This document shows, one piece after another, positions 1 through 12,896 of a stretch of DNA of 12,896 nt (within the stretch, counting starts at the first letter, position 1; each line of letters opens with the position of its first letter). This DNA comes from a virus (taxonomy: Duplodnaviria > Heunggongvirae > Uroviricota > Caudoviricetes). The stretch is taken from the IMG/VR virus record IMGVR_UViG_2700989170_000001, positions 1 to 12,896 of that record. One strand, 5' to 3'. The position numbers were made by a program, and so were the translations under genes. The notes under the pieces were generated by a model, which was not told where the DNA came from, did no database searches, and was given only the letters and a program-made list of their open reading frames with translations.

Positions 1-50
1 CAGGCTACTGTGTTTAGTAATCAGATTTGTTCGTGACCGATATGCACGGG

Positions 51-84
51 CAAAACGGCAGGAGGTTGTTAGCGCGACCTCCTG
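51..84 (-). terminator. Candidate intrinsic terminator in the late-operon leader (tR'-like)
   Basis: On the minus strand there is a perfect 8-bp stem CAGGAGGT/ACCTCCTG (plus 59-66 and 77-84) with a 10-nt loop, followed by CCGTTTTG (plus 51-58). The U-tract is short and set 3 nt from the stem. It lies about 345 nt downstream of the Q stop. Confidence 0.35.
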
Positions 85-371
85 TCACCCGCTTTCACGA
101 AGATCATGTGTAGAAGGCCGCAGCATAACTATCACTGATGAATTCAGGACATCCAGTGGCTACGGCTCAGTTTGGATTGTGGCGACCGGTGCTGATCTCC
201 GGTTTGCTGCAACTGCCTACAGCGGGCTACGTGGCCACACCGAATCCAGCGAAAGATTCTTGCCCTTACACATCAGCCTGTGCATTCACCACAACGATAA
301 GAGCACTGCGCGGCACCTTTAACCAATTCCGCGAGGTCTGCGGGTTCAATGCTCTTACCTGTTGTGCAAAT

Positions 372-412
372 AAAAAAGCCACCGTTGCAACTTAAGAGTC
401 ACTAACGGCAGC
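372..412 (-). terminator. Candidate intrinsic terminator just downstream of Q
   Basis: Minus-strand RNA would form a 9-bp stem GCUGCCGUU/AACGGUGGC (two G-U pairs) with a 17-nt loop, followed directly by UUUUUU (plus 372-377). The large loop makes this uncertain. Confidence 0.3.
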
Positions 413-429
413 TTACCTTCTAATTATGG

Positions 430-948
430 CTAAATGGATAATTGCATGTCAAGGCTTTTAACAGCAATATGCTTAACTTTCTCAACACGTTTACGCATTT
501 TGAAAGCATTTTGCATTGGCTGGTACAAAACAAATAACGACGCTTTCAGGATATCGTCAATTTCGTTTCTACAGGTTGCCAGTGAAGGTTTTCTCCATCC
601 CTCGCCACCACGTCCACACATCTTGCGTGGCTTTGCAGTCGCGTGATAGTAGGATGCAATTGCTCGCTTAGATGAACCATGAGCGTAGTAGCTGAGGAGG
701 ATGCCAAAGGCTTTCTTGTCAATGTACATGACGGAATCGACGACCTGAGAAATCAACATTCCATCATCATCATTACACATTGGCCTTGTCATAACTCTTC
801 CCGGCTCTACGCTCTCCATGAACTTCGCTATTACGCTGCTCATGCGCTTTTCCAGACGACCTGAATAAACCCATGCGCCCCACAGTTCAAGCCATCCATT
901 CAGCCAATCGTGCTGCTCTTTGGTGAGGTTTAGTTCTCTTATGCTCAT
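430..948 (-). CDS. Late-gene antitermination protein Q (Phage_antitermQ-type, 172 aa)
   Basis: The ORF has motifs I recall from the QuuD/933W-type Q family (WGAW, CNDDDGM, LLSYY). It has an SD GAGGGGA 5 nt before the ATG at 948, and its ATG overlaps the ninH stop (ATGA). It is the last gene of the rightward operon, followed by a non-coding leader, as expected for Q. Confidence 0.7.
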   Translation of the reverse strand: MSIRELNLTKEQHDWLNGWLELWGAWVYSGRLEKRMSSVIAKFMESVEPGRVMTRPMCNDDDGMLISQVVDSVMYIDKKAFGILLSYYAHGSSKRAIASYYHATAKPRKMCGRGGEGWRKPSLATCRNEIDDILKASLFVLYQPMQNAFKMRKRVEKVKHIAVKSLDMQLSI

Positions 949-1133
949 CGTCTTCCCCTCTTGCCCTGTTTGACCATCAGGACGCCGTTAACTATTACGT
1001 GACGTTCGCCTTTGCTGTCTCGGTTGTACTTGAGCACTGTTCCTCTTGCACAGGAAAGCATCCTCGCCACTTCGGTCTGATTTCCTCGTGTCTGGATAAG
1101 AAGCTCTGGTATCGTTTGAATTGTGGAGTTCAT
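945..1133 (-). CDS. ninH: NinH-like small DNA-binding protein (62 aa)
   Basis: The motif TIPELLIQTRGNQTEVARMLSCARGTV...IVNGVLMV resembles lambda NinH as I recall it (KTIPDML...GNQTEVARRLKCSRGTV). Its start overlaps the rusA stop (ATGA) and it sits just upstream of Q, as in lambda. Confidence 0.7.
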   Translation of the reverse strand: MNSTIQTIPELLIQTRGNQTEVARMLSCARGTVLKYNRDSKGERHVIVNGVLMVKQGKRGRR

Positions 1134-1492
1134 ACGTTCTCCAGTTCGGTGATTTTTATTCCAAGCCGTCCGCCTGGTACTTTCACACCACGAATTACGC
1201 GAATGTCATCGAATTGCTCGTCGTCTTCCGCAAATCCGGCGTGGATAAGGGAGTCGAGTAAACCTTTCAGGATGTTGTCGAGGTCGCGGCGGCGGGAGTC
1301 TGGAACGTCTGCGATGACTTTGATGCGGAGTCGTGATTTGGTGAAAATGTCTAACTTGAGTTGGCGGATGATTTGCTGAACGTCTTTTCGGTATTTCTGG
1401 CCTTTATCGCTGATGTAGTATTGACTCCCCCGTCTTCGCCAGTAGGTGTTCACCGACGGCGGGTAAGGAAGCGCAAACTGATATTCGTTCAT
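1130..1492 (-). CDS. rusA: Holliday-junction resolvase RusA (120 aa)
   Basis: The protein is 120 aa with RusA-like features (LPYPPSVNTYW, DVPDSRRRDLDNILKGLLDSL, GGRLGIKITE). It lies in the nin region, abutting the YbcO-like gene. Confidence 0.85.
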   Translation of the reverse strand: MNEYQFALPYPPSVNTYWRRRGSQYYISDKGQKYRKDVQQIIRQLKLDIFTKSRLRIKVIADVPDSRRRDLDNILKGLLDSLIHAGFAEDDEQFDDIRVIRGVKVPGGRLGIKITELENV

Positions 1493-1779
1493 GGCTTAAT
1501 CTTCCCCTCCTTCAGCAGTATCGCCTGCGTCCTGATCACGCCTTCGAGGTGGTAAAGTCTGGCGTCTTTGTTGTCGAGATTATGGGTGCGTCGGTCGATC
1601 TCCGCGTGGCAGTCACTACAAGCCCATGCGCCGATCAGGTCGTCAGGCTTCATTCCCGTTCCGCAAATTCCAGCCATCCGGTAATGTGCCAGAACTGTAG
1701 TTTCAGGATTGCCATTGCATACGCCGTAAATACGTACCTGGCATTCTCTGCCGCGTGCTTCTTTGCGTAGATTAGCCAT
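1489..1779 (-). CDS. YbcO/NinX-like Cys-rich protein (DUF1364-type, putative nuclease, 96 aa)
   Basis: The motifs ARGRECQVRIYGVCNGNPETTVLAH and CSDCHAEIDRRTH match the YbcO-like family that precedes rusA in lambdoid prophages. A GGAGG RBS precedes the ATG, which overlaps the antirepressor stop (TAATG). Confidence 0.7.
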   Translation of the reverse strand: MANLRKEARGRECQVRIYGVCNGNPETTVLAHYRMAGICGTGMKPDDLIGAWACSDCHAEIDRRTHNLDNKDARLYHLEGVIRTQAILLKEGKIKP

Positions 1780-2501
1780 TAAGCAGCCTCCCCTGTTACT
1801 TTCAGCATTCCGTTATCGAGCAGCTTTCTGGTCAGCCACTGTTGACCACGCCCGGTGATTTTTGTGGTGAACGATATCTGTATTCCGTGATTTGTGTTGA
1901 CCGCTGTTTCTTTCACTGTGAAATAGCCGCGATCCATATATTCCTGCATTGGCACATTGCGCCGGGAACCTGAAGCAATAAGGATTTTGTGATCACGCAT
2001 CCACGCAAACAGTTTGTTTTGACCAATACCAACAACCTTTGCAAAGTTTCCAATCAAAATTCCGCTGGCCTCGCCAACGCGATCGGCAAACTCAACTTTA
2101 GGTGCGGCAATTGCGAGCTGGTTTTCCAGTTGCATTTTCTGCTCAGCAAGATCAGCAGCAAGGCGCAACGCTTCTGGTAGCGTTTTTGGGATATTAACCG
2201 CAGTTTCTTCAAGCTCTCGCCAACGGTCAACAAGACGAGCGGTGAATTCCGGCGACAACTGGGCTACAACGACAATACTGTCTCGCTTTCCTTGTTCGCC
2301 TTCGAAGACGTAATGCTCGTACTGAACACTGAACCCTAAGTTATTGATTCTTTCGGAAACCTCAATTTGAGGAAGCCGGATAACACCATTTTTAGCCAGC
2401 GTTTCGATGGTACGTTTCACATTGTCATGACGCTTACCCACCAACTCAGCGATTTCAATGCTTGTCATTTTGATGGCATTGCCATTTATTAACTCATTCA
2501 T
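1779..2501 (-). CDS. Phage antirepressor / regulatory protein (Rha-like N-terminus, KilA-C/ANT-like C-terminus, 240 aa)
   Basis: The N-terminus (MTSIEIAELVGKRHDNVKRTIETL) is Rha-family-like and the C-terminus (GNFAKVVGIGQNKLFAWMRDHKILIASGSRRNVPMQEYMDRGYF) is ANT/KilA-C-like. An SD GAGGAA lies 7 nt upstream. It is inserted between ninF and the YbcO-like gene. Confidence 0.7.
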   Translation of the reverse strand: MNELINGNAIKMTSIEIAELVGKRHDNVKRTIETLAKNGVIRLPQIEVSERINNLGFSVQYEHYVFEGEQGKRDSIVVVAQLSPEFTARLVDRWRELEETAVNIPKTLPEALRLAADLAEQKMQLENQLAIAAPKVEFADRVGEASGILIGNFAKVVGIGQNKLFAWMRDHKILIASGSRRNVPMQEYMDRGYFTVKETAVNTNHGIQISFTTKITGRGQQWLTRKLLDNGMLKVTGEAA

Positions 2502-2664
2502 CGTCTTCTTCCTCGTACATTGAGCTATTCGGATCGCTCATCAGTTCTGCGCAGCAATCGGAGCACACGTGAACTTCCAGCACATGCAGTTTCTGACCGC
2601 AGTTAGCGCACGTTAAAGCCCGCTCGACGCTTTCTTGTTCGTAACTTCGATTTGGGTCAATCAC
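2494..2664 (-). CDS. ninF: NinF-like small Cys-rich protein (56 aa from GTG 2664; alternative ATG start at 2688)
   Basis: The C-terminus SYEQESVERALTCANCGQKLHVLEVHVCSDCCAELMSDPNSS resembles lambda NinF as I recall it. The GTG at 2664 has an upstream GAGGA and overlaps the ninE stop (GTGA). The ORF track extends this frame to 2955, but that stretch overlaps ninD and ninE and is unlikely to be translated. Confidence 0.65.
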   Translation of the reverse strand: MIDPNRSYEQESVERALTCANCGQKLHVLEVHVCSDCCAELMSDPNSSMYEEEDDE

Positions 2665-2837
2665 CTTGTTTTCCTCATGCGGTTCCATTTGGCCTGTAAC
2701 AGCCCGTAGACATAATCGAATGTCTTTACCTGGCTTTCTGTGGGGATTGGTTTCTTGCGGGATTTGGTGCGTTTGGTAGGAGTAAAAATCAGGTTGTCTA
2801 ACGCTATTTGAGTAATACTTCGTCGCTGTCTCGCCAC
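2661..2837 (-). CDS. ninE: NinE-like protein (58 aa, GTG start)
   Basis: I translated this frame by hand: [58 protein letters not shown]. It resembles lambda NinE as I recall it (RRQRRSIT...KPIPKESDVKTFNY...RKTR). There is no in-frame ATG; the GTG at 2837 is preceded by AAGGAGGA. It is absent from the ORF track because it is short and starts with GTG. Confidence 0.55.
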
Positions 2838-2977
2838 ACGTCCTCCTTTTCCTGCGGTAGTGGTAAAACTCCTGTTGGTGTTCTTTCACACCGGAGACAC
2901 CATCGATTCCAGTAAGGTTGATTTGGTCGGAAGCGGTTATCTTCTTTGCATTCACCGCACCGATAACATCGCATCAT
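2804..2977 (-). CDS. ninD: NinD-like small zinc-finger protein (57 aa)
   Basis: The sequence [14 protein letters not shown]...WCLRCERTP has two CxxC pairs. Its ATG at 2977-2975 overlaps the ninB TGA (ATGA). Its size and position match lambda ninD; the family assignment is from memory. Confidence 0.5.
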
Positions 2978-3414
2978 GCAGCCCGATCTCCCCATCGCGC
3001 TTTCCATTCGAGAGCCAGTCGCGCTTCGTCTGACCACTTAACGCCACGCTCTGTACCGAATGCCTGTATAAGCTCTAATAGCTCCGCAAATTCGCTTACA
3101 CGCATCCTGCTGGTTGACTGGCCTATTACCACAAAGCCATTCCCGGCAAGGTTAGGAACAACGTCCTGCTGCTTTAATGCTGCGGTAAACACACACTTCC
3201 AGCTTTCTGCATCCAGCCAGCGACCATGCCATTCAACCTGACGCGAAACGTCACCAAGGCAAGCCCAAAGCTTCCGATTTTGGTCTAAGCTGCGGTTGCG
3301 CTCCTGAATGGTTACTACGATTGGTTTGGTTGGGTCTGGAAGAATTTGCTGTACCGCGTGAATAGCGTTTTGCTGATGTGCTGGGGATCGAATTTCAAAG
3401 GTTAGTTTTTTCAT
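2974..3414 (-). CDS. ninB: Recombination protein NinB (Orf family, 146 aa)
   Basis: The 146-aa product ([34 protein letters not shown]...) appears essentially identical to lambda NinB as I recall it. Confidence 0.9.
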
Positions 3415-3607
3415 GACTTCCCTCTCTAACAGATTTCAGGTTATTCCACTCCGTTACCGCACTGCGATAATTCGCGGCCGCCACAGCGGCGTGGTTAGCG
3501 CAGTAGATTTGGCACCCGTTCTCCATGTCGAATATTGTCGGTGATTTTCCGCATTTACATTTTTTGGCACGCGGTGCGTCTGAACACATTCCGTTAACGG
3601 TGTCCAT
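3395..3607 (-). CDS. Hypothetical Cys-rich small protein (70 aa) at the position of lambda ren
   Basis: The ORF has a strong RBS (GAGGGGGA 5 nt upstream) and several Cys residues (CSDAPRAKKCKCG...GCQIYCANH). It overlaps the ninB start by 20 nt and follows a terminator hairpin. I recognise no family. Confidence 0.45.
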   Translation of the reverse strand: MDTVNGMCSDAPRAKKCKCGKSPTIFDMENGCQIYCANHAAVAAANYRSAVTEWNNLKSVREGSHEKTNL

Positions 3608-3630
3608 CAGGATCCCCCTCGTTCTTAATC

Positions 3631-3662
3631 CAATAAAAAAGGGCTACTGTGTAAATAGCCCC
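3631..3662 (-). terminator. Intrinsic terminator downstream of the helicase gene (tR2-like position)
   Basis: Minus-strand stem GGGCUA/UAGCCC (plus 3641-3646 and 3656-3661) with a 9-nt loop, followed by UUUUUUAUU (plus 3631-3640). It lies between the helicase stop and the next ORF. Confidence 0.5.
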
Positions 3663-3691
3663 TGTTATTAGCTCAGTGATGTAGATGGTCA

Positions 3692-5128
3692 TCAGAATCC
3701 TCCTTTCTTCTTGGACTGCGGCTCCTCGCGTTCACGGCGGCGCATTTCAGCAGACTGTTGGTCTGTGTCATAAATAGCGCCATTTGCCTGAATGCAATAC
3801 ACCGTGCCGGTATTGCCATGACGATTGAGACGAAGGATTAGTTCGGTTTCACCAGGTGGAACACTGTCATCAAAAGCACCTTCACGATGGATCCCCACCC
3901 AATAATCGCAATCCTGTTCAATCTGCCCTGTATCTCGTGAGTCACTTGGTAATGGGCGTTTATTGGTTCGGCTTTCCAGTGCGCGGTTAAGCTGCGTCAG
4001 AAGCACAACAACGCAATCAAGCTCTTTGGCAAGGTTCTTCAGTCCTTTGGTGATCATGCCGTAAGCAAGGTCGTTGCGATCGGCCTTCTCAGCGGTCATT
4101 AGTGTCAGGTAATCGACCAGAATCATGCCAACACATCCTTTTTCTCGCTTGATTCGACGGCTTTCGCTGACGATTTGAGCCAGAGATAATCCCGGCGTGT
4201 CGTCGATGTAAAGCAGGTCGATTTCACTCAAACGATTAGCTGTTTCGATCGCCCTGTTGAAGTCACCATCGTAATCACCCTGATAGCCGTCATCAGCGTC
4301 ATTTGTCGCCGGAAGGTAAAAAATATTCGGGTTAACACCAGACTTCTGCCCTACCAGTTTTTCCAGTATCTGGTCTCCTGGCATTTCAAGGCTGAACATC
4401 AGAGCGGGCTTTTTCTCATGCACTGCGCAGTTGATTGCCATCTGGCTGTATAGCGTCGTTTTCCCCATCTTAGGGCGAGCGCCAATGACAAACAGAGAGC
4501 CTTTCACCAGACCTTTCGGTGACAGCATCCTGTCCAGCGATGGGATCCCTGTGCTCATTCCCCGTTGTTCGCCTGATGGGTCAAATCGCTTCTCAAGGTC
4601 GCTAACCCAGTCTTCCATGACCTCACCAAATGAGCGAAGTCCGCGACGCGATCCGGTTTTTGCATGGTCTGTCAGTTGCGTGAAAATCGCCTGAATAGCT
4701 TCGTACTTCTGCGTTGCAGTCATTCCGTTGCGGGAATAGAGCAATTCCGTCGCTTCAGTCATGCGGTTGATGGCGTAGCGTTCCATTGCGGTTTCACGAA
4801 CCTGCATTGCATAGGCAACGATGTTTGCTGCGCTTGGCGTGTTCTTTGCGATCTCAGCGATATAAGCAAAACCGCCAACAGACACCGTTAACGATTTGCG
4901 CTCCAGTTCATCGAAAAGCGTCAGGCCATCTACTGGCTTTTGCTCCCGGTGCATTCTGGTTATTTCTTCGAAAAGAATTTTGTGTGGTCGGCTGTAAAAT
5001 GAATCAGGCTTCAGCATCGCCAGAACTTTCTGGACGCGCTCACTGCTGTCATCATCCAGAAGCAATCCACCAATCACCGCCTGCTCTGCCTCGATGCTAT
5101 GGGGCGGCGCATAAAAATTATCGGTCAT
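3692..5128 (-). CDS. DnaB-family replicative helicase (P-loop; P22 gp12-like), about 478 aa
   Basis: The N-terminus has the DnaB-type motif PPHSIEAEQAVIGGLL; Walker A is GARPKMGKT; a Walker B-like ILVDYLTLM follows. The ATG at 5128 has SD GAGGGTG upstream; the ORF-track start at 5143 is a GTG. The start overlaps the stop of the O-like gene by 11 nt. Confidence 0.9.
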   Translation of the reverse strand: MTDNFYAPPHSIEAEQAVIGGLLLDDDSSERVQKVLAMLKPDSFYSRPHKILFEEITRMHREQKPVDGLTLFDELERKSLTVSVGGFAYIAEIAKNTPSAANIVAYAMQVRETAMERYAINRMTEATELLYSRNGMTATQKYEAIQAIFTQLTDHAKTGSRRGLRSFGEVMEDWVSDLEKRFDPSGEQRGMSTGIPSLDRMLSPKGLVKGSLFVIGARPKMGKTTLYSQMAINCAVHEKKPALMFSLEMPGDQILEKLVGQKSGVNPNIFYLPATNDADDGYQGDYDGDFNRAIETANRLSEIDLLYIDDTPGLSLAQIVSESRRIKREKGCVGMILVDYLTLMTAEKADRNDLAYGMITKGLKNLAKELDCVVVLLTQLNRALESRTNKRPLPSDSRDTGQIEQDCDYWVGIHREGAFDDSVPPGETELILRLNRHGNTGTVYCIQANGAIYDTDQQSAEMRRREREEPQSKKKGGF

Positions 5129-5879
5129 CGTGTTCACCCTCACGAACTTTCAGGTAGGTATTATCGTTAAGCAGGAAATCAAATCCCTTTTTGTGCCAGA
5201 CGGTTCCGCGTTGATGGTTTGGACGCTCTTCGAACATCCATCGGCAATTTTCGCCTACGTAGCTCAAATAATTTCTCCAGTCCTGCATCGTGAACCCATG
5301 CCCGTCAAGCTGGCGGGTTATCACTCCGGCTTTGCGCCAGAACGTTCGGATCTGGTTTTTACGCTTGTCATTCAGTGCGCGGATTCTTGGCGCTTCAGGA
5401 AGGATTTCGTGGTAAGCATCGACAACATCCTGACAGCTAACGGAAGGTTTTTTCTTGTCAGACTTTTTGTCTGCTGTGGCACTCTCTAATACGTCAGTAT
5501 TAGAGATATTATTTATATTATTGTTTATGGACAACCGTTGGACAACCGTTGGACAATTTTTTGCCTGAAAATCGTCATATTTAACGATTGTAAACAGGCT
5601 AAATTTCTTCCCCATCGAGCAAATATTAAGCATCCCTTTCGACTCAAAAGTCCGTAATAAGCTCCGAACTTTGTTGTCTGGAATGAATGTTTCTCTGACC
5701 AGCGACGGGCGTCCAGTTATCATCTGACCGCGATCAACAGTTATCGGACCGATATCCGTATTGACGACAGTAGATTCGTGATTAGCCTTGAGGATTAAGT
5801 GAAGCCAAAGATGTACTGCCTGAGAGTCCTTATAGAGCCTGCTGTCCATAAACTGGCGGTGTATAGAGACATACCCCAT
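5118..5879 (-). CDS. Replication initiation protein (O-like organiser, with internal iterons), about 253 aa
   Basis: The ORF sits immediately upstream of, and is coupled to, the helicase. It contains direct repeats and an AT-rich tract, like ori within lambda O. The favoured start is the ATG at 5879 (MGYVSIH...), which has AGGAGG 8 nt upstream; the ORF-track start at 5942 has no comparable RBS. Confidence 0.75.
   Translation of the reverse strand: MGYVSIHRQFMDSRLYKDSQAVHLWLHLILKANHESTVVNTDIGPITVDRGQMITGRPSLVRETFIPDNKVRSLLRTFESKGMLNICSMGKKFSLFTIVKYDDFQAKNCPTVVQRLSINNNINNISNTDVLESATADKKSDKKKPSVSCQDVVDAYHEILPEAPRIRALNDKRKNQIRTFWRKAGVITRQLDGHGFTMQDWRNYLSYVGENCRWMFEERPNHQRGTVWHKKGFDFLLNDNTYLKVREGEHDDR
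5528..5556. repeat. Iteron-like direct repeats (probable replication origin) inside the O-like gene
   Basis: GGACAACCGTT occurs twice in tandem, followed by a partial third copy GGACAA and then TTTTTT. The upstream flank (5498-5527) is AT-rich. This matches the lambda arrangement of iterons plus an AT-rich region within the initiator gene. Confidence 0.6.
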
Positions 5880-5928
5880 ACTGGATGCCTCCTGATGTTG
5901 TACAGGGTTATGCCTGTAATCAGCTAAC

Positions 5929-6090
5929 TTAACGACGCCCATGTTTCACTCCTGCTTTGGCTAGTCTGTAAACACCAACAAGGCGCTCTGCGAACGCCCT
6001 GTTATTTGCTGCGGCTACCACTAATCCCTCAGGTGAATCAGGGTGTCGAATCTCTTCTTTTTCCTGGTATTTCTTACGACGTTTTGTCAT
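5929..6090 (-). CDS. Hypothetical small basic protein (53 aa) between cII and the replication gene
   Basis: I translated this by hand: MTKRRKKYQEKEEIRHPDSPEGLVVAAANNRAFAERLVGVYRLAKAGVKHGRR. AGGAG lies 5 nt upstream of the ATG. It is below the ORF-track size cutoff. It occupies the position where lambda O begins and overlaps the OOP promoter on the other strand. Confidence 0.35.
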   Translation of the reverse strand: MTKRRKKYQEKEEIRHPDSPEGLVVAAANNRAFAERLVGVYRLAKAGVKHGRR

Positions 6091-6100
6091 AATTACTCCT

Positions 6101-6177
6101 GTGGATTGATCCAGTAATGACCTCAGAATTCCATCTGGATTTGTTCAGAACGCTCGGTTGCCTCCGGGCGTTTTTTA
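6101..6177 (+). ncRNA. oop: OOP-like antisense RNA with t0-type intrinsic terminator
   Basis: The plus strand has a 7-bp stem CGCUCGG/CCGGGCG (6151-6157 and 6164-6170, one G-U pair) followed by TTTTTTATT. The sequence from 6101 (GTGGATTGATCCAGTAATGACCTCAGAATTCCATCTGGATTTGTTCAGAACGCTCGGTTGCCTCCGGGCGTTTTTTATT) closely matches lambda oop/t0 as I recall it. It is antisense to the 3' end of cII. Confidence 0.6.
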
Positions 6178-6419
6178 TTGGTGAGTCCATCAAGCGCATA
6201 CTTAAAAGCCCTGCTAATCGGACTGATGTCTGATGCCATTCCGAAAGCACACAAGACCGAAGCAATAAATCTCCAGTCCGTTCTGCTTATCTTCGATTCA
6301 TGACAGCCAATCATCTTTGCCAGACCGCGCTGGGTAAGCGTTGACAGGTTGATGAGTAAATCTGTTTCTGCGCGATCAACGTCGCGCTGTGATAGTTTGC
6401 TGTAACTTGTTTGTTCCAT
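6123..6419 (-). CDS. cII: Transcriptional activator CII (98 aa)
   Basis: The C-terminus LTNKKRPEATERSEQIQMEF and the HTH region KMIGCHESKISR resemble lambda CII. It sits between cro and the replication genes. Confidence 0.85.
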   Translation of the reverse strand: MEQTSYSKLSQRDVDRAETDLLINLSTLTQRGLAKMIGCHESKISRTDWRFIASVLCAFGMASDISPISRAFKYALDGLTNKKRPEATERSEQIQMEF

Positions 6420-6483
6420 TTCTTACTATTTCCATAGGTAAATAATCACTAATACTCATCTTTCGATGAGTGATTAATTAGTT

Positions 6484-6517
6484 ACCGCGTTGTCGGCGGT
6501 GCAGATTGATAAAGAGC
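6484..6517 (-). promoter_or_regulatory. nutR-like N-utilisation site (boxA plus boxB hairpin)
   Basis: Read on the minus strand: boxA GCTCTTTAT (plus 6509-6517), an 8-nt spacer, then boxB ACCGCCGACAACGCGGT (plus 6484-6500; 5-bp stem ACCGC/GCGGT with a GACAA loop core, P22-like as recalled). It lies between the cro stop and cII. Confidence 0.6.
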
Positions 6518-6528
6518 TGATCCGCTTA

Positions 6529-6744
6529 TTAAGCGGCTTTGTGTTCCGGCGGGAACACGTCATCAAGACTGACTTTTGCGCCTAACTTGTTTAGGCACGC
6601 AACAAGAGCACGGCATGTTTTAAGGTCTGGGAAGCGACGACCAGATTCCCAATGTCCGATAGCTCCCTGTGTGCATCCAACCGCCTTAGCAAGTGTTGTT
6701 TGAGAGATATTCAGTGACTCTCGATATTTTCGTAGGTTGCTCAT
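6529..6744 (-). CDS. cro: Cro-like HTH repressor (71 aa)
   Basis: The HTH is QTTLAKAVGCTQGAIGHWESG. The ATG at 6744 has GGAGGG upstream. It is divergent from cI and followed by nutR and cII. The ORF-track start at 6915 would overlap the operators and cI. Confidence 0.75.
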   Translation of the reverse strand: MSNLRKYRESLNISQTTLAKAVGCTQGAIGHWESGRRFPDLKTCRALVACLNKLGAKVSLDDVFPPEHKAA

Positions 6745-6770
6745 ATGCCCTCCATAGTAACCATGAAACA

Positions 6771-6849
6771 ATAATACGATATGTACTTTTGGAATGCAAA
6801 CAAAAAATACATCTTGTGCATGGATGGTTTTAGTACAGAGCGTAATAAT
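6771..6849. promoter_or_regulatory. Right operator/promoter region (OR with PR; PRM not located)
   Basis: PR candidate on the minus strand: -35 TTGCAT (plus 6794-6799), 17-bp spacer, -10 TATTAT (plus 6771-6776). Operator-like sites are TACGATATGTACTTT (6775-6789) and TTTAGTACAGAGCGTA (6829-6844), sharing the AGTACA-N3-CGTA core also seen in OL. Confidence 0.5.
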
Positions 6850-6861
6850 AAGGATATGAAG

Positions 6862-7515
6862 ATGAAATGGTATGAACTGGCTAGATCCAGAATGAAAGAA
6901 CTCGGCATAACTCAAGAGAAGTTAGCTGAAGAGCTTGGTATGACGCAGGGTGGAATTGGTCACTGGTTGCGCGGATCTCGTCATCCATCTCTTGACGAGA
7001 TTGGTGTGGTGTTTAAATACCTTGGTATTGATAACGTCTCATTCAACCACGACGGTACATTTTCACCTGTTGGCGAATACTCATCTGCCCCCGTTAAAAA
7101 ACAATATGAGTACCCTGTTTTTTCTCATGTTCAGGCCGGGATGTTCTCGCCTGAGCTTAGAACCTTTACCAAAGGTGATGCGGAGAGATGGGTCAGCACA
7201 ACCAAAAAAGCCAGTGATTGTGCGTTTTGGCTTGAAGTTGAAGGTAATTCCATGACCGCACCAACAGGATCCAAGCCAAGCTTTCCTGACGGGATGTTAA
7301 TTCTCGTTGACCCTGAGCAGGCTGTTGAGCCAGGTGATTTCTGCATAGCCAGACTTGGTGGTGACGAGTTTACCTTCAAGAAACTGATCAGGGATAGCGG
7401 TCAGGTGTTCCTACAACCACTAAACCCGCAATATCCAATGATCCCATGCAATGATAGCTGTTCCGTAGTAGGGAAAGTTATCGCCAGCCAGTGGCCTGAA
7501 GAGACATTTAGTTAA
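6862..7515 (+). CDS. cI: CI-type prophage repressor (N-terminal HTH, C-terminal S24/LexA-like autopeptidase), about 217 aa
   Basis: The HTH is [23 protein letters not shown]. There is an Ala-Gly site (VQAGMF), a GNSMTAP serine motif and a downstream FKKL lysine motif. The ATG at 6862 has AAGGA 7 nt upstream (6856 is an alternative). The ORF-track start at 6781 would lie inside the operator region. Confidence 0.85.
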
Positions 7516-7546
7516 CAGCCTCACCACTCTAAAACACACAACAATA

Positions 7547-7575
7547 ACCCGACCTTAGCGTCGGGTTTTCTTTTT
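7547..7575 (+). terminator. Intrinsic terminator downstream of cI
   Basis: A 7-bp perfect stem ACCCGAC/GTCGGGT (7547-7553 and 7560-7566) with a 6-nt loop is followed by TTTCTTTTT. Confidence 0.6.
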
Positions 7576-7626
7576 CCAAAATATAAATCAATAAAATACA
7601 AAGTGTTATAAAAAACTAACCACATT

Positions 7627-7669
7627 TAGAACATTTTGTATTAACTCAATAAAGTACACATCGTACTAT
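7627..7669 (+). promoter_or_regulatory. Left operator/promoter region (OL with PL)
   Basis: PL candidate: -35 TTAACT (7641-7646), 17-bp spacer, -10 TACTAT (7664-7669). The operator AAAGTACACATCGTA (7651-7665) is, in reverse complement, a 14/15 match to the OR site at 6775-6789. A weaker site is AGAACATTTTGTA (7628-7640). Confidence 0.5.
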
Positions 7670-7715
7670 TTAGCCATCAGCAGGAAGCTGGAAGCCAAAC
7701 GGAACAGATTGGCAG

Positions 7716-7749
7716 GCTCTTTAACTTCGATGGGGCGCTGACAAAGCGC
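7716..7749 (+). promoter_or_regulatory. nutL-like site (boxA plus boxB)
   Basis: boxA GCTCTTTAA (7716-7724) is followed by boxB GCGCTGACAAAGCGC (7735-7749; stem GCGCU/AGCGC with a GACAA pentaloop, as I recall for P22 boxB). It lies in the PL leader, about 120 nt upstream of N. Confidence 0.6.
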
Positions 7750-7868
7750 AAACAGATACCAAACGAGATGGGTTTGGCGGTGATGTGAATTGCAGCTGCA
7801 ACGACAGCAACCAGAAGATCAGCACCTGGCGCATCACCACCAAAGCCATTTCACATGAGGAAAATATC

Positions 7869-8177
7869 ATGACGGTAATCGTGTACGGGAAATCAACATT
7901 TGCAGGAAATGCCAAAACTCGCCGTCATGAGCGGCGCAGAAAGCTGGCTATCGAGCGTGATGCTATATGCAACATCATCGATTCGATCTTCGGCACAGAC
8001 AGTGAGGAACCTGTTCAGGAAGCCCCGAGAAAACGTTTAATCCTTTCTGAAAAAGCAATATCACTCGGCAACATTCGTAACCAAAATACCGACGAATGCA
8101 GTGGAAGTATTTGCCTGCCAAACGTAGCTCTTTACGCGGCAGGCTACCGGAAATCAAAACAACTGACAGCCAGGTAA
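7869..8177 (+). CDS. N: Antitermination protein N (P22 gp24-like, arginine-rich motif), 102 aa
   Basis: The N-terminus MTVIVYGKSTFAGNAKTRRHERRRKLAIER carries the arginine-rich RNA-binding motif and resembles P22 N as I recall it. The ATG at 7869 has GAGGA upstream. The ORF-track start at 7785 would overlap nutL. Confidence 0.8.
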   Translation: MTVIVYGKSTFAGNAKTRRHERRRKLAIERDAICNIIDSIFGTDSEEPVQEAPRKRLILSEKAISLGNIRNQNTDECSGSICLPNVALYAAGYRKSKQLTAR

Positions 8178-8180
8178 GTG

Positions 8181-8405
8181 ATGAATCAGACATACATTCC
8201 ATCATGCTTGAGAAATCTGCCAAAGCAGAAAGCAAAGCCCCGCAAGCAAGCCATAAAGGACGCTAAGGCAGAGGTTATTGATCAAGCAATACAATTGCTC
8301 AGGGAGGAGTTAAGAAGTGGCAAGCTCGAAGGAATGATGATGCCTTATCAGCGCGGATATCTATCGGCTATTAGTAAGTTGGAAGTATTGAAGAGTGAAT
8401 TATGA
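8181..8405 (+). CDS. Hypothetical protein (74 aa) immediately downstream of N
   Basis: AGGT lies 5 nt upstream of the ATG at 8181. The ORF is charged and lysine-rich, runs in the direction of the PL operon, and I recognise no family. Confidence 0.5.
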   Translation: MNQTYIPSCLRNLPKQKAKPRKQAIKDAKAEVIDQAIQLLREELRSGKLEGMMMPYQRGYLSAISKLEVLKSEL

Positions 8406-8467
8406 ACTATCTGGAATTTCCGGATGGTTCATTGTTTTGGCAGCAAACCACTTATTTGAGGTGAGAT

Positions 8468-8554
8468 ATGGAAGAAGAATTTGAAGAGTTCGAAGAGCAT
8501 CCTCAGGATGTGATGGAACAATACCAGGACTATCCTTATGACTACGACTATTGA
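8468..8554 (+). CDS. Candidate small acidic peptide (28 aa: MEEEFEEFEEHPQDVMEQYQDYPYDYDY)
   Basis: A strong SD GAGGTGA lies 3-4 nt upstream of the ATG. The upstream 20-aa ORF (8402-8464) overlaps the orf74 stop by ATGA and ends inside this SD. It is too small to call with confidence. Confidence 0.3.
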   Translation: MEEEFEEFEEHPQDVMEQYQDYPYDYDY

Positions 8555-8771
8555 TAAGAATCAATGGAGTGGACAATACGAACGACGGCAATGATTGCCA
8601 GAGAACTTGGTAAACAGAACAACAAAGCTGCCTGATAGTGGCCTTTATTTTTGGCATAAATAACAGAATAAACACTGCACTGTGTATTCATTCCAACGAG
8701 TGAATACACGGAGCAATGTCGCTCGTAACTAAACAGGAGCCGACTTGTTCTGATTATTGGAAATCTTCTTT

Positions 8772-8795
8772 GCCCTCCAGTGTGAGGGCTTTTTT
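8772..8795 (+). terminator. Intrinsic terminator upstream of the cIII-like gene (tL-type)
   Basis: A perfect 6-bp stem GCCCTC/GAGGGC (8772-8777 and 8784-8789) with a 6-nt loop is followed by TTTTTAT. Confidence 0.55.
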
Positions 8796-8861
8796 ATATG
8801 CATACCAATAACGCTTCATTCGAGGCGTTTTCGTTATGCAATCAAACAGAAGGAGCATCCT

Positions 8862-9032
8862 ATGCAACAGTTCGCTATTGCAGGGGCGGCATCGGTTCGC
8901 CCTTTCAACCCAATTTTATCGGTACAGCATTCACGAAAAAATATTTTAACCGGAGCAGACTTTAAACAACCAAGAATGAAAAGTTTGCTCGAAAAGCTTT
9001 GGGATATTTTGAAACAACAAGGCCGTCCATGA
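8862..9032 (+). CDS. CIII-like protein (putative FtsH inhibitor), 56 aa
   Basis: The N-terminus MQQFAIAG and the segment SLLEKLWDILKQQG resemble lambda CIII as I recall it (MQYAIAG...ESLLERITRKLRDGWKRLIDILNQPG). AAGGAG lies 6 nt upstream of the ATG. The ORF-track TTG start at 8757 would run through the terminator. Confidence 0.5.
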   Translation: MQQFAIAGAASVRPFNPILSVQHSRKNILTGADFKQPRMKSLLEKLWDILKQQGRP

Positions 9033-9136
9033 GTTTTACAGATAACTGGTCAGACGAAGAATTCATTCGTCAGATGAACAAAATGCTCAATCAGCACAAA
9101 GAACAGGAGAAAGATGATGATTCTGACTCTGAATGA
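9029..9136 (+). CDS. Candidate small ORF (35 aa) overlapping the cIII-like stop (kil-like position)
   Basis: Its ATG overlaps the cIII-like TGA (ATGA). The product is MSFTDNWSDEEFIRQMNKMLNQHKEQEKDDDSDSE. Its 3' end overlaps the start of the next ORF in another frame. Confidence 0.3.
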   Translation: MSFTDNWSDEEFIRQMNKMLNQHKEQEKDDDSDSE

Positions 9137-9425
9137 TAAGCGTGAAATATCGCAAATCATCGCAAGTTTTACCGATGATGATTACGAACGAATCAACAGT
9201 GAAGTTGATCGCCTCTGCAAACGTTGCGACCCAATAAGCGAAATGCTTCGCTCATATAAACCAGATGAACACACTAAGGACGCTATCGACTGGCTGGAAG
9301 ATGATGACTGTAACTATCAGGAAAAAGCCGCTGAATGGTTCTGGGATGCAATAACCGAAAGAGTTAAGGCTGAATATGCCTTCGCAATATTCAAACGCAG
9401 ACACATTTTTGGAGAAGCTGCATGA
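9114..9425 (+). CDS. Hypothetical acidic protein (103 aa) immediately upstream of the recombinase
   Basis: AGGAGAAAG lies upstream of the ATG, and its stop overlaps the RecT ATG (ATGA). By position it corresponds to lambda gam or P22 abc, but I see no sequence similarity to support that. Confidence 0.6.
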   Translation: MMILTLNDKREISQIIASFTDDDYERINSEVDRLCKRCDPISEMLRSYKPDEHTKDAIDWLEDDDCNYQEKAAEWFWDAITERVKAEYAFAIFKRRHIFGEAA

Positions 9426-10324
9426 GCAATATCGTTGAATTCGTTAAACAGCAGGAGCAGTTATTCTGCGGAGCATTGACTGAACAGACGGTGACATGGG
9501 CTAAGGAAAGCCAGTTTGCAATTCAGTATTTCCAGAAAAACGATTACCTGGCTAAAACAGCACTGGCAAATCCAACCAGCGCACAGAACGCCATCATCAA
9601 TGTTGCGGCGATCGGCATCACCTTAAACCCGGCCAGCAAACTGGCTTATCTGGTTCCTCGCGACGGCATGGTGTGCCTTGATATCAGTTACATGGGATTA
9701 CTTCATCTTGCGCAATCGACAGGATCAATTAAGTGGGGGCAATGCAAACTGGTGTACTCAAACGACACCTATGAATCAAATGGCCTTGATTCAGCACCAA
9801 CCCACAAATACAACGCATTTGGTGAGCGAGGCTCTATTGTTGGAGGTTATTGCACGGTTAAAACAGCAGATGGTGACTACCTGACTGAAGAAATGAGTCT
9901 GGCAGAAATTAAAGCTGTGGAAGCAACGAGCAAGGCAAAGAATGGACCGTGGAAAACATTCTGGGAAGAGATGGCGCGTAAAACAATAGTTAAACGCGCC
10001 AGCAAATACTGGCCTAAAGCCCAGCGACTGGATAATGCCATTCACCTGCTTAACGAAGATGAAGGTATGCATCAGGAACCAGTTATGCCGCACAAATCAG
10101 AGGAAGATATCCGCGAAGATGAACGGAAACGCCAGCAGGAAATAATGGATAAAGCACAACTTCTTTGCGATGAAATGGCTCAGGCAGAAAACATGGATGA
10201 TTTGAAGCGATATTTTGCAGAAGCATATCGCCTGACATCTGGAATGAAATTGCAGCAGAACGTACAAGCCATTTACATAGAATGCAAAGCGAAACTGGAG
10301 GTTGCCAGTGAGCAAACTGTATGA
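9422..10324 (+). CDS. RecT-family single-strand annealing protein (300 aa)
   Basis: The central region (AIINVAAIGITLNPASKLAYLVPRDG, GPWKTFWEEMARKTIVKRASKYWP) looks RecT-like. It sits in the early-left operon where lambdoid phages carry their recombinase. Confidence 0.75.
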   Translation: MSNIVEFVKQQEQLFCGALTEQTVTWAKESQFAIQYFQKNDYLAKTALANPTSAQNAIINVAAIGITLNPASKLAYLVPRDGMVCLDISYMGLLHLAQSTGSIKWGQCKLVYSNDTYESNGLDSAPTHKYNAFGERGSIVGGYCTVKTADGDYLTEEMSLAEIKAVEATSKAKNGPWKTFWEEMARKTIVKRASKYWPKAQRLDNAIHLLNEDEGMHQEPVMPHKSEEDIREDERKRQQEIMDKAQLLCDEMAQAENMDDLKRYFAEAYRLTSGMKLQQNVQAIYIECKAKLEVASEQTV

Positions 10325-10790
10325 AATAGCCAATGAATACGCAAAGCTGATGGATTCAGATTTAGAGCCAGAGATGATTGCTGACACAATAGAAGGCATG
10401 GAAGGAGAATTTACCGATAAAATAGAGCAACTTCTTGCCATTATTAAAAATGAATATGGTTATGCTGAACGCCTCAAGGACGAGGCAAAGTCACTAAATG
10501 AGCGAGCCGCAGTAATTCAAAATAAGATTGACAGCATTATGGCGTATATAGCGTCATCGCTTGAAATGGTTGGCAAGAAAAAGATTCGAGCAGGTATTCA
10601 CCAGGTAACAATCCGCAAACCGTCAGAAACTGTAGAAATCATCGACTCAAGCGCCCTTCCTCCTGAATACGTTGAGTTCGAAACGACAATTAAAGCCGAC
10701 AAACTGGCAATCAAACACCAACTAAAAGCAGGAATAAATATCCCCGGTGCTCAACTCAAAGTTGGGAAACCTTCACTTCTTATCAAATAA
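10308..10790 (+). CDS. Gp157-like protein (recombination-module accessory), about 160 aa
   Basis: The protein starts MSKLYEIANEYAKL and contains ADTIEGMEGEFTDK and INIPGAQL, which fits the Gp157 family commonly found next to phage annealases. The GTG at 10308 has GGAG 7 nt upstream and lies in the last codons of RecT. The ORF-track TTG at 10302 is an alternative. Confidence 0.6.
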   Translation: MSKLYEIANEYAKLMDSDLEPEMIADTIEGMEGEFTDKIEQLLAIIKNEYGYAERLKDEAKSLNERAAVIQNKIDSIMAYIASSLEMVGKKKIRAGIHQVTIRKPSETVEIIDSSALPPEYVEFETTIKADKLAIKHQLKAGINIPGAQLKVGKPSLLIK

Positions 10791-10801
10791 CGGTATCGCC
10801 T

Positions 10802-11116
10802 ATGAAAAAGACTCCATGGGAGAAATGGGAAGTCGATTTCTTGCGCGAGGTAGCGGCGACAATGCCAGTTGAAGTTATCGCAGAAAAACTGGAAAGGACT
10901 GAAAAAGCAGTAATGGCGAAAGCAACAAGGATTGGCGCTGACATTGTTAGCCGACTTCGTGGAAGACGATGGACAAGAGCCGAAGTATCACTTTTCGGTA
11001 AGTTCTCCGCAGAAGAAATAGCAATTGCAACCTGCCGCTCAATTTATTCAGTAAGAGCTATGCGATACAAGCTAAAAAAACTCGATGAAGAAAGAGCAGG
11101 CATACGAATAAATTAA
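10802..11116 (+). CDS. Hypothetical protein (104 aa) with two internally similar helix-rich halves
   Basis: The two halves are alike ([25 protein letters not shown]... and [25 protein letters not shown]...), suggesting a tandem HTH-like domain. The RBS is weak. I recognise no family. Confidence 0.55.
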
Positions 11117-11132
11117 CAAAGAGGAATTTACC

Positions 11133-11300
11133 ATGAGAGGACTTGCATACAATCCCGGCATTCTTCCGGCAGAAATGATTATTCGCCAACGCGTAAAGCC
11201 AATGCCATCGAGAGAGGAATTGCTTAAGAGAAATTCTTTTCCATCAGTGAATCAAAACAAATATCTGAATGCGATGTGGCGTAAAGGAGGCAACCAGTGA
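11133..11300 (+). CDS. Hypothetical small protein (55 aa)
   Basis: GAGGA lies 7 nt upstream of the ATG at 11133. The stop overlaps the GTG start of the next gene (GTGA). It is below the ORF-track cutoff and was found by hand translation. Confidence 0.45.
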
Positions 11301-11869
11301 GCGAGATTAATTACCAGGCACTGCGTGAGGCCGCAGAGAAGGCTACGAAAGGTCAGTGGGCTGTTGAATTCGACGATGAGATTTACTCCACTGACGGCGT
11401 GAACCATGAGCAAATAGCTATGGTGTTCAGTGAAAACGAATCGCGTGATGCTGCTTTCATCGCCGCAGCCAATCCCGCTACCGTCTTGGCGCTGCTGGAT
11501 GAGCTGGAAAGAAACCAGCAATACATCAAATCCCGCGACCAGGAGAACGAGGAAATTGCGCTAACGGTAGGGAAGCTGCGCGTTGAGCTGGAAGCCGCAG
11601 AAGCGCTGAATAAACACTTGGAGTTAGCAATCCGAAAAGCTGATGGTTGTAGCGAGGCGTTAAGGAGAAAAACAGAAGCCGCAGAGAAGCGCATCGCTGA
11701 ACTGGAGGCGCGGGAGGTTGTGCTTCCGCAATGCTATAGCATGTTGCATCGCGTCGATTTTGACGAGCCTTACCACACTGAAATGGTTTACAGGCAGCAT
11801 CAGGTTCTTGAGGCACTGCACAACGCTGGAATAAACGTCACCGAAGCATGTAAAGGAGAGGCATCATGA
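11297..11869 (+). CDS. Ead/Ea22-like protein (190 aa)
   Basis: The N-terminus [18 protein letters not shown]...[21 protein letters not shown] is typical of the Ead/Ea22-like family of lambdoid early-left operons. The GTG start has AAGGAGG 7 nt upstream. Confidence 0.7.
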
Positions 11870-12540
11870 GCACTATCACAAGAGAATGGCTGCAGCAGGC
11901 TATCAACGATTATGAAAGCGTTCGTGATGAGCTTCCTTTCGGGCTTGATGATTACCAGGGGAATATCCTGGCTGCCCTGCGTATTGCACTGGCATCGCTG
12001 GAAGCAGAGCCTATTGGCGCATTCCACATTGCAGAACAGCAAGTTGACGGCACAAGTGACTACATCAAGGATGGGGAATGGCCTATTGATAATGGGATTA
12101 TTGAAGTCTACGCCGCTCCGCCAGTACCGGTAGTACCTGCTGCATTACCTGAGAACGACGATGAGGATGGGCATGACATTGATTATCTTGAGCCATCTGA
12201 AGTTTACGCGCTTGGGCGAACAGCTGGCTGGAACGCCTGCCGCGCCGCCATGCTTCAGGGTAAATCCGAACAACCACAAAACGCACAACAAAATATTCCG
12301 GAAAATATTCCCGGTGGCAACTCTCCGGTAACTCCTGATGGTTGGATAAGCTGTAGTGATCGAATGCCGGAAGACACCAAAATGTTACTGGCATTTAGTC
12401 AAGGTGAAATCGTGGCCGCATATTGGAACTGGGTTGCAAATCCAATTGATTACAAAAAATATAGAGCTTTCACGTATTTATCAGGATATATCTTGGATGA
12501 CGTAACTCACTGGATGCCGCTACCAGAGCCTCCACTTTGA
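11866..12540 (+). CDS. DUF551-like prophage protein (224 aa)
   Basis: The C-terminus DGWISCSDRMPE...THWMPLPEPP looks like the DUF551 domain. The ATG overlaps the upstream stop (ATGA). The middle is acidic and Pro-rich. Confidence 0.65.
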   Translation: MSTITREWLQQAINDYESVRDELPFGLDDYQGNILAALRIALASLEAEPIGAFHIAEQQVDGTSDYIKDGEWPIDNGIIEVYAAPPVPVVPAALPENDDEDGHDIDYLEPSEVYALGRTAGWNACRAAMLQGKSEQPQNAQQNIPENIPGGNSPVTPDGWISCSDRMPEDTKMLLAFSQGEIVAAYWNWVANPIDYKKYRAFTYLSGYILDDVTHWMPLPEPPL

Positions 12541-12636
12541 AAGCGAAGCTTATACATATCTTTTACATCAGCAATCTATTGTTAATCTCCAATCAATGTT
12601 ACGTTGTCATCTCACTCATGCTTTGGAGGTAGTGAT

Positions 12637-12816
12637 ATGTCTTGTCCAAAATGCGGTTCTGGAAATATTGCAAAAGAAAAAACAATGCGTGGATGGTCTG
12701 GTGATTATGTGTGCTGCGATTGCGGATACAACGACTCTAAAGACGCATTTGGAGAGCGTGGTAAAAACGAGTTTGTCAAAATTAATAAAGAACGCGAAGG
12801 CAACGAAAAAAGCTAA
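12637..12816 (+). CDS. Small zinc-ribbon protein (59 aa; CPKCG ... CCDCG)
   Basis: GGAGG lies 7 nt upstream of the ATG at 12637. Two Cys pairs (CPKC and CCDC) are spaced for a zinc ribbon. The ORF-track start at 12604 has no RBS. Confidence 0.5.
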   Translation: MSCPKCGSGNIAKEKTMRGWSGDYVCCDCGYNDSKDAFGERGKNEFVKINKEREGNEKS

Positions 12817-12896
12817 TTTATTTATTCATATATGAAAACAATGTAACCAATATTCGATTTGAAGAACTGAAAGAACACCAAGCCGCCTGATGGCGG

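Follow-up and report, generated by a model that had tools for sequence, protein, structure and literature searches.

What occupies the interval between the antiterminator gene Q and the lysis genes of this phage, and whether it amounts to more than an untranslated spacer, is the question raised by the left end of the window (the entire analysed stretch of 12,896 nucleotides from IMG/VR record IMGVR_UViG_2700989170_000001). An earlier note, made from the sequence alone, had described positions 1-429 as a non-coding late leader with two candidate terminators. On its minus strand, window 1-452 probably holds the late control region and leader of a lambdoid prophage whose Q belongs to the phage 21 family, with a late promoter (PR'), an intrinsic terminator (tR'), and three modules transcribed by read-through; all features below lie on the minus strand unless stated otherwise. 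There is neither a coding gene nor a tRNA in window 1-429, and the label "non-coding leader", though correct, leaves something out: two conserved RNA structures make up about 200 nt of the leader, and positions 417-429 belong to the promoter rather than to the leader.

The gene at 430-948 encodes a 172-aa Q antiterminator, as identified by matches to Pfam PF06530 (90.1 bits against a cut-off of 26, E = 1.3e-25), PHROG 943 (E = 3e-93), and the 21Q structures 6JNX/6P18 in the PDB (E = 3e-91). PR' overlaps the last Q codons. Its -35 hexamer (TTGACA, 447-452) and -10 hexamer (CATAAT, 423-428), which the earlier note could not place, were located by a promoter scan as TTGACA-18-CATAAT at 452-423, with 11 of 12 consensus matches. 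Alignment to the PR'/qut/tR' regions of phages with the same Q family supports these positions: the annotated pR' and Tr' of HK75 map to 423-452 and 372-413, and the annotated PR', qut, and tR' of Sf6 map to 423-452, 377-425, and 369-413, respectively. Homologous features are also annotated in HK629, in agreement with the earlier reading of a PR'/qut/tR' leader between Q and the lysis genes. Because PR' lies mostly within the Q reading frame, transcription would start near position 416, and a G at 416 is the inferred start (+1) from the position of the -10 hexamer and the published numbering of the phage 21 Q-binding element (QBE).

A candidate QBE at 428-441 comprises two direct repeats, TTATCC (441-436) and TTAGCC (433-428), with an 8-bp period inside the PR' spacer. 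In phage 21 the QBE consists of two copies of TGAGCA with C:G pairs at -21 and -13 (PMC6606751); counted from a start at 416, the same two positions are occupied here by the C residues 437 and 429, and the two TGAGCA copies of JEP4, a 21Q carrier, align to the position of TTATCC/TTAGCC (alignment A1). The late region resembles that of phage 21 in its Q family, in a promoter that overlaps the 3' end of Q, and in the paired spacer repeats, but differs in the subsites themselves and in the C-terminal third of Q. Residues 1-102 are near-identical to 21Q and residues 103-162 have diverged; the substitutions include H95R and R128N, which fall on residues listed as positioned for contact with QBE DNA in 21Q (PMC6606751). 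Since the element differs from the characterised phage 21 site, binding by this Q is deduced from its position and from the matching changes in the protein, and the late promoter appears to be a Q21 specificity variant of the HK75/Sf6/HK629 type. Immediately downstream, at +2 to +7 (410-415), is a -10-like sequence, TAAGCT, found unchanged in JEP4 together with 21Q and the double TGAGCA site; by analogy with published work (PMC6606751; bioRxiv 10.1101/651190), it would act as a sigma-dependent pause element. From TAAGCT through tR', the window and JEP4 are near-identical.

The earlier note had proposed a hairpin with a U-tract at 372-412. This hairpin is real, stronger than had been claimed, and corresponds to tR' as annotated in HK75 and Sf6. 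The terminator (368-414) has a 17-bp stem with a single bulge (414-376), a CUUA loop, and a U6-A-U3 tail (UUUUUUAUUU, 377-368), and its fold (-20.2 kcal/mol, z = -4.4) was equalled in stability by none of 200 shuffled sequences. The terminated RNA from PR' to tR' is predicted to be approximately 45-50 nt.

The second proposed terminator, at 59-84, fares less well. An 8-bp stem does exist (CAGGAGGU/ACCUCCUG, 84-77 with 66-59), enclosed by an outer stem (92-87 with 51-46), and its sequence is mostly invariant. The tail (CCGUUUUG) places CCG-UUUU-G directly 3' of the inner stem, i.e., four U residues after a 3-nt gap, which falls short of at least five U in 8 nt. A simple terminator scan called neither hairpin, because it limited loops to 3-8 nt and disallowed bulges. 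That 59-84 is a second, weaker, Q-overridden terminator backing up tR' is unlikely. Such a tandem arrangement would accord with the GC-rich stem (10 bp in lambda), with UUUU within 3 nt of it, and with conservation in lambda of the block that holds the hairpin; Luk and Szybalski (1983) reportedly found terminators in tandem in the late leader of lambda. Set against this are the 10-nt loop and the silence of the consensus scan, a modest fold (-22.5 kcal/mol, z = -2.4; four of 200 shuffles as stable), and the prediction that the UUUU lies inside an internal loop of a longer structure. Moreover, among approximately 100 relatives the only variable pair, G82:C62, is kept as a pair (G-C or U-A) in about 40% and mismatched in about 60%, so that the stem offers no more than this one mostly mismatched pair as a test of covariation. 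With only four U residues and one pair mismatched in most relatives, 59-84 is not convincing as a terminator, and tR' is the sole credible intrinsic terminator of the two.

Protein-coding capacity is lacking on either strand of the leader. Downstream of Q, the minus strand has only open reading frames of at most 38 aa in an ORF scan, consistent with the earlier statement that no plausible ORF follows Q. The plus-strand ORF of 85 aa at 138-395, which overlies hairpin A (see below), the tRNA-like element, and part of tR', is a chance ORF antisense to the leader. Its reading as a real 85-aa protein encoded antisense to the late operon has next to no likelihood, even though the frame is open from an ATG and automatic annotation lists hypothetical proteins on the same strand in the equivalent interval of PhiR5_2 and Huey. 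As had been noted, no Shine-Dalgarno sequence precedes it; it matches no Pfam or PHROG family; and of 15 distinct alleles that share this leader type, only five keep the frame open, with three different ends (at 67, 85, and 95 aa), while in the other allele classes it is absent or replaced by other frames. The RNA structures of the opposite strand account for the sequence of the ORF, and we reject the coding reading on the basis of the missing ribosome-binding site, the missing family, and the inconstant frame.

Searches for known RNA genes gave a similar picture. ARAGORN found no tRNA genes in the window, the Rfam tRNA model RF00005 had no match at E ≤ 10 in positions 1-1200, and across the window and nine related loci the tRNAs of Sf6 were the sole genes detected by the tRNA/tmRNA scan. 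Against Rfam 15 at a permissive threshold, the leader, related leaders, and a canonical copy of the motif described below gave chance-level matches only; the interval holds no tRNA, and no Rfam family was matched above chance. A hammerhead or other known ribozyme was also considered and rejected for the window: the Rfam search returned none, and the three-stem CUGANGA...GAAA core is not present.

The leader RNA is nonetheless highly structured, and its full-length fold (-161.2 kcal/mol, z = -4.6) was matched by none of 100 shuffles. It is truncated by the window edge; in the relatives GF66.2 and JEP4 the holin starts about 70 nt past position 1. The holin-proximal part (1-175, including the 92-46 hairpin) is a conserved pre-holin block, cut by the same edge; window 1-181 matches lambda 44936-45116 with 95% identity, and the equivalent block in CUS-3 is annotated as boundary sequence "bsq3". 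The middle part of the leader occurs in at least eight length classes among relatives. Directly after tR' is hairpin A (290-366), with a basal stem of about 19 bp (CACAAC.GGUAAGAGCAUUG paired with CAGUGCUCUUAUCGUUGUG), a variable apex, and a stable fold (-32.5 kcal/mol, z = -4.3), which is a candidate RNase III site. Relatives, lambda included, carry six unrelated apices on one constant base; because the base is conserved by sequence identity, it offers no covariation. In L126-type relatives only, the apex gives a sub-threshold match to a type I hammerhead (24.7 bits vs. a gathering threshold of 34). The 3' strand of hairpin A shares 6 nt (295-290) with the stem that closes the next element, so the two compete and cannot both be fully formed at once.

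This next element, at 176-295, is a 120-nt tRNA-like element (TLS). A 9-bp closing stem, P1 (295-287 with 184-176; 7 bp in the family), ends in GUG/CAC and leads through an AAU junction (286-284) to hairpin 1, a D-arm-like hairpin (283-268; GCAC-AGGCUGAU-GUGU) with a 4-bp stem and an 8-nt loop, the stem being one compensated pair apart from the consensus GCGC/GCGC. A variable domain (267-204) takes the place of the anticodon arm, and in the family it varies in sequence and ranges from 16 to 154 nt in length. Hairpin 2 (203-185; ACCGG-AGAUCAGCA-CCGGU) is T-arm-like, with a 5-bp stem that abuts the 3' strand of P1 and a loop of 9 nt rather than 7. The two loops are complementary (GCUGAU, 277-272, vs. 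AUCAGC, 196-191), and a kissing interaction of six Watson-Crick pairs is predicted. Folded in isolation, the TLS has exactly this cloverleaf-like form as its minimum-energy structure. A model of the tRNA-like leader motif built in this analysis (R1) matches the window at 297-214 with 29.0 bits and at 206-185 with 19.3 bits (E = 4e-4).

Comparative evidence establishes that the TLS is a real, selected RNA structure. Across 89 distinct sequences of the family, 97.1% of alignment cells are paired, compared with 88.4% in shuffles, a percentage inflated by the selection of the A3 sequences partly for pairing; eleven pairs show double changes, and none of 500 shuffles reaches any of five measures. 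In a control that covers P1 only, in which nothing but sequence was used to locate the 3' block, positions 4-7 of P1 are paired in 99, 98, 96, and 93% of cases vs. 89, 61, 68, and 55% with shuffled partners. The loop-loop pairs are fully compensated at two loci, as GUCGA/UCGAC (L404) and UGCGAU/AUCGCA (L441). Most of what a scan for variants of loop 1 brought up was unrelated coding sequence; among the AG-filtered matches, only six loci were true motif copies. The element is not a tRNA gene, as judged by ARAGORN and RF00005, and no conserved NCCA follows P1, where the tail is merely C- and A-rich.

The motif is widespread. At least 120 species genomes in GTDB contain the 19-mer of hairpin 1, as do at least 120 contigs in IMG/VR, and R1 gave 88 matches (E ≤ 0.001) among the first 100 GTDB loci. 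More than 80 species of proteobacteria carry it in their prophages (Gamma-, Beta-, and some Alphaproteobacteria), as do many phages, among them P1, HK620, and Stx phages. The motif is found downstream of a lambda-family Q (PF03589), upstream of a P21-type holin, upstream of a small terminase gene, and also in N leaders. Phage P1 has two copies directly after tRNA-Asn and tRNA-Thr, and all 17 of the 17 tRNA genes within 300 nt of a motif copy are on the same strand as the motif. In the window itself, outside the late leader, a reduced second copy (7777-7840, plus strand; R1 29.5 bits, E = 2.8e-7; fold z = -5.2) lies in the N leader between a P22-type boxB (7736-7750) and the start of N (PF25694) at 7869.

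Comparison with related leaders defines a slot of changing content between constant flanks. In Sf6, tRNA-Asn and tRNA-Thr sit exactly between the two conserved flanks, i.e., in the position of the TLS, and on the same strand (the Sf6 record cites phage 21). The HK75 allele at this slot is tRNA-like with canonical elbow arms (GCUC-AAUGGC-GAGC and GCCGG-UUCGAUU-CCGGC) and weakly matches the tmRNA tRNA-like domain (20.2 bits), and the L126 group carries the hammerhead-like insert. The lambda late leader has the same layout as the window, with 94-95% identity over 32 nt after tR' and 181 nt before S, and it retains the base stem of hairpin A, the "GAAU" junction, and the P1 closing stem with one compensated pair (UGUGCUG/CAGCACA). 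However, Q, QBE, and tR' of lambda are unrelated to those of the window, the terminated RNA is longer (about 194 nt), and the two conserved TLS hairpins are absent (R1 scores just 10.6 bits).

The tRNA genes embedded in this slot in Sf6, and those of phage P1 (trnA-trnT), share with the TLS a 7-bp acceptor-like stem, a 4-bp D-like stem, and a 5-bp T-like stem abutting the acceptor strand. Unlike them, the TLS replaces the anticodon arm with its 16-154-nt domain, has non-canonical T-loop and D-loop sequences, has no conserved CCA, and is rejected by ARAGORN and the Rfam tRNA model. In plan it also resembles the tRNA-like domain of tmRNA, as well as the bacterial Y-RNA YrlA and the tRNA-like structures of plant viruses, in which an acceptor/T-arm stack and elbow accompany a large insert in place of the anticodon arm; it differs from these mimics in that its elbow is a 6-bp Watson-Crick loop-loop helix rather than a set of T-loop/D-loop tertiary pairs. 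Because phage P1 carries copies of the motif, identity with the C4 antisense RNA of P1/P7 (RF01695) was also checked. C4, which is matured by RNase P, is likewise a phage RNA with a closing stem around two hairpins, widespread in proteobacterial prophages. In P1, however, RF01695 matches immI (68.8 bits), whereas R1 has two matches, both in the tRNA operon, and none at c4; with a different locus and model in P1, and no RF01695 match in the window, this identity is rejected.

By analogy with the biochemistry of phage 21, RNA polymerase without Q would start near G416, pause at the -10-like element, and stop at tR', releasing the short terminated RNA. Once Q has loaded at the pause, polymerase would pass tR' and transcribe a further 440 nt or so of untranslated leader before it reaches the holin gene. 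We propose that hairpin A and the TLS are folding or processing modules of this antiterminated RNA: the TLS would act as a tRNA mimic for tRNA-processing enzymes, with RNase P cleaving where P1 begins on its 5' side, and hairpin A would be a substrate of RNase III. Cleavage at one or the other site would detach the late message from the promoter-proximal leader. RNase III processing sites in the lambda late transcript are named in the title of a paper by Daniels et al. (1988) that PMC7547250 cites. The proposed modules match what occupies the same slot in relatives, namely tRNAs, a tRNA-like allele, and a hammerhead-like insert. Counting against the proposal are the lack of a conserved NCCA after P1, the 9-bp P1 and the 9-nt T-like loop, the competition between hairpin A and P1, and the lack of covariation in the base of hairpin A.

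The interval after tR' could instead have no function at the RNA level and be a recombining joint of the lambdoid mosaic, a tRNA slot in which the TLS is a decaying tRNA pseudogene. The annotation of the CUS-3 flanks as boundary sequences bsq3 and bsq4, flank identities of 93-98% across phages with different Q and lysis genes, and the length classes of the middle part all fit such a joint, as do the real tRNAs of Sf6 and an HK75 allele that resembles a damaged tRNA and is rejected by ARAGORN. We consider this improbable, given that two near-invariant loops and four covarying helices across Gamma-, Beta-, and some Alphaproteobacteria would be unexpected of a pseudogene, that the motif also occurs outside lambdoid late leaders (N leaders, the P1 tRNA operon, and upstream of a small terminase), and that its strand relative to neighbouring tRNAs is constant. 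A recombination role of the flanks may also be compatible with a function of the RNA.

A different possibility is that the TLS is an independent small-RNA gene, acting as a regulator in trans or, as a decoy, luring away a host factor that binds tRNA or a defence nuclease. Its extreme conservation across hosts, its presence in tRNA operons, and a CRISPR spacer in Halomonas that targets it would agree with this, and there is a precedent in StxS for short RNAs from antiterminated phage promoters that act in trans (PMC7547250). Additionally, the CACAACA that follows tR', just upstream of the TLS, matches the GcvB seed target on which AgvB, a phage sRNA, relies (PMC4104026). As to whether the leader could be the anti-sRNA AgvB itself, that paper gives no matching locus. 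Yet the promoter scan of this window found no promoter-like site between tR' and the TLS, and tR' would block transcription of the TLS in lysogens. The domain in place of the anticodon arm is also variable in sequence and length, and this diversity makes a specific anticodon-nuclease decoy unlikely. Overall, we regard an independent gene as unlikely.

Returning to the processing of an antiterminated leader, it is possible, and is offered here tentatively, that the TLS belongs to a class of tRNA mimics in phages that is very widespread and has so far gone undescribed. Such mimics, with a Watson-Crick loop-loop elbow, would reside in N and Q leaders and in tRNA operons and be recognised by the host tRNA-processing machinery, RNase P above all; cleavage would sever the RNA that carries the antitermination site from the message or free a stable small RNA with its own function. 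The TLS itself and its canonical copy have no family match in Rfam 15, and searches by sequence string and keyword found nothing on the motif in the literature covered, which makes this compact, strongly covarying motif a new one with respect to both. The PR'/tR' part of the locus is textbook lambdoid biology, of value mainly for correct annotation, together with a natural Q21 specificity variant in which protein and DNA site appear to have changed together. If tRNA-like processing is true, it would account for the alternation, at a single slot in late leaders, of tRNA genes, tRNA-like elements, an RNase III-type hairpin, and a hammerhead-like insert, and the purpose of long untranslated late and N leaders, an old question, would become directly testable.

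The late leader downstream of Q (1-429, minus strand) contains an embedded tRNA-like motif (295-176, minus strand), which the earlier note's description as a non-coding leader leaves out. The preceding gene (430-948, minus strand; 172 aa) encodes a Q antiterminator of the phage 21 family (Pfam PF06530; PHROG 943; structures of 21Q, the Q of phage 21, E 3e-91). HK629, HK75, and CUS-3 show 97-98% identity to window positions 1-1000, Shigella phage Sf6 shows 96.6% identity with 77% of that stretch covered, and 1596 of 5426 complete E. coli genomes contain a match to it. The holin starts 72 nt past window position 1 in the E. coli GF66.2 prophage (the closest full-length match) and 70 nt past it in JEP4, a relative with a 21Q-type Q; thus, the interval is a late leader cut by the window edge. 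As the earlier note held, no plausible minus-strand ORF follows Q (none exceeds 38 aa), and the plus-strand ORF at 138-395 has no Shine-Dalgarno sequence. That ORF also belongs to no Pfam or PHROG family, is open in only 5 of 15 distinct alleles of the same leader type (ending after 67, 85, or 95 codons), and is missing in the other allele classes; it is rejected as a gene and is a chance ORF. The tRNA and covariance-model scans that had been proposed gave zero tRNAs and zero tmRNAs in the window (ARAGORN), and only four Rfam 15 matches in region 1-1200 (E <= 10), all at chance level.

A consensus scan places the late promoter PR' at 452-423 (minus strand; TTGACA-18-CATAAT, 11/12 matches), the position to which the pR' annotations of HK75 and Sf6 map. 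The PR'/qut/tR' leader proposed earlier is right in outline. Because PR' overlaps the final codons of Q, it could not be placed within 1-429: the promoter exists, but lies mostly inside the Q reading frame. In phage 21, the Q-binding element (QBE) between -35 and -10 is a direct repeat of two TGAGCA units, and the C:G pairs at -21 and -13 are functionally important (Shi et al., PMC6606751). JEP4, the Q of which differs from 21Q by one residue, has TGAGCAAATGAGCA at this position; the window has TTATCCATTTAGCC in the QBE register, shared with HK75, Sf6, and HK629. The predicted Q-binding subsites TTATCC/TTAGCC (428-441, minus strand) occupy the position of the JEP4 site and stand in place of the two TGAGCA units of phage 21, which JEP4 combines with its 21Q-type Q. 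Assuming that the -10 hexamer spans -12 to -7, +1 is G416, and C437 and C429 fall exactly at -21 and -13. Over residues 1-102, the window Q and 21Q are almost the same; beyond, across its C-terminal third, the window Q is diverged. Its changes include H95R and R128N; H95 and R128 are among the residues listed as positioned for QBE DNA contact (PMC6606751). Since the QBE sequence and the Q contact residues both differ from those of phage 21, protein and site appear to have changed jointly. The pair looks like a natural specificity switch, with a mosaic joint between -10 and +1.

From the -10-like element TAAGCT onward (415-410, +2 to +7, minus strand; homologous to JEP4), the window is nearly identical to JEP4. 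The late terminator tR' (minus strand) folds as a 17-bp stem with one bulged A (414-376), a CUUA loop, and the tail UUUUUUAUUU (-20.2 kcal/mol, z -4.4). An RNA with the predicted start and stop would be ~45-50 nt, and, going by work on phage 21, Q would load at the paused complex and take polymerase through tR'. Right after the PR' -10, HK629 has a 704-bp insertion (2918-3621; between window positions 416 and 423). The insertion encodes an HNH endonuclease, has a terminator as well as a -10-like element (TATGCT, +2 to +7) of its own, and is followed by the original TAAGCT and tR'. The same insertion is present in the IMG/VR loci L047, L073, L089, L117, and L118.

Both hairpins that had been put forward as terminators exist, and the one at 372-412 is tR', but that at 59-84 is unlikely to be a terminator. 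Counting against it are the tail CCG-UUUU-G, a loop of 10 nt, nesting within an outer stem (92-87 with 51-46), a z-score of only -2.4, and a sole variable pair among ~100 relatives (82:62) that is standard in ~40% and mismatched in ~60%. Window 1-181, the block that contains the 8-bp stem (84-77 with 66-59), is 95% identical to lambda 44936-45116, upstream of S; the equivalent block is labeled "boundary sequence" in CUS-3. Positions 62/82 are a polymorphism hot spot, with G, A, or U on one side and C or A on the other in nearly every combination, mismatches making up the majority of these, while the rest of the hairpin hardly varies.

The tRNA-like element (module B) was delineated by folding and covariation. 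On the minus strand, a closing stem (P1 stem; GUUGUGGUG, 295-287, with CGCCACAAU, 184-176) encloses an AAU linker (286-284), hairpin 1 (GCAC[AGGCUGAU]GUGU, 283-268), a 64-nt variable domain (267-204), and hairpin 2 (ACCGG[AGAUCAGCA]CCGGU, 203-185), the last with no spacer to the 3' strand of the closing stem. The unconstrained minimum-energy fold of the isolated element is cloverleaf-like, and the loops of hairpins 1 and 2 are complementary (GCUGAU with AUCAGC). The motif family resembles tRNA in its 7-bp closing stem, its 4-bp D-like stem with an 8-nt loop, and its 5-bp T-like stem, which is predicted to stack directly on the closing stem with the two loops interacting. It differs from tRNA in that the T-like loop has 9 nt and a variable domain of 16-154 nt replaces the anticodon arm; no CCA or NCCA is conserved after the closing stem in the motif, and this stem has 9 bp in the window copy.

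In 89 distinct sequences, chosen partly by requiring pairing and with a linker in place of the variable domain, 97.1% of cells were paired vs. 88.4% in shuffles, 11 pairs changed on both sides, none of 500 shuffles matched the observed value on any of five measures, and sliding the partners lowered pairing to 28-53%. Because of this selection, the closing-stem test was repeated with only sequence used to place the 3' block; positions 4-7 were paired in 99, 98, 96, and 93%, vs. 89, 61, 68, and 55% for shuffled partners. The closing stem has 35 distinct outer 5-mers and is essentially 7 bp in the family, the eighth position being paired in only 65%. As the loop-loop helix is invariant by construction in this set, loop-1 variants were scanned: most matches were unrelated, two true members were fully compensated (L404, with two double changes, has GGUCGAU and UUCGAC; L441, with three, has UGCGAU and AUCGCA), and the variant AGGAUGAU, at three loci, has one uncompensated mismatch.

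The hairpin 1 19-mer GTGAATRCRCAGGCTGATG has matches in the genomes of at least 120 GTDB species and on at least 120 contigs of IMG/VR, some matches being odd metagenome bins (contamination possible) and some chance or coding. Hosts of the matches listed are mostly Gamma- and Betaproteobacteria, with few Alphaproteobacteria, and the majority of the matches listed carry the complete two-part motif. The covariance model of the motif built here (R1) gave 88 matches (E <= 0.001) on the first 100 GTDB loci, and BLAST matched motif pieces to 250 phage records, HK620, Stx phages, P1, P7, and D6 among them. The structure of the tRNA-like motif is genuine, under selection, and very widespread. It has no match in Rfam 15, and no prior description was found by sequence string or keyword in a literature coverage that excludes most subscription journals. 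Identity with the C4 antisense RNA of phage P1 was rejected: RF01695 matches the immI region, and R1 does not. The Halomonas olivaria chromosome (L170) has, around its 19-mer match (1142-1160), a CRISPR array in which the motif's 5' half (GAGTGAATGCGCAGGCTGATGCGCACG...) is a spacer flanked by repeats CCGTTCCCCGCAGGCGCGGGGATGAACCG; hosts thus target this conserved phage sequence.

Comparison with other phages makes the tRNA likeness more than a matter of shape. Sf6 has tRNA-Asn and tRNA-Thr exactly between the conserved flanks of the window element, and its record states that phage 21 has the same arrangement. The HK75-type allele has the same closing stem, a D-arm (GCUC-AAUGGC-GAGC), and a canonical T-arm (GCCGG-UUCGAUU-CCGGC); it weakly matches the tmRNA tRNA-like domain and was rejected as a tRNA by ARAGORN. 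Lambda keeps only the closing stem, with one compensated pair, and a GAAU junction. Phage P1 has two motif copies directly after its own tRNA-Asn and tRNA-Thr (L367, 1501-1639 and 1930-2035); tRNA-Thr and tciA flank the pair in the C1-controlled tRNA/ban operon, where the only annotation is a hypothetical ORF between them. A tRNA gene lies within 300 nt of the motif in 17 of 147 loci, on the motif's strand in 17/17. The motif follows Q genes of unrelated families (PF06530 in the window, PF03589 at other loci) and precedes a small terminase or a P21-type holin; several loci have it immediately before N-like genes, the products of which are arginine-rich at the N-terminus. The window itself has a reduced second copy (7777-7840, plus strand; R1 29.5 bits, E 2.8e-7; closing helix ~19 bp, z -5.2) between a P22-type boxB (GCGCTGACAAAGCGC, 7736-7750) and the start of N (7869; flanks 7736-7871), a gene that matches PF25694. 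At that position, the lambda N leader is reported to carry an RNase III-sensitive stem. These settings tie the motif to antiterminated-operon leaders and tRNA operons.

The entire leader folds at -161.2 kcal/mol (z -4.6). In 127 homologous loci gathered from IMG/VR and annotated phages, a constant sequence directly after tR' and a constant block before the holin enclose at least eight length classes. Hairpin A (module A; 366-290, minus strand) has a constant basal stem of ~19 bp and a variable apex with at least six unrelated inserts, one of them in lambda. This helix directly after tR' is an obvious candidate RNase III site; the late transcript of lambda reportedly has sites at which RNase III processes it (Daniels et al. 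1988). In L126 (7185-7231; also L063, L081, and L120), the apex carries a complete type I hammerhead-like core (CUGACGAG...CGAAAC...GUC), which scores 24.7 bits, under the gathering score of 34, and for which the minimum-energy fold draws three stems. The window apex (309-346, minus strand; UUGAAC CCGC[AGACCUC]GCGG ... GAAAGGUG) bears a weak likeness to the 5' half of the tRNA-like motif (R1 12.3 bits at 298-357; 12.4 bits in the HK75 copy), and its loop ACCU could pair with AGGU further downstream; the apex may be a degenerate version of that motif. Directly 3' of the tR' U-run, window 358-367 (minus strand; GCACAACAGG) includes CACAACA, the bases of which also make the 5' strand of the hairpin A basal stem; CACAACA is the consensus target of the GcvB R1 seed, used by the prophage anti-sRNA AgvB (PMC4104026). 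In the Stx-like phage PhiR5_2 (L008), three copies of the STnc100 sRNA (RF02076; 273-482, 547-722, and 758-951, minus strand), two of them strong and one weak, lie downstream of the shared leader block.

The two structured modules may be folding and processing devices: hairpin A would be a substrate of RNase III, the tRNA mimic would be cut by RNase P at its 5' edge, and cleavage would separate promoter-proximal RNA from the late message. Such processing is suggested mainly because the slot in relatives holds real tRNAs, a canonical-elbow mimic, a kissing-loop mimic, and a hammerhead-like insert. Its weak points are the absence of NCCA, the 9-bp closing stem in the window, and the competition of hairpin A and the closing stem for 6 nt (295-290). 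The leader anatomy, conservation, and covariation are observed; the processing role is proposed on top of them. Less probable rival readings are that the stretch is nothing but a recombination joint in which a tRNA gene has decayed, a view that the tRNA genes of Sf6 favor and the compensated pairs of the motif oppose, and that the element is an independent small RNA or a decoy. Tandem terminators, reportedly described for the lambda late leader in a 1983 paper, would here have the 59-84 hairpin as their doubtful second member. The PR'/qut/tR' outline is ordinary biology; what makes the leader interesting is the tRNA-like motif embedded in it.

Follow-up and report, generated by a model that had tools for sequence, protein, structure and literature searches.

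The locus raises the question of what a two-domain protein encoded in the nin region of a Caudoviricetes virus does there, and in particular whether it acts as an antirepressor, as the initial annotation proposed. The window, that is, the whole stretch of 12,896 nucleotides that was analysed (positions 1 to 12,896 of the IMG/VR record IMGVR_UViG_2700989170_000001), presents the gene and its immediate context as follows:

1779 to 2501, minus strand: coding sequence of roi (ORF call), 240 aa, with an ATG start codon at 2499-2501
2494 to 2664, minus strand: ninF (context; Pfam NinF, 3.7e-13), overlapping roi by 8 nt
1489 to 1779, minus strand: ybcO/DUF1364 gene (context; Pfam YbcO, 1.4e-43), 96 aa
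2205 to 2468, minus strand: Rha-type winged helix-turn-helix (HTH) N-domain, aa 12-99
1818 to 2126, minus strand: ANT/KilAC C-terminal domain (Pfam ANT), aa 126-228

The ORF and both junctions described in the initial annotation were confirmed from the sequence. The roi start codon overlaps the ninF stop within a shared stretch of 8 nt (2494-2501), and at the downstream TAATG junction the roi TAA (1779-1781) and the ybcO ATG (1777-1779) have one base in common; the true ninF start was read as a GTG overlapping the ninE stop. The proposed Rha-like N-terminus and ANT/KilA-C-like C-terminus were likewise borne out by a Pfam search, in which PF03374 (ANT/KilAC) scored 115 bits against a curated gathering cut-off of 25.3 (E 2.7e-33, aa 126-228) and PF09669 (Phage_pRha) scored 36.3 bits against a cut-off of 29.9 over the full model length (aa 12-99). 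The narrower NCBIfam model TIGR02681 (phage_pRha) gave 17.8 bits, below its cut-off of 45.95. A structure model of the N-domain is a winged HTH with a helix at aa 25-37, while a full-length AF2 model of Roi, built on a shallow alignment, was set aside at a pLDDT of 39. Full-length Roi had no match in a PDB sequence search, a PDB profile search with its N-domain returned weak winged-HTH matches only (E 0.09-1), and Foldseek against the PDB returned none at E <= 0.001. Neither Rfam families nor tRNAs (ARAGORN) were found in the window, and the PADLOC anti-phage defence models matched 0 families.

By sequence, this ORF is not new and corresponds to the already named lambdoid gene roi. Its product is 98.8%, 92.9% and 87.6% identical to Roi of HK620, H-19B and HK022, respectively, with 100% coverage in all, and the homologous gene is likewise named roi in HK022, HK620, HK97, H-19B, 933W-type Stx phages and CUS-3. 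HK022 and HK620 Roi have the same length and the same two domains, and the gene order ninF-roi-ybcO-rusA-ninH-Q is identical in both phages. A roi homologue was present in 1,642 phage records, which places the feature far beyond chance. Among complete E. coli genomes, 1,110 of the 5,426 hold roi. Comparison of related loci showed a NinF gene upstream in 150, and ybcO (159) or ninG (34) as the downstream neighbour in 196. These counts bear on the suggestion that the gene occupies the place of lambda ninG: roi does lie in the nin region, and in lambda ninG directly follows ninF, but roi is not a ninG substitute, since ninG itself follows roi in 34 of the 196 loci. The role of ninG is more likely filled here by rusA (with ybcO), given that RusA and Rap are both known junction resolvases. 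The gene itself thus matters little, being common and named, and the term antirepressor reflects a habit of annotation and is not to be taken for a function. In the HK022 and HK620 records, the depositors annotated the roi orthologues as encoding a DNA-binding protein, and citations in two reports describe the studied Roi orthologue in the same way (PMC3430580, PMC4587872).

What Roi may bind is suggested by two elements within its own N-domain codons:

2360 to 2372, no strand assigned: predicted Roi operator, a perfect 13-bp dyad CCTCAA-A-TTGAGG where the wing begins, codons 44-47, gene nt 130-142
2337 to 2349, minus strand: IHF consensus AATCAATAACTTA, a match to WATCARNNNNTTR, codons 51-55, gene nt 153-165, at the wing tip and 10 bp from the dyad

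Of 17 types aligned by hand, 15, including that of HK022 (CCTGCATTGCAGC), have a dyad at these codons, as do 115 of 132 unique Rha-type N-domains, compared with 15% for control windows. The 132 N-domains have a median pairwise identity of about 47% and come from phages of Escherichia, Klebsiella, Acinetobacter, Psychrobacter, Ralstonia and Vibrio, including the lytic phage ICP1. The dyad was absent from allele type E and from three distant homologues. Its half-site centres are only 6 bp apart, which is unusual for a dimeric HTH protein. Taken from the sequence, the evidence points strongly to the dyad at 2360-2372 as the Roi binding site; a literature search for a palindrome or operator of the Rha family returned nothing relevant.

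The IHF motif had one perfect match to WATCARNNNNTTR in the window (2337-2349) against 1.43 expected by chance, which is not significant alone. Allele types A, B, C, D and F all keep the motif at one and the same point of the gene, the only changes being at N positions, and in HK022 it reads AATCAATGATTTA. In nine unique sequences the consensus and the dyad start are separated by a constant offset of +23, with just six other matches anywhere in 115 genes, and the motif is absent from most non-enterobacterial relatives. Inside roi, the candidate dyad and the IHF consensus are conserved elements whose binding is predicted. In work by Clerget and Boccard from 1996, HK022 Roi is said to bind DNA within its own gene, adjoining an IHF site; IHF reportedly stabilises this binding, and Roi reportedly blocks lytic growth in IHF-deficient hosts.

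The link between protein and dyad is provided by one further feature of the N-domain:

2391 to 2429, minus strand: predicted recognition helix from the structure model, aa 25-37 (N27 at 2421-2423, R30 at 2412-2414, T34 at 2400-2402)

Among 59 unique helix/dyad pairs, which come from related sequences and hence do not represent independent events, helix residues 27, 30 and 34, which are encoded 30-60 nt from the dyad, vary in step with its bases 3, 4 and 5, almost one-to-one. At residue 27, N pairs with T at base 3 (24/25), D with G (13/13), S with A (9/9), K with C (6/6) and H with C (4/5); at residue 30, R (37/38) and Q (6/6) pair with C at base 4 and V or I with G (10/10); and at residue 34, R pairs with C at base 5 (44/44) and S, T, K, N, A or M with A (14/14). 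The code is combinatorial, with 20 residue triplets mapping to 11 base triplets. Classic side-chain/base contacts are Asn-A, Asp-C and Lys, His or Arg-G on the partner strand, and the pairings observed here agree with them. From these correspondences, we infer with considerable confidence that N27, R30 and T34 of the window Roi specify the half-site bases T, C and A.

Comparison of alleles delimits two variable segments within the gene:

2262 to 2441, minus strand: divergent "specificity cassette", gene nt 61-240, aa 21-80 (amino-acid differences at about aa 21-66)
2082 to 2201, minus strand: two-state linker segment with two sequence states among alleles, gene nt 301-420, predicted long helix

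In segments of 30 nt, the six E. coli roi allele types have only 10-28 nt in common within the cassette, compared with 28-30 nt in the 3' half of the gene. For aa 21-66, dN is 0.18-0.67 with dS at saturation, whereas dS in the C-terminal part is 0.03-0.13; between the two linker states, dS is 1.6-2.8. Outside the helix-plus-wing cassette, the 3' part of roi is near-identical even at synonymous sites, and the KilAC domain is near-invariant as protein and about 97-100% identical as DNA across allele types. Positive selection on the cassette was rejected: dN/dS is 0.14-0.58 and dS is saturated, so the cassettes are read as old diverged modules and not as products of recent diversifying selection. 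The cassette of the window roi is of type A, as in HK620, whereas that of HK022 and HK97 is of type C. The two types differ both in the recognition helix (DNVKRTIETL in the window, SNVKVSIDRL in HK022 and HK97) and in the dyad (CCTCAA.TTGAGG and CCTGCA.TGCAGC, respectively), and their DNA specificities are thus predicted to differ.

Whether the dyad is a DNA site for Roi, and a site that serves the gene itself, can be weighed against two other readings. The dyad might be an RNA hairpin, the site of another protein or a by-product of the encoded amino acids (a P-x-x-x motif), given that the encoded residues (e.g. PPM, PQI) are themselves fairly conserved and that Roi binding to the dyad is a prediction. 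This is very improbable, as the dyad arms pair at 301 of 348 positions compared with 179 +/- 6.8 under protein-preserving resampling of synonymous codons, about 18 sd above, and the dyad bases follow the recognition-helix residues in a physically sensible code. The RNA hairpin was rejected: the innermost pair, which flanks the single central base, co-varies (A-T, G-C, C-G), and a hairpin loop is excluded because an RNA hairpin could not use that pair. A separate terminator-like hairpin inside roi (2063-2079) was set aside as being at chance level (4 found, 4.6 expected). Alternatively, Roi may be an ordinary trans-acting transcription factor for which the intragenic dyad is one of several targets or a site of low importance. 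Such a role would suit a winged-HTH protein, and the scan for dyads spanned +/-9 kb around roi, so that further sites may exist in the host or in the distant late region. Within that range, however, the cognate dyad is essentially unique across the 204 loci scanned: of 100 type-A loci, 97 have the type-A dyad at the roi site, the type-A flanks (1.5 Mb) contain only three further copies, and for types C and D no cognate dyad lies elsewhere in the scanned flanks. The window holds a single dyad at <=1 mismatch; the only further candidate is a 3-mismatch near-copy at 2090-2102, in an invariant part of roi, which is at chance level (4 matches, 4.37 expected). In addition, the dyad remains intragenic wherever the gene sits, be it the nin region, just after cro, lytic ICP1 or APSE, indicating that its function is tied to the gene itself. 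We therefore consider a general trans-acting role unlikely.

The antirepressor reading concerns the other domain, and one context feature bears on it:

3639 to 3663, minus strand: intrinsic terminator resembling tR2, located between P and the nin genes (context), with a 10-bp stem followed by a T run

Under this reading, Roi would use ANT/KilAC to bind and inactivate a CI-type repressor, made either by its own phage or by a heteroimmune prophage in the same cell, and would thereby promote induction. Pfam ANT and PHROG 63 "anti-repressor Ant" (5.6e-99) both match the product, RefSeq re-annotations name it "anti-repressor Ant", and P1/P7 Ant1/2, which carry KilAC, are cited as genuine antirepressors in PMC9043618. 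The label, however, rests solely on the Pfam and PHROG family names, whereas the original depositors named a DNA-binding protein, and no P22-type Ant families (AntA, P22_AR_N/C) were among the Pfam matches at E <= 0.01. Roi types do not co-vary with repressors: allele type A was seen alongside 14 or more cI clusters, several Roi types are found with any one of the large cI clusters, and the KilAC domain that would have to bind the repressor is invariant where the repressors are variable. The gene also lies in the delayed-early operon behind the tR2-like terminator, at a place equivalent to that of the tR2 annotated in HK620, so that by the lambda paradigm Roi would be made only after its own repressor is lost. 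No promoter-like site was found by a consensus scan immediately upstream of roi on the same strand, and the gene is translationally coupled inside the nin operon and not expressed from an immI-type or LexA-controlled unit of its own, as functional antirepressors (P1 Ant, P22 Ant, Gifsy-type) are. Moreover, the KilAC domain of the Listeria phage protein AriS inhibits induction and does not promote it (PMC9043618). Taken together, the claim that Roi is the antirepressor of some repressor found no support, and we regard it as distinctly doubtful.

Our best reading, to which we assign a probability of roughly 0.6, is that the dyad is a self-operator within roi and that this two-domain lambdoid regulator is probably autoregulatory. 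IHF would very probably bend the DNA at 2337-2349, 10 bp away from the dyad. With the operator situated some 130 nt inside the roi reading frame, bound Roi, together with IHF, might act as a roadblock that limits roi expression whatever the upstream promoter, and perhaps also expression of the downstream genes ybcO-rusA-ninH-Q. In hosts lacking IHF, this control might fail, and surplus Roi could then harm the infection. The invariant KilAC domain might be an effector acting on a conserved partner, probably a host one, and not on the variable CI repressors. The broader proposal takes Roi as the type case of Rha-type winged-HTH regulators in general: each would harbour its operator within its own wing codons and read dyad bases 3, 4 and 5 with residues 27, 30 and 34. 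We hold the chances of this to be even. With the operator in the wing codons and the code in the helix, specificity and target would be inherited and swapped together; helix, wing, operator and IHF site very probably form one cassette of about 180 bp that is exchanged between phages as a unit. To our knowledge and in the literature searched, neither a family-wide intragenic operator nor the residue-to-base code has been described so far, the single HK022 binding site being the only one. The gene is thus ordinary, whereas its recognition code may be new.

Roi and Rha are among the most frequent temperate-phage "regulators" of unknown mechanism, including in Shiga-toxin phages; in these, a proposed effect of IS629 insertions within roi is on toxin output (PMC4587872). 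The predicted operator, its IHF partner site and the code reduce the mechanism of Roi to a few gel-shift and reporter experiments, and the N-domain offers a small, re-programmable DNA-binding module. An operator within the cassette would also account for roi alleles varying in one short cassette only. If the proposal is true, Roi would represent a portable, promoter-independent and self-limiting switch found from lambdoid prophages to lytic ICP1, and the old Roi/Rha phenotypes of no growth without IHF would be explained.

Several known systems resemble Roi in part. The winged-HTH proteins pSK1 Par and RacA bind short inverted repeats, but they function in partition and chromosome anchoring, biology unlike that of Roi, and have no detectable sequence relationship with it (Foldseek E >= 0.1; profile against PDB E >= 0.09). 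The Ant protein of P1/P7 binds the C1 repressor and is produced from the immI region, where it has its own control. We know of no activity of Roi on the SOS response or on cell division. P1/P7 Ant1/Ant2 and P1 KilA, the source of the ANT/KilAC name, belong to the same C-terminal family as Roi, whereas their N-domain is Bro-N or KilA-N and that of Roi is Rha (PMC9043618). The N-domain of AriS targets genes of the phage itself and its KilAC acts on the host, inhibiting the SOS response, and pRha-KilAC variants are listed among AriS-like proteins (PMC9043618); KilA-C of Staphylococcus phi11 Gp07 blocks cell division (PMC5944126). AriS (AntA/AntB) and Gp07 (Bro-N) have an architecture like that of Roi, a variable N-domain with a conserved C-terminal KilAC, but they belong to Firmicutes phages and resemble Roi only distantly in sequence.

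In phi80 and P22, rha lies in the late or immI region, unlike roi. The N-terminal Phage_pRha domain family is nevertheless common to phi80/P22 Rha and Roi, and the phenotype class, no growth without IHF, is the same as that said to hold for HK022 Roi. In IHF-deficient hosts, the Rha product of phi80 and of P22 harms the growth of the phage, and the rha gene is regulated by IHF (PMC4936722).

The 240-aa ORF between ninF and a YbcO-like gene is roi. A tblastn search of its product against 50,697 phage records found the protein in 1,642 of them, its nearest named relatives being those of HK620 ("DNA-binding protein Roi", 98.8% identity), CUS-3 (98.3%), the Stx phages PA28, P27 and phage 86 (97.9%), H-19B (92.9%) and HK022 (87.6%). 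As 1,110 of 5,426 complete E. coli genomes also contain roi DNA, the gene is already known and common. In those genomes PGAP names it "phage antirepressor KilAC domain-containing protein". The window is a typical mosaic, covered to no more than about 70% by any one phage or E. coli record. The features referred to below are as follows.

Features in and around roi in the window
1779..2501, minus strand: roi, 240 aa, ATG start (ORF listing)
2499-2501, minus strand: roi ATG, 8 nt within the preceding ORF, whose end is 2494
1779-1781, minus strand: roi TAA, overlapping by one base the start codon ATG of the following ORF (1489..1779) to give TAATG
2360-2372 (gene nt 130-142): perfect 6-1-6 dyad CCTCAA-A-TTGAGG, ten bp upstream of the IHF consensus
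2337-2349, minus strand (gene nt 153-165): IHF consensus match
3639-3663, minus strand: tR2-like intrinsic terminator (hairpin with 10-bp stem and T run) between P and the nin genes

The initial annotation had placed a Rha/ANT-type antirepressor gene here, in the position of lambda ninG. Its reading of the ORF and nin-region position is borne out by the ORF listing and by Pfam matches of the neighbours to NinF and YbcO/DUF1364, and both the 8-nt ninF overlap and the TAATG junction are confirmed in the sequence, which also carries a Shine-Dalgarno-like GAGGAAG stretch upstream of the ATG. The Pfam check of its two domains placed both above cut-off, with Phage_pRha on aa 12-99 (36.3 bits vs 29.9) and ANT/KilAC on aa 126-228 (115 bits vs 25.3); the product also matches PHROG 63 "anti-repressor Ant" at 5.6e-99. 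NinB lies upstream, and RusA, NinH and antiterminator Q further downstream (Pfam), within a lambdoid early region that includes a DnaB-like P, an O-like initiator, CII, Cro, an S24-type CI, a P22-like N and RecT, among others. Because the tR2-like terminator, annotated at the equivalent place in HK620, separates P from the nin genes, roi is delayed-early and N-dependent by the lambda paradigm. Elsewhere in this region, a strong sigma-70-like promoter at 423-452 (minus strand; TTGACA, 18 nt, CATAAT; 11/12) at the 3' end of Q is likely to be the late promoter pR'; its qut region would then fall within the window's first ~430 bases. The O-like initiator (5118-5942, minus strand) has no Pfam match at E <= 0.001 and matches PHROG 345 ("replication initiation O-like"), its C-terminal half also matching the function-unknown PHROG 24933. 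Two small Cys-rich, zinc-ribbon-like ORFs at 3395-3607 (minus) and 12604-12816 (plus) match only function-unknown families, PHROG 6308 and 2945, respectively. The pL-operon strand of 8405-9000, an interval ~600 bp long that lies downstream of N and of a 75-aa ORF, holds no convincing ORF, and no Rfam family was found in this interval.

The gene order ninB-ninE-ninF-roi-(gp66/YbcO)-rusA-ninH-Q is exactly that of HK022 and HK620, whereas lambda has ninF-ninG-ninH-ninI-Q. The comparison with lambda was thus accurate, but roi is not a replacement of ninG: in 196 related loci, roi is followed by ybcO 159 times, by ninG 34 times and by an HNH-endonuclease-like ORF twice. Both the ybcO and the ninG arrangement occur in E. 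coli genomes, and roi is therefore an independent module between ninF and the phage's junction-nuclease module. The HNH/NUMOD-like ORF between roi and ybcO (L070, 3142-3651, and L072) looks like a homing-endonuclease insertion at that junction. Truncated roi products are common in E. coli (among proteins P0126-P0133 and P0123); P0132 of E. coli W is a 148-aa Rha-only form present on 262 contigs, and P0123 is a Rha-NinH fusion. The roi gene has also been found interrupted by IS629 in some O157 Stx2a phages (PMC4587872).

Three IMG/VR scans, together with the window, HK022 and HK620, supplied 204 roi loci, whose proteins sort into six cassette types: A (window, HK620), B (recovered by a Salmonella/E. 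coli query), C (HK022, HK97) and the remaining D, E and F. Across aa 21-66 (gene nt 61-240), 10-28 nt are shared per 30-nt segment, dS is saturated, dN is 0.18-0.67 and dN/dS 0.14-0.58. The linker (gene nt 301-420) has two sequence states, and the KilAC part (aa 135-240) is nearly invariant as protein and 97-100% identical as DNA (dS 0.03-0.13). Judged by these divergences, the cassette is an old, diverged segment set in a recently shared gene; recent diversifying selection is ruled out by the saturated dS and the dN/dS values.

The name "ANT" derives from P1 Ant, and antirepressor activity would predict that variable parts of Roi follow immunity. S24-type CI genes, found upstream of roi in 133 of the 137 loci having >7 kb of upstream sequence, formed 15 types at 85% identity. 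Roi type A is paired with 14 of these, the window's own among them, types B and C are each found with at least ten, and several Roi types stand alongside every large CI cluster; the variable part of Roi is thus unmatched to immunity, and the KilAC part shows no variation. No report of antirepressor activity for any Roi was found in the literature searched. Together with the delayed-early position, these observations leave the antirepressor function unsupported, and of the original interpretation the domains and position stand while the label does not. The grounds for thinking that Roi binds a repressor are removed; an inability to bind one is unproven.

The cassette contains a dyad at the same codons in several types: CCTGCA-T-TGCAGG in D, the same with one outer mismatch in C, and CCCCCA-A-TGGTGG in B. 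For a wider comparison, 14 distant homologues from a phage collection, with IMG/VR relatives of three, were added (phiP27 and relatives, two Klebsiella phages, APSE-1, two Acinetobacter phages, Psychrobacter Psymv2, Ralstonia Darius, three Vibrio phages including the lytic ICP1, and Edwardsiella GF-2). Aligned by hand, 15 of 17 types show complementarity in 5 or all 6 of the arm pairs at these codons, a score reached by 0.55% of all other 13-mers of those genes. For 132 unique N-domains (median pairwise identity 47%), an automated search placed a dyad of this quality within +/-15 nt of the aligned codon in 115 (87%; offset 0 in 71, +/-3 in 42), compared with 15% of control windows of the same width; such counts overstate independent events, the sequences being related by phylogeny. 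When synonymous codons were resampled with each protein sequence kept (3,000 trials), 179 +/- 6.8 complementary pairs were obtained (maximum 205) against 301 of 348 observed, which shows selection for the symmetry at the DNA level. The symmetry arises where wobble bases match the second positions of partner codons. Covariation extends to all six arm pairs, including the pair beside the single central base (A-T, G-C, C-G), which excludes an RNA hairpin and points to a predicted dyad-symmetric protein-binding site, albeit with an unusual 6-bp spacing of half-site centres. The dyad is absent from type E and three distant homologues. In type E (L149 and four other loci; helix GNVRISIERL) the left half is lost (CCTCCAATGCAAA, 3/6 pairs, roi nt 130-165) and the IHF consensus is missing as well, and the right half still agrees with the code described below (TGC).

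An AF2 model of Roi aa 1-112 from a 56-sequence alignment (pLDDT 82) is that of a winged HTH, with a predicted strand (residues 11-13), helices at 14-21 and 25-37, a hairpin (45-52 and 58-67) and two further helices (68-82 and 84-102); Foldseek and sequence searches found no closer solved structure. Three half-site bases are predicted almost perfectly by three residues on one face of helix 25-37, as judged from 59 unique helix/dyad pairs (44 helices, 48 dyads).

Residue-base correspondence in the 59 helix/dyad pairs
Residue 27, dyad base 3: N with T, 24/25; D with G, 13/13; S with A, 9/9; K with C, 6/6; H with C, 4/5
Residue 30, dyad base 4: R with C, 37/38; Q with C, 6/6; V or I with G, 10/10
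Residue 34, dyad base 5: R with C, 44/44; S, T, K, N, A or M with A, 14/14

Mutual information is maximal at exactly 27/3, 30/4 and 34/5, at values reached by no permutation. Linkage alone hardly explains the free combination of the three positions (NRR with TCC, NRS/T with TCA, SRR with ACC, SRT with ACA, DRR with GCC, KQR with CCC, NVR with TGC). The pairings agree with textbook side-chain contacts on the partner strand, namely Asn with A, Asp with C, and Lys, His or Arg with G. In the window, N27, R30 and T34 predict T-C-A, and the actual site is CC-TCA-A. As computational evidence, code and model together strongly suggest that Roi-like proteins recognise a dyad embedded in their own wing-coding codons.

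Of 100 type-A loci, 97 carry the cognate dyad at the roi position, and 1.5 Mb of flanking type-A sequence yielded just 3 further copies; types C and D have no copy elsewhere, and the window holds a single site. A near-dyad at 2090-2102 (ACTCAACTTTAGG), in the invariant part of roi, differs from the predicted operator at 3 positions, is no more than chance would give and lacks covariation. The dyad remains intragenic when the gene sits elsewhere, even with a non-KilAC C-terminus, as in phiP27-like phages, APSE-1 and ICP1. In the phiP27-like phages (L204, L205, L207; 1501-2208), a Rha-type N-domain with the dyad lies directly after cro and continues into another C-terminal region that is not KilAC, so the helix-plus-operator cassette is exchanged among C-domains. 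The strictly lytic Vibrio phage ICP1 encodes a Roi-like gp112 (L216, 1180-1974; helix DKVKQSMERL), whose intragenic dyad ACCCCAGTGGGGG obeys the same code. Because the dyad travels with the gene and lies ~130 nt into it, bound Roi may act as a roadblock limiting its own expression, whatever the upstream promoter. Such self-limitation would suit a module that moves from operon to operon bearing a potentially toxic KilAC domain. In Listeria AriS, this domain is an inhibitor of the host SOS response, and across AriS-like proteins KilAC stays constant whereas the N-domain is AntA/B, Bro-N or pRha (PMC9043618). Expression of the KilA-C domain of phi11 Gp07 in E. coli blocks cell division (PMC5944126). 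We can only infer the autoregulatory step and, likewise, the KilAC target.

The dyad is accompanied by the only perfect IHF consensus (WATCARNNNNTTR) in the 12.9-kb window, AATCAATAACTTA; 1.43 matches are expected per window, so this one alone is not significant. Types A, B, C, D and F all keep it at gene nt 153-165 despite no more than 50-80% identity in the adjoining sequence, and they differ only at its four N positions (TAAC, TGAT, TGGG). The motif stands at a fixed +23 offset from the dyad in 9 unique sequences, compared with only 6 consensus matches elsewhere in 115 genes, and is limited to the enterobacterial roi group.

Roi has been cited as a DNA-binding protein whose context is conserved among Stx phages (PMC3430580). 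As far as our literature search reached, the family-wide intragenic operator and recognition code are undescribed, and both predictions are directly testable. Roi is reportedly an HTH DNA-binding protein whose target lies inside the roi gene and close to an IHF site, and its binding is said to be stabilised by IHF. It reportedly prevents lytic growth of HK022 in IHF-deficient hosts, a block that roi point mutants are said to relieve. The +23 motif fits both this stabilisation and the IHF-minus phenotype. The same phenotype, harm in the absence of IHF, is described for Rha of phi80 and of P22, the defining members of the N-domain family (PMC4936722).

Follow-up and report, generated by a model that had tools for sequence, protein, structure and literature searches.

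The gp60 gene of HK97-type lambdoid phages is a conserved cassette located between terminator tR2 and ninB

Here we describe a 70-amino-acid open reading frame (ORF) that lies between the replicative helicase gene and ninB in a viral DNA stretch of 12,896 nucleotides (IMGVR_UViG_2700989170_000001:1-12896), referred to below as the window. This ORF is not new but corresponds to gp60 of phage HK97, an already catalogued hypothetical gene whose family has no assigned function. Judged by its pattern of substitutions, gp60 truly encodes a protein and is under strong purifying selection. It is a dispensable mosaic cassette and comes first in the hypervariable slot that separates tR2 from ninB in the lambdoid pR operon. 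The main value of the analysis is a corrected map of this region, in which tR2 is located inside ninA, gp60 follows tR2, and the ren slot is empty.

The minus strand of the window carries a lambdoid rightward early operon encoding a CII-like activator, an O-like initiator, a DnaB-like helicase, NinB and NinF, followed by Roi/Ant-like and HNH/YbcO-like proteins, RusA and a Q-like antiterminator. A CI-type repressor, an N-like antiterminator, RecT and a Gam-like protein are encoded on the plus strand. The features around gp60 are as follows.

3692-5143, minus strand: DnaB-like replicative helicase gene in the position of lambda P (PHROG 19, E 4.1e-137)
3594-3692, minus strand: ninA micro-ORF encoding 32 amino acids, hydrophobic, MTIYITELITGAIYTVALFYWIKNEGDPDGHR (PHROG 5907, E 6.9e-18)
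3632-3663, minus strand: predicted intrinsic terminator, positional homologue of tR2, with a 10-bp stem and a 5-nt loop at 3639-3663 and then a U-tract
3614-3620, minus strand: Shine-Dalgarno sequence of gp60, GAGGGGG, 6 nt ahead of the ATG at 3605-3607
3395-3607, minus strand: gp60-family gene encoding 70 amino acids, ATG start
2974-3414, minus strand: ninB/orf recombination mediator gene (Pfam NinB, E 1.1e-54; PHROG 72, E 1.5e-58)

The gp60 start codon is preceded by a reasonable Shine-Dalgarno sequence, and the translated product has cysteines at positions 8, 17, 19, 32 and 36. Its stop codon (3395-3397) lies beyond the ninB ATG (3412-3414), giving an overlap of 20 nt, and at the other end the ninA stop codon lies 14 nt within the start region of gp60. 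A first-pass annotation of the window had described a strongly initiated, cysteine-rich ORF of 70 amino acids with a CxC...C...C pattern that overlaps the start of ninB, and each of these points agrees with the ORF, its translation and its start region; the view that a real gene lies between the helicase gene and ninB is further supported by the selection and family data below. Downstream of ninB, only the C-terminal part of the longest ORF (2494-2955, minus strand; 153 amino acids, GTG start) matches a known family, namely NinF at residues 115-139 and PHROG 672 at residues 97-153; the roughly 300 nt that separate the ninB stop codon from this part may represent a remnant or else contain a further small gene that has escaped annotation.

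The 70-amino-acid protein aligns from end to end with PHROG 6308, a family listed under "unknown function" (E 3.7e-54; residues 1-70 on profile positions 1-70 of 70), and tblastn searches revealed 100% identity with HK97 Gp60 (NP_037742.1) and with the proteins of HK446, HK544 and mEp506; the ORF is therefore already catalogued. Identical copies are also present in Salmonella phage 29485 and in an Stx2c phage, and the identity is 98.6% in CUS-3, IME10, HF4s and PDP110P2. HK97 and the window have the order ninA-gp60-ninB in common and do not differ in the Gp60 protein at all, but their upstream helicase alleles are unlike each other, that of the window matching IME10 and mEp506. The family is tiny and narrowly distributed: gp60 was found in 15 of 50,697 phage records and in 146 of 5426 complete E. 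coli genomes (about 2.7%), its exact start junction was found in 57 IMG/VR contigs, and the family comprises 16 clusters among 5.8 billion proteins. An exhaustive HMMER profile search of 1.84 billion representatives returned 8 of them, one being new at 50% identity, and nothing beyond the family and this 50%-identical member. Among 185,579 species, each represented by one genome, there was no real gp60, the only hit being a spurious 15-residue match in a membrane protein from a Clostridia MAG.

The first-pass annotation had recognized no family for the ORF, and scans against Pfam, NCBIfam and PADLOC with gp60, all family members and a natural NinA::gp60 fusion, as well as single-sequence and profile searches of the PDB, indeed gave no match. 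The profile and structure-based searches that it had proposed led to PHROG 6308 and to no characterized homologue, and a fold search with models of gp60 likewise found no characterized protein. Nothing on function was found in the literature on HK97 gp60, its accessions or its PHROG identifier. The RefSeq/PGAP annotation of complete E. coli genomes contains neither ninA nor gp60, and gp60 is therefore systematically missing from E. coli genomes annotated in this way. In E. coli KCJ3K291 (NZ_CP054407.1, 1949923-1950196), for instance, an annotation gap of 274 nt lies exactly over ninA and gp60.

Omission by PGAP, together with a protein that has no known relatives, would be in keeping with an ORF that is not translated and with DNA that is conserved merely as a spacer or as an RNA structure downstream of tR2. 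The substitution pattern points in the opposite direction. Five diverged gp60 homologues were recovered with their DNA and compared over a core of 56 codons. Between the window copy and four homologues that are 74-83% identical, there were about 34 synonymous differences, corresponding to essentially all synonymous sites, and only 7.5-9.5 differences at about 133 nonsynonymous sites; the comparison with the 50%-identical homologue P0017 gave 27.5 synonymous and 29.5 nonsynonymous differences, and dN/dS ranged from 0.06 to 0.33 among the diverged homologues themselves. Since synonymous change is saturated and replacements are few, gp60 is under strong purifying selection. The reading frame, whose lack of conservation the first-pass annotation had named as a reason to doubt the ORF, proved to be conserved and is intact in about 85 near-identical copies, with a single frameshift. 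All homologues compared, the 50%-identical member included, retain the residues C8, C17, C19, C32, C36 and H39 and the motif NYRSAVxEWN; a C32G substitution occurs in one natural copy. With third codon positions diverging while the protein sequence is conserved, an intact frame, a good Shine-Dalgarno sequence and no Rfam match, an untranslated ORF is hardly credible.

The segment between the helicase gene and gp60 is taken up by ninA, whose ATG overlaps the helicase stop codon (ATGA) and which is annotated as NinA or Gp56 in CUS-3, mEp506 and HK97. The terminator hairpin is embedded within this micro-ORF, 29 nt after the ninA ATG. A terminator scan of the minus strand identified the 10-pair stem at 3639-3663, followed by TTTTATTGG, and the corresponding 51-nt RNA stretch has a predicted folding energy of -17.5 kcal/mol (z -4.3), with none of 200 shuffled sequences folding as well. 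As terminator-like matches occurred once per 1.3 kb, which is the level expected by chance (shuffle mean, 1.2), support for the terminator comes from the fold z-score and from the positional homology to lambda tR2. This homology was apparent when the window and HK97 were aligned with mEp234 and phage 21 and lambda was read alongside: ATGACCATCTACAT(C/T)ACTGAGCTAATAACAGG is common at the ninA start, and GAGAGGGAAGTCATGAAAAAACTAACC at the ninB start is common to the window, HK97, mEp234, phage 21 and lambda. Between these common ends, lambda, phage 21 and mEp234 have only the hairpin GGCCTGCTGGTAATCGCAGGCC plus TTTTTATTTGG, whereas in the window and HK97 the stem is swapped for another perfect hairpin (GGGGCTAT...TAGCCC), which is followed by gp60 and then the common ninB junction. 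In the alignment, gp60 is an insertion between the tR2 hairpin and the common GAGAGGGAAGTCATGA ninB junction. A tR2-like terminator ahead of the ORF, as the first-pass annotation had put it, is thus upheld by the fold and by the alignment with lambda tR2; the same annotation had overlooked ninA, and the terminator is located inside this gene and not in an untranslated spacer.

On the basis of the alignment, the terminator of the window is homologous to lambda tR2 by position but has a stem of its own, and this variant is predicted to terminate transcription. Both terminators are located about 30 nt after the ninA ATG and directly before the ninB-proximal genes, both consist of a hairpin and a U-tract, and their flanks are homologous (ATGACCATCTACATCACTGAGCTAATAACAGG ... 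CTTTTT(T)ATT(T)GG). Stem and loop, in contrast, are entirely different, with the stem being GGCCTGC/GCAGGCC in lambda and GGGGCTAT/TAGCCC in the window, and NinA has 26 amino acids in lambda compared with 32 in the window. In PMC4824070, where the lambda NinA start site is cited, the distance of lambda tR2 from the NinA AUG is given as 30 bp and that from the NinA stop codon, farther downstream, as 16 bp, and tR2 function is described as almost completely repressed when the terminator is a few base pairs downstream of a translated gene. Over the first 11 codons of ninA in about 230 loci of either hairpin type, variation was mostly synonymous or conservative, involving the leucine codons CTA, CTT, CTG, TTA and TTG and exchanges between I and V and between T and I, with one stop codon in about 230 copies. 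The two unrelated stems both encode hydrophobic residues (GLLVIAGLFIW versus GAIYTVALFYW). The ninA micro-ORF looks translated, and the presence of a terminator within a translated ORF suggests that translation modulates read-through.

The corrected map also separates gp60 from ren. Lambda and phage 21 have the gene order P-ren-ninA(tR2)-ninB, and PMC3640518 gives P-ren-tR2; ren is therefore upstream of ninA and tR2, whereas the gp60 insertion is on the other side of tR2, between ninA and ninB. The ORF is hence not at the ren position, where the first-pass annotation had placed it, and in the window the ren slot is empty, since the helicase stop codon overlaps the ninA start codon. In mEpX2 and Stx phages this slot holds an 89-amino-acid protein of PHROG 2239. 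In the prophage of E. coli KCJ3K291, the ren slot is occupied by a Ren homologue (43% identity, E 3e-15), with HK97-type ninA, gp60 and ninB next in order, and Ren and gp60 are therefore independent of each other. Pfam and PHROG scans of gp60 returned PHROG 6308 only, with no cross-match to Ren. These findings bear on the suggestion made in the first-pass annotation that the ORF may occupy the ren slot as an exclusion or anti-exclusion gene and guard against Rex-like abortive infection. Like lambda ren, gp60 is a small, nonessential gene between the replication genes and ninB, and it is phage variable and close to the location of ren; the two genes are, however, on opposite sides of tR2, their sequences are unrelated, and both occur in one E. 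coli prophage. Moreover, exclusion of the Rex or Ren type would require expression from the repressed prophage, so that the location of gp60 behind tR2 and the lack of promoter-like sites on the coding strand (none between 2900 and 4200) count against it. We rejected gp60 as a Ren-type gene because of its position after the hairpin and its co-occurrence with a Ren homologue, and a role in protection against Rex-like exclusion is very unlikely.

Because it has no promoter of its own and is located directly behind tR2, gp60 is expected to be a delayed-early gene whose product appears in lytic growth only; judging from this anatomy, it would be silent in the repressed prophage. The N-like antiterminator encoded at 7785-8177 in the window would carry RNA polymerase through tR2 and thus into gp60. 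Alternatively, ribosomes translating ninA might mask the hairpin, and since tR2 is repressed near a translated gene according to PMC4824070, ninA translation may raise read-through. The overlaps of 14 nt with ninA and 20 nt with ninB suggest that translation of gp60 is probably coupled to both its upstream and its downstream neighbor, and such coupling is typical of nin genes (PMC8022706). The only terminator-like site found is upstream of gp60, and the 3' end of the gene overlaps ninB. We also considered and rejected gp60 as a moron, that is, an autonomous prophage gene, as it has neither its own promoter upstream nor its own terminator downstream. On the plus strand, antisense within gp60, two overlapping sigma-70-like matches were noticed at 3509-3538 (TTGGCA, 16 or 18 nt, AATATT/TATTGT), the -10 element of which, by eye, is apparently not kept in the diverged homologues. 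An antisense RalA-like antitoxin RNA from this site was discarded, with 2 promoter-like sites versus 1.1 expected being at chance level.

The variation among lambdoid phages that the first-pass annotation had attributed to this region was readily seen, with the variable point being the interval between tR2 and ninB, and the comparison of the helicase-ninB interval with related phages that it had called for identified gp60 as an insertion at this point. Using IMG/VR contigs with either hairpin variant, we located the first downstream NinB-type gene in 215 loci and found that its distance from tR2 varied from <40 to >1000 nt. With the lambda-type hairpin, ninB followed directly in 57 loci and was 150 to >1000 nt away in 54; with the HK97-type hairpin, the distance was 151-300 nt in 66 loci, which contain gp60 alone, and longer in 30. 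Clustering of the ORFs in these intervals yielded at least 12 recurrent small-ORF families. gp60 itself is present in 79 HK97-type loci and 1 lambda-type locus, so that the HK97-type stem accounts for 79 of 80 gp60 loci in a sample that is biased towards gp60. A family of 92-106 amino acids with the motif W(Q/E)ASR(A/S)AIE is present in 65 loci and DUF7301 in 27, and several membrane proteins of 60-108 amino acids replace gp60 at the first position. A CPFC-containing protein of 55-62 amino acids and an 89-amino-acid protein with a double CxxC motif were also seen in the interval; examples of its families are provided by loci L083, L084, L104, L113, L021, L040 and others. At least 13 loci carry gp60 in a 67-amino-acid form, followed by two or three further cassettes and then a different ninB allele, and gp60 is absent altogether from mEp234 and phage 21.

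The proximity of gp60 to ninB raises the possibility that its product is an accessory partner of the NinB/Orf recombination mediator, cotranslated with it and acting in recombination or replication restart. The 3' end of gp60 overlaps the ninB start, the predicted basic zinc-knuckle N terminus could bind nucleic acid, and the diverged homologues, ahead of which no terminator was found, are followed directly by a NinB-type gene, from PHROG family 72 or 319, in five of six contexts, an arrangement that fits a link to NinB as well as it fits a host target. Adjacency is expected anyway, however, because the hotspot abuts ninB, and most lambdoid phages with NinB have no gp60, as in the 57 lambda-type loci in which ninB comes directly after tR2. 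In the loci with two or three intervening cassettes, of which there are at least 13, gp60 and ninB are not neighbors; in locus L011 a true Lar-family gene (4198-4392; PF14354, PHROG 599) lies between the gp60 homologue and NinB, and in L018 there is no NinB-family gene within 1.5 kb downstream of gp60. L011 derives probably from an Enterobacter or Citrobacter prophage, judged by its Lar homologues. A function linked to NinB therefore seems improbable.

As for the protein itself, two AlphaFold runs agreed on a hairpin at residues 24-35 and a helix from about residue 37-40 to residue 63, both with low confidence (pLDDT 55-59). The layout would be that of a basic N terminus with a CxC knuckle (C17, C19), followed by the predicted beta-hairpin and by C36-x2-H39, which would open the long helix at the C terminus, with the invariant AVxEWN motif at its end. 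In arrangement, the invariant CxC ahead of the hairpin and the C36-x2-H39 pair with which the helix opens resemble a zinc knuckle or treble clef, and gp60 is probably a small zinc-stabilized module; given the low confidence of the models, the predicted zinc binding and the set of ligands are based on residue conservation.

This layout invites comparison with the Lar/RalR family (PF14354) of cysteine-containing phage and prophage proteins, and gp60 could be a very diverged zinc ribbon of this type that acts in alleviation of type I restriction or as a RalR-like toxin or DNase. Lar proteins are of similar size (about 60-70 amino acids) and of similar layout: the cysteine knuckle has a G after it, a beta-hairpin and another pair of ligands come next, and the C-terminal helix carries A[IV]xxWN; in addition, a filter-free gp60 HMM was colinear with Lar at 6.9 bits, aligning C17/C19/G20 with CPFCG, C36/H39 with CxxC and W54-N55 with WN, and in L011 the true Lar gene adjoins the gp60 homologue in the same slot. 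However, 17 of 4200 trials with shuffled Lar sequences also reached 6.9 bits, a search in the reverse direction scored 4.3 bits, which 143 of 4000 shuffles equalled, and in a test against a background of 9417 ORFs the Lar-like proteins ranked 160th or lower among 8088 background ORF products of lambdoid loci. PF14354 matched none of 8 gp60 family members even at an E value of 10, hhalign probabilities were 1.9% with a narrow and 5.3% with a broad Lar alignment, and BLASTP searches for a relationship to Lar returned nothing. The invariant Lar residues P-C-P-F-C, C..C and W..R have C-K-C-G, C36-x2-H39 and W-N-N/S-L as their counterparts in gp60, so that gp60 has neither CPFCG nor CxxC, the defining motifs, and lacks the R of WNxR, and the tandem arrangement with a real Lar gene argues for a distinct function of gp60. 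With all search scores within the range of shuffled or background sequences, we did not accept gp60 into the Lar/RalR family; a fold shared with Lar is unproven, and a Lar-like activity is doubtful, at roughly one chance in ten. Lambda Ral, a 66-amino-acid, cysteine-rich accessory early protein like gp60 but encoded in the pL operon, was also dismissed as a relative (hhalign probability, 0.6%).

Tiny zinc-knuckle accessory proteins occur in phage early regions, and by analogy with these we propose, with low confidence, that gp60 may bind a host or defense component, its role being counterdefense or host takeover. The account as a whole, namely that gp60 is a zinc-stabilized, N-dependent delayed-early accessory protein, exchanged as a cassette at the tR2-ninB hotspot, that binds a host or defense factor, has in our judgement an even chance of being correct; the role linked to NinB and the Lar-like role discussed above are its main rivals, and an enzyme or an essential replication or recombination factor is unlikely. 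In this regard, a preprint on OLD defense is of note, in which the OLD inhibitor of HK446 is gp27 and not gp60, and HK97, which carries gp60, is OLD sensitive.

The relationship between ninA and gp60 is itself variable and is set by the G5 run at 3614-3618 (minus strand), the two genes being separate with G5 or G6 and fused with G4. The G4 allele encodes a 98-amino-acid NinA::gp60 fusion, in which the hydrophobic NinA helix is joined to gp60, and was found in at least 24 contigs with different helicases and flanks, including loci L014-L019; it is absent among the IMG/VR contigs. In two loci with the GGGGGG allele, ninA ends exactly at the gp60 ATG. It is conceivable, although a long shot, that gp60 represents a new class of zinc-finger counterdefense or takeover effectors at the tR2-ninB hotspot, and that the G4/G5/G6 alleles switch it between a soluble form and a form anchored in the membrane by the NinA helix; these alleles may also be a product of drift. 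If the former were true, the tR2-ninB hotspot with its at least 12 small-protein families, which include many membrane proteins, would as a whole be an antidefense locus that has so far not been tapped.

In summary, the purifying selection on gp60 is unusually strong for a dispensable protein of 70 amino acids, and since PGAP does not annotate the gene, it will escape genome-based screens. With its two alternative stems, each contained in a micro-ORF that looks translated, tR2 is a naturally occurring terminator within coding sequence, and ribosomes passing through it can be expected to influence read-through. Many uncharacterized miniproteins are exchanged at the tR2-ninB interval, which is sharply bounded and, for this reason, a practical place to seek counterdefense or host-modulating genes in lambdoid phages.

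Follow-up and report, generated by a model that had tools for sequence, protein, structure and literature searches.

The window, i.e. the whole 12,896-nucleotide stretch of DNA that was analysed, carries on its minus strand a 53-codon open reading frame between cII and a replication initiator gene. The earlier note on this locus had described the ATG of this frame at 6090, the AGGAG 5 nt upstream of it and its end at 5929, and all of these lie where they had been placed. The order cII, small ORF, initiator had likewise been recognized and is borne out by family matches and coordinates: on the minus strand, cII (6419-6123), the small ORF, the initiator (5942-5118) and a DnaB-like helicase (5143-3692) follow one another in the manner of a lambdoid early-right operon. 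The features of the region, in ascending order of coordinates, are:

3692-5143, minus strand: DnaB-like replicative helicase of the P22 gp12 type, directly downstream of the initiator (Pfam DnaB_C, E 3e-60; DnaB, E 9e-31)
5118-5942, minus strand: replication initiator of the P22 gp18 / Sf6 gp43 type, 274 aa (phrog_345, E 5e-80)
5525-5556, minus strand: iterons of the in-gene origin, with TTGTCCA(ACGG) present three times and then an AT-rich stretch (from a pattern search and the sequence)
5877-5893, minus strand: ATG inside the initiator frame (5879-5877), with AGGAGG at 5893-5888; it may serve the initiator as a secondary start
5929-6090, minus strand: small ORF with ATG at 6090, 53 aa, 6.1 kDa, pI 10.7, net charge +8; HK97 gp53 / Sf6 gp42 / ES18 gp58 family (phrog_1331)
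5949-5953, minus strand: Shine-Dalgarno (SD) sequence AGGAG of the initiator, inside the small ORF and 6 nt before ATG 5942
6083-6115, minus strand: lambdoid "boundary sequence 5" (bsq5), 33 nt, ending at ATGACAAA, the mosaic junction with lambda
6085-6093, plus strand: pO-like promoter core, with TG at 6085-6086 and the -10 element CATAAT at 6088-6093, complementary to the sequence around the ATG of the small ORF
6100-6096, minus strand: SD sequence AGGAG of the small ORF, with a 5-nt spacer to ATG 6090 (from the sequence and the alignment to lambda)
6101-6177, plus strand: predicted oop-like antisense RNA of 77 nt, 73 of which are identical in lambda oop, with a t0-like terminator hairpin at 6147-6174
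6123-6419, minus strand: cII gene, 98 aa (Pfam Phage_CII, E 1.2e-34; translation; CII label in homologous records)

Identity and conservation of the small ORF

Judged from its sequence, the small frame belongs to the HK97 gene 53 family and was already known. Its product (MTKRRKKYQEKEEIRHPDSPEGLVVAAANNRAFAERLVGVYRLAKAGVKHGRR, by translation) aligns with all of its 53 residues to the whole of the 53-position phrog_1331 profile (E 1.4e-37) and is 100% identical to HK97 Gp53 (AAF31131.1), to Sf6 gp42 and to many other proteins. HK97 gp53 and Sf6 gp42 also agree with it in length, in their slot between cII/oop and the initiator and in the 14-nt overlap with the initiator gene. Nothing of substance differs except the neighbouring modules: in the window, oop and the 3' end of cII resemble lambda, the initiator is of the Sf6 type and the helicase of the P22 type. 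Further names within the family are epsilon34 gp49 and ST104 ORF27, and PHROGs lists the function of phrog_1331 as unknown.

The earlier note had taken the ORF to be unannotated. This proved wrong: it is HK97 gene 53, in public records since the HK97 genome (AF069529), and almost all related phage records label it, as does PGAP for RefSeq prophages. About 97 phage records list it as a hypothetical protein, the label that PGAP also gives it in RefSeq E. coli prophages, where the initiator begins at the overlapping ATG. By tblastn, the family is present in 97 phage records; it comprises 68 protein clusters, and the small protein has at least 466 matches in IMG/VR. A profile search of 1.84 billion representative proteins returned 24 matches, all of at most 84 aa, and in none of these 24 was the family fused to another domain. 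The window protein, with 53 aa, has the length usual for these stand-alone proteins, about 51-55 aa. Scans of the small protein against Pfam, NCBIfam and PADLOC gave 0 matches, and the literature that we searched contained no study of the function, expression or interactions of a family member; in the OLD preprint, HK97 is mentioned but the small gene is not. The HK75 record carries the note "similar to Bacteriophage HK022 gp53" on an HK97-type gene, which confuses two unrelated families.

An ORF of this size means little by itself, since the window contains 92 ORFs of at least 40 aa. The small frame could in principle be a chance ORF left by the mosaic junction, that is, non-functional sequence between oop and an initiator begun at 5879, which comes close to the reading of the earlier note. 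Besides the many window ORFs of this size, such a reading would account for the strong SD ahead of 5879 and for pN being about equal to pS between 5929 and 5879. The small ORF stands above chance, however, because it is conserved. In related prophages, where the earlier note had proposed to look, the 53-aa frame was conserved and unbroken in 21 of the 21 loci examined across Enterobacterales, down to 57% identity, and frame-disrupting differences were not found there; indels among the homologues comprised whole codons only. The homologue collection behind this analysis included a sample of 17 genome loci. The genomes with homologues are labelled Edwardsiella, Trabulsiella, Yokenella, Enterobacter, Citrobacter, Chimaeribacter, Serratia, Rahnella and Brenneria, with further homologues in Cronobacter, Erwinia and Enterobacter phages and two more records labelled Bacillota (a metagenome bin) and Chryseobacterium. 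The single-member database clusters P0058 and P0064 are among the few with local frameshift-like stretches, as is expected for decaying prophages.

Within the family, 155 pairs whose dS exceeded 0.3 gave Nei-Gojobori dN/dS ratios of 0.05-0.34, with 0.15 as the median, variable bases were in excess at the third codon position (53, 40 and 114 at positions 1, 2 and 3), and six residues are invariant (L23, A27, F33, A34, R36, R52). By these comparisons the small frame is a genuine gene whose protein sequence evolves under purifying selection. Such selection on a frame that is unbroken in 21 loci across many Enterobacterales genera, the full-length match to the family profile, and the retention of ATG 5942 and of the residues LADYR through synonymous changes, including in initiator types that have no other start, all speak against a chance ORF. 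We give that reading almost no credence and regard it as effectively refuted by the conservation data. Taken as a whole, the locus is very probably best explained as a genuine gene of the HK97 gene 53 family in a conserved slot between oop/pO and the initiator.

The junction with lambda and the oop-like RNA

Nucleotide identity to lambda is near-complete through the 3' end of cII, oop and the SD and reaches 8/8 over ATGACAAA; just past this element it falls to 15/60, which is the chance level. An alignment to lambda around cII, oop and O, which had been suggested as a check, thus located the breakpoint. At the homologous position, the Sf6 record carries the label "bsq5; boundary sequence", and alignments to lambda, HK97, HK629, HK75, epsilon34 (eps34) and ES18 likewise place the boundary sequence here. 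The mosaic junction that the earlier note had suspected is therefore there, at ATGACAAA, whereas its further idea, that this junction left or created the small gene, failed on the age of the family, its dN/dS and its spread over many genera. The small gene belongs to an old family and is not a by-product of the junction, which is the known boundary sequence 5.

The alignment also confirmed that ATG 6090 is the positional equivalent of the lambda O start codon, as had been proposed, and lambda O uses the same SD element as the small ORF of the window. In lambda this ATG opens O itself, whereas in the window it opens the small gene and the initiator begins 148 nt further on. The slot was described long ago for lambda-like phages, and the gene in it is ordinary for lambdoid phages other than lambda rather than new. 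Hayes et al. (2012) described the layout cII-oop-"orf"-O-P, in which lambda is without the orf, and included a homologue of HK97 gp53 among the ORFs that begin at this ATG (PMC3349717); the legend of Fig. S1 in the same paper covers the bsq5 boundary. Among lambdoid phages, lambda is the exception without the small gene (PMC3349717): P22 and HK022 fill the slot with orf48, the window and HK97 fill it with gp53, and lambda has neither. In epsilon34 and ES18, a cassette consisting of the small gene and MGVVKLADYRPLEPVV (16 initiator codons) stands in place of lambda O codons 3-17 (alignment; PMC2629481). This cassette is otherwise flanked by lambda-like sequence, and from about codon 18 onward O in these two phages is lambda O, with 91-94% amino acid identity.

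On the plus strand, the resemblance of 6101-6177 to lambda oop/t0 had already been seen in the earlier note and is upheld by the identity of 73 of 77 positions, by the fold and by the terminator. The RNA is predicted to form the two hairpins and U-tail of lambda oop (dG -27.6 kcal/mol, z -3.35), and a scan for intrinsic terminators found the hairpin at 6147-6174. It overlaps 55 nt of the cII 3' end (6123-6177), and in lambda the overlap of oop with cII is also 55 nt (PMC3349717); the -10 element and the SD/ATG are identical as well. The HK629 record calls the equivalent element "similar to lambda oop RNA". An Rfam scan of the whole window, with E values up to 1, gave no match; the identification comes from the alignment to lambda. 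The putative pO-like promoter keeps the -10 element with its upstream TG. Its -35 region (6064-6070), which falls within the diverged sequence, differs from lambda pO and matches poorly (TGGTAT or CTGGTA), and the promoter scan found no full sigma-70 match at pO. A hybrid pO of this kind, with the lambda -10 and a foreign -35, has been described in a lambda/P22 hybrid (PMC3349717).

The small ORF had been thought to lie opposite the oop-like RNA. We find that the RNA is located entirely upstream of the SD of the small ORF, and that only the -10 region of pO overlaps the first codons of the ORF.

The start of the initiator gene

As had been observed earlier, the initiator frame, when begun at 5942, overlaps the 3' end of the small ORF; the overlap comprises its last 14 nt (5942-5929). 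The earlier note had nevertheless favoured a start at 5879, where an ATG lies 50 nt past the stop of the small ORF with AGGAGG 8 nt upstream. Comparison of the loci speaks against this choice. In every locus examined (21), an ATG corresponding to 5942, with GGAG or GGGG ahead of it, lay in the +1 frame about 11-14 nt upstream of the stop of the small ORF. In contrast, the Met at 5879, although kept in the Escherichia-type gp18-like initiators, is replaced by Lys in the initiators of P22, HK022 and Brenneria. Just past the overlap, the codons for L-A/S-D-Y-R/Q vary synonymously (GAT/GAC, TAC/TAT; for Arg, AGG/AGA/CGG/CGT/CGC) while these residues are retained, which shows that the initiator frame is translated there.

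In initiators of the HK97-gp54 / lambda-O type, these alignments leave the equivalent of 5942 as the only plausible start. Begun there, HK97-gp54-type proteins have HRVAD at residues 18-22 and an N-terminal length that matches lambda O, in which ERNVAD occupies residues 19-24. A comparable N-terminal extension of ~24 aa is found in phage L (P22-like), HK022 and a Brenneria prophage, and phage and PGAP records begin the initiator at the overlapping ATG. The initiator thus most likely starts at 5942 and not at 5879. In practice, this means that the small ORF should be kept in the annotation and the initiator begun at the overlapping ATG 5942. Over the 16 codons from the stop of the small ORF to 5879, pN is about equal to pS and dN/dS is uninformative; given this and the good SD before 5879, a secondary internal start is possible, from which a second, shorter isoform of the initiator may be made.

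A programmed frameshift joining the small ORF to the initiator was considered and rejected. Inspection of GTG AAA CAT GGG CGT CGT TAA revealed no slippery site; the initiator lies in the +1 frame, and fused proteins were absent from the databases searched.

Codons 1-10 of the initiator (5913-5942, MGVVKLADYR) contain x-V-V-K-L, a succession of hydrophobic, hydrophobic, basic and hydrophobic residues like T-A-K-I in lambda O. More widely, in our reading of the ClpX motif, MGVVKL resembles TNTAKIL of lambda O. The lambda O tag is a ClpX N-motif-1 degron (PMC12723719), and by analogy the N-terminus of the initiator might be a ClpX degron as well, which would need the start at 5942.

Replication modules and possible roles of the small protein

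The initiator of the window is identical to Sf6 gp43 at every aligned position and is without 22 aa (VQRLSNANTSNGAALSGDCPTA). The corresponding 66-nt deletion relative to Sf6 is located between the two iteron clusters of the in-gene origin: the Sf6 record has 3+3 copies of TTGTCCAACG[GT], labelled rep_origin, of which the window keeps 3. The short form of the initiator also occurs in an E. coli prophage (L028) with a helicase pseudogene.

In 26 diverse loci and in 80 IMG/VR loci, the next gene downstream of the small gene was an initiator, with the exception of a single IMG/VR locus that had no match to any of three initiator queries. The initiators downstream of it are of the gp18 type or of the lambda-O/HK97-gp54 type; upstream, cII/c1 occurs in several variants, and some loci have no detectable cII.

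This pattern bears on a possible role in the lysis-lysogeny decision. The small gene follows directly after cII, lies beside the oop promoter and is of about the size of lambda CIII (54 aa), and it might therefore be a modulator acting with cII and oop, e.g. a cIII-like small inhibitor or stabiliser, and not a replication factor. It is, however, physically and evolutionarily tied to the start of the initiator and not to cII, the same protein being found beside several divergent cII/c1 variants and in loci without a detectable cII, and profile and family searches showed no similarity to any known regulator. Since the small gene is inherited with the start of the initiator and not with a type of cII, we consider a lysogeny modulator very unlikely.

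Where a helicase was found in the 106 gp53 loci, three of which end too soon for this survey, it was phage-encoded and belonged to one of two DnaB-like subtypes (29% mutual identity) or was a T7-gp4-like primase-helicase (in ES18 and epsilon34); lambda P was present in 0/106. Conversely, none of 80 loci with lambda P had a gp53-type or orf48-type gene, and their cII-O gap measured 36-38 nt. This complementarity between gp53 and lambda P is suggestive only, because the samples consist of related, non-independent genomes, and the association of gp53 with helicase-carrying modules could be due to linkage alone. The small gene is common to three different initiator-helicase pairs, which disfavours a specific contact with any one helicase.

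Similarly, the distribution helps to judge whether the small gene is a host-directed accessory or counter-defence gene, comparable to a moron, that occupies the slot by happenstance. Its product is small, basic, phage-restricted and without a known domain, and the gene is located at a recombination hot spot, the boundary sequence, which is a frequent site of accessory genes. Yet it has neither a promoter nor a terminator of its own, overlaps the initiator gene and is highly conserved rather than variable, and its absence from 80/80 sampled lambda-P modules agrees better with a role tied to the module than with a general role. It also had no match in PADLOC, the library of which covers defence and not anti-defence proteins. 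On balance, we judge such an accessory gene unlikely.

In P22, L and HK022, the slot is filled by a different small gene, orf48 (48 aa; DUF2740, PF10872; phrog_1913), which is named gp53 in HK022 and hkaW in HK620. It shares with the gp53 family the slot, the ATGACAAA SD/ATG context, a similar size, a basic charge (median pI 10.1, versus 10.7 in the gp53 family, where the median net charge is +8) and a stop that overlaps the start of the gp18/O initiator (by 8 nt, versus 14 nt), and it, too, occurs with phage-encoded DnaB-like helicases. Homology between the two families was considered and rejected, with an hhalign probability of 0.5% and membership in separate Pfam and PHROG families; the Pfam scan yielded no DUF2740 match for the window protein. 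By these profile comparisons, P22 orf48 is a positional analogue of the gp53 family and not a relative. In the sampled modules with their own helicase, the initiator has as its neighbour either the widespread gp53-type protein or this unrelated analogue.

PHROGs calls phrog_1913 a "tail protein" (L029:987-1133, L030:1011-1157). This label is implausible because the gene, with 48 aa and in the early operon, overlaps the replication initiator, and it is probably an annotation error. For P22 orf48 and DUF2740, too, the literature that we searched contained no functional study; the "orf48" (gnarl1) of PMC12373910 appears to be numbered by a scheme internal to that paper.

For the structure of the small protein, AF2 with the family alignment predicts residues 1-20 to be without secondary structure and helices at 21-29 and 31-49. 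Confidence is moderate (mean pLDDT 70, pTM 0.39), with pLDDT values of 80-89 in the helical region. The tail formed by residues 1-20 is first basic, then acidic. In the helices, L23, A27, N30, A34, L37, Y41, A44 and V48 are conserved at a spacing of 4, 3, 4, 3 and so on, like the stripe of a coiled coil or of packed helices. Foldseek searches with the model against PDB and BFVD gave no matches, as is expected for a helical model of 53 aa.

From the layout, the small gene would be transcribed from pR, downstream of cII. Its stop beside the initiator start would couple the translation of the two frames, such that both proteins are made together. This coupling is suggested by the geometry alone, because no conserved mRNA structure that would hide the initiator SD was found; RNAalifold shows only a 7-bp hairpin elsewhere in the ORF, and the mRNA fold around the initiator SD is weak. 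Coupling may not be obligatory either, since the initiator has a good SD of its own.

The act of translation alone might be what matters here, with the small ORF as a cis-acting leader that delivers ribosomes to the initiator start or unfolds it, perhaps tying it to the oop/cII-mRNA duplex, and with a functionless peptide. Such leaders exist in IncFII and IncI plasmids, namely in tap/repA (R1, CopA) and repY/repZ (ColIb-P9, Inc RNA), where the stop of a short ORF overlaps the initiator start and a cis antisense RNA lies directly upstream. In agreement with this, the stop/start overlap was kept in every locus examined, two unrelated ORF families have the slot and the overlap at the initiator, and the 5' end of oop abuts the SD of the small ORF. 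The analogy ends with the antisense RNA, which in the window would target cII and not the ribosome binding site of the leader. Further, a pure leader needs no amino acid conservation, whereas this "leader" is a conserved protein with a dN/dS of 0.15 and six invariant residues. The initiator SD is exposed, 6 nt from its own ATG in weakly structured mRNA, and lambda does without any leader. A function of translation in cis alone therefore seems to us decidedly improbable.

We return to a role for the protein itself. The product would be a very basic 6-kDa protein in which a charged N-terminal tail, predicted to be unstructured, precedes helices that span 30 residues and bear a heptad-like hydrophobic stripe. 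Because it is too small and featureless for an enzyme, it probably acts by binding. We tentatively propose, as a real possibility more than an expectation, that it serves the replication module as an accessory which binds the initiator, the nucleic acid of the origin or a host replication factor, and that this concerns modules with their own helicase.

A broader version of this proposal is speculative and, in our estimate, rather unlikely. The small basic proteins of the slot, gp53 and independently orf48/DUF2740, would be dedicated cofactors of lambdoid modules with their own helicase, serving in helicase loading or licensing at the origin or in the silencing of the host replisome; alternatively, their translation would link initiator synthesis to oop. 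In lambda, which hijacks host DnaB via P, the gene would have disappeared when its start codon was fused to O.

In the mRNA of the small ORF, the segment 5976-6004 (minus strand; codons for NNRAFAERLV) forms a predicted 13-bp hairpin in the window. Its 7-bp core was predicted in 19/19 aligned homologues, with one base pair (columns 118/132) that swaps between G-C and C-G; the consensus energy of -4.2 kcal/mol makes this weak evidence. The hairpin may represent a small element of the RNA or DNA, or it may simply follow from the conservation of the F-A-E-R codons.

Follow-up and report, generated by a model that had tools for sequence, protein, structure and literature searches.

The locus considered here raises two linked questions: whether a short sequence that recurs on both sides of a prophage repressor gene constitutes the operators read by that repressor and its Cro partner, and, if so, which immunity type the operators define. 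The window, by which we mean the whole stretch of 12,896 nucleotides that was analysed, corresponds to the early region of a lambdoid prophage and has the reversed orientation.

Genes and Promoters of the Immunity Region

On the minus strand of the window lie cro (6744..6529), cII, O, a DnaB-like P, ninB, rusA, and Q, and the order on the plus strand is cI (6862-7515), a terminator (7546-7577), and N (7860-8177). Pfam identifies CII alongside cI, Cro, and N. The core of the region is a divergent pair, made up of a repressor gene encoding helix-turn-helix and S24 domains and a small gene for a Cro-like helix-turn-helix protein. The repressor comprises 217 residues when read from the ATG at 6862, with further in-frame ATGs at 6856 and 6820, and consists of an N-terminal HTH_3 domain and a C-terminal Peptidase_S24 domain (Pfam). 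Residues 82-216 are nearly identical to the C-terminal domain of lambda cI (3bdn, E 2e-96), and the context of the Ala-Gly site, VQAGMF, is as in lambda. In its N-terminal domain the protein shows a weak alignment with lambda cI and is unrelated to it in detail.

Cro is a 71-residue protein (Pfam HTH_3, E 4e-12) with the recognition helix TQGAIGHW, and it is 100% identical in the Stx1-converting phage AP005153 and in phages 2B8, 2G7b, and EC.P3. It shares 35% identity with the N-terminal domain of cI, and the helix TQG(A/G)IGHW is common to the two, which fits a predicted switch in which both proteins read the same operators, as in phage 434. The best match of Cro (6532-6744) among solved structures is PDB 28tn, a "lambda repressor-like protein" of 82 residues (E 4.5e-17, residues 1-69), so that a closely matching structure may be available as a template for Cro proteins of this family.

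A consensus promoter scan of the window detected PR, on the minus strand at 6771..6800, with a -10 element TATTAT (6776..6771), a -35 element TTGCAT/TTTGCA (6800..6794), and a spacer of 17-18 bp; its orthologue in AP005153 is annotated as "putative major rightward promoter." The same scan did not detect PRM or PL, the latter falling below threshold, and these two assignments therefore rest on position and on annotated orthologues. The putative PRM, read from the sequence on the plus strand at 6820..6848, would have a weak -35 element ATGGAT (6820-6825) and a -10 element TAATAA (6843-6848), and its counterpart in AP005153 is a "putative maintenance promoter for CI." Transcription from it would start near the ATG at 6856, so that the cI mRNA is possibly leaderless. 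PL, likewise read from the sequence on the plus strand (7641..7669), has a -35 element TTAACT (7641-7646), a 17-bp spacer, and a -10 element TACTAT (7664-7669); it can be matched, base by base, to the pL annotated in HK620 and to the promoter annotated in AP005153. A conserved leader, nutL, and N follow it, and the presence of N (Pfam N_peptide) downstream identifies the upstream promoter as PL. Whereas the -35 element of PL is TTAACT in the window, it is TTGAC(T/C) in nearly all relatives (31 of 33 distinct OL haplotypes); the changed base, 7643, is also position 17 of the operator OL2, described below. The TTAACT element may represent a PL-down allele in this prophage.

Between cI and PL, a terminator scan located an intrinsic terminator on the plus strand (7546..7577), with an 8-bp stem containing 5 G-C pairs followed by a T-run. 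It resembles tIMM, which is annotated at the equivalent place in HK620. The leader downstream of PL, in which the HK620 record annotates nutL, contains nutL at 7715..7749 on the plus strand, made up of a boxA-like sequence, GGCTCTTTAAC, and a boxB hairpin, GCGCTGACAAAGCGC (7735-7749), which we take to be identical to the boxB of P22 nutL. The antiterminator N (plus strand, 7860..8177; 105 residues, N_peptide E 8e-40) carries an arginine-rich motif, GNAKTRRHERRRKLAIER, that is presumably of the P22 type. Together, a boxB and an N motif of this type point to an origin of the N/nut module different from that in the Stx-phage relatives; in the AP005153 record, N is annotated as "similar to phage HK97 N." An Rfam search of 6300-8000 matched zero families, nut sites having no model in that collection.

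A 17-bp Dyad at Six Sites

The original prediction was founded on a 15-nucleotide sequence beside cro that agrees at 14 positions with the reverse complement of one beside PL, and this match is real: TACGATATGTACTTT is found at 6775-6789 and TACGATGTGTACTTT is the reverse complement of 7651-7665, both at the coordinates originally given. In a repeat search the match widens to 20 nucleotides at 90% complementarity (6770-6789 against 7651-7670). Its register, however, lies ~2 bp away from the dyad axis, and the motif AGTACA-N3-CGTA that had been derived from it does not hold, the symmetric unit being AGTACA-N3-TGTACT within a 17-mer. Four sites had been recognized. All four exist, although the two secondary ones extend over 6831-6847 and 7627-7643 rather than 6829-6844 and 7628-7640, and the number rises to six with the inclusion of two that had been overlooked, at 6805-6821 and 7594-7610. 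The consensus of the six is a 17-bp dyad, A(G/A)TACA-N3-TGTA(C/T)T, present three times at PR/PRM between cI and cro and three times at PL, upstream of nutL and N.

At the cro side, OR1 (6772-6788, TAATACGATATGTACTT) overlaps the -10 element and spacer of PR and has one core mismatch. OR2 (6805-6821, AAATACATCTTGTGCAT), the weakest match, lies immediately upstream of the PR -35 element and abuts the putative PRM -35 element; its TACA-N3-TGTA core contains 1 mismatch. OR3 (6831-6847, TAGTACAGAGCGTAATA), with one core mismatch, lies over the putative PRM -10 element. On the other side of cI, OL3 (7594-7610, AAATACAAAGTGTTATA) is a weak match, OL2 (7627-7643, TAGAACATTTTGTATTA) overlaps the PL -35 element by 3 bp, and OL1 (7652-7668, AAGTACACATCGTACTA) has a perfect AGTAC-N5-GTACT core and overlaps the PL spacer and -10 element. 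The expectation that the sites would overlap elements of PR and PL was thus correct, with OR1 over the -10 element of the former and OL1 over that of the latter. Core mismatches number 0 in OL1, 1 each in OR1 and OR3, 2 in OL2, and 3 each in OR2 and OL3.

The sites are 33 bp (OR1-OR2), 26 bp (OR2-OR3), 25 bp (OL1-OL2), and 33 bp (OL2-OL3) apart, center to center, in the window. Among related loci, the OR2-OR3 distance is fixed at 26 bp in 41 of 41 OR haplotypes and the OL1-OL2 distance at 25 bp in 33 of 33 OL haplotypes. The other two vary, OR1-OR2 from 31 to 34 bp through indels in the A-run between the PR -35 element and OR2 (6789-6805 in the window), and OL2-OL3 from 32 to 34 bp.

Further copies of the motif were sought throughout the window. 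With at most two mismatches, AGTAC-N5-GTACT occurs 8 times, against 2.3 expected, and half of these matches fall in the two intergenic regions. With at most one mismatch, TACA-N3-TGTA occurs seven times in the 12.9 kb, and six of the seven are the sites described above. An unbiased enumeration of all dyads in both regulatory regions found this motif family and no rival to it. A direct repeat, TCAATAAA, that flanks OL1 and OL3 on the upstream side was considered as a possible part of the operators; it is not conserved in relatives and was treated as lineage-specific.

Conservation of the Sites

A position weight matrix (PWM) built from the published Sakai-type operators alone was scanned over the window, with shuffled sequences as a control. 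The six sites are the top six in the window, with scores from 10.9 to 19.4, where the maximum of the shuffles averaged 11.0. Neither this result nor the converse one below is independent of homology, the sites being orthologous sequences. The highest score is that of OL1, and the lowest, 10.9 for OR2, is typical of a shuffle maximum. Conversely, when a PWM built from the window was run over the complete genome of phage Dewey (40 kb), the six highest scores fell on the orthologous sites, an extension to related genomes that the original prediction had proposed; the next match there scores 12.8, and no additional strong sites were found.

The sample used to assess conservation comprised 80 IMG/VR loci with an identical Cro, together with phage loci, and yielded 41 distinct OR and 33 distinct OL haplotypes. 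Positions 2-6 and 12-16 of each site were taken as half-site columns and positions 7-11 as central. Across these haplotypes, 10 of 60 half-site columns are variable, compared with 53 of 135 other intergenic columns (Fisher p=0.0017). Half-site variants are mostly singletons, whereas the central positions carry common polymorphisms. The half-site columns of OR1 are almost invariant in the 41 haplotypes, and common variation in OL1 is confined to the central base (33 haplotypes). The operator half-sites are, then, selectively conserved, although some of this constraint may be owed to the promoters and not to the operators, since the OR intergenic region as a whole is 92% conserved.

Three of the half-site singletons, OR2 G12T, OR3 T13C, and OL2 A14G, come from Klebsiella phage phiKp_30 alone. 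The locus of this phage (LC768498.2, 900-1210) retains the same cro and OR, but a deletion that begins at about codon 21 of cI has removed the remainder of the gene together with OL3 and the left half of OL2, making it the sole phage of the set that lacks cI. Its half-site changes look like the pattern expected of a repressor-less, vir-like natural derivative.

Taken together, the six dyads are very probably the cI/Cro operators of a lambda-like prophage switch of the VT2-Sakai immunity type, for which the grounds are set out in the next section. What was directly observed is the sites and their symmetry, where they lie with respect to genes and consensus promoter elements, that they are orthologous to operators predicted in the literature, and that they are selectively conserved. 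The original prediction was right in its essentials, though not complete. Two other explanations of the repeated sequence would dispense with operators altogether. Both intergenic regions are AT-rich (67% and 58%), and the total of seven TACA-N3-TGTA matches is not far above the 3.8 expected in the window, so that similarity by chance has to be considered; nevertheless, when the two regions, of 117 and 344 bp, were dinucleotide-shuffled, just 1 of 300 trials produced a match at 14 of 15 positions, six of the seven matches are concentrated within 222 bp, and the sites are orthologous and conserved in ~90 loci. Clustering and conservation effectively refute chance as an explanation. Alternatively, the likeness of OR1 and OL1 might reflect shared promoter architecture only, through duplication or convergence of the -10 and spacer sequences of PR and PL. 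That each of the two overlaps a -10 element and 17-bp spacer, and that the two best-matching sites are precisely those embedded in promoters, is what such an origin would produce. It would not account for the recurrence of the dyad at OR2, OR3, OL2, and OL3, which have no promoter position in common, for an internal palindrome that promoters do not need, or for half-sites that are conserved around a variable center, and we regard it as very improbable.

The VT2-Sakai Immunity Type

The original prediction could not assign the operators to a named immunity type. A name is in fact available, for Cro is identical to that of the VT2-Sakai type, as is the helix-turn-helix of cI. The repressor is 97% identical to that of AP005153, with residues 1-43 unchanged, and Cro and the cI DNA-binding domain are the same as those of the type represented by VT2-Sakai and the Stx1-converting phage. 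Comparison with the operators of a phage carrying a homologous cI, suggested earlier as a check, showed that AP005153 has six 17-bp features labelled "putative operator" and that these correspond by orthology to the six sites in the window. With respect to the published or annotated 17-mers, each site differs by 0-3 substitutions, mostly central or at the edge. The placement of PR, PRM, and PL in VT2-Sakai-type phages is as in the window and the half-sites are alike, the substitutions that separate the window from its Stx relatives lying mainly in operator centers and spacers.

The group includes the Stx1-converting phage AP005153, Stx2 II (AP005154), Nil2, 2851, 1717, YYZ-2008, and VT2-Sakai (Sp5), along with the non-Stx relatives Dewey, Louie, vB_EcoP-720R6, and 2B8. 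At the DNA level, the cI-cro region is 93% identical to those of AP005153, Stx2 II, Nil2, 2851, and the PA-series Stx2a phages, and equally so to those of 1717, YYZ-2008, and VT2-Sakai over the segment covering OR and the N-terminal domain. Identity reaches 98%, with OL included, to Dewey, Louie, vB_EcoP-720R6, and 683R2. Among 5426 complete E. coli genomes, the whole 1.4-kb region was found in 183, with 99.9% identity in VR50 and 99.2% in W.

One difference from the Stx phages concerns the layout. In the window, OL comes directly after cI and the terminator (7516-7593), whereas the Stx phages have additional ORFs in between, orf22 among them, that amount to ~1.5 kb, with the consequence that the OL-OR distance is ~0.8 kb in the window and ~2.2 kb in those phages. 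In the RefSeq record of VT2-Sakai, NC_000902, cI is given at 3201-3896 as two pieces, a "c1 repressor protein fragment" and a cI of 510 nt, whereas relatives have a single gene of 654 to 696 nt; this is a frameshift or sequencing error in the record.

The operators of the group have been described before. In Yin 2015 (PMC4587872) the PA-series phages are treated as equivalent to the Stx2a prophage of Sakai, and the operator entries in Table S5 of that paper give the same six sequences, as the "same as operator sequences in E. coli O157:H7 Sakai," citing Fattah 2000. In that table, "OR1-3" denotes the sites beside N (41228-41302 in AP005153) and "OL1-3" those between cI and cro, so that the R and L labels appear to be swapped relative to the gene positions. 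A literature search found no binding or transcription experiment with a cognate repressor of the VT2-Sakai type. The sole electrophoretic mobility shift assay found on VT2-Sakai operator oligonucleotides employed lambda CI as the protein and gave a micromolar apparent Kd (PMC10742460), and a full-text search with the operator strings returned a single match, an irrelevant Drosophila paper.

Relation to Other Immunity Systems

A close parallel to the DNA-binding module of the VT2-Sakai type among other named systems is immC of Salmonella phage L (c2-OR-cro; X94331; also ST64T). The N-terminal domain of c2 is ~60% identical to that of the window cI, its recognition helix is TQGAIGHW where cI has TQGGIGHW, and its Cro starts with the same MSNLRK motif as the window Cro. 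The OR of phage L (X94331, 1568-1644, with 786-832 also noted) has three sites with the dyad A(G/A)TAC...GTA(T/C)T at the same 26/34-bp type of spacing as in the window. Over its whole length, however, c2 is 46% identical to cI, its C-terminal domain being of the P22/434 type and not lambda-like, and only two sites were scored at its OL. These comparisons suggest that the VT2-Sakai type combines a DNA-binding module of the L type with the C-terminal domain of lambda.

Lambda itself shares with the window the divergent cI and cro genes, tripartite OR and OL of 17-bp sites, an OR2 beside the PRM -35 element, and N downstream of PL. It differs in the DNA-binding domain of the repressor and in Cro, which in the window is an HTH_3 protein from a fold family other than that of lambda Cro. 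Operator spacings in lambda are 24/23 and 24/20 bp, compared with 33/26 and 25/33 bp in the window, and the distance between OL and OR is 2.3 kb, compared with ~0.8 kb. The lambda immunity type was rejected as an assignment: the lambda operator consensus (TATCACCGC..GGTGATA-type) has no match in OR or OL, and the alignment of the N-terminal domains is weak.

HK620 presents a different mixture of likeness and divergence. Its repressor helix is TQGAVGHY, its annotated operators, AATACC-N5-GGTATT, have the ATAC/GTAT core in common with those of the window, and the DNA of the PL leader and nutL downstream of OL1 is almost the same. The operators nonetheless differ at base 7 and in the center, cI is 38% identical, and Cro is of the lambda type; the window PWM recognizes one site in HK620, and that weakly.

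The Stx phage BAA2326 (O104:H4) has a lambda-related cI and three OR sites that have been footprinted (PMC5977221). Its repressor has another N-terminal domain and its operators (ATAACTGTGCGTAATG etc.) are other sequences. As a candidate for the same immunity type it was discarded, the loci that carry its OR (ATAACTGTGCGTAATG, ATATCTGCGGTGTTGAC, CCTTTGGTTATATGTAAT) encoding a different, lambda-like cI. In BAA2326, moreover, neither an OL nor an N is identifiable.

Predicted Operation of the Switch

If the six dyads act as proposed, the tripartite OR between cro and cI and the tripartite OL between the cI terminator and N would be bound by dimers of cI and of Cro, whose helices both conform to TQGxIGHW. 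Occupation of OR1 and OL1 would block PR and PL, because these sites cover the -10 elements and spacers, and occupation of OL2 would cover the -35 element of PL. A repressor dimer at OR2, which adjoins the weak PRM -35 element, would be expected to activate transcription of cI, and one at OR3 would cover the PRM -10 element and shut cI off. The near identity of the C-terminal domain to that of lambda leads us to expect dimerization, pairwise cooperativity, and RecA-stimulated self-cleavage of the lambda type, and on the same grounds looping between OL and OR over ~0.8 kb would be possible. Actual binding, affinities, cooperativity, activation of PRM, and transcription start points are all features of this switch that we infer from its sequence.

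The sites could also be true operators wired differently from those of lambda, with OR1 and OR3 filled early, PRM strongly repressed, and the repressor kept at a low level, the "hair-trigger" behavior described for the Stx phages 933W and BAA2326. In its fit to the consensus OR3 is about equal to OR1, and the poorest fit among the OR sites is that of OR2, a pattern like that seen in the BAA2326 experiments, in which OR2 was intrinsically weak and OR3 close to OR1 (PMC5977221). The short, invariant OR2-OR3 and OL1-OL2 spacings, set beside an OR1-OR2 spacing that is long (31-34 bp) and varies, would suit such wiring, but the fixed distances can be explained equally well by promoter geometry. Moreover, affinity is poorly predicted by sequence match, given the influence of central bases and flanks in operators of the 434 and P22 types, and the window does not belong to an Stx phage. 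We consider wiring of this kind rather unlikely. If affinities did track the sequence, autorepression of PRM would set in at low repressor concentrations and the prophage would be a low-repressor, easily induced one, its lambda C-terminal domain notwithstanding, an outcome that we hold to be unlikely and put forward as speculation. Equally speculative is the idea that in double lysogens the repressor, whose C-terminal domain is ~98% that of lambda, might form mixed oligomers with lambda cI. The preferred reading remains that of a lambda-like switch acting through six operators.

Implications

The six operators and the immunity type to which they belong are already described and predicted in public records, and the feature is in that sense an ordinary one; the operators of the VT2-Sakai group have been published as predictions only, and a new kind of system is not at issue. 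What the assignment contributes is biological context. The immunity type determines which phages a prophage excludes, and through it a common non-Stx prophage of E. coli is placed in one immunity group with the Stx2 phage of E. coli O157:H7 Sakai, a phage of clinical importance.

Follow-up and report, generated by a model that had tools for sequence, protein, structure and literature searches.

The closest described relative of the locus studied here is found in phage lambda, where the restriction-alleviation gene ral (34087..34287 in the lambda record) is overlapped by 17 nt by a 28-codon open reading frame (ORF), orf28 (34271..34357). As an ORF, orf28 is already known, having been in the lambda record for decades; its protein entry (AAA96576.1, UniProt Q38269_LAMBD) is oddly named 'Ral(Restriction alleviation66)'. 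In lambda, orf28 is classed as hypothetical and non-essential, based on CRISPRi in a host without type I restriction (PMC10695390). Ral expressed alone inhibits type I restriction-modification (R-M) in a heterologous screen (PMC12373910), and it works via HsdM's N-terminal domain (PMC12707154). We searched the literature and found no paper on the function of orf28 or on its conservation with Ral/Lar, and likewise none on the peptide sequence; the gene name matched strain lists, an essentiality table, and a genome paper (PMC4837284) only. Family-wide selection on orf28 and its linkage to Ral/Lar therefore appear to be undescribed in the searchable literature.

Here we analyze region 8181-8640 of a 12,896-nucleotide stretch of viral DNA (IMG/VR record IMGVR_UViG_2700989170_000001, Caudoviricetes), which we refer to in full as the window. 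Our comparisons demonstrate that this region is a recombination (mosaic) joint in the pL operon of a lambda-like prophage. The gene order is N, a 74-aa gene with a 3' hairpin, a linker derived from the 3' end of N, orf28, a deleted ral, and cIII. Four ORFs can be read between N and cIII, and the same comparisons establish that only two of them, the 74-aa ORF and orf28, are real genes.

Results

Layout of the region

The window corresponds to the part of a lambdoid prophage that holds its immunity and early-left functions, with an O-like gene and a DnaB-like gene to the left of cII, and RecT and a Mu-Gam-like gene on the right side. The pL operon starts with N in the orientation of the window. 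The features are as follows.

6123-6416, minus strand: cII
6781-7512, plus strand: cI repressor
7869-8177, plus strand: N antitermination gene, 102 aa from its ATG (Pfam N_peptide, 7.3e-40; phrog_271, 3.6e-39)
8181-8405, plus strand: 74-aa gene, a small conserved phage protein (phrog_5305, 4.6e-38, profile positions 1-71/71)
8402-8442, plus strand: terminator-like element from the terminator scan, a 14-bp RNA hairpin (8402-8432) and then UUGUUUUGG
8402-8464, plus strand: 20-aa ORF, not a gene, the hairpin and module linker read in frame
8443-8467, plus strand: linker, the last codons of a lambda-type N (GSKPLI and stop) and the GAGGTGA Shine-Dalgarno sequence of orf28
8468-8554, plus strand: orf28 (lambdap47), gene for a 28-aa acidic, Tyr-rich micropeptide (phrog_16060, 7.1e-19, positions 1-28/28)
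8538-8635, plus strand: ral pseudogene, its ATG (8538) lying 17 nt inside orf28 and its frame shifted by a 103-nt internal deletion
8564-8635, plus strand: 23-aa ORF, a remnant of the Ral C terminus behind a fortuitous ATG (Pfam Ral, 8.3e-10, positions 45-66/66; phrog_1055)
8627-8650, plus strand: weak terminator-like hairpin across the ral stop, common to lambda (terminator scan and alignment)
8682-8709, plus strand: perfect 12-bp hairpin, GTGTATTCATTC-CAAC-GAGTGAATACAC, identical in lambda, 3' of ral
8772-8797, plus strand: intrinsic-terminator-like site ahead of cIII, GCCCTC..GAGGGC and then T6 (terminator scan)
8862-9032, plus strand: cIII (phrog_550, 1e-22)

An initial annotation had described four ORFs of 74, 20, 28, and 23 aa directly after N, the last as a possible ORF at 8564-8635, and had noted that the 20-aa ORF overlaps the 74-aa ORF through ATGA, that its own TGA lies inside GAGGTGA, and that the 28-aa ORF has a strong Shine-Dalgarno sequence. 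All of these observations stand. The annotation had also read the four as a cluster of coupled tiny ORFs, which does not survive the analysis, the 20-aa ORF being a hairpin-plus-linker artifact and the 23-aa ORF a pseudogene stump. Chance readily yields ORFs this short, and conservation beyond chance backs the 74-aa and 28-aa ORFs only. We hold the anatomy of the region, a mosaic joint with two genes and two remnants in which orf28 has a strong, conserved ribosome-binding site (RBS) and is under purifying selection, with high confidence.

The 74-aa gene and its 3' hairpin

The 74-aa ORF, which would encode 75 aa if started at GTG 8178, is a real, conserved phage gene. Its homologs form 41 protein clusters with 58-100% identity, nearly all 74 aa long and every one labeled 'hypothetical', from Escherichia, Enterobacter, Citrobacter, Leclercia, and Shigella. 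They are always located in the pL operon near N, in one case beside Gad1. An alignment of 22 homologs (58-97% identity to the window protein) has 22 invariant columns. The protein has no match in Pfam, NCBIfam, PADLOC, or a PDB sequence search. AF2 models it at pLDDT 85 with helices at residues 21-45 and 54-73, a predicted helical hairpin with a basic N-terminal tail; a Foldseek search of this model against the PDB and BFVD returned generic helical hairpins only, with E above 0.7.

The hairpin at 8402-8432 folds at -21 kcal/mol (z = -5.45), a value that 0 of 200 shuffled sequences equaled, and is predicted by folding to sequester two signals, the 20-aa ORF's ATG and the stop codon that ends the 74-aa gene. 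With a stable stem-loop followed by a U-rich tract, the element at 8402-8442 is a putative intrinsic terminator; the hairpin RNA has no Rfam match. The hairpin is kept 3' of the 74-aa gene in related loci from Citrobacter (L146), Enterobacter (L148), and a metagenome (L150, 58% identity), and in L146 and L150 it is present with no ATG or ORF there.

The first 31 nt of the 20-aa ORF are the hairpin, and the codons at its other end come from the 3' terminus of a lambda-type N, read in a different frame. Because the hairpin is kept without the ORF in two relatives, the 3' part derives from N in this way, and the corresponding gene of L148 starts downstream, the 20-aa ORF is not a gene; it is demonstrably an artifact of hairpin plus linker. 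Its frame is not conserved independently of other constraints, and the exact 20-aa peptide was not found in a collection of 15 billion proteins. We also considered the ORF as the 5' stump of an 83-aa gene, the '83-aa' gene of Enterobacter L148, with which it shares the first 15 residues. This candidate was rejected: the L148 gene has its true start at an internal ATG behind GAGGTGA (phrog_1603 positions 1-51/54), and the shared part is the hairpin.

The window matches L148 up to TTTTGGCAGCAA and matches HK544 from GGCAGCAAACCAC on. In alignments with HK544, BTP1, and three further loci (L036, L145, and L141), N ends at the linker point and lies directly before orf28. To judge from these alignments, the linker at 8443-8467 marks where recombination joined the 74-aa module to the orf28-ral module. 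The 20-aa ORF and orf28 share a frame and are kept apart by a single TGA, which lies within the Shine-Dalgarno sequence; when this TGA is changed to TGG, as in mEp506, the result is an annotated 50-aa fusion of the 20-aa frame and orf28.

Identity of orf28

The 28-aa peptide of the window, MEEEFEEFEEHPQDVMEQYQDYPYDYDY, is 100% identical to the translated orf28 of lambda (NP_040623; NC_001416 34271..34357). GAGGTGA ends 4 nt before the ATG (GAGGTGAGAT-ATG at 8458-8470), and the stop at 8552-8554 lies beyond the ral ATG at 8538, giving the same 17-nt overlap as in lambda. In its sequence, its own Shine-Dalgarno sequence, and its ral overlap, the ORF belongs to lambda orf28/PHROG 16060. Residues 2-10 include seven Glu, followed by H11 and P12, and the Shine-Dalgarno sequence is conserved in all variants. 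Window and lambda align with near-identity from ∼8440 to 8700, save for a 103-nt gap in ral. We found orf28 DNA in 118 phage records, none of them below 90% identity. Among 5426 complete E. coli genomes, 883 (about 16%) carry it. The peptide has no match in Pfam, NCBIfam, PADLOC, or a PDB sequence search. Plasmid matches obtained with tblastn at E = 0.4 were judged to be chance; with its low-complexity filter, that search missed lambda itself.

A deleted ral downstream of orf28

Alignment with lambda and with phi296/mEp506 locates the ral deletion, with its junction within 8567-8577, between direct repeats TGG(A/G)CAAT. Translation from the ral ATG at 8538 gives MTTTIDKNQWSGQYERRQ and then a stop. 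Compared with the Ral of lambda and P22 (PF11058), the window shares residues 45-66 and codons 1-10 (8538-8567), lacks the Cys-rich middle (residues ∼11-44), and has the two remaining ends of the gene out of frame with each other. A full-length Ral (PF11058, ∼66 aa in one frame) is thus absent, the match covering positions 45-66 only with the frame shifted, and so is the Cys cluster W-C-x5-C-x2-C-x5-C, the region of which falls inside the deletion. These alignments establish that ral is a pseudogene here and that the 23-aa ORF is an out-of-frame stump of the Ral C terminus.

The stump has been deposited as 'Ral family protein' on 143 contigs, and the PGAP label at the locus in E. coli C3728 is 'antirestriction Ral family protein, frameshifted'. 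The junction varies: the window has AGTGGACAAT, ECP1 and E. coli C3728 have TGTGGGCAAT, and L036 has TGTGGACAAT. The deletion junction occurs in at least 45 E. coli genomes, a lower bound given that intact ral matches part of the query.

Selection on orf28

The close relatives of orf28 (the 118 phage records at 90% identity or more) are too similar to judge selection, so diverged loci were used, gathered by anchoring on Ral/Lar and by degenerate DNA pattern scans. The Ral-anchored sample was chosen independently of the peptide and comprises lambda, P22, BTP1, UPF_BP1, Providencia, Kluyvera, Erwinia, Pantoea, Proteus, and Cronobacter. Each of the 10 has a 22-28-codon ORF that is equipped with a Shine-Dalgarno sequence and overlaps the ral start; the overlap is 11-23 nt in every locus, and the length differences are whole codons. 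Setting the overlap aside leaves 21 codons, in which the variable sites at first, second, and third positions number 4/4/19. pN/pS is 0-0.34 for orf28 versus 0.08-0.44 for ral in the same pairs.

In diverged loci, where ral has 46-72% identity, orf28 keeps its frame, start, Shine-Dalgarno sequence, and amino acids, with synonymous sites near saturation. The EF.EHP.D.M residues, which are far from the ral RBS, are invariant, and their third codon positions vary. Gene callers skip orf28 in the diverged Ral-anchored loci, and none of five diverged variants tested is in the 15-billion protein collection. As judged from these substitution patterns and those of the ral-less loci described below, orf28 is demonstrably under amino-acid-level purifying selection, with and without ral, as strong as that on ral itself.

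Genomic contexts of orf28 beyond ral

Motif scans of IMG/VR, blind to neighbor genes, gave 40 loci with non-lambda variants. In 22, ral is directly downstream; in 10, Lar is directly upstream; the other 8 have neither within ∼400 nt and have a terminator. One apparent 'Lar upstream' case (L136) was an artifact of the N-3' linker in another frame, and this locus was counted under ral only.

Two types of Lar adjoin the peptide. In type 1, which comprises 9 loci and scores 30.4 bits with Pfam Lar (cutoff 28.6) and 5.9e-11 with phrog_599, the GTG start of the peptide overlaps the 3' end of lar, and a terminator follows, with no ral. The stem of this terminator has compensatory changes. A Lar-anchored search recovers the same 9 loci, with the peptide intact in 9/9. 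Variable sites by codon position in this lineage number 0/3/13, and between two of its members (L151 and L156) the peptide ORF has 8 synonymous changes and 1 non-synonymous change. Lar type 2 is Rac-like (Pfam 45.8 bits; 55% identical to K-12 RalR); L176 and Klebsiella phage XY3 have it joined through ATGA to the gene for a 56-aa protein with the motif at its C terminus, fused to a Cys-rich domain. No such peptide adjoins lar/ralR of the K-12 Rac prophage. A Brenneria phage protein of 81 aa likewise has the motif as its C-terminal tail and ends in ...EHPADDMSQYQDYE.

Natural Orf28-Ral fusion proteins occur in assemblies (P0042, with 76 members, and P0052). Programmed +1 frameshifting from orf28 into ral was considered for the 1-nt-deletion fusions (ST-87 and P0042) and rejected, there being no slippery site and no re-pairing at UAU-UGA.

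Some ral-less loci retain the last ral codons and the terminator of ral; by their sequences, the stand-alone forms in some ral-less contexts clearly arose by ral deletion. At least four kinds of ral loss have left the ORF intact: the deletion of 103 nt, deletions of nearly the whole gene, a frameshift in Kluyvera, and the Lar context. In this way orf28 has outlived several independent ral losses. The association of orf28 with Ral/Lar is guilt by association, and it is partly historical, because some ral-less contexts derive from ral deletions.

Discussion

For the window itself, the result is mostly clarifying: what looked like four mystery ORFs is a standard lambdoid mosaic joint that contains a known hypothetical gene, a member of a PHROG family, and two remnants. 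The initial annotation had noted that lambdoid phages often keep restriction-alleviation, exclusion, or host-takeover functions at this spot, and for restriction alleviation this proved correct, as the 23-aa ORF is the Ral C terminus and the acidic peptide is the ORF preceding ral in lambda. It had recognized none of the products; however, the 28-aa peptide is lambda orf28 (NP_040623), and the 23-aa product corresponds to Pfam Ral positions 45-66. The searches it proposed against Pfam and anti-defense HMMs identified the 23-aa ORF as Ral and gave no Pfam or PADLOC match for the 28-aa and 74-aa products. Its expectation of frames kept with synonymous-biased substitution was borne out for the 28-aa and 74-aa ORFs; the 20-aa and 23-aa ORFs are remnants.

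Proposed role of orf28

What, then, might orf28 do? We propose that it gives a free, very acidic peptide with the core motif EF-[DE]-E-H-P-x-D-[DV]-M-x-Q-Y-Q-D-Y-P-Y. Acting in trans, this peptide would serve as a short motif for docking or mimicry and would form part of the restriction-alleviation module. The initial annotation had speculated that it mimics nucleic acid or binds a basic host protein, and it may do either. Its most likely binding partner would be a component of type I R-M, or else a host factor that limits or senses the action of Ral/Lar. Orf28 would complement Ral or Lar, and the core activity of either would not depend on it. Action in trans would leave the peptide useful, and selected, in prophages with a dead ral. 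The linkage to Ral/Lar makes an anti-restriction role plausible, and since Ral alone is active (PMC12373910) and acts via the HsdM N-terminal domain (PMC12707154), the peptide would be an accessory and not a subunit. The AF2 model of the natural fusion P0052 has a pLDDT of 62 overall and below 50 in the peptide part, with no confident docking. We put forward this function, a trans-acting acidic peptide of the restriction-alleviation module, tentatively, at somewhat less than an even chance of being right. As a whole, anatomy and function together, we consider our explanation slightly on the probable side.

A broader version would take in the tail forms. The HP-x-D-[DE]-M-x-Q-Y-Q-D-Y peptide may be a portable anti-defense micropeptide, used free at 22-28 aa or as a C-terminal tail, which docks on a type I R-M subunit or on a host system that senses anti-restriction proteins and which cooperates with the unrelated Ral and Lar. 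We consider this generalization clearly less likely than not.

Alternatives to a trans-acting accessory

Orf28 could instead be a dedicated partner of the small basic zinc-ribbon Ral/Lar proteins, as a neutralizer, chaperone, or antitoxin that would keep them inactive or harmless until they are required, with no host target of its own. The peptide adjoins and overlaps Ral and two Lar types, the Lar of K-12 is annotated as a toxin, RalR, with an RNA antitoxin, and natural fusions join Orf28 to Ral (P0042 and P0052) or the motif to a Cys-rich domain (XY3/L176). However, the ORF is intact, with a good Shine-Dalgarno sequence, at the 8 of 40 loci without Ral/Lar nearby, and it is intact in the window, where Ral is destroyed. 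Ral by itself is active and tolerated (PMC12373910), and intramolecular docking is not confidently predicted in the AF2 fusion model. Altogether, we regard a dedicated Ral/Lar partner as unlikely.

The coupling to ral suggests another possibility, that orf28 is a cis-acting leader. Ribosomes would re-initiate at the ral ATG, and the acidic MEEEFEEFEE-HP start would destabilize the ribosome, an effect that EttA, other ABCF factors, or Mg2+ can relieve, so that host physiology gates ral. The 11-23-nt overlap conserved in every Ral-anchored locus fits this, as does an AGGA conserved within the QD codons, 8 nt before the ral ATG. Early acidic residues plus proline are a documented signature of EttA-dependent or destabilizing nascent chains, and translational coupling from aceB to aceA passes the destabilizing effect on to the downstream gene (PMC11282234; bioRxiv 10.1101/2021.02.02.429294). 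Other observations are harder to accommodate. The Lar-linked lineage has only a terminator downstream, yet its peptide has 8 synonymous versus 1 non-synonymous changes, and stand-alone copies followed by a terminator occur in several lineages. The motif is also the C-terminal tail of the 56-aa and 81-aa proteins. The EF.EHP.D.M residues are invariant far from the ral RBS while their third positions vary, and in the window ral is dead and the ORF unchanged. The leader explanation is attractive for the ral-linked form and fails for the terminator-followed and tail forms; as an account of the family, we consider it quite improbable.

We give very little credence to the idea, also raised in the initial annotation, that 8181-8640 is a non-coding leader with accidental ORFs conserved by recent common descent: most E. 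coli/Salmonella copies are at least 90% identical in DNA, so that selection is not provable from close relatives alone, and two of the four ORFs are not genes, but diverged copies keep the frame, start, Shine-Dalgarno sequence, and amino acids of orf28 with synonymous sites near saturation, the selection on orf28 (4/4/19; 8 synonymous versus 1 non-synonymous) contradicts it, and homologs of the 74-aa protein as distant as 58% identity still have the same length and share 22 invariant residues.

Implications

Lambda, the best-studied phage, has a gene of only 28 codons under constraint equal to that on ral, and this gene travels with two unrelated restriction-alleviation families. If Orf28 is indeed a portable anti-defense micropeptide that cooperates with Ral and Lar, restriction alleviation in lambda would be a two-component function, missed for 40 years owing to gene callers that pass over the ORF. 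The Ral/Lar linkage provides a concrete, inexpensive hypothesis on how Ral and Lar work and on what else is needed for escape from type I restriction. The recurrent 103-nt ral deletion with an intact orf28 is a natural separation-of-function allele.

Comparison with known systems

The window ORF and lambda orf28 (lambdap47, NP_040623; PHROG 16060) have the same 28 residues, Shine-Dalgarno sequence, 17-nt ral overlap, and position in the pL operon. Their surroundings differ: in lambda, sieB (on the other strand) precedes orf28 and an intact ral follows, whereas in the window the 74-aa gene, hairpin, and N-3' linker precede it and a deleted ral follows.

Among phage proteins that act on restriction, T4 Stp is a 26-aa peptide acting on a type I enzyme, and T7 Ocr and ArdA are DNA mimics, which bind type I R-M enzymes through a folded domain whose carboxylates are arrayed like DNA. 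The orf28 product resembles these in being small, putatively early-expressed, and non-essential, and in being encoded in an anti-restriction locus. Its extreme acidity recalls the DNA mimics Ocr and ArdA, and its size, that of a peptide, recalls Stp. However, it has no sequence similarity to solved structures or to PADLOC, Pfam, or NCBIfam models, and at 28 aa it is too short for a folded DNA mimic of the Ocr/ArdA type.

MgtL and the EttA-dependent acidic leaders offer a second comparison. Orf28 likewise has an acidic run and a proline within its first 12 codons, the early D/E run plus proline of MgtL-like leaders (PMC11282234), and in its ral-linked form it is coupled to a downstream gene. 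In contrast to such leaders, its amino-acid conservation spans the entire peptide, and the ORF persists without a downstream gene. Control of a downstream cistron cannot be its only role, since selected copies precede only a terminator and ral is dead in the window.

Finally, the SSB tail DDDIPF is an acidic C-terminal docking tail that relies on its terminal Phe. The Orf28 motif is similarly short and acidic-aromatic, and like docking motifs it can stand by itself or end otherwise unrelated proteins as their C-terminal tail. Unlike the SSB tail, the last residues of Orf28 vary (DYDY, YED, YEN, YDH, and YDF), and the conserved part, HP.D.M.QYQDY, is internal.

Deletion and fusion alleles of ral and orf28

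The 103-nt deletion that breaks ral lies between TGG(A/G)CAAT repeats and is found with three distinct junction sequences (window 8567-8577; related loci L001, L004 and L036). Because these junctions differ, the deletion is either recurrent or old. The 23-aa Ral stump of this allele is present on 143 contigs, and the allele itself occurs in at least 45 complete E. coli genomes. Ral at 100% identity is also found on short or 48-kb contigs assigned to Nocardioides, Paenibacillus, Shewanella, Pseudomonas, Bradyrhizobium, and others (L012-L027, L030, L032, L033, L035), and these almost certainly represent lambda DNA contamination of the assemblies.

In-frame Orf28-Ral fusions arise via one-base or 13-base deletions (L009, Salmonella phage ST-87; proteins P0042, P0046, and P0052), and P0042 (MEEEFEEFEEH.QDVMEQYQTIRMTTT...) has 76 member sequences. 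Such fusions may reflect either a genuine allele or an error that recurs in assemblies. A different merger is seen in phage mEp506 (L003 1785-1937), in which a TGA-to-TGG change within the orf28 Shine-Dalgarno sequence joins the 20-aa ORF to orf28, giving an annotated 50-aa protein; similar proteins of 50-51 aa fall in the same 90% cluster. In Kluyvera (L034 / L118), ral is frameshifted near codon 48, and the acidic ORF upstream (GTG start, 23 aa) is intact.

Hairpin, N-3' linker, and neighboring anti-defence genes

A palindromic hairpin, with a core like TCCGGAAATTCCGGA, lies directly 3' of the 74-aa gene and is still conserved where the protein has dropped to 58% identity. It may serve as a terminator of the tL1 type, as a site of RNA processing, or as an inverted repeat bound by a protein.

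Hairpin after the 74-aa gene
window, 8402-8442
Citrobacter locus L146, 1715-1745
Enterobacter locus L148, 1722-1752
metagenomic locus L150, ~626-655

The annotated N terminus of the type-1 Lar ORF (the Lar-family gene just upstream of an orf28-like peptide in a ral-less lineage), VSQLKRHRNGE, is what the 3' end of an N gene (GYRNSKDIVTAR) gives when translated in a different frame (L123 4424-4500; L136; L142 ~1100-1136). The Lar module is therefore bounded by the same N-3' linker as well, and the true start of type-1 Lar is probably further downstream than annotated.

The slot also holds other anti-defence genes. In phage ECP1 (L001 2219-2467), phrog_14587, an "anti-restriction protein," directly follows the deleted ral, and an Enterobacter prophage (L148 2307-3225) carries Gad1 two genes past the 74-aa gene.

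Other small features downstream

Features downstream of orf28 in the window
8682-8709, perfect 12-bp hairpin downstream of ral, identical in lambda
9029-9136, tiny acidic 35-aa ORF MSFTDNWSDEEFIRQMNKMLNQHKEQEKDDDSDSE, phrog_17766 (5e-16)
9114-9425, acidic 103-aa protein, phrog_3486, unknown function

The 35-aa ORF is coupled to the stop of cIII through an ATGA, and it also overlaps the ATG of the next gene. The 103-aa protein is encoded directly upstream of RecT, and a similar protein is found in the Lar-linked IMG/VR phage (L123 6188-6499).

Follow-up and report, generated by a model that had tools for sequence, protein, structure and literature searches.

Introduction

Phage lambda encodes PreS (LPR1), a small RNA that lies between ral and ea10 and whose 3′ end is the known terminator tL2a (bioRxiv 10.1101/2024.10.31.621285). 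Northern blots show an RNA of about 88 nt together with a more intense band of about 68 nt, its processed form; the sRNA is Hfq-dependent, it is made in the lytic cycle and it is absent in the lysogen (bioRxiv 10.1101/2024.10.31.621285). It has been reported that lambda PreS raises the translation of DnaN by opening the dnaN ribosome-binding site and represses alaS, and that deletion of PreS lowers spontaneous phage production two- to four-fold (bioRxiv 10.1101/2024.10.31.621285).

The DNA analysed here, called the window throughout, is a stretch of 12,896 nt from a virus of the Caudoviricetes (IMG/VR record IMGVR_UViG_2700989170_000001). An earlier reading of its letters, the original prediction, had pointed to a non-coding stretch with a long palindrome followed by an intrinsic terminator, and had proposed that it could be a processed small RNA from the PL transcript, a tL1-type attenuator needing N, or a protein-binding palindrome. 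The first of these proposals was essentially right, as the region encodes lambda PreS/LPR1. We put the probability that the whole region, hairpin included, is a ‘PreS module’ of a lambdoid PL operon at about 80%. The element is already known, and the prediction is a correct re-discovery of tL2a and PreS from sequence alone; the only new elements are a covarying hairpin at the 5′ boundary of PreS and a divergent P22-type PreS, which are modest additions.

Results

Identity with Lambda PreS and tL2a

Window positions 8603–8789 are identical in 187 of 187 nt to lambda 34119–33933 on the reverse strand (lambda coordinate = 42722 − window coordinate), which comprises the end of ral and the ral–ea10 intergenic region. 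The identical block thus begins 108 nt before the sRNA and stops with the last base of the terminator stem, and the lambda LPR1 sequence (GAGCAAUGUCGCUCGUAAC ... GCCCUCCAGUGUGAGGGC) is matched at 100% over 8711–8789. The cloning primers P810, P1107 and P1103 used for lambda PreS begin with GAGCAATG / GAGCAATGTCGCTCGTAACT, which corresponds to window 8711, and the full-deletion primer P969 ends in ...GTGAATACACG, which corresponds to window 8710 (bioRxiv 10.1101/2024.10.31.621285). It is almost certain that this stretch is lambda PreS (LPR1)/tL2a. The 5′ end at 8711 is taken from the cloning primers and the Northern size, with a possible error of one or two nucleotides. A discrete species of 100–120 nt including the palindrome had been expected, and in this respect the prediction does not agree with lambda, where RNAs of about 88 and about 68 nt are reported and the sRNA as cloned has its start at 8711, directly past the palindrome.

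The two loci share the operon, the strand, the seed, the complementarity to dnaN and the upstream hairpin, but they part at the end of the terminator stem, where the window continues with TTTTTTATATGCATACC... (GGGC-UUUUUU) and lambda with GATTTTTTATCTGTGAGG... (GGGC-GA-UUUUUU), followed by ea10. This gene, which in lambda stands between tL2a and cIII, is missing in the window, and the cIII leader begins after about 15 nt. Compared with lambda, moreover, ral is internally deleted in the window, and the N protein and the nutL boxB differ in specificity type. The layout lacking ea10 is common: HK140 is 100% identical to the window over 8636–8800, and the same layout is found in Gally, mEpX1 and many Salmonella phages.

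Two other RNAs were considered as earlier names of PreS. The EHEC anti-sRNAs were rejected, being located in the PR′ moron region and unrelated; HnrS was considered from its description only.

Genomic Context

The coordinates of the features are collected in Table 1. The PHROG matches to a cI-like repressor, an N-like protein, cIII, RecT and a Mu-Gam-like protein all lie on the + strand, which is the sense strand of PL, in the order repressor, nutL, N, small ORFs, PreS region, cIII and RecT. PreS is therefore placed on the PL sense strand, downstream of N and of the ral remnant and upstream of cIII. The candidate nutL lies between the repressor and the N-like gene and its boxA is rrn-like, while its boxB, which we take to be of the P22 type, is also found upstream of the PreS element in 72 related loci. 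The N protein of the window is unrelated to lambda N (E = 0.026). A candidate PL promoter (TTAACT, 17 nt, TACTAT) was noted at 7641–7669; it is weak by consensus and was not called by the promoter scan.

Table 1. Features of the PL operon and of the PreS region in the window.
Feature	Coordinates	Strand	Basis
cI-like repressor	6781–7515	+	PHROG match
Candidate nutL: boxA-like GCTCTTTAA (7716–7724), boxB-like hairpin GCGCUGACAAAGCGC (7735–7749)	7716–7749	+	seen in sequence
N-like antiterminator	7785–8177	+	PHROG 271, E = 2e-42
Small conserved ORF	8178–8405	+	PHROG 5305
Small conserved ORF, counterpart of lambda orf28	8468–8554	+	PHROG 16060
RNA hairpin directly 5′ of PreS	8676–8715	+	sequence, fold, covariation, conservation
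PreS, full-length form (about 88 nt in lambda)	8711–8797	+	lambda identity, primers; 3′ end in the tL2a U-tract
PreS 5′ stem-loop, GAGC/GCUC	8711–8724	+	RNAalifold: pairs in 33/33 sequences, no variation
Processed form PreS-S, about 68 nt	8729–8797 (approximate)	+	5′ end from the reported size only, ± a few nt
PreS second stem-loop, AACAGG (8732–8737)/CUUGUU (8744–8749)	8732–8749	+	RNAalifold, 33 sequences
PreS seed	8746–8772	+	identical to lambda; seed mutants and dnaN primers in preprint Table S5
Intrinsic terminator tL2a and Hfq-binding 3′ module	8772–8795	+	terminator scan, lambda identity, preprint
Second terminator-like hairpin in the cIII leader, AACGCTTCATTCGAGGCGTT then TTTCGTT	8810–8837 (hairpin 8810–8829)	+	terminator scan; lambda alignment
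cIII, 56 aa, next gene downstream	8862–9032	+	PHROG 550, E = 1e-22

The ral gene is present as a remnant at 8538–8635, from which about 126 nt of lambda ral (66 aa) are missing internally, with a shift of the frame. The deletion lies between two similar GGRCAAT motifs and leaves an ATG at 8538, 18 codons and a stop at 8592–8594; over its final 60 nt or so, ral still matches lambda without a difference. At the other side of PreS, the Rfam family Lambda_thermo, the cIII thermoregulator, scores 84 bits in phage Oslo (L005, positions 851–909) and was not found in the window (8840–8900), whose cIII 5′ coding sequence (MQQFAIAGAASV...) differs.

Structure, Seed and 3′ Module of PreS

The full-length PreS is predicted to fold at −27.1 kcal/mol (z = −2.9). 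In its second stem, the pair A8735-U8746 is replaced by G-C in all 14 P22-type sequences, and the neighbouring pair changes from G·U to A-U. Two blocks of the seed, UGUUCUGAUUA and AAAUCUUCUUUG, show perfect complementarity over 11 and 12 nt, respectively, to the E. coli dnaN leader (sequence of Table S5 of the preprint), and RNAduplex gave −42.9 kcal/mol for PreS and this leader, versus −21.7 ± 4.2 kcal/mol for shuffled PreS. The 3′ module is of the Hfq type, with a terminator stem of 6 pairs (5 of them G-C), a U6 tail and the U-rich AAAUCUUCUUU before the stem. A prophage with a different N and no ea10 still has an intact PreS which, judging from its sequence, should boost host DnaN on induction. 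A long-range pairing between 8659–8671 and the seed (8745–8758), found in a 243-nt fold, was discarded, being lost in the P22-type sequences examined by eye.

A search for known RNA families had been suggested together with an inspection of the stems for compensatory changes. With Rfam at gathering thresholds no family was found in the window, the best weak matches being rliE and the RyhB terminator (E = 0.8–3), and none for the PreS region in three P22-type loci; the alignment, on the other hand, revealed covariation in the stem, as described below.

Terminator tL2a and the Attenuator Alternative

The predicted terminator was found by the terminator scan as announced, with GCCCTC-CAGTGT-GAGGGC at 8772–8789 followed by T6 at 8790–8795, 62 nt past the palindrome. 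The records of Sf6 and O276 name the homologous terminator tL2A and tL2a, respectively, and that of mEpX1 marks a rho-independent terminator there. The attenuator proposal was also essentially right: the terminator stands in an operon with an N-like gene and a candidate nutL upstream and would be under their control. In one detail it differs, being a member of the tL2 cluster, tL2a, and not tL1. In lambda, RNA polymerase that is not modified by N stops at tL2a, and the N-modified enzyme reads on into cIII and the recombination genes. A literature search for tL2a returned unrelated papers only, the papers of the 1980s on PL termination and processing being outside its reach. The second terminator-like hairpin listed in Table 1, common to lambda and just upstream of cIII, presumably corresponds to tL2b.

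Two more hairpins were noted in the operon. A weak terminator-like one at 8627–8652 covers the ral stop codon (GCTGCCTGATAGTGGC then CTTTATTTTT); relatives of the mEpX1/Sf6 type have a stronger stem there (GGCCGCATAGTCGGCC), and the mEp234 record labels it a rho-independent terminator. Just after the repressor gene, at 7546–7567, a symmetric, G+C-rich hairpin (AACCCGACCTTAGCGTCGGGTT) is scored by the scan as terminator-like on both strands, and it probably ends the repressor (immunity) transcript.

The presence of a strong terminator, then of a second terminator-like hairpin before cIII, with N and nutL upstream, would also suit a simpler explanation, in which tL2a is an attenuator only, the short RNA an inert by-product and the upstream hairpin merely a stabiliser of the 3′ end of the upstream message; in P22 the hairpin indeed follows the upstream stop codon by a few nt. 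We consider this improbable, as the body and the seed are identical to those of lambda PreS, which has been reported to regulate dnaN and alaS through its seed and to have a phage phenotype, and selection, as seen in the covarying second stem, is unexpected for an inert by-product. The part of this explanation in which the hairpin stabilises the upstream mRNA is compatible with the PreS reading.

A Hairpin Ending at the First Nucleotide of PreS

The palindrome had been described as two 9-nt arms, GTGTATTCA at 8682–8690 and TGAATACAC at 8701–8709, separated by a 10-nt spacer and extendable to 11 bp, and this description is correct: the arms and the spacer are where they had been placed, and U8681·G8710 and C8680-G8711 provide the extension. 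As RNA, the structure exceeds it. The spacer itself pairs (U8691·G8700, U8692-A8699, C8693-G8698), giving a core of 14 bp (8680–8693/8698–8711) closed by the tetraloop CAAC (8694–8697), and beyond the A8679/A8712 mismatch three extra pairs (8676–8678/8713–8715) form a lower stem. The predicted fold has −21.8 kcal/mol and z = −7.4, and none of 200 shuffles folded equally well. The foot of the 3′ arm is the first nucleotide of PreS, hence the palindrome lies outside the sRNA and ends exactly at its 5′ end. The segment GAGC(A) is contested between the lower stem of the hairpin and the 5′ stem-loop of PreS.

A perfect inverted repeat of 9 bp is not rare by itself in 12.9 kb: with a loop of up to 12 nt it occurs at 3 places in the window, versus 0.6 expected from first-order Markov simulations. 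Further perfect palindromes of 9–10 bp with short spacers were noted at 5483–5506 (TCTCTAATAC...) and at 6975–7001 (ATCTCGTCA...), the latter within the repressor gene. The palindrome next to PreS was judged to be real because of its folding energy and, above all, because of its conservation and covariation in related phages.

Conservation in Related Loci

Related loci were collected from IMG/VR and GTDB genomes by means of the conserved 5′ segment of the downstream sRNA only (a 19- or 20-mer), which gave 253 real loci, and the hairpin was found immediately upstream of PreS in 252 of them. The lone exception is phage O276, in which IS903 has inserted into the 5′ arm; there (L153, about 560–640) the IS903 transposase gene ends just upstream, the homology to the window starts from 8688, and PreS and tL2a are intact despite the broken arm, making O276 a natural hairpin-disruption mutant. 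The lambda ral–ea10 sequence also occurs in assemblies of unrelated organisms such as Pseudoxanthomonas, Shewanella, Bradyrhizobium, Kitasatospora, Pseudomonas and Neobacillus (L127, L129, L131, L136, L137, L143–L145, L149 and others). These matches are often contigs of about 48.4–48.5 kb, or short ones at about 1x coverage, and look like contamination with lambda control DNA.

In BLAST, P22 and its relatives match the window from exactly 8711 onward, at about 80% identity, and the homology to the Stx phages begins at 8677, at the 5′ foot of the hairpin. The gene that precedes the hairpin in P22 ends in the TAA of the conserved CGAATAAGCAC, a motif located just 5′ of the stem, and the same TAA, as read by eye, is in frame at other loci despite very different upstream flanks.

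P22-type homologues of PreS are found in P22, vB_SosS_Oslo, SEN22 and many IMG/VR contigs, between small early genes and cIII/gene 17. They keep the 5′ segment GAGCAAURUCGCUCGUAAC, the seed core GUUCUGRUUA and the same architecture, with the hairpin, two small stems, the seed and the terminator. Their body, on the other hand, is only about 80% identical, with a 13-nt insertion before the terminator, the terminator stems differ (GCCGCUC.../...GGGCGGC) and the upstream hairpins are of unrelated sequence (types B to E, see below). This divergent form, unannotated and with a partly changed seed (GUUCUGGUUA...), is present in P22 (L003, 701–805), in L005 and L006 and in about 100 IMG/VR loci, and chimeras of lambda-type and P22-type halves exist, e.g., L072 and L122. 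A by-product of the comparison is, thus, that PreS has at least two body types, lambda and P22.

Covariation of the Stem

Among the 253 loci the hairpin stem is of five types, A to E, of unrelated sequence, in register on a near-invariant base, GCAC...GAGC: that of lambda (GUGUAUUCA), that of P22 (AUAGCAGA), that of SEN22 (AAUGCGGA) and two others (AAUGACCA and UAUCGACU). RNAalifold on a long MAFFT alignment missed the hairpin, the arms of types B to D being out of register; in a shorter alignment they are in register, and the covariation was computed on this in-register MAFFT alignment of 28 distinct sequences covering the five types. Standard pairs occupied 93.5% of the alignment cells, and 8 of the 17 pairs were altered on both sides. 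Cells with a double change numbered 52, versus 10.4 ± 2.6 in shuffles, none of the 500 shuffles reaching the observed value, and when the partners were slid by 1–3 columns as a control, the pairing fell to 23–53% of the cells. In addition, 5 loci with the P22-type stem carry a clean compensation of a single pair, AGCAG/CTGCT to AGCTG/CAGCT. The compensatory changes that had been proposed as a check across related prophages are, then, present, and consist of about five wholesale replacements of the stem plus one point compensation, that is, few independent events.

The non-Watson–Crick cells read on the + strand were 55 G·U and 2 A·C. Such an asymmetry matters only for an RNA of the + strand, and it points to an RNA helix on the PL-sense strand, rather than to a DNA palindrome or an RNA of the minus strand. 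It is very likely that the hairpin is a selected RNA structure; its shape appears to be under selection, and the sequence of its stem does not. In a DNA palindrome, template-switch repair could preserve the complementarity of the two arms in the absence of selection on RNA, but the G·U bias is unexplained by it.

These data also bear on the possibility that the palindrome acts as DNA, either as a protein-binding site, as had been proposed, or as a recombination ‘boundary sequence’ for the exchange of modules, without acting as RNA. In the Sf6 record the region carries the label ‘bsq4; boundary sequence’, and the mosaic joints do cluster on either side, close to the 5′ end of the hairpin and right after the terminator stem. 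The types of hairpin, sRNA body and terminator reassort freely; the hairpin is nonetheless kept. A protein-binding palindrome is, however, at odds with a stem swapped wholesale with its pairing preserved, and no single DNA-binding protein could recognise five unrelated stems at one position. Recombination, in turn, needs no complementarity of the arms, which is found all the same. With the strand asymmetry reported above, this leaves the DNA-level explanation with little probability.

Far less probable is that the hairpin, together with CGCTCGTAA, forms a second nut-like site, in the boxB–boxA order of the rrn operons, which would reload or modulate antitermination factors. The motif CGCTCGTAA at 8720–8728 does match the lambda boxA CGCTCTTAA in 8 of 9 positions and starts 9 nt after the hairpin, but boxA-like matches are at the chance level in the window (2 versus 2.9 expected), and the stems of 10–14 bp and their loops are unlike the 5-bp boxB hairpins. 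The hairpin, moreover, does not follow the specificity of antitermination: type A occurs with the lambda-type boxB in 39 loci and with the P22-type in 32, type B occurs with both, and the same hairpin is present in lambda and in the window despite their unrelated N proteins.

Equally improbable is a protein-coding stretch, for which a 31-aa ORF (8716–8811, +; GGAG at 8710–8713 precedes its ATG at 8716) and an antisense 91-aa ORF (8400–8675, −) do exist, but the ATG of the former is ATA in all P22-type relatives, stands only 2 nt from GGAG and opens a frame that crosses the terminator stem and ends differently in lambda and in the window, while the latter matches no PHROG family and overlaps, on the other strand, the orf28 homologue, the ral remnant and DNA that does not code for protein in lambda.

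Discussion

Possible Role of the Hairpin in the Formation of the PreS 5′ End

We infer that the 5′ end of PreS at 8711 is made by processing, because the element sits about 1 kb within the operon and has no promoter-like site in front of it. A promoter of its own for PreS was considered and rejected: the scan found no sigma-70-like site on the + strand near 8650–8710, and it can be argued that its −10 position would fall in the 3′ arm, whose sequence varies among five unrelated versions. The preprint (bioRxiv 10.1101/2024.10.31.621285) makes no mention of a hairpin, a stem, RACE or nuclease mutants and is silent on the origin of the 5′ end; the hairpin offers a cheap and testable hypothesis for the excision of an sRNA from a phage operon transcript.

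The chances seem to us about even that the hairpin acts in the formation of the PreS 5′ end or in the protection of the mRNA boundary. In such a scheme it would delimit PreS on its 5′ side within the long PL transcript. Its most likely role would be that of a site for a structure-guided endonuclease, which would cut at 8710/8711 and free PreS, leaving the hairpin on the upstream message as a protective 3′ cap. PreS would then pair, via its seed, with the host dnaN leader and raise the synthesis of DnaN in the lytic cycle. The cut might be made by RNase III, as at the T7 early sites, by a 3′-side cut next to the mismatch, or by RNase E at the foot of the stem.

The match to the two enzymes was compared on the hairpin itself. 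RNase III would call for about two turns of largely uninterrupted double helix around its cut. The hairpin has 17 pairs and one mismatch in all, but the helix below the proposed cut at 8710/8711 is short (4 pairs and the mismatch), and a mismatch adjoins this cut in types B to E. RNase III sites in vivo usually have G-C pairs between the two cuts, and types B to E fit these rules poorly; that the nuclease is RNase III seems doubtful to us. As to RNase E, the sequence around its putative cut, G|GAGCAAU at 8711, lacks a U at +2 and is a poor match as well.

A stronger form of the proposal, which we offer as a tentative one, is that the hairpin is a dedicated biogenesis signal, maintained in evolution with a freely variable stem, that directs the cut at 8710/8711, after which its fixed base (GCAC...GAGC) would switch to the sRNA stem GAGC/GCUC. 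If this were true, it would constitute an ‘excision cassette’, which would let the sRNA move as a module between phage operons.

Comparison with Known Systems

The early RNase III sites of phage T7 and lambda sib are intercistronic hairpins with an internal mismatch or loop, at which cleavage has been demonstrated, and a single 3′-side cut provides the upstream mRNA with a protective terminal stem. These sites have longer lower stems than the PreS hairpin, for which cleavage is only hypothesised. Among the small RNAs of prophages, DicF, whose target is ftsZ, has no sequence similarity to PreS and acts on different targets. DicF is likewise a small regulatory RNA inside a prophage early operon, the dicB operon of Qin (Faubladier, Cam and Bouche 1990, as cited in PMC12197685). 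StxS of the Stx phages is also an Hfq-binding sRNA generated by an antitermination-controlled terminator that stops part of the transcripts (PMC7547250). StxS, however, belongs to the late operon and to Q antitermination, whereas PreS belongs to the early operon and to N; and StxS is a primary transcript starting at a promoter, whereas PreS sits some 1 kb into its operon and its 5′ end has to come from processing.

What the first reader, a model, noticed from the sequence alone, without database searches (positions are those of the whole stretch)
9029..9425. Unassigned ORFs at the kil/gam (anti-RecBCD) position directly upstream of the RecT-type recombinase
A 35-aa ORF overlaps the cIII-like stop as lambda kil does, and a 103-aa acidic ORF is coupled by ATGA to RecT. 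In lambda and P22 the genes just upstream of the recombinase include host-takeover and anti-RecBCD functions (kil, gam, abc). Neither ORF resembles Gam as I recall it. The 103-aa protein is therefore a candidate for a different RecBCD- or defence-interfering factor, based on position only.
Basis: inference. Interest (0 to 1): 0.55.

Follow-up and report, generated by a model that had tools for sequence, protein, structure and literature searches.

The report
Hidden Gam-like nuclease inhibitor gene
The 103-codon gene just before the phage recombinase encodes a small acidic helical protein whose predicted shape best matches lambda Gam, the classic inhibitor of the bacterial DNA-degrading enzyme RecBCD, so it is probably an unrecognised version of that inhibitor; the 35-codon ORF next to it is not the kil gene.

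Summary
The window is the pL operon of an HK140/mEpX1/Kapi1-type lambdoid prophage.

The 103-aa protein belongs to a small family of unknown function, called fam103 here (PHROG 3486, no Pfam or NCBIfam model). It comprises 51 clusters among 1.84 billion representatives, found in enterobacterial prophages and annotated "hypothetical". It is under purifying selection.

The gene always opens the recombination module, whatever follows it: RecT+Gp157, RecT+Exo, Bet+YqaJ or a RecE-like nuclease. In 20 comparable SAP+lambda-type-Exo modules that slot holds Gam, phi80 GamL (one a divergent Gam-H1-like protein) or this family, never two.

I therefore read it as a third sequence type of Gam-fold protein and a likely RecBCD inhibitor. 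This is inferred, not tested. Sequence similarity to Gam is marginal and Gam's N-terminal motif is absent.

The 35-aa ORF is not kil. Kapi1 has a true kil upstream of it. It matches the N-terminus of HK97 gp42.1.

The parts
8862..9032 (+). cIII-like gene (56 aa), upstream neighbour. Its stop overlaps the start of the 35-aa ORF.
   Evidence: PHROG 550 'CIII', E 1e-22. Annotated cIII in HK140, mEpX1 and Kapi1.
9029..9136 (+). 35-aa acidic ORF (MSFTDNWSDEEFIRQM...). It is the N-terminal homologue of HK97 gp42.1 and SPN9CC 60-aa proteins with a different, short C-terminus. It is not kil. It sits at a mosaic joint. Function unknown.
   Evidence: PHROG 17766 E 5e-16 and PHROG 2123 E 3.5e-10 over residues 1-20/32. 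tblastn finds 92 phage records, with identity confined to residues 1-21/28. HK97 gp42.1 and SPN9CC ORFs. Kapi1 order is cIII-kil-this ORF. It shares only an SDEEFI motif with P22 Arf, which is a different PHROG (2445).
9114..9425 (+). 103-aa gene (102 aa if started at 9117). It is a member of an uncharacterised acidic all-helical family ('fam103', PHROG 3486) with a predicted Gam-like fold. Proposed RecBCD inhibitor and first gene of the recombination module.
9422..10324 (+). RecT-family single-strand annealing protein (300 aa), translationally coupled (ATGA) to the 103-aa gene.
   Evidence: PF03837 E 2.5e-33 and PHROG 148 E 1.8e-91. 57% identical to phi80 RecT.
10302..10790 (+). Sipho_Gp157 / Mu-Gam-like protein (about 160 aa; likely start GTG 10309 after GGAGG). 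In the literature this is the module's recognised end-protection / anti-RecBCD candidate.
   Evidence: PF05565 E 3.2e-36, weak PF07352 Phage_Mu_Gam E 0.009, PHROG 253 'Mu Gam-like end protection' E 1.2e-52. Sequence context. PMC12315714 lists HK140 as SAP-4 + MuGam.
10802..11116 (+). 104-aa basic protein (pI 10) that flanks the recombination module on the far side. It is also conserved next to the alternative module in SEN22. It was labelled 'Abc1-like' in phage Gally, but that label is not supported.
   Evidence: PHROG 11492/323 and weak HTH_12. 91% identical in SEN22. No BLASTP alignment to P22 Abc1 at E<=100.

Best explanation
The 103-aa gene (9114/9117-9425) encodes a previously unrecognised sequence type of lambda-Gam-fold protein. 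It is transcribed from pL after cIII and translated just ahead of, and coupled to, the recombinase. [quoted passage not shown] That would protect linear and rolling-circle phage DNA and leave ends to the phage's own RecT pathway.

What is shown here:
- It is a real, conserved, selected gene.
- Its predicted fold is closest to GamS.
- It always opens the Rec module.
- It is interchangeable with Gam or GamL in front of the same SAP+Exo genes.

What is inferred: dimerisation, RecBCD as the target, and inhibition rather than modification.

The adjacent 35-aa ORF is a separate small ORF at a mosaic joint (HK97 gp42.1 N-terminus type). It is not kil, and it is not a conserved partner of the family.

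For: 2. Slot equivalence. ENT47670 and Midgardsormr38 read cIII-(kil)-fam103-RecT-Exo. Their RecT is 68-81% identical to phi80 RecT and their Exo 80-87% identical to lambda Exo. Lambda has gam and phi80 has gamL at that position. Among 20 species-representative genome loci with a lambda-type Exo and an SAP gene upstream of it, the gene directly upstream of the SAP is Gam in 5, GamL-type in 11, fam103 in 3 and a divergent Gam-H1-like protein in 1. None has two.

3. Partner independence. The family precedes RecT+Gp157 (window, L011), RecT+Exo (L003, L004, L046-48), Bet-type+YqaJ (L012, L016) and a RecE-like/DUF3799 nuclease (SEN22, L013). That fits a host-directed function better than a cofactor of one recombinase.

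4. Physical properties. Length is about 100 aa, all helical, median pI 4.64 and net charge -9 across 36 members. GamS is 98 aa with net charge -10, and GamL is 93 aa with -7.

5. Weak colinear sequence signal. The motif DDDxx[YF]QE[KR]xAE lies at residues 63-74, against GamS 67-78. BLASTP gives E 0.004 and hhalign P 0.0035-0.004. A gapless profile diagonal scores z about 3.6 at that offset. D8, E11 and P40 coincide with no offset between the two N-termini.

6. No other inhibitor and no Chi. The whole genomes of ENT47670 and Midgardsormr38 have no Gam, GamL, Abc2 or Gp157 and zero Chi sites. SEN22, listed in PMC12315714 as lacking anti-RecBCD, carries this gene and is reported with 0/0 Chi.

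7. Precedent. An unannotated gene in this slot, Photorhabdus Plu2934, was shown to act like Red-gamma in recombineering (PMC4381043).
Against: - No sequence method places the family with Gam. PF06064 is not hit by any of 36 members. A profile search of PDB sequences does not list 2uuz at E<=10. hhalign probabilities are only 4.5-9%.
- The N-terminal motif MNAY..DR.E..W links Gam and GamL (hhalign probability 90%). It forms the helix that plugs the RecB channel in the Gam-RecBCD structure (PMC5218532). That motif is absent from fam103.
- Foldseek against BFVD did not retrieve Gam.
- In this window and all HK140-type phages the gene coexists with a Mu-Gam-like Gp157. If both blocked RecBCD, one would seem redundant. 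There is precedent, though: HK639 has GamL plus MuGam (PMC12315714).
- The Chi counts are weak evidence, because only about 0.7 sites per strand are expected by chance.
- No binding or phenotype data exist.
Confidence: 0.62

Rival explanations
1. Accessory recombination cofactor, a functional analogue of P22 Arf. The protein would bind or chaperone the downstream recombination proteins (RecT/Bet, or the nuclease) or link them to host SSB, rather than acting on a host nuclease.
For: - It lies immediately upstream of the SSAP and is translationally coupled to it. That is the position of arf relative to erf in P22.
- Arf is also small and very acidic (net charge -11).
- PMC12315714 notes that Arf and Abc1 aid recombination by unknown mechanisms.
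- It coexists with another putative anti-RecBCD protein, Gp157, in this window.
Against: - The family precedes at least three unrelated downstream partners: phi80-type RecT, lambda-Bet-type, and a RecE-like nuclease with no SAP. A specific protein-protein cofactor would be expected to co-vary with one partner.
- There is no similarity to Arf, which is PHROG 2445 rather than 3486.
- The best fold match is Gam, not any recombination mediator.
- It is mutually exclusive with Gam and GamL in the same slot.
Confidence: 0.12
2. A Gam-fold DNA mimic aimed at a different host target. Candidates are SbcCD, another nuclease or helicase, or a DNA-sensing defence system. It would complement the Mu-Gam-like Gp157, which deals with RecBCD.
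For: - The fold is Gam-like, but the N-terminal helix motif used by Gam to enter RecB is not conserved.
- It co-occurs regularly with Gp157 in HK140-type modules.
- Gam itself has been reported to affect SbcCD (PMC5218532).
- Acidic DNA mimics are known to be retargeted between enzymes (general knowledge).
Against: - In RecT+Exo and Bet+YqaJ modules it is the only candidate in the gam slot, and no other anti-RecBCD gene is present in the two whole genomes checked.
- It is mutually exclusive with Gam and GamL.
- There is no PADLOC hit or other defence-related hit.
Confidence: 0.15
3. The Gam resemblance is a coincidence of small helical proteins. On this reading the gene is a moron or a host-takeover gene of unrelated function that merely sits at a mosaic boundary next to the Rec module.
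For: - Sequence statistics against Gam are not significant on their own.
- Foldseek gave nothing.
- In SEN22 the block cIII-35aa-103aa is shared while the module behind it is swapped exactly at the end of the gene. So it can be seen as belonging to the upstream block.
Against: - Gam is rank 1 of 48,164 chains with two different models, and it is the one structure predicted a priori by gene position.
- The match improves as model confidence improves, while the other hits get worse.
- The gene sits immediately upstream of a recombination gene in all 17 fam103 loci where the downstream gene could be read, from at least nine enterobacterial genera (Escherichia, Salmonella, Cronobacter, Erwinia, Dryocola, Enterobacter, Pantoea, Atlantibacter, Jejubacter). 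The one partial exception has a single 107-aa gene inserted between them.
Confidence: 0.08

Closest known systems
Lambda Gam (Red-gamma; Pfam PF06064; PDB 2uuz, RecBCD complex 5MBV)
   Same: - Same gene slot: pL operon, after cIII/kil and directly before the annealing protein.
- Similar size (98 aa for GamS against 102-103 aa).
- All helical with the same order of helices, acidic (net charge -10 against -9).
- Shared DDDxx[YF]QE[KR]xAE segment at colinear positions.
   Different: - No significant HMM or profile match.
- Lacks the N-terminal MNAY..DR.E..W helix motif.
- Its own conserved motifs differ (EVERL, NP, WD..T.RV..EYA).
- Often coexists with a Mu-Gam-like Gp157.
- Dimer formation and RecBCD binding are untested.
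phi80 GamL (PHROG 1050, 'gam-like host nuclease inhibitor')
   Same: It sits directly upstream of a phi80-type RecT that is 57-81% identical to the RecTs that follow fam103. It is about 93 aa, acidic and helical. PMC12315714 reports a Gam-like predicted fold. It is interchangeable with fam103 in front of the same SAP+Exo genes.
   Different: GamL is detectably homologous to Gam in the N-terminal helix (hhalign probability 90%), whereas fam103 is not. hhalign of fam103 against GamL is not significant (E 0.13). In phi80, GamL is annotated as toxic without its partner Mog/Agt. No such partner gene is seen next to fam103.
Photorhabdus Plu2934 (Plu-gamma; PMC4381043)
   Same: It was an unannotated small gene in the same slot of a Red-like operon. 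It was assigned a Gam-like role from a weak HHpred hit to 2uuz plus recombineering assays. This shows that the slot predicts function.
   Different: Its reported similarity is to Gam's N-terminal helix H1, as in the Xenorhabdus protein in L055. The fam103 signal lies in the C-terminal half. I could not obtain the Plu2934 sequence, so whether it belongs to fam103 is untested.
P22 Arf (PHROG 2445) and HK97 gp42.1 (PHROG 2123/1723), for the 35-aa ORF
   Same: All are small acidic ORFs between kil and the annealing-protein gene. The first 16 residues of the 35-aa ORF are identical to HK97 gp42.1 (16 of the first 21 match). It shares an SDEEFI motif with Arf.
   Different: The ORF has only 35 aa, with an unrelated tail. 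There is no HMM match to Arf. The other fam103 loci carry a different small ORF (PHROG 2180) or none. No function is known for gp42.1.

Membership tests
Lambda Gam family (PF06064 / Gam fold) | Match to the Pfam PF06064 profile or other significant sequence similarity | tested here: not met
   No PF06064 hit for the window protein or any of 36 family members at E<=5. 2uuz is absent from the PDB profile search at E<=10. hhalign finds only a local match, P 0.0035-0.009 and probability 4.5-9%.
Lambda Gam family (PF06064 / Gam fold) | Gam three-dimensional fold (long N-terminal helix, two short helices, long C-terminal helix) | tested here: met
Lambda Gam family (PF06064 / Gam fold) | N-terminal helix H1 motif (MNAYxxxDRxExxxW) that enters the RecB ssDNA channel | tested here: not met
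   Gam and GamL share the motif (hhalign probability 90%). fam103 keeps only D8 and E11 in register. The N-terminal diagonal score is not distinctive (z about 2.3, tied with another offset).
Lambda Gam family (PF06064 / Gam fold) | Small, acidic, DNA-mimic-like composition | tested here: met
   103 aa, pI 4.64, net charge -9. The family median is the same. GamS has pI 4.99 and net charge -10.
Lambda Gam family (PF06064 / Gam fold) | Gene position: pL operon, immediately upstream of the annealing-protein gene of the Rec module | tested here: met
   Seen in the window and in 17 related loci where the downstream gene could be read. Mutually exclusive with Gam and GamL in the same slot.
Lambda Gam family (PF06064 / Gam fold) | Homodimer that binds RecBCD and blocks DNA-end binding | not testable with these tools
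   No multimer prediction or biochemistry was available.
phi80 GamL (PHROG 1050) | Profile match to PHROG 1050 or a GamL alignment | tested here: not met
   The window protein hits only PHROG 3486. phi80 GamL hits PHROG 1050. hhalign of fam103 against a 13-sequence GamL alignment gives E 0.13.
Kil (lambda/HK97-type or P22-type), for the 35-aa ORF | Sequence similarity to Kil, and position directly after cIII | tested here: not met
   tblastn with lambda, Kapi1/HK97 and P22 Kil finds nothing in the window. In Kapi1 and HK97 the true kil lies between cIII and this ORF.
P22 Arf (PHROG 2445), for the 35-aa ORF | Profile match to PHROG 2445 | tested here: not met
   The 35-aa ORF hits PHROG 17766/2123 only. 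Arf hits PHROG 2445 only. The only shared feature is an SDEEFI motif.
P22 Abc2 / Mu Gam (other anti-RecBCD types), for the 103-aa protein | Sequence similarity to Abc2 or to Phage_Mu_Gam/Sipho_Gp157 | tested here: not met
   There is no Abc2 hit in the window. The Gp157/Mu-Gam-like match belongs to the separate gene at 10302-10790.

The most novel reading that the evidence does not exclude
The family may be a Gam-fold DNA mimic whose divergent N-terminal helix retargets it away from RecBCD inhibition. It might act on another host nuclease or on a DNA-end-sensing defence system. Alternatively it might modify RecBCD rather than block it, as P22 Abc2 does. Either would explain why it is kept alongside a Mu-Gam-like end-binding protein in exonuclease-less RecT modules.
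Probability: 0.18. Interest if true: 0.7.

Novelty: new variant of a known kind. Interest (0 to 1): 0.5.

Why it matters
The most recent survey of lambdoid recombination modules (PMC12315714) recognises four anti-RecBCD types. It scores phages such as SEN22 as having none, and HK140 as relying on a Mu-Gam-like protein. If this family is a fifth, Gam-fold type, several consequences follow.

- Some 'no anti-RecBCD' modules are misclassified. That bears on the paper's correlation between Chi-site content and the absence of an inhibitor.
- The gene is common. It is in about 5% of complete E. coli genomes and in prophages of Salmonella, Enterobacter, Cronobacter, Erwinia, Pantoea and Atlantibacter.
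- It could serve as a host-adapted Gam substitute for recombineering, as Plu-gamma did.
- It may be an unlisted trigger or target for defence systems that monitor RecBCD, such as retron Ec48, OLD, Gabija and Kiwa.

It is not a new principle. The expected mechanism is the known one.

Tried and rejected
- Pfam, NCBIfam and PADLOC scans of both ORFs gave nothing above noise. A Pfam scan of all 36 family members gave only scattered chance hits.
- The first homologous-protein search returned only close relatives.
- A profile search of PDB sequences gave no meaningful hit.
- Foldseek against BFVD gave no significant hit except probable family members.
- hhalign against single Gam or GamL sequences and against profiles gave only marginal local scores.
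- The supplement of PMC12315714 is not held, so I could not see how ENT47670, Midgardsormr38 or Edno5 were classified.
- I could not obtain the Plu2934 sequence. The genome scan returned Xenorhabdus but not Photorhabdus luminescens.
- I considered and rejected the 35-aa ORF as kil and as a demonstrable Arf homologue.
- I considered and rejected the Gally annotation of 10802-11116 as Abc1-like.
- Rfam found no RNA family in the window.
- The Chi-site counts are consistent with the proposal but too weak to weigh much.

Full report
**Setting**

The window is the early region of a lambdoid, HK140/mEpX1/Kapi1/Gally-like (Lederbergvirus-type) prophage. On the + strand the pL operon reads as follows:
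- N (ending at 8177)
- a PHROG 5305 gene (8178-8405)
- an ORF-poor stretch with a terminator-like hairpin
- cIII (8862-9032)
- the 35-aa ORF (9029-9136)
- the 103-aa ORF (9114-9425)
- RecT (9422-10324)
- a Sipho_Gp157/Mu-Gam-like gene (10302-10790)
- a 104-aa basic protein (10802-11116)
- Ead/Ea22 and DUF551 genes

The region 8700-10900 is 93-98% identical to phages Gally, HK140, mEpX1, E212 and EC.P3. The finding's interval itself is present in 265 of 5,426 complete E. coli genomes. NCBI's annotation calls the 103-aa product 'hypothetical protein'.

The ATGA overlaps cIII/35-aa and 103-aa/RecT are there. The 103-aa ORF has an AGGAG 6-9 nt ahead of its two consecutive ATGs, and it overlaps the end of the 35-aa ORF. 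The 103-aa protein is acidic, with pI 4.64 and net charge -9.

It is a genuine gene:
- It is found full length in 19 phage records.
- A profile search of 1.84 billion representative proteins finds 51 clusters, nearly all stand-alone proteins of about 100 aa.
- dN/dS is 0.05-0.35 where it can be measured.
- Named members come from Escherichia, Salmonella, Enterobacter, Jejubacter, Pantoea and Atlantibacter, all as 'hypothetical protein'. Cronobacter and Erwinia phages also carry it.

**The 35-aa ORF is not kil**

In Kapi1 the order is cIII, Kil (50 aa), then exactly this 35-aa ORF, then the 103-aa gene. Many E. coli prophages likewise have kil abutting the region. No Kil of the lambda, HK97 or P22 type is detectable in the window.

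The ORF's first 16 residues (MSFTDNWSDEEFIRQM) are identical to the N-terminus of HK97 gp42.1, and 16 of the first 21 residues match. HK97 gp42.1 lies between kil and erf. The first 32 residues match a 60-aa ORF in P22-like Salmonella phages at 78% identity. After that the sequences diverge.

It therefore marks a mosaic joint. It shares an SDEEFI motif with P22 Arf, the small 'accessory recombination function' gene that sits just before erf. However, Arf is a different PHROG, and no profile links them.

Other loci that carry the 103-aa family have a different small ORF (PHROG 2180) or none in front of it. So the 35-aa ORF is not a partner of the family. There are too few substitutions to test whether it is under selection.

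**What the 103-aa protein looks like**

Ordinary sequence methods say nothing. The protein hits PHROG 3486 (unknown function) only. There is no Pfam, NCBIfam, PADLOC or PDB-sequence match.

**Sequence echoes**

There are echoes of Gam, but they are weak.
- BLASTP and hhalign both pick the same colinear segment. It is residues 54-80 of the window protein against GamS 58-84, containing DDDCNYQEKAAE against DDDVEFQERMAE. The P or E values are 0.0035-0.009 for the single comparison.
- A gapless profile-diagonal scan puts that offset 3.6 sd above the mean for the C-terminal halves.
- With no offset between the two N-termini, D8, E11 and P40 coincide in Gam, GamL and the family.
- However, the N-terminal diagonal is not distinctive.
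- The MNAY..DR.E..W motif ties Gam to phi80 GamL (hhalign probability 90%). It forms the helix that plugs the RecB channel (PMC5218532). That motif is absent here.

**Genomic context is the second main line of evidence**

The family is always the first gene of the recombination module, usually overlapping the next start codon. What follows varies:
- RecT + Gp157 in the window, HK140-type phages and L011
- RecT + Gp157 with one extra 107-aa gene inserted in L014/L015
- phi80-type RecT + lambda-type Exo in ENT47670, Midgardsormr38 and L046-L048
- lambda-Bet-type SAP + YqaJ nuclease in L012 and L016
- a RecE-like/DUF3799 nuclease with no annealing protein in SEN22 and L013

A cofactor specific to one recombinase would not be expected to behave this way.

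I scanned one genome per bacterial species for lambda-Exo relatives and set aside lambda contamination. In the 20 loci with an SAP gene upstream of Exo, the gene directly upstream of the annealing protein was:
- Gam in 5 loci
- phi80-GamL-type in 11 loci
- this family in 3 loci
- a divergent Gam-H1-like protein in 1 locus (Xenorhabdus)

No locus had two of them, although the RecT and Exo genes behind them are 68-97% identical to one another.

Lambda, phi80, P22, HK97 and SPN9CC lack the family. No locus carrying the family has Gam, GamL or Abc2. The complete genomes of ENT47670 and Midgardsormr38 contain no other known anti-RecBCD gene and no Chi site on either strand. The Chi result is weak, since fewer than one site per strand is expected by chance.

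**Relation to the literature**

Zheng, Casjens and colleagues (PMC12315714) analysed 325 lambdoid phages. They recognise Gam, GamL, Abc2 and MuGam as the anti-RecBCD types. They describe HK140 as SAP-4 + MuGam with no nuclease, and SEN22 as a prototype with no anti-RecBCD and 0/0 Chi sites. The gene studied here is not mentioned in the text I could read; the supplement is not held.

Yin et al. (PMC4381043) showed that Plu2934 acts like Red-gamma in recombineering. Plu2934 was an unannotated gene in the same slot of a Photorhabdus operon. That is a precedent for trusting the slot. From their description Plu2934 resembles Gam's N-terminal helix, so it is probably of the GamL/Gam type. I could not test this.

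Other searches found no description of this family.

**Conclusion and confidence**

The best explanation is that 9114-9425 encodes a third sequence type of Gam-fold protein and acts as the module's RecBCD inhibitor. I put this at about 0.62.

Demonstrated here:
- the gene is real and under selection
- the predicted fold is closest to Gam
- the gene always opens the Rec module
- it is interchangeable with Gam and GamL

Inferred, not demonstrated:
- dimerisation
- the target
- the mode of action

The main reasons for caution are the lack of significant sequence similarity, the missing H1 motif, and the regular coexistence with a Mu-Gam-like Gp157 in this very window. Together these leave room for a retargeted or modifying Gam-fold protein (about 0.15-0.18), an Arf-like recombination cofactor (about 0.12), or a coincidental resemblance (about 0.08).

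The kil analogy for the 35-aa ORF was not.

Noticed in passing
window 10302-10790: The gene after RecT is a Sipho_Gp157 protein (PF05565, E 3e-36) with a weak Phage_Mu_Gam match. PHROG 253 labels it 'Mu Gam-like end protection'. The module has no exonuclease gene. The likely start is GTG 10309 after GGAGG, not the TTG at 10302.
   Followed up: partly
window 10802-11116: This 104-aa basic protein (pI 10, weak HTH_12, PHROG 323/11492) is annotated in phage Gally as 'Anti-RecBCD protein 1, similar to P22 Abc1'. It has no BLASTP alignment to P22 Abc1 at all. The same gene (91% identical) flanks the alternative recombination module of SEN22, and a 53% relative follows Exo in L040.
   Followed up: partly
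L002 (SEN22) 5309-6699 compared with window 9422-10790: This is a clean module swap. Between the same flanking genes (the 103-aa gene and the 104-aa basic protein), SEN22 has a RecE-like PD-(D/E)XK nuclease plus a 189-aa protein, instead of RecT plus Gp157. Nucleotide identity to the window stops exactly at the stop codon of the 103-aa gene.
   Followed up: partly
window 9029-9032; compare L008 (Kapi1) 2852-3004: kil is absent from this window. In Kapi1, HK97 and many E. coli prophages a 50-aa kil sits between cIII and the 35-aa ORF, with the same ATGA-type junctions.
   Followed up: yes
window 9411-9425 and the C-termini of family members; L044, L045, L050, L055: Nearly all family members end in E-A-A or E-V-A. 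The codons (GGAGAAGCTGCATGA here) double as the Shine-Dalgarno sequence and start of the next gene. Several GamL-type proteins of Erwinia, Pantoea and Mixta end the same way (…GEVA, …EAS). The junction with RecT therefore seems to be conserved independently of which gene precedes it.
   Followed up: no
window 8402-8861: This is an ORF-poor stretch of about 450 bp between the PHROG 5305 gene and cIII. It contains four terminator-like hairpins, against 0.9 expected. They include GCCCTC-CAGTGT-GAGGGC followed by T6 at 8772-8789, at the place where HK97 and mEpX1 records annotate a tL terminator.
   Followed up: no
L014 4306-4629 and L015 2043-2366: In one metagenomic lineage a 107-aa gene with Pfam PF27050 (Phage_P22_Y8K6) is inserted between the 103-aa-family gene and RecT. 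This is the only case seen where the two are not adjacent.
   Followed up: no
L020-L031, L049, L051, L053-L061, L066, L067, L069-L071: Many 'genomes' of unrelated organisms (Shewanella, Bradyrhizobium, Streptomyces, Oceanobacillus and others) contain contigs 97-100% identical to lambda exo/bet/gam at low coverage. These are almost certainly lambda control-DNA contamination in the assemblies.
   Followed up: no
BFVD entry A0A3G3BYC6 (Edwardsiella phage Edno5, 104 aa): This protein is a weak Foldseek match to the model (TM 0.46). PMC12315714 cites Edno5 as having a SAP-4 + RecE module with no anti-RecBCD protein. It may be a distant member of the same family.
   Followed up: no
window 1-12896: There is no Chi site (GCTGGTGG) on either strand of the window, and no Rfam family reaches its gathering score.
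   Followed up: yes

Follow-up and report, generated by a model that had tools for sequence, protein, structure and literature searches.

Phage P22 is the classic case of a phage recombination (Rec) module that works without a nuclease. A catalogue of lambdoid Rec modules was published by Zheng, Casjens, Davidson, Amundsen and Smith (Zheng et al. 2025, Genome Res 35:1767), and it counts 84 of 246 lambdoid Rec modules as lacking a nuclease, assigns 46 phages to the 'P22' class of its Table 1 and calls one- and two-gene modules 'somewhat suspect'. In the same catalogue phage HK140 is entered as SAP-4 (RecT-type) with a 'MuGam' anti-RecBCD function, no nuclease and no SSB. The Gam protein of phage Mu binds DNA ends and blocks RecBCD, according to papers cited via Zheng et al. 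(2025) and related literature, and sipho_gp157 and Mu Gam homologues fill the same slot beside the erf and sak4 annealase genes (Steczkiewicz et al. 2021). For proteins of the Gp157 family themselves, neither a biochemical characterisation nor an experimental paper was found in the literature searched.

In this contribution we describe a module of this kind in a stretch of viral DNA of 12,896 nucleotides, referred to below as the window. An earlier note on this DNA, made from the sequence, had pointed to a RecT-type annealase gene with a Gp157-like partner and no adjacent exonuclease.

The locus

The region is the Rec module of a lambdoid E. coli prophage and lies in an N-antiterminated early-left operon (Table 1). 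The CI repressor and N antiterminator genes located upstream, together with the synteny with phages HK140 and mEpX1, identify this operon as the pL operon. The four plus-strand ORFs considered in the earlier note are present in the ORF list of the window at the positions given there. Chi sites are absent from the window, where only 0.35 would be expected, so that their absence is uninformative.

The conserved core of the module consists of two translationally coupled genes, recT and gp157. The ORF list opens the second gene at TTG 10302, but its true start is almost certainly GTG 10308, because GGAGG is located 7 nt upstream of this codon and the resulting product has 160 residues, as in nearly all homologues. 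With this start gp157 overlaps recT by 17 nt, and the overlap, together with the Shine-Dalgarno sequence in front of the GTG codon, implies that the two genes are coupled in translation.

Table 1. Genes of the Rec module and its surroundings (positions in the window)
Feature	Position	Strand	Basis
CI repressor, LexA/S24-type	6781-7515	+	ORF list
N antiterminator	7785-8177	+	ORF list; N_peptide Pfam 1.5e-39
orf103, acidic 103-aa protein	9114..9425	+	PHROG 3486 (unknown function)
recT, RecT-family single-strand annealing protein, 300 aa	9422..10324	+	Pfam RecT, PHROG 148, PDB 7UB2
gp157, Sipho_Gp157 family, 160 aa	10308..10790 (ORF opens TTG 10302)	+	PF05565, PHROG 253
orf104, basic tandem-repeat protein, 104 aa	10802..11116	+	PHROG 323, Mu gp9 similarity
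DUF2737 small basic protein, 55 aa	11133..11300	+	Pfam DUF2737 E 9e-32
Ead/Ea22-like	11297-11869	+	Pfam + PHROG scans; RefSeq names in E41
DUF551 protein	11866-12540	+	Pfam + PHROG scans; RefSeq names in E41
Lar-like zinc-ribbon 'Eag' protein	12604-12816	+	Pfam + PHROG scans; RefSeq names in E41

The RecT-Gp157 pair

Both assignments on which the earlier note rested, RecT-like for the first protein and Gp157-like for the one that follows it, pass the curated Pfam thresholds. The first protein is a RecT-family annealase with predicted annealing activity: residues 31-214 score 115.7 bits with PF03837, for which the cut-off is 24 (E 2.5e-33), the protein also matches PHROG 148, 'RecT-like ssDNA annealing protein' (1.8e-91), and the PDB search relates it to the solved RecT structure 7UB2 (E 7e-5). 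The second matches Sipho_Gp157 (PF05565) over the whole model (positions 1-162 of 162) and scores 125 bits where 28.6 are required (E 3e-36); it also matches PHROG 253, 'Mu Gam-like end protection' (1.2e-52), and PF05565 is matched by each of its 94 aligned relatives. The AF2 model of Gp157 (pLDDT 95.9) contains a 68-residue helix, a β-hairpin and a small C-terminal domain.

The two genes travel together. RecT is encoded immediately 5' of Gp157 in 12 of 13 genome loci from Escherichia, Citrobacter, Enterobacter, Erwinia, Atlantibacter and Siccibacter, the sole exception being due to an IS3 insertion, and the pair is found again in metagenomic contigs at Gp157 identities of 33-49%. Its carriers include the plaque-forming phages HK140, mEpX1, Kapi1, Gally and Louie. 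In phage SEN22 the flanking genes orf103, orf104 and DUF2737 are kept and exactly RecT and Gp157 are swapped for a DUF3799 nuclease and a 189-aa ORF, which marks the mosaic boundaries of the pair. With 6907 representatives at E <= 1e-3 and thousands of clusters at 50% identity, the Gp157 family as a whole is very large, and the annealases that adjoin its members belong to four families (RecT, Rad52/Erf, Sak4) in Proteobacteria and Firmicutes. In two distant lineages Gp157 adjoins a PHROG 'exonuclease', and Gp157 is thus not tied to nuclease-less modules.

The RecT protein of the window has an annealase core of approximately residues 1-217 and an acidic C-terminal tail (residues 218-300) of the type associated with Gp157. 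The Rec protein of phi80 is 57% identical to it, in the core only. Used as a query, the tail retrieves those of distantly related RecTs that have Gp157 as partner (E 3e-8 and 7e-5), with 63-65% identity in the core, and none from RecTs that have Exo as partner and are just as distant in the core (50-60%). The type of tail thus appears to track the partner, Gp157 or Exo, which we regard as a small remaining lead, the tail type being partly confounded with RecT clade; one RecT of 251 aa that is partnered with Gp157 lacks the tail altogether.

Relationship of Gp157 to Mu Gam

The earlier note had left room for an unrecognised partner of RecT. The partner is in fact a recognised one, since the Gp157 family already carries the annotation 'Mu Gam-like end protection' in PHROG 253 and in the RefSeq record of HK140 gp40. 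Profile comparisons support the view that Gp157 is a remote homologue of Mu Gam. Aligned with hhalign to an 18-sequence Mu Gam profile, Gp157 gives E 5e-5 at 67% probability, with 114 columns in register and a score of 34.7, whereas shuffled profiles score 12.8 +/- 2.2 (maximum 20.2, n=150) and the reversed template 13.3. The C-terminal domain alone, which is not a coiled coil, scores 28.2 against a null of 10.5 +/- 2.2. Significance was reached once five divergent homologues had been added to the Mu Gam profile; the comparisons are weaker with the single Mu Gam sequence (E 0.011) and with 13 close homologues (E 0.003).

The match of Gp157 to Pfam Phage_Mu_Gam (PF07352) covers nearly the whole model but at 16.4 bits (E 0.009) lies under the gathering threshold of 28.3. 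Sub-threshold matches to the same model occur in 15 of the 94 family members (best 9e-5), among which other coiled-coil families reach similar levels. PHROG places real Mu Gam in a different family (491) from Gp157 (253), and a PDB sequence search with Gp157, as a single sequence or as a 94-sequence profile, returned just coiled-coil noise. Fold searches with the Gp157 model were uninformative: they gave no Ku or Mu Gam match, and the BFVD matches (Foldseek) were Gp157-family or unnamed proteins, none of them labelled Gam. The AF2 model of Mu Gam itself, built from a shallow alignment (pLDDT 74), had no BFVD matches and is too poor for a reciprocal fold test.

Search for an exonuclease

Scans with Pfam and PHROG detected no nuclease domain in any plus-strand ORF between positions 7785 and 12816, and no SSB domain in any of the window ORFs scanned, while the nucleases of SEN22, ENT47670 and Midgardsormr38, used as positive controls, were all detected. 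The earlier statement that the neighbouring ORFs include no exonuclease is thereby borne out. It also holds past the window edge, as judged by close relatives. From N to int, the complete operons of HK140, mEpX1 and the E. coli C4 prophage are free of annotated nucleases, and their unannotated ORFs have no nuclease domain. The closest relative at the right end of the window is E. coli E41 (98.5% identity over 11800-12896), and the only products that it encodes beyond the region matching the window end are a hypothetical protein of 114 aa, TorI/Xis and the integrase, none of them a nuclease. The locus is therefore not of the lambda Red or Rac RecET type, since neither a lambda Exo/YqaJ nor a RecE/DUF3799 gene is contiguous with the annealase gene.

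Small genes around the pair

The upstream gene, orf103, was missed by the earlier note; its stop codon overlaps the recT start (ATGA). Its product (pI 4.6) belongs to PHROG 3486, a family of unknown function (5.7e-59), has no match in Pfam or PDB and shows no similarity to GamL of phi80. The order orf103-RecT is found in all phage records except SEN22 and is conserved down to 38% identity; in ENT47670 and Midgardsormr38 the order is orf103-RecT-Exo. Conserved, acidic and located upstream at the place of lambda gam and phi80 gamL, orf103 is a possible accessory gene and a second small lead.

The downstream orf104 product is basic (pI 10) and is made of two tandem HTH-like repeats of about 45 residues each. 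The two similar halves noticed earlier give no alignment with each other by BLASTP, but their profiles match (hhalign 24.2 against a column-shuffled null of 10.2 +/- 2.4, maximum 17.7); the repeat is detectable only through family profiles and through homologues with three copies of the unit, which occur in Citrobacter and Enterobacter prophages. By sequence this tandem-repeat protein belongs to the family of Mu gp9: both match PHROG 323, 'transcriptional regulator, D5-like' (2.8e-20 for orf104, 5.2e-29 for Mu gp9), and a direct BLASTP comparison (5e-5) gives matches that cross between the halves. Of the earlier proposal that orf104 is a DNA-binding accessory of the module, the first part stands, in that the tandem-repeat protein probably binds DNA, and the second does not. 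Neither orf104 nor DUF2737 is module-specific, because both occur with other Rec modules and orf104 is missing from many RecT-Gp157 loci. It is kept in SEN22 beside a different cassette, and DUF2737, a gene often present in lambdoid early-left operons beside Rec modules of several types, also follows Erf/Abc2 in HK633 and Rad52/SSB/anti-RecBCD genes in E. coli E41.

Proposed mechanism and alternatives

We estimate at roughly 0.6 the probability that the module combines a RecT annealase with a Mu-Gam-like end protector and is, like that of P22, of the type with an annealase and an anti-RecBCD function and with neither a nuclease nor an SSB of its own. The analogy with Mu Gam makes it most likely that Gp157 forms dimers by way of its long helix and binds ends of double-stranded DNA, and it would shield phage DNA (injected genomes and rolling-circle tails) from RecBCD. 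Its role would then most likely be that of lambda Gam, not of lambda Exo, and its functional counterparts would be lambda Gam or P22 Abc2. RecT would anneal single-stranded DNA exposed at replication forks or gaps or made by host nucleases and helicases, a source that we infer. Resection is probably host-supplied or unnecessary; the reliance on host functions suggested earlier is the most reasonable reading. Against the proposed mechanism, an end-capping protein would also hinder the resection needed for end-initiated annealing, so that the supply of single-stranded DNA to RecT is a weak point of this reading.

A more specific version of this mechanism, which we consider doubtful but worth stating, is that the RecT tail of about 80 residues is a dedicated Gp157-interaction domain, comparable to the Exo-binding tail of Exo-partnered RecT and of Red-beta. 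End-bound Gp157 would then recruit RecT directly, and recombination would be coupled to end protection and independent of an exonuclease, with orf103 acting perhaps as a RecBCD inhibitor or a RecT cofactor.

It is unlikely, but conceivable, that Gp157 is not a passive end cap but an adaptor that, bound to the RecT tail, redirects a host nuclease, so that the host enzyme resects the DNA and hands single strands to RecT. There is a precedent in Abc2 of P22, which modifies RecBCD and redirects it. The adaptor would fit the co-variation of the tail type with the downstream partner and the location of Gp157 in the slot that is occupied by Exo in ENT47670, Midgardsormr38 and phi80. However, no sign of contact between Gp157 and a host nuclease was seen, its remote homology points to an end-binding protein, and the tail could bind host SSB instead; the confounding of tail type with clade and the tailless RecT partnered with Gp157 also weaken the argument from co-variation.

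Alternatively, the module could have decayed, with its exonuclease lost and recombination of double-stranded DNA no longer supported, and at most an oligonucleotide-type annealing left. The caution about small modules in Zheng et al. (2025) and the presence of the same RecT type together with Exo in phi80, ENT47670 and Midgardsormr38 would agree with such decay, which we nevertheless find very unlikely: the overlapping gene pair is intact and kept across at least six genera and in plaque-forming phages, and what occupies the Exo slot is a distinct gene of a very large family and no nuclease fragment.

It is highly improbable that Gp157 is a phage-resistance or superinfection-exclusion factor that lies beside recT by coincidence. 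The idea goes back to an old 'resistance protein' label in Pfam and UniProt, echoed by BFVD relatives named 'Resistance protein'; the description of the Pfam family has its origin in studies of S. thermophilus phage Sfi21. This reading is opposed by the consistent adjacency to annealases of four families in two phyla, the translational coupling to recT and the homology to Mu Gam. Hardly credible, finally, is a novel exonuclease or true nuclease partner hidden in orf103, orf104 or DUF2737, which was rejected despite their lack of known function and the tight coupling and conservation of orf103 with recT, because all three products are too small (55-104 aa) and have no nuclease motif or family match, orf104 consists of HTH-like repeats in tandem, orf103 is found together with a genuine Exo in ENT47670 and Midgardsormr38 and is thus no substitute for it, and the other two genes flank unrelated Rec modules.

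Implications

The result mainly confirms a published catalogue entry, and its practical interest is modest. It illustrates that lambdoid phages build their Rec modules from interchangeable parts and that a RecT-type annealase can do without its own exonuclease when it is paired with an anti-RecBCD function. If Gp157 proteins do cap DNA ends, a widely propagated annotation would be validated, and recombineering might gain a compact substitute for lambda Gam. A partner-specific RecT tail, if real, would help to explain the poor transfer of annealases between systems.

Comparison with known systems

The Rac prophage, like the window, encodes an annealase of the RecT family in an early-left operon of the lambdoid kind, but it pairs RecT with the 5'-3' exonuclease RecE and has no Gam-like protein, whereas the window has no RecE-like gene. 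The lambda Red genes (gam-bet-exo) and gamL-rec-exo of phi80 occupy the same operon position as the module described here, and both systems have a small gene 5' of the annealase gene, in the slot of orf103. Downstream of the annealase, lambda and phi80 encode a 5'-3' exonuclease where the window encodes Gp157, and the C-terminal tail of phi80 Rec is unrelated to that of the window RecT.

Mu Gam, a Ku-like inhibitor of host nucleases that binds ends of double-stranded DNA, and Gp157 are alike in size and in their layout, in which a small β/α domain comes after a long N-terminal helix, and in both genomes a gene of the orf104/gp9 HTH family adjoins the gam or gp157 gene. The two proteins belong to different Pfam families (PF07352 and PF05565). 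Mu Gam has no paired annealase, while Gp157 is paired with RecT and is a putative end-binding protein.

P22 (erf, arf, abc1, abc2) resembles the window in combining an annealase and an anti-RecBCD function without a phage exonuclease. The annealase is Erf in P22 and RecT in the window, Abc2 binds RecC whereas Gp157 would bind DNA ends, and the proteins of the two systems have no sequence relationship. The window is of the 'P22' functional type (SAP and anti-RecBCD, no nuclease, no SSB) provided that Gp157 is accepted as an anti-RecBCD protein of the MuGam type, as Zheng et al. (2025) do for HK140.

Contrary to what the earlier note had implied, the arrangement is not new, since the same module is present in HK140, catalogued in 2025 and described by Zheng et al. 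as a RecT-type SAP with MuGam and without a nuclease. HK140, like mEpX1, Gally and Kapi1, has the same order of orf103, RecT, Gp157, orf104 and DUF2737, at about 93% nucleotide identity to the window. The differences are slight: HK140 has one extra small ORF (DUF5405-like) between orf104 and DUF2737, and the downstream Ead, DUF551 and Eag genes of the window form a different mosaic.

The RecT-Gp157 Cassette and Its Surroundings

The window (12.9 kb) corresponds to the immunity and early region of a lambdoid E. coli prophage, in which the CI repressor and N genes are followed on the plus strand by the early-left operon, the usual home of the lambdoid Rec (homologous-recombination) module; on the minus strand lie cII, a replication-initiator gene and genes for a DnaB-type helicase, NinB, NinF, an antirepressor, YbcO, RusA, NinH and Q. 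An earlier note had described here a RecT annealase with a Gp157-like partner and no adjacent exonuclease. All four ORFs that it named are present, the RecT assignment holds (Pfam RecT, 115.7 bits, E 2.5e-33; also PHROG 148 and the solved RecT 7UB2), and the gene after recT encodes a full-length Sipho_Gp157 protein (E 3e-36). A GGAGG 7 nt upstream and the 160-aa length of nearly all homologues place its start almost certainly at GTG 10308 rather than TTG 10302, which would give a 17-nt overlap with recT.

Coordinates of features in the window and in comparison loci
Feature	Locus	Position	Strand	Basis or content
CI repressor, LexA/S24-type	window	6781-7515	+	ORF list
N antiterminator	window	7785-8177	+	Pfam N_peptide 1.5e-39
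orf103, acidic, 103 aa	window	9114-9425	+	PHROG 3486, unknown function
recT	window	9422-10324	+	Pfam RecT, PHROG 148, 7UB2
RecT C-terminal tail, residues 218-300	window	10073-10321	+	tail comparison
orf104, 104 aa, tandem HTH-like repeats	window	10802-11116	+	PHROG shared with Mu gp9
55-aa ORF, DUF2737	window	11133-11300	+	Pfam
nin region genes	window	1130-1779 and 2974-3414	-	RusA, YbcO, NinB
Integration beside sbcB	L003, E. coli C4	15866-17290
Replacement cassette	L004, SEN22	3613-5625		DUF3799, 189-aa ORF
HNH_3 gene	L006, Louie	4289-4756
HNH_3 copy	L009, Ca. Erwinia dacicola	5537-5998
Mu gp9	L007, Mu	1983-2282		orf104 family
Transposase replacing RecT	L016, Pseudenterobacter timonensis	4738-5942		HTH_Tnp_1, rve
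PHROG "exonuclease" gene beside gp157	L034	140-847		PHROG 7838
PHROG "exonuclease" gene beside gp157	L035	2777-3457		PHROG 7838

The claimed absence of an adjacent exonuclease is borne out: Pfam and PHROG reveal no nuclease domain in the plus-strand ORFs from N to the window end. The region beyond that end was judged from relatives. In E. coli E41, a 98.5% match over 11800-12896, the genes that come next encode a 114-aa hypothetical protein, TorI/Xis and the integrase, and the complete N-to-int operons of HK140, mEpX1 and the E. coli C4 prophage, all of which have the module, contain no annotated nuclease and no nuclease domain in their unannotated ORFs. Judged by these relatives, no exonuclease is expected just past the edge. 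The same scan detected its controls, namely the nucleases of SEN22 (DUF3799 PD-(D/E)XK), Cronobacter ENT47670 and Erwinia Midgardsormr38 (lambda-Exo-like PHROG 149) and Louie (HNH). The nin region, part of the other early operon, encodes RusA (a Holliday-junction resolvase), YbcO (a Pfam "putative nuclease") and NinB (a lambda Orf-type recombination mediator), and the prophage therefore has further recombination or nuclease functions, none of which is a resection exonuclease. The C4 prophage sits directly beside sbcB (exodeoxyribonuclease I), almost certainly an attachment-site coincidence.

Mosaic comparison defines the module as a two-gene cassette of RecT and Gp157. Salmonella phage SEN22 retains orf103 upstream and orf104 and DUF2737 downstream (proteins 91-94% identical), and exactly RecT and Gp157 are replaced by a DUF3799 PD-(D/E)XK nuclease and a 189-aa ORF (PHROG 11517, no Pfam match), a clean exchange from which the limits of the module can be read. 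In HK633 and E41 the same DUF2737 comes after an Erf or Rad52 module that includes Abc2, and across the genome loci orf103 and orf104 are gained and lost independently. On these comparisons orf104, proposed earlier as an accessory, and the 55-aa DUF2737 ORF are neighbours and not module-specific. RecT lies directly upstream of Gp157 in 12 of the 13 close-Gp157 genome loci (of 14) in which upstream DNA is present; in the exception, from P. timonensis, an IS3-family transposase replaces RecT, and the module is disrupted by an IS element. In phage Louie an HNH_3 endonuclease gene is inserted exactly between recT and gp157; a 93.5% identical copy occurs in Candidatus Erwinia dacicola and, by annotation, in phage Dewey. 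The gene resembles a mobile homing-type insertion more than a module component. Three contigs of 1.9-5 kb from assemblies labelled Actinomycetes, Micromonospora and Streptomyces (L011, L013, L018) encode RecT and Gp157 that share about 70-80% identity with the E. coli products and are most likely enterobacterial contamination.

The two similar halves attributed to orf104 are not recovered by direct BLASTP of the halves and appear at the family-profile level, where the half-profiles score 24.2 against each other (shuffled null 10.2 +/- 2.4, maximum 17.7). The repeat unit spans about 45 residues (W-x2-E...EIA...GRS-I-x-x-V-R), and the Citrobacter and Enterobacter homologues (L008, L014, L015) have three copies instead of two. 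orf104, with its tandem HTH-like repeats, shares a PHROG with Mu gp9, and matches between the two cross between halves. In Mu, gp9 immediately precedes gam; in Rhodobacter phage RcWaterboi, too, an HTH gene stands just before gam.

Gp157 Is Remotely Related to Mu Gam

The Gp157 family (6907 cluster representatives, E <= 1e-3) is labelled "Mu Gam-like end protection" in PHROGs and RefSeq. The Pfam Mu Gam match of Gp157 is below threshold (16.4 vs 28.3 bits), coiled-coil families match its members at rates comparable to Mu Gam, and actual Mu Gam is assigned to another PHROG. The very confident AF2 model (pLDDT 95.9) begins with a short helix and one of 68 residues, which are followed by a beta-hairpin, an extended segment and another short helix. 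Its only BFVD matches are Gp157 relatives, and its only PDB matches are generic coiled coils. In profile-profile comparison, each broadening of the Mu Gam profile raised the significance, from E 0.011 (1 sequence) through 0.003 (13) to 5e-5 (18), the last aligning 114 columns in register with a score of 34.7 (150 column shuffles, 12.8 +/- 2.2, maximum 20.2; reversed template, 13.3). With the C-terminal domain by itself, a part without coiled coil, the score is 28.2 (shuffled, 10.5 +/- 2.2). These profile comparisons lead to the conclusion that Gp157 is a genuine but remote Mu Gam relative. A literature search found no report testing Gp157 for DNA-end binding.

Steczkiewicz et al. 2021 (PMC8093625) observed that, in phages of Firmicutes, sipho_gp157 and Mu Gam homologues take the same place next to erf-ssb and sak4; they inferred an analogous function. 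Our sampling of distant relatives agrees with this observation: RecT-Gp157-SSB was found twice and RecT-Gp157 once, and an arrangement of Gp157 followed by a Rad52/Erf-like SSAP, SSB and HNH was found as well. In two distant metagenomic lineages a PHROG 7838 "exonuclease" gene lies directly upstream and overlaps the Gp157 start, with no recognisable annealase near the pair, and so the family is not limited to nuclease-less modules.

The RecT C-Terminal Tail

The core of phi80 Rec is 57% identical to the window RecT, and its last ~80 residues do not align. RecT tails are of two unrelated types, sorted by the downstream gene (Gp157 or a lambda-Exo-like nuclease), in a small sample where type is partly confounded with RecT clade. 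The window tail as query matches tails of Gp157-partnered RecTs (E 3e-8 and 7e-5) whose cores are just 63-65% identical and finds no match among Exo-partnered RecTs (cores 50-60% identical); the phi80 tail matches Exo-partnered tails only. A distant Gp157-partnered RecT of 251 aa (L036) has no tail. Because the link between tail type and partner persists where the cores are similarly diverged, the tail may be a partner-specific interaction domain. The pattern agrees with the "shuffling of partner interaction domains" mentioned, not analysed, by Zheng et al. 2025 (PMC12315714).

Proposed Mechanism and Comparison with Known Systems

In the best-supported reading, which rests on analogy, Gp157 would cap DNA ends and thereby play an anti-RecBCD role like that of lambda Gam, and RecT would supply annealing. 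The exonuclease step would then be either supplied by the host or bypassed, with RecT acting on single-stranded DNA at forks and gaps; the route of single-stranded DNA to RecT is inference only. The weak point of the capping reading is that an end cap should impede resection too.

The observation in the earlier note was correct and the host dependence it proposed is reasonable; the arrangement is ordinary and previously published. The anti-RecBCD protein of P22 is Abc2. P22 has long provided the precedent of an annealase that has no phage nuclease of its own (PMC12315714). Zheng, Casjens, Davidson, Amundsen and Smith (Genome Res 2025, PMC12315714) analysed the Rec modules of 325 lambdoid phages; 84 of 246 in Enterobacteriales are without a nuclease gene, and the P22-type class (anti-RecBCD and SAP only) has 46 members. 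The survey lists the HK140 module as a RecT-type SAP with a MuGam-type anti-RecBCD protein and neither nuclease nor SSB; this module is about 93% identical to that of the window. The leads beyond this catalogue are Gp157 biochemistry, the partner-tracking RecT tail and orf103.

The orf103 product shows no sequence similarity to GamL and no match to solved structures. Its stop overlaps the recT start (ATGA), and it accompanies RecT down to 38% identity. Its position is that of lambda gam and phi80 gamL, and the orf103-RecT-Exo trios of ENT47670 and Midgardsormr38 correspond in gene order to lambda gam-bet-exo and phi80 gamL-rec-exo.
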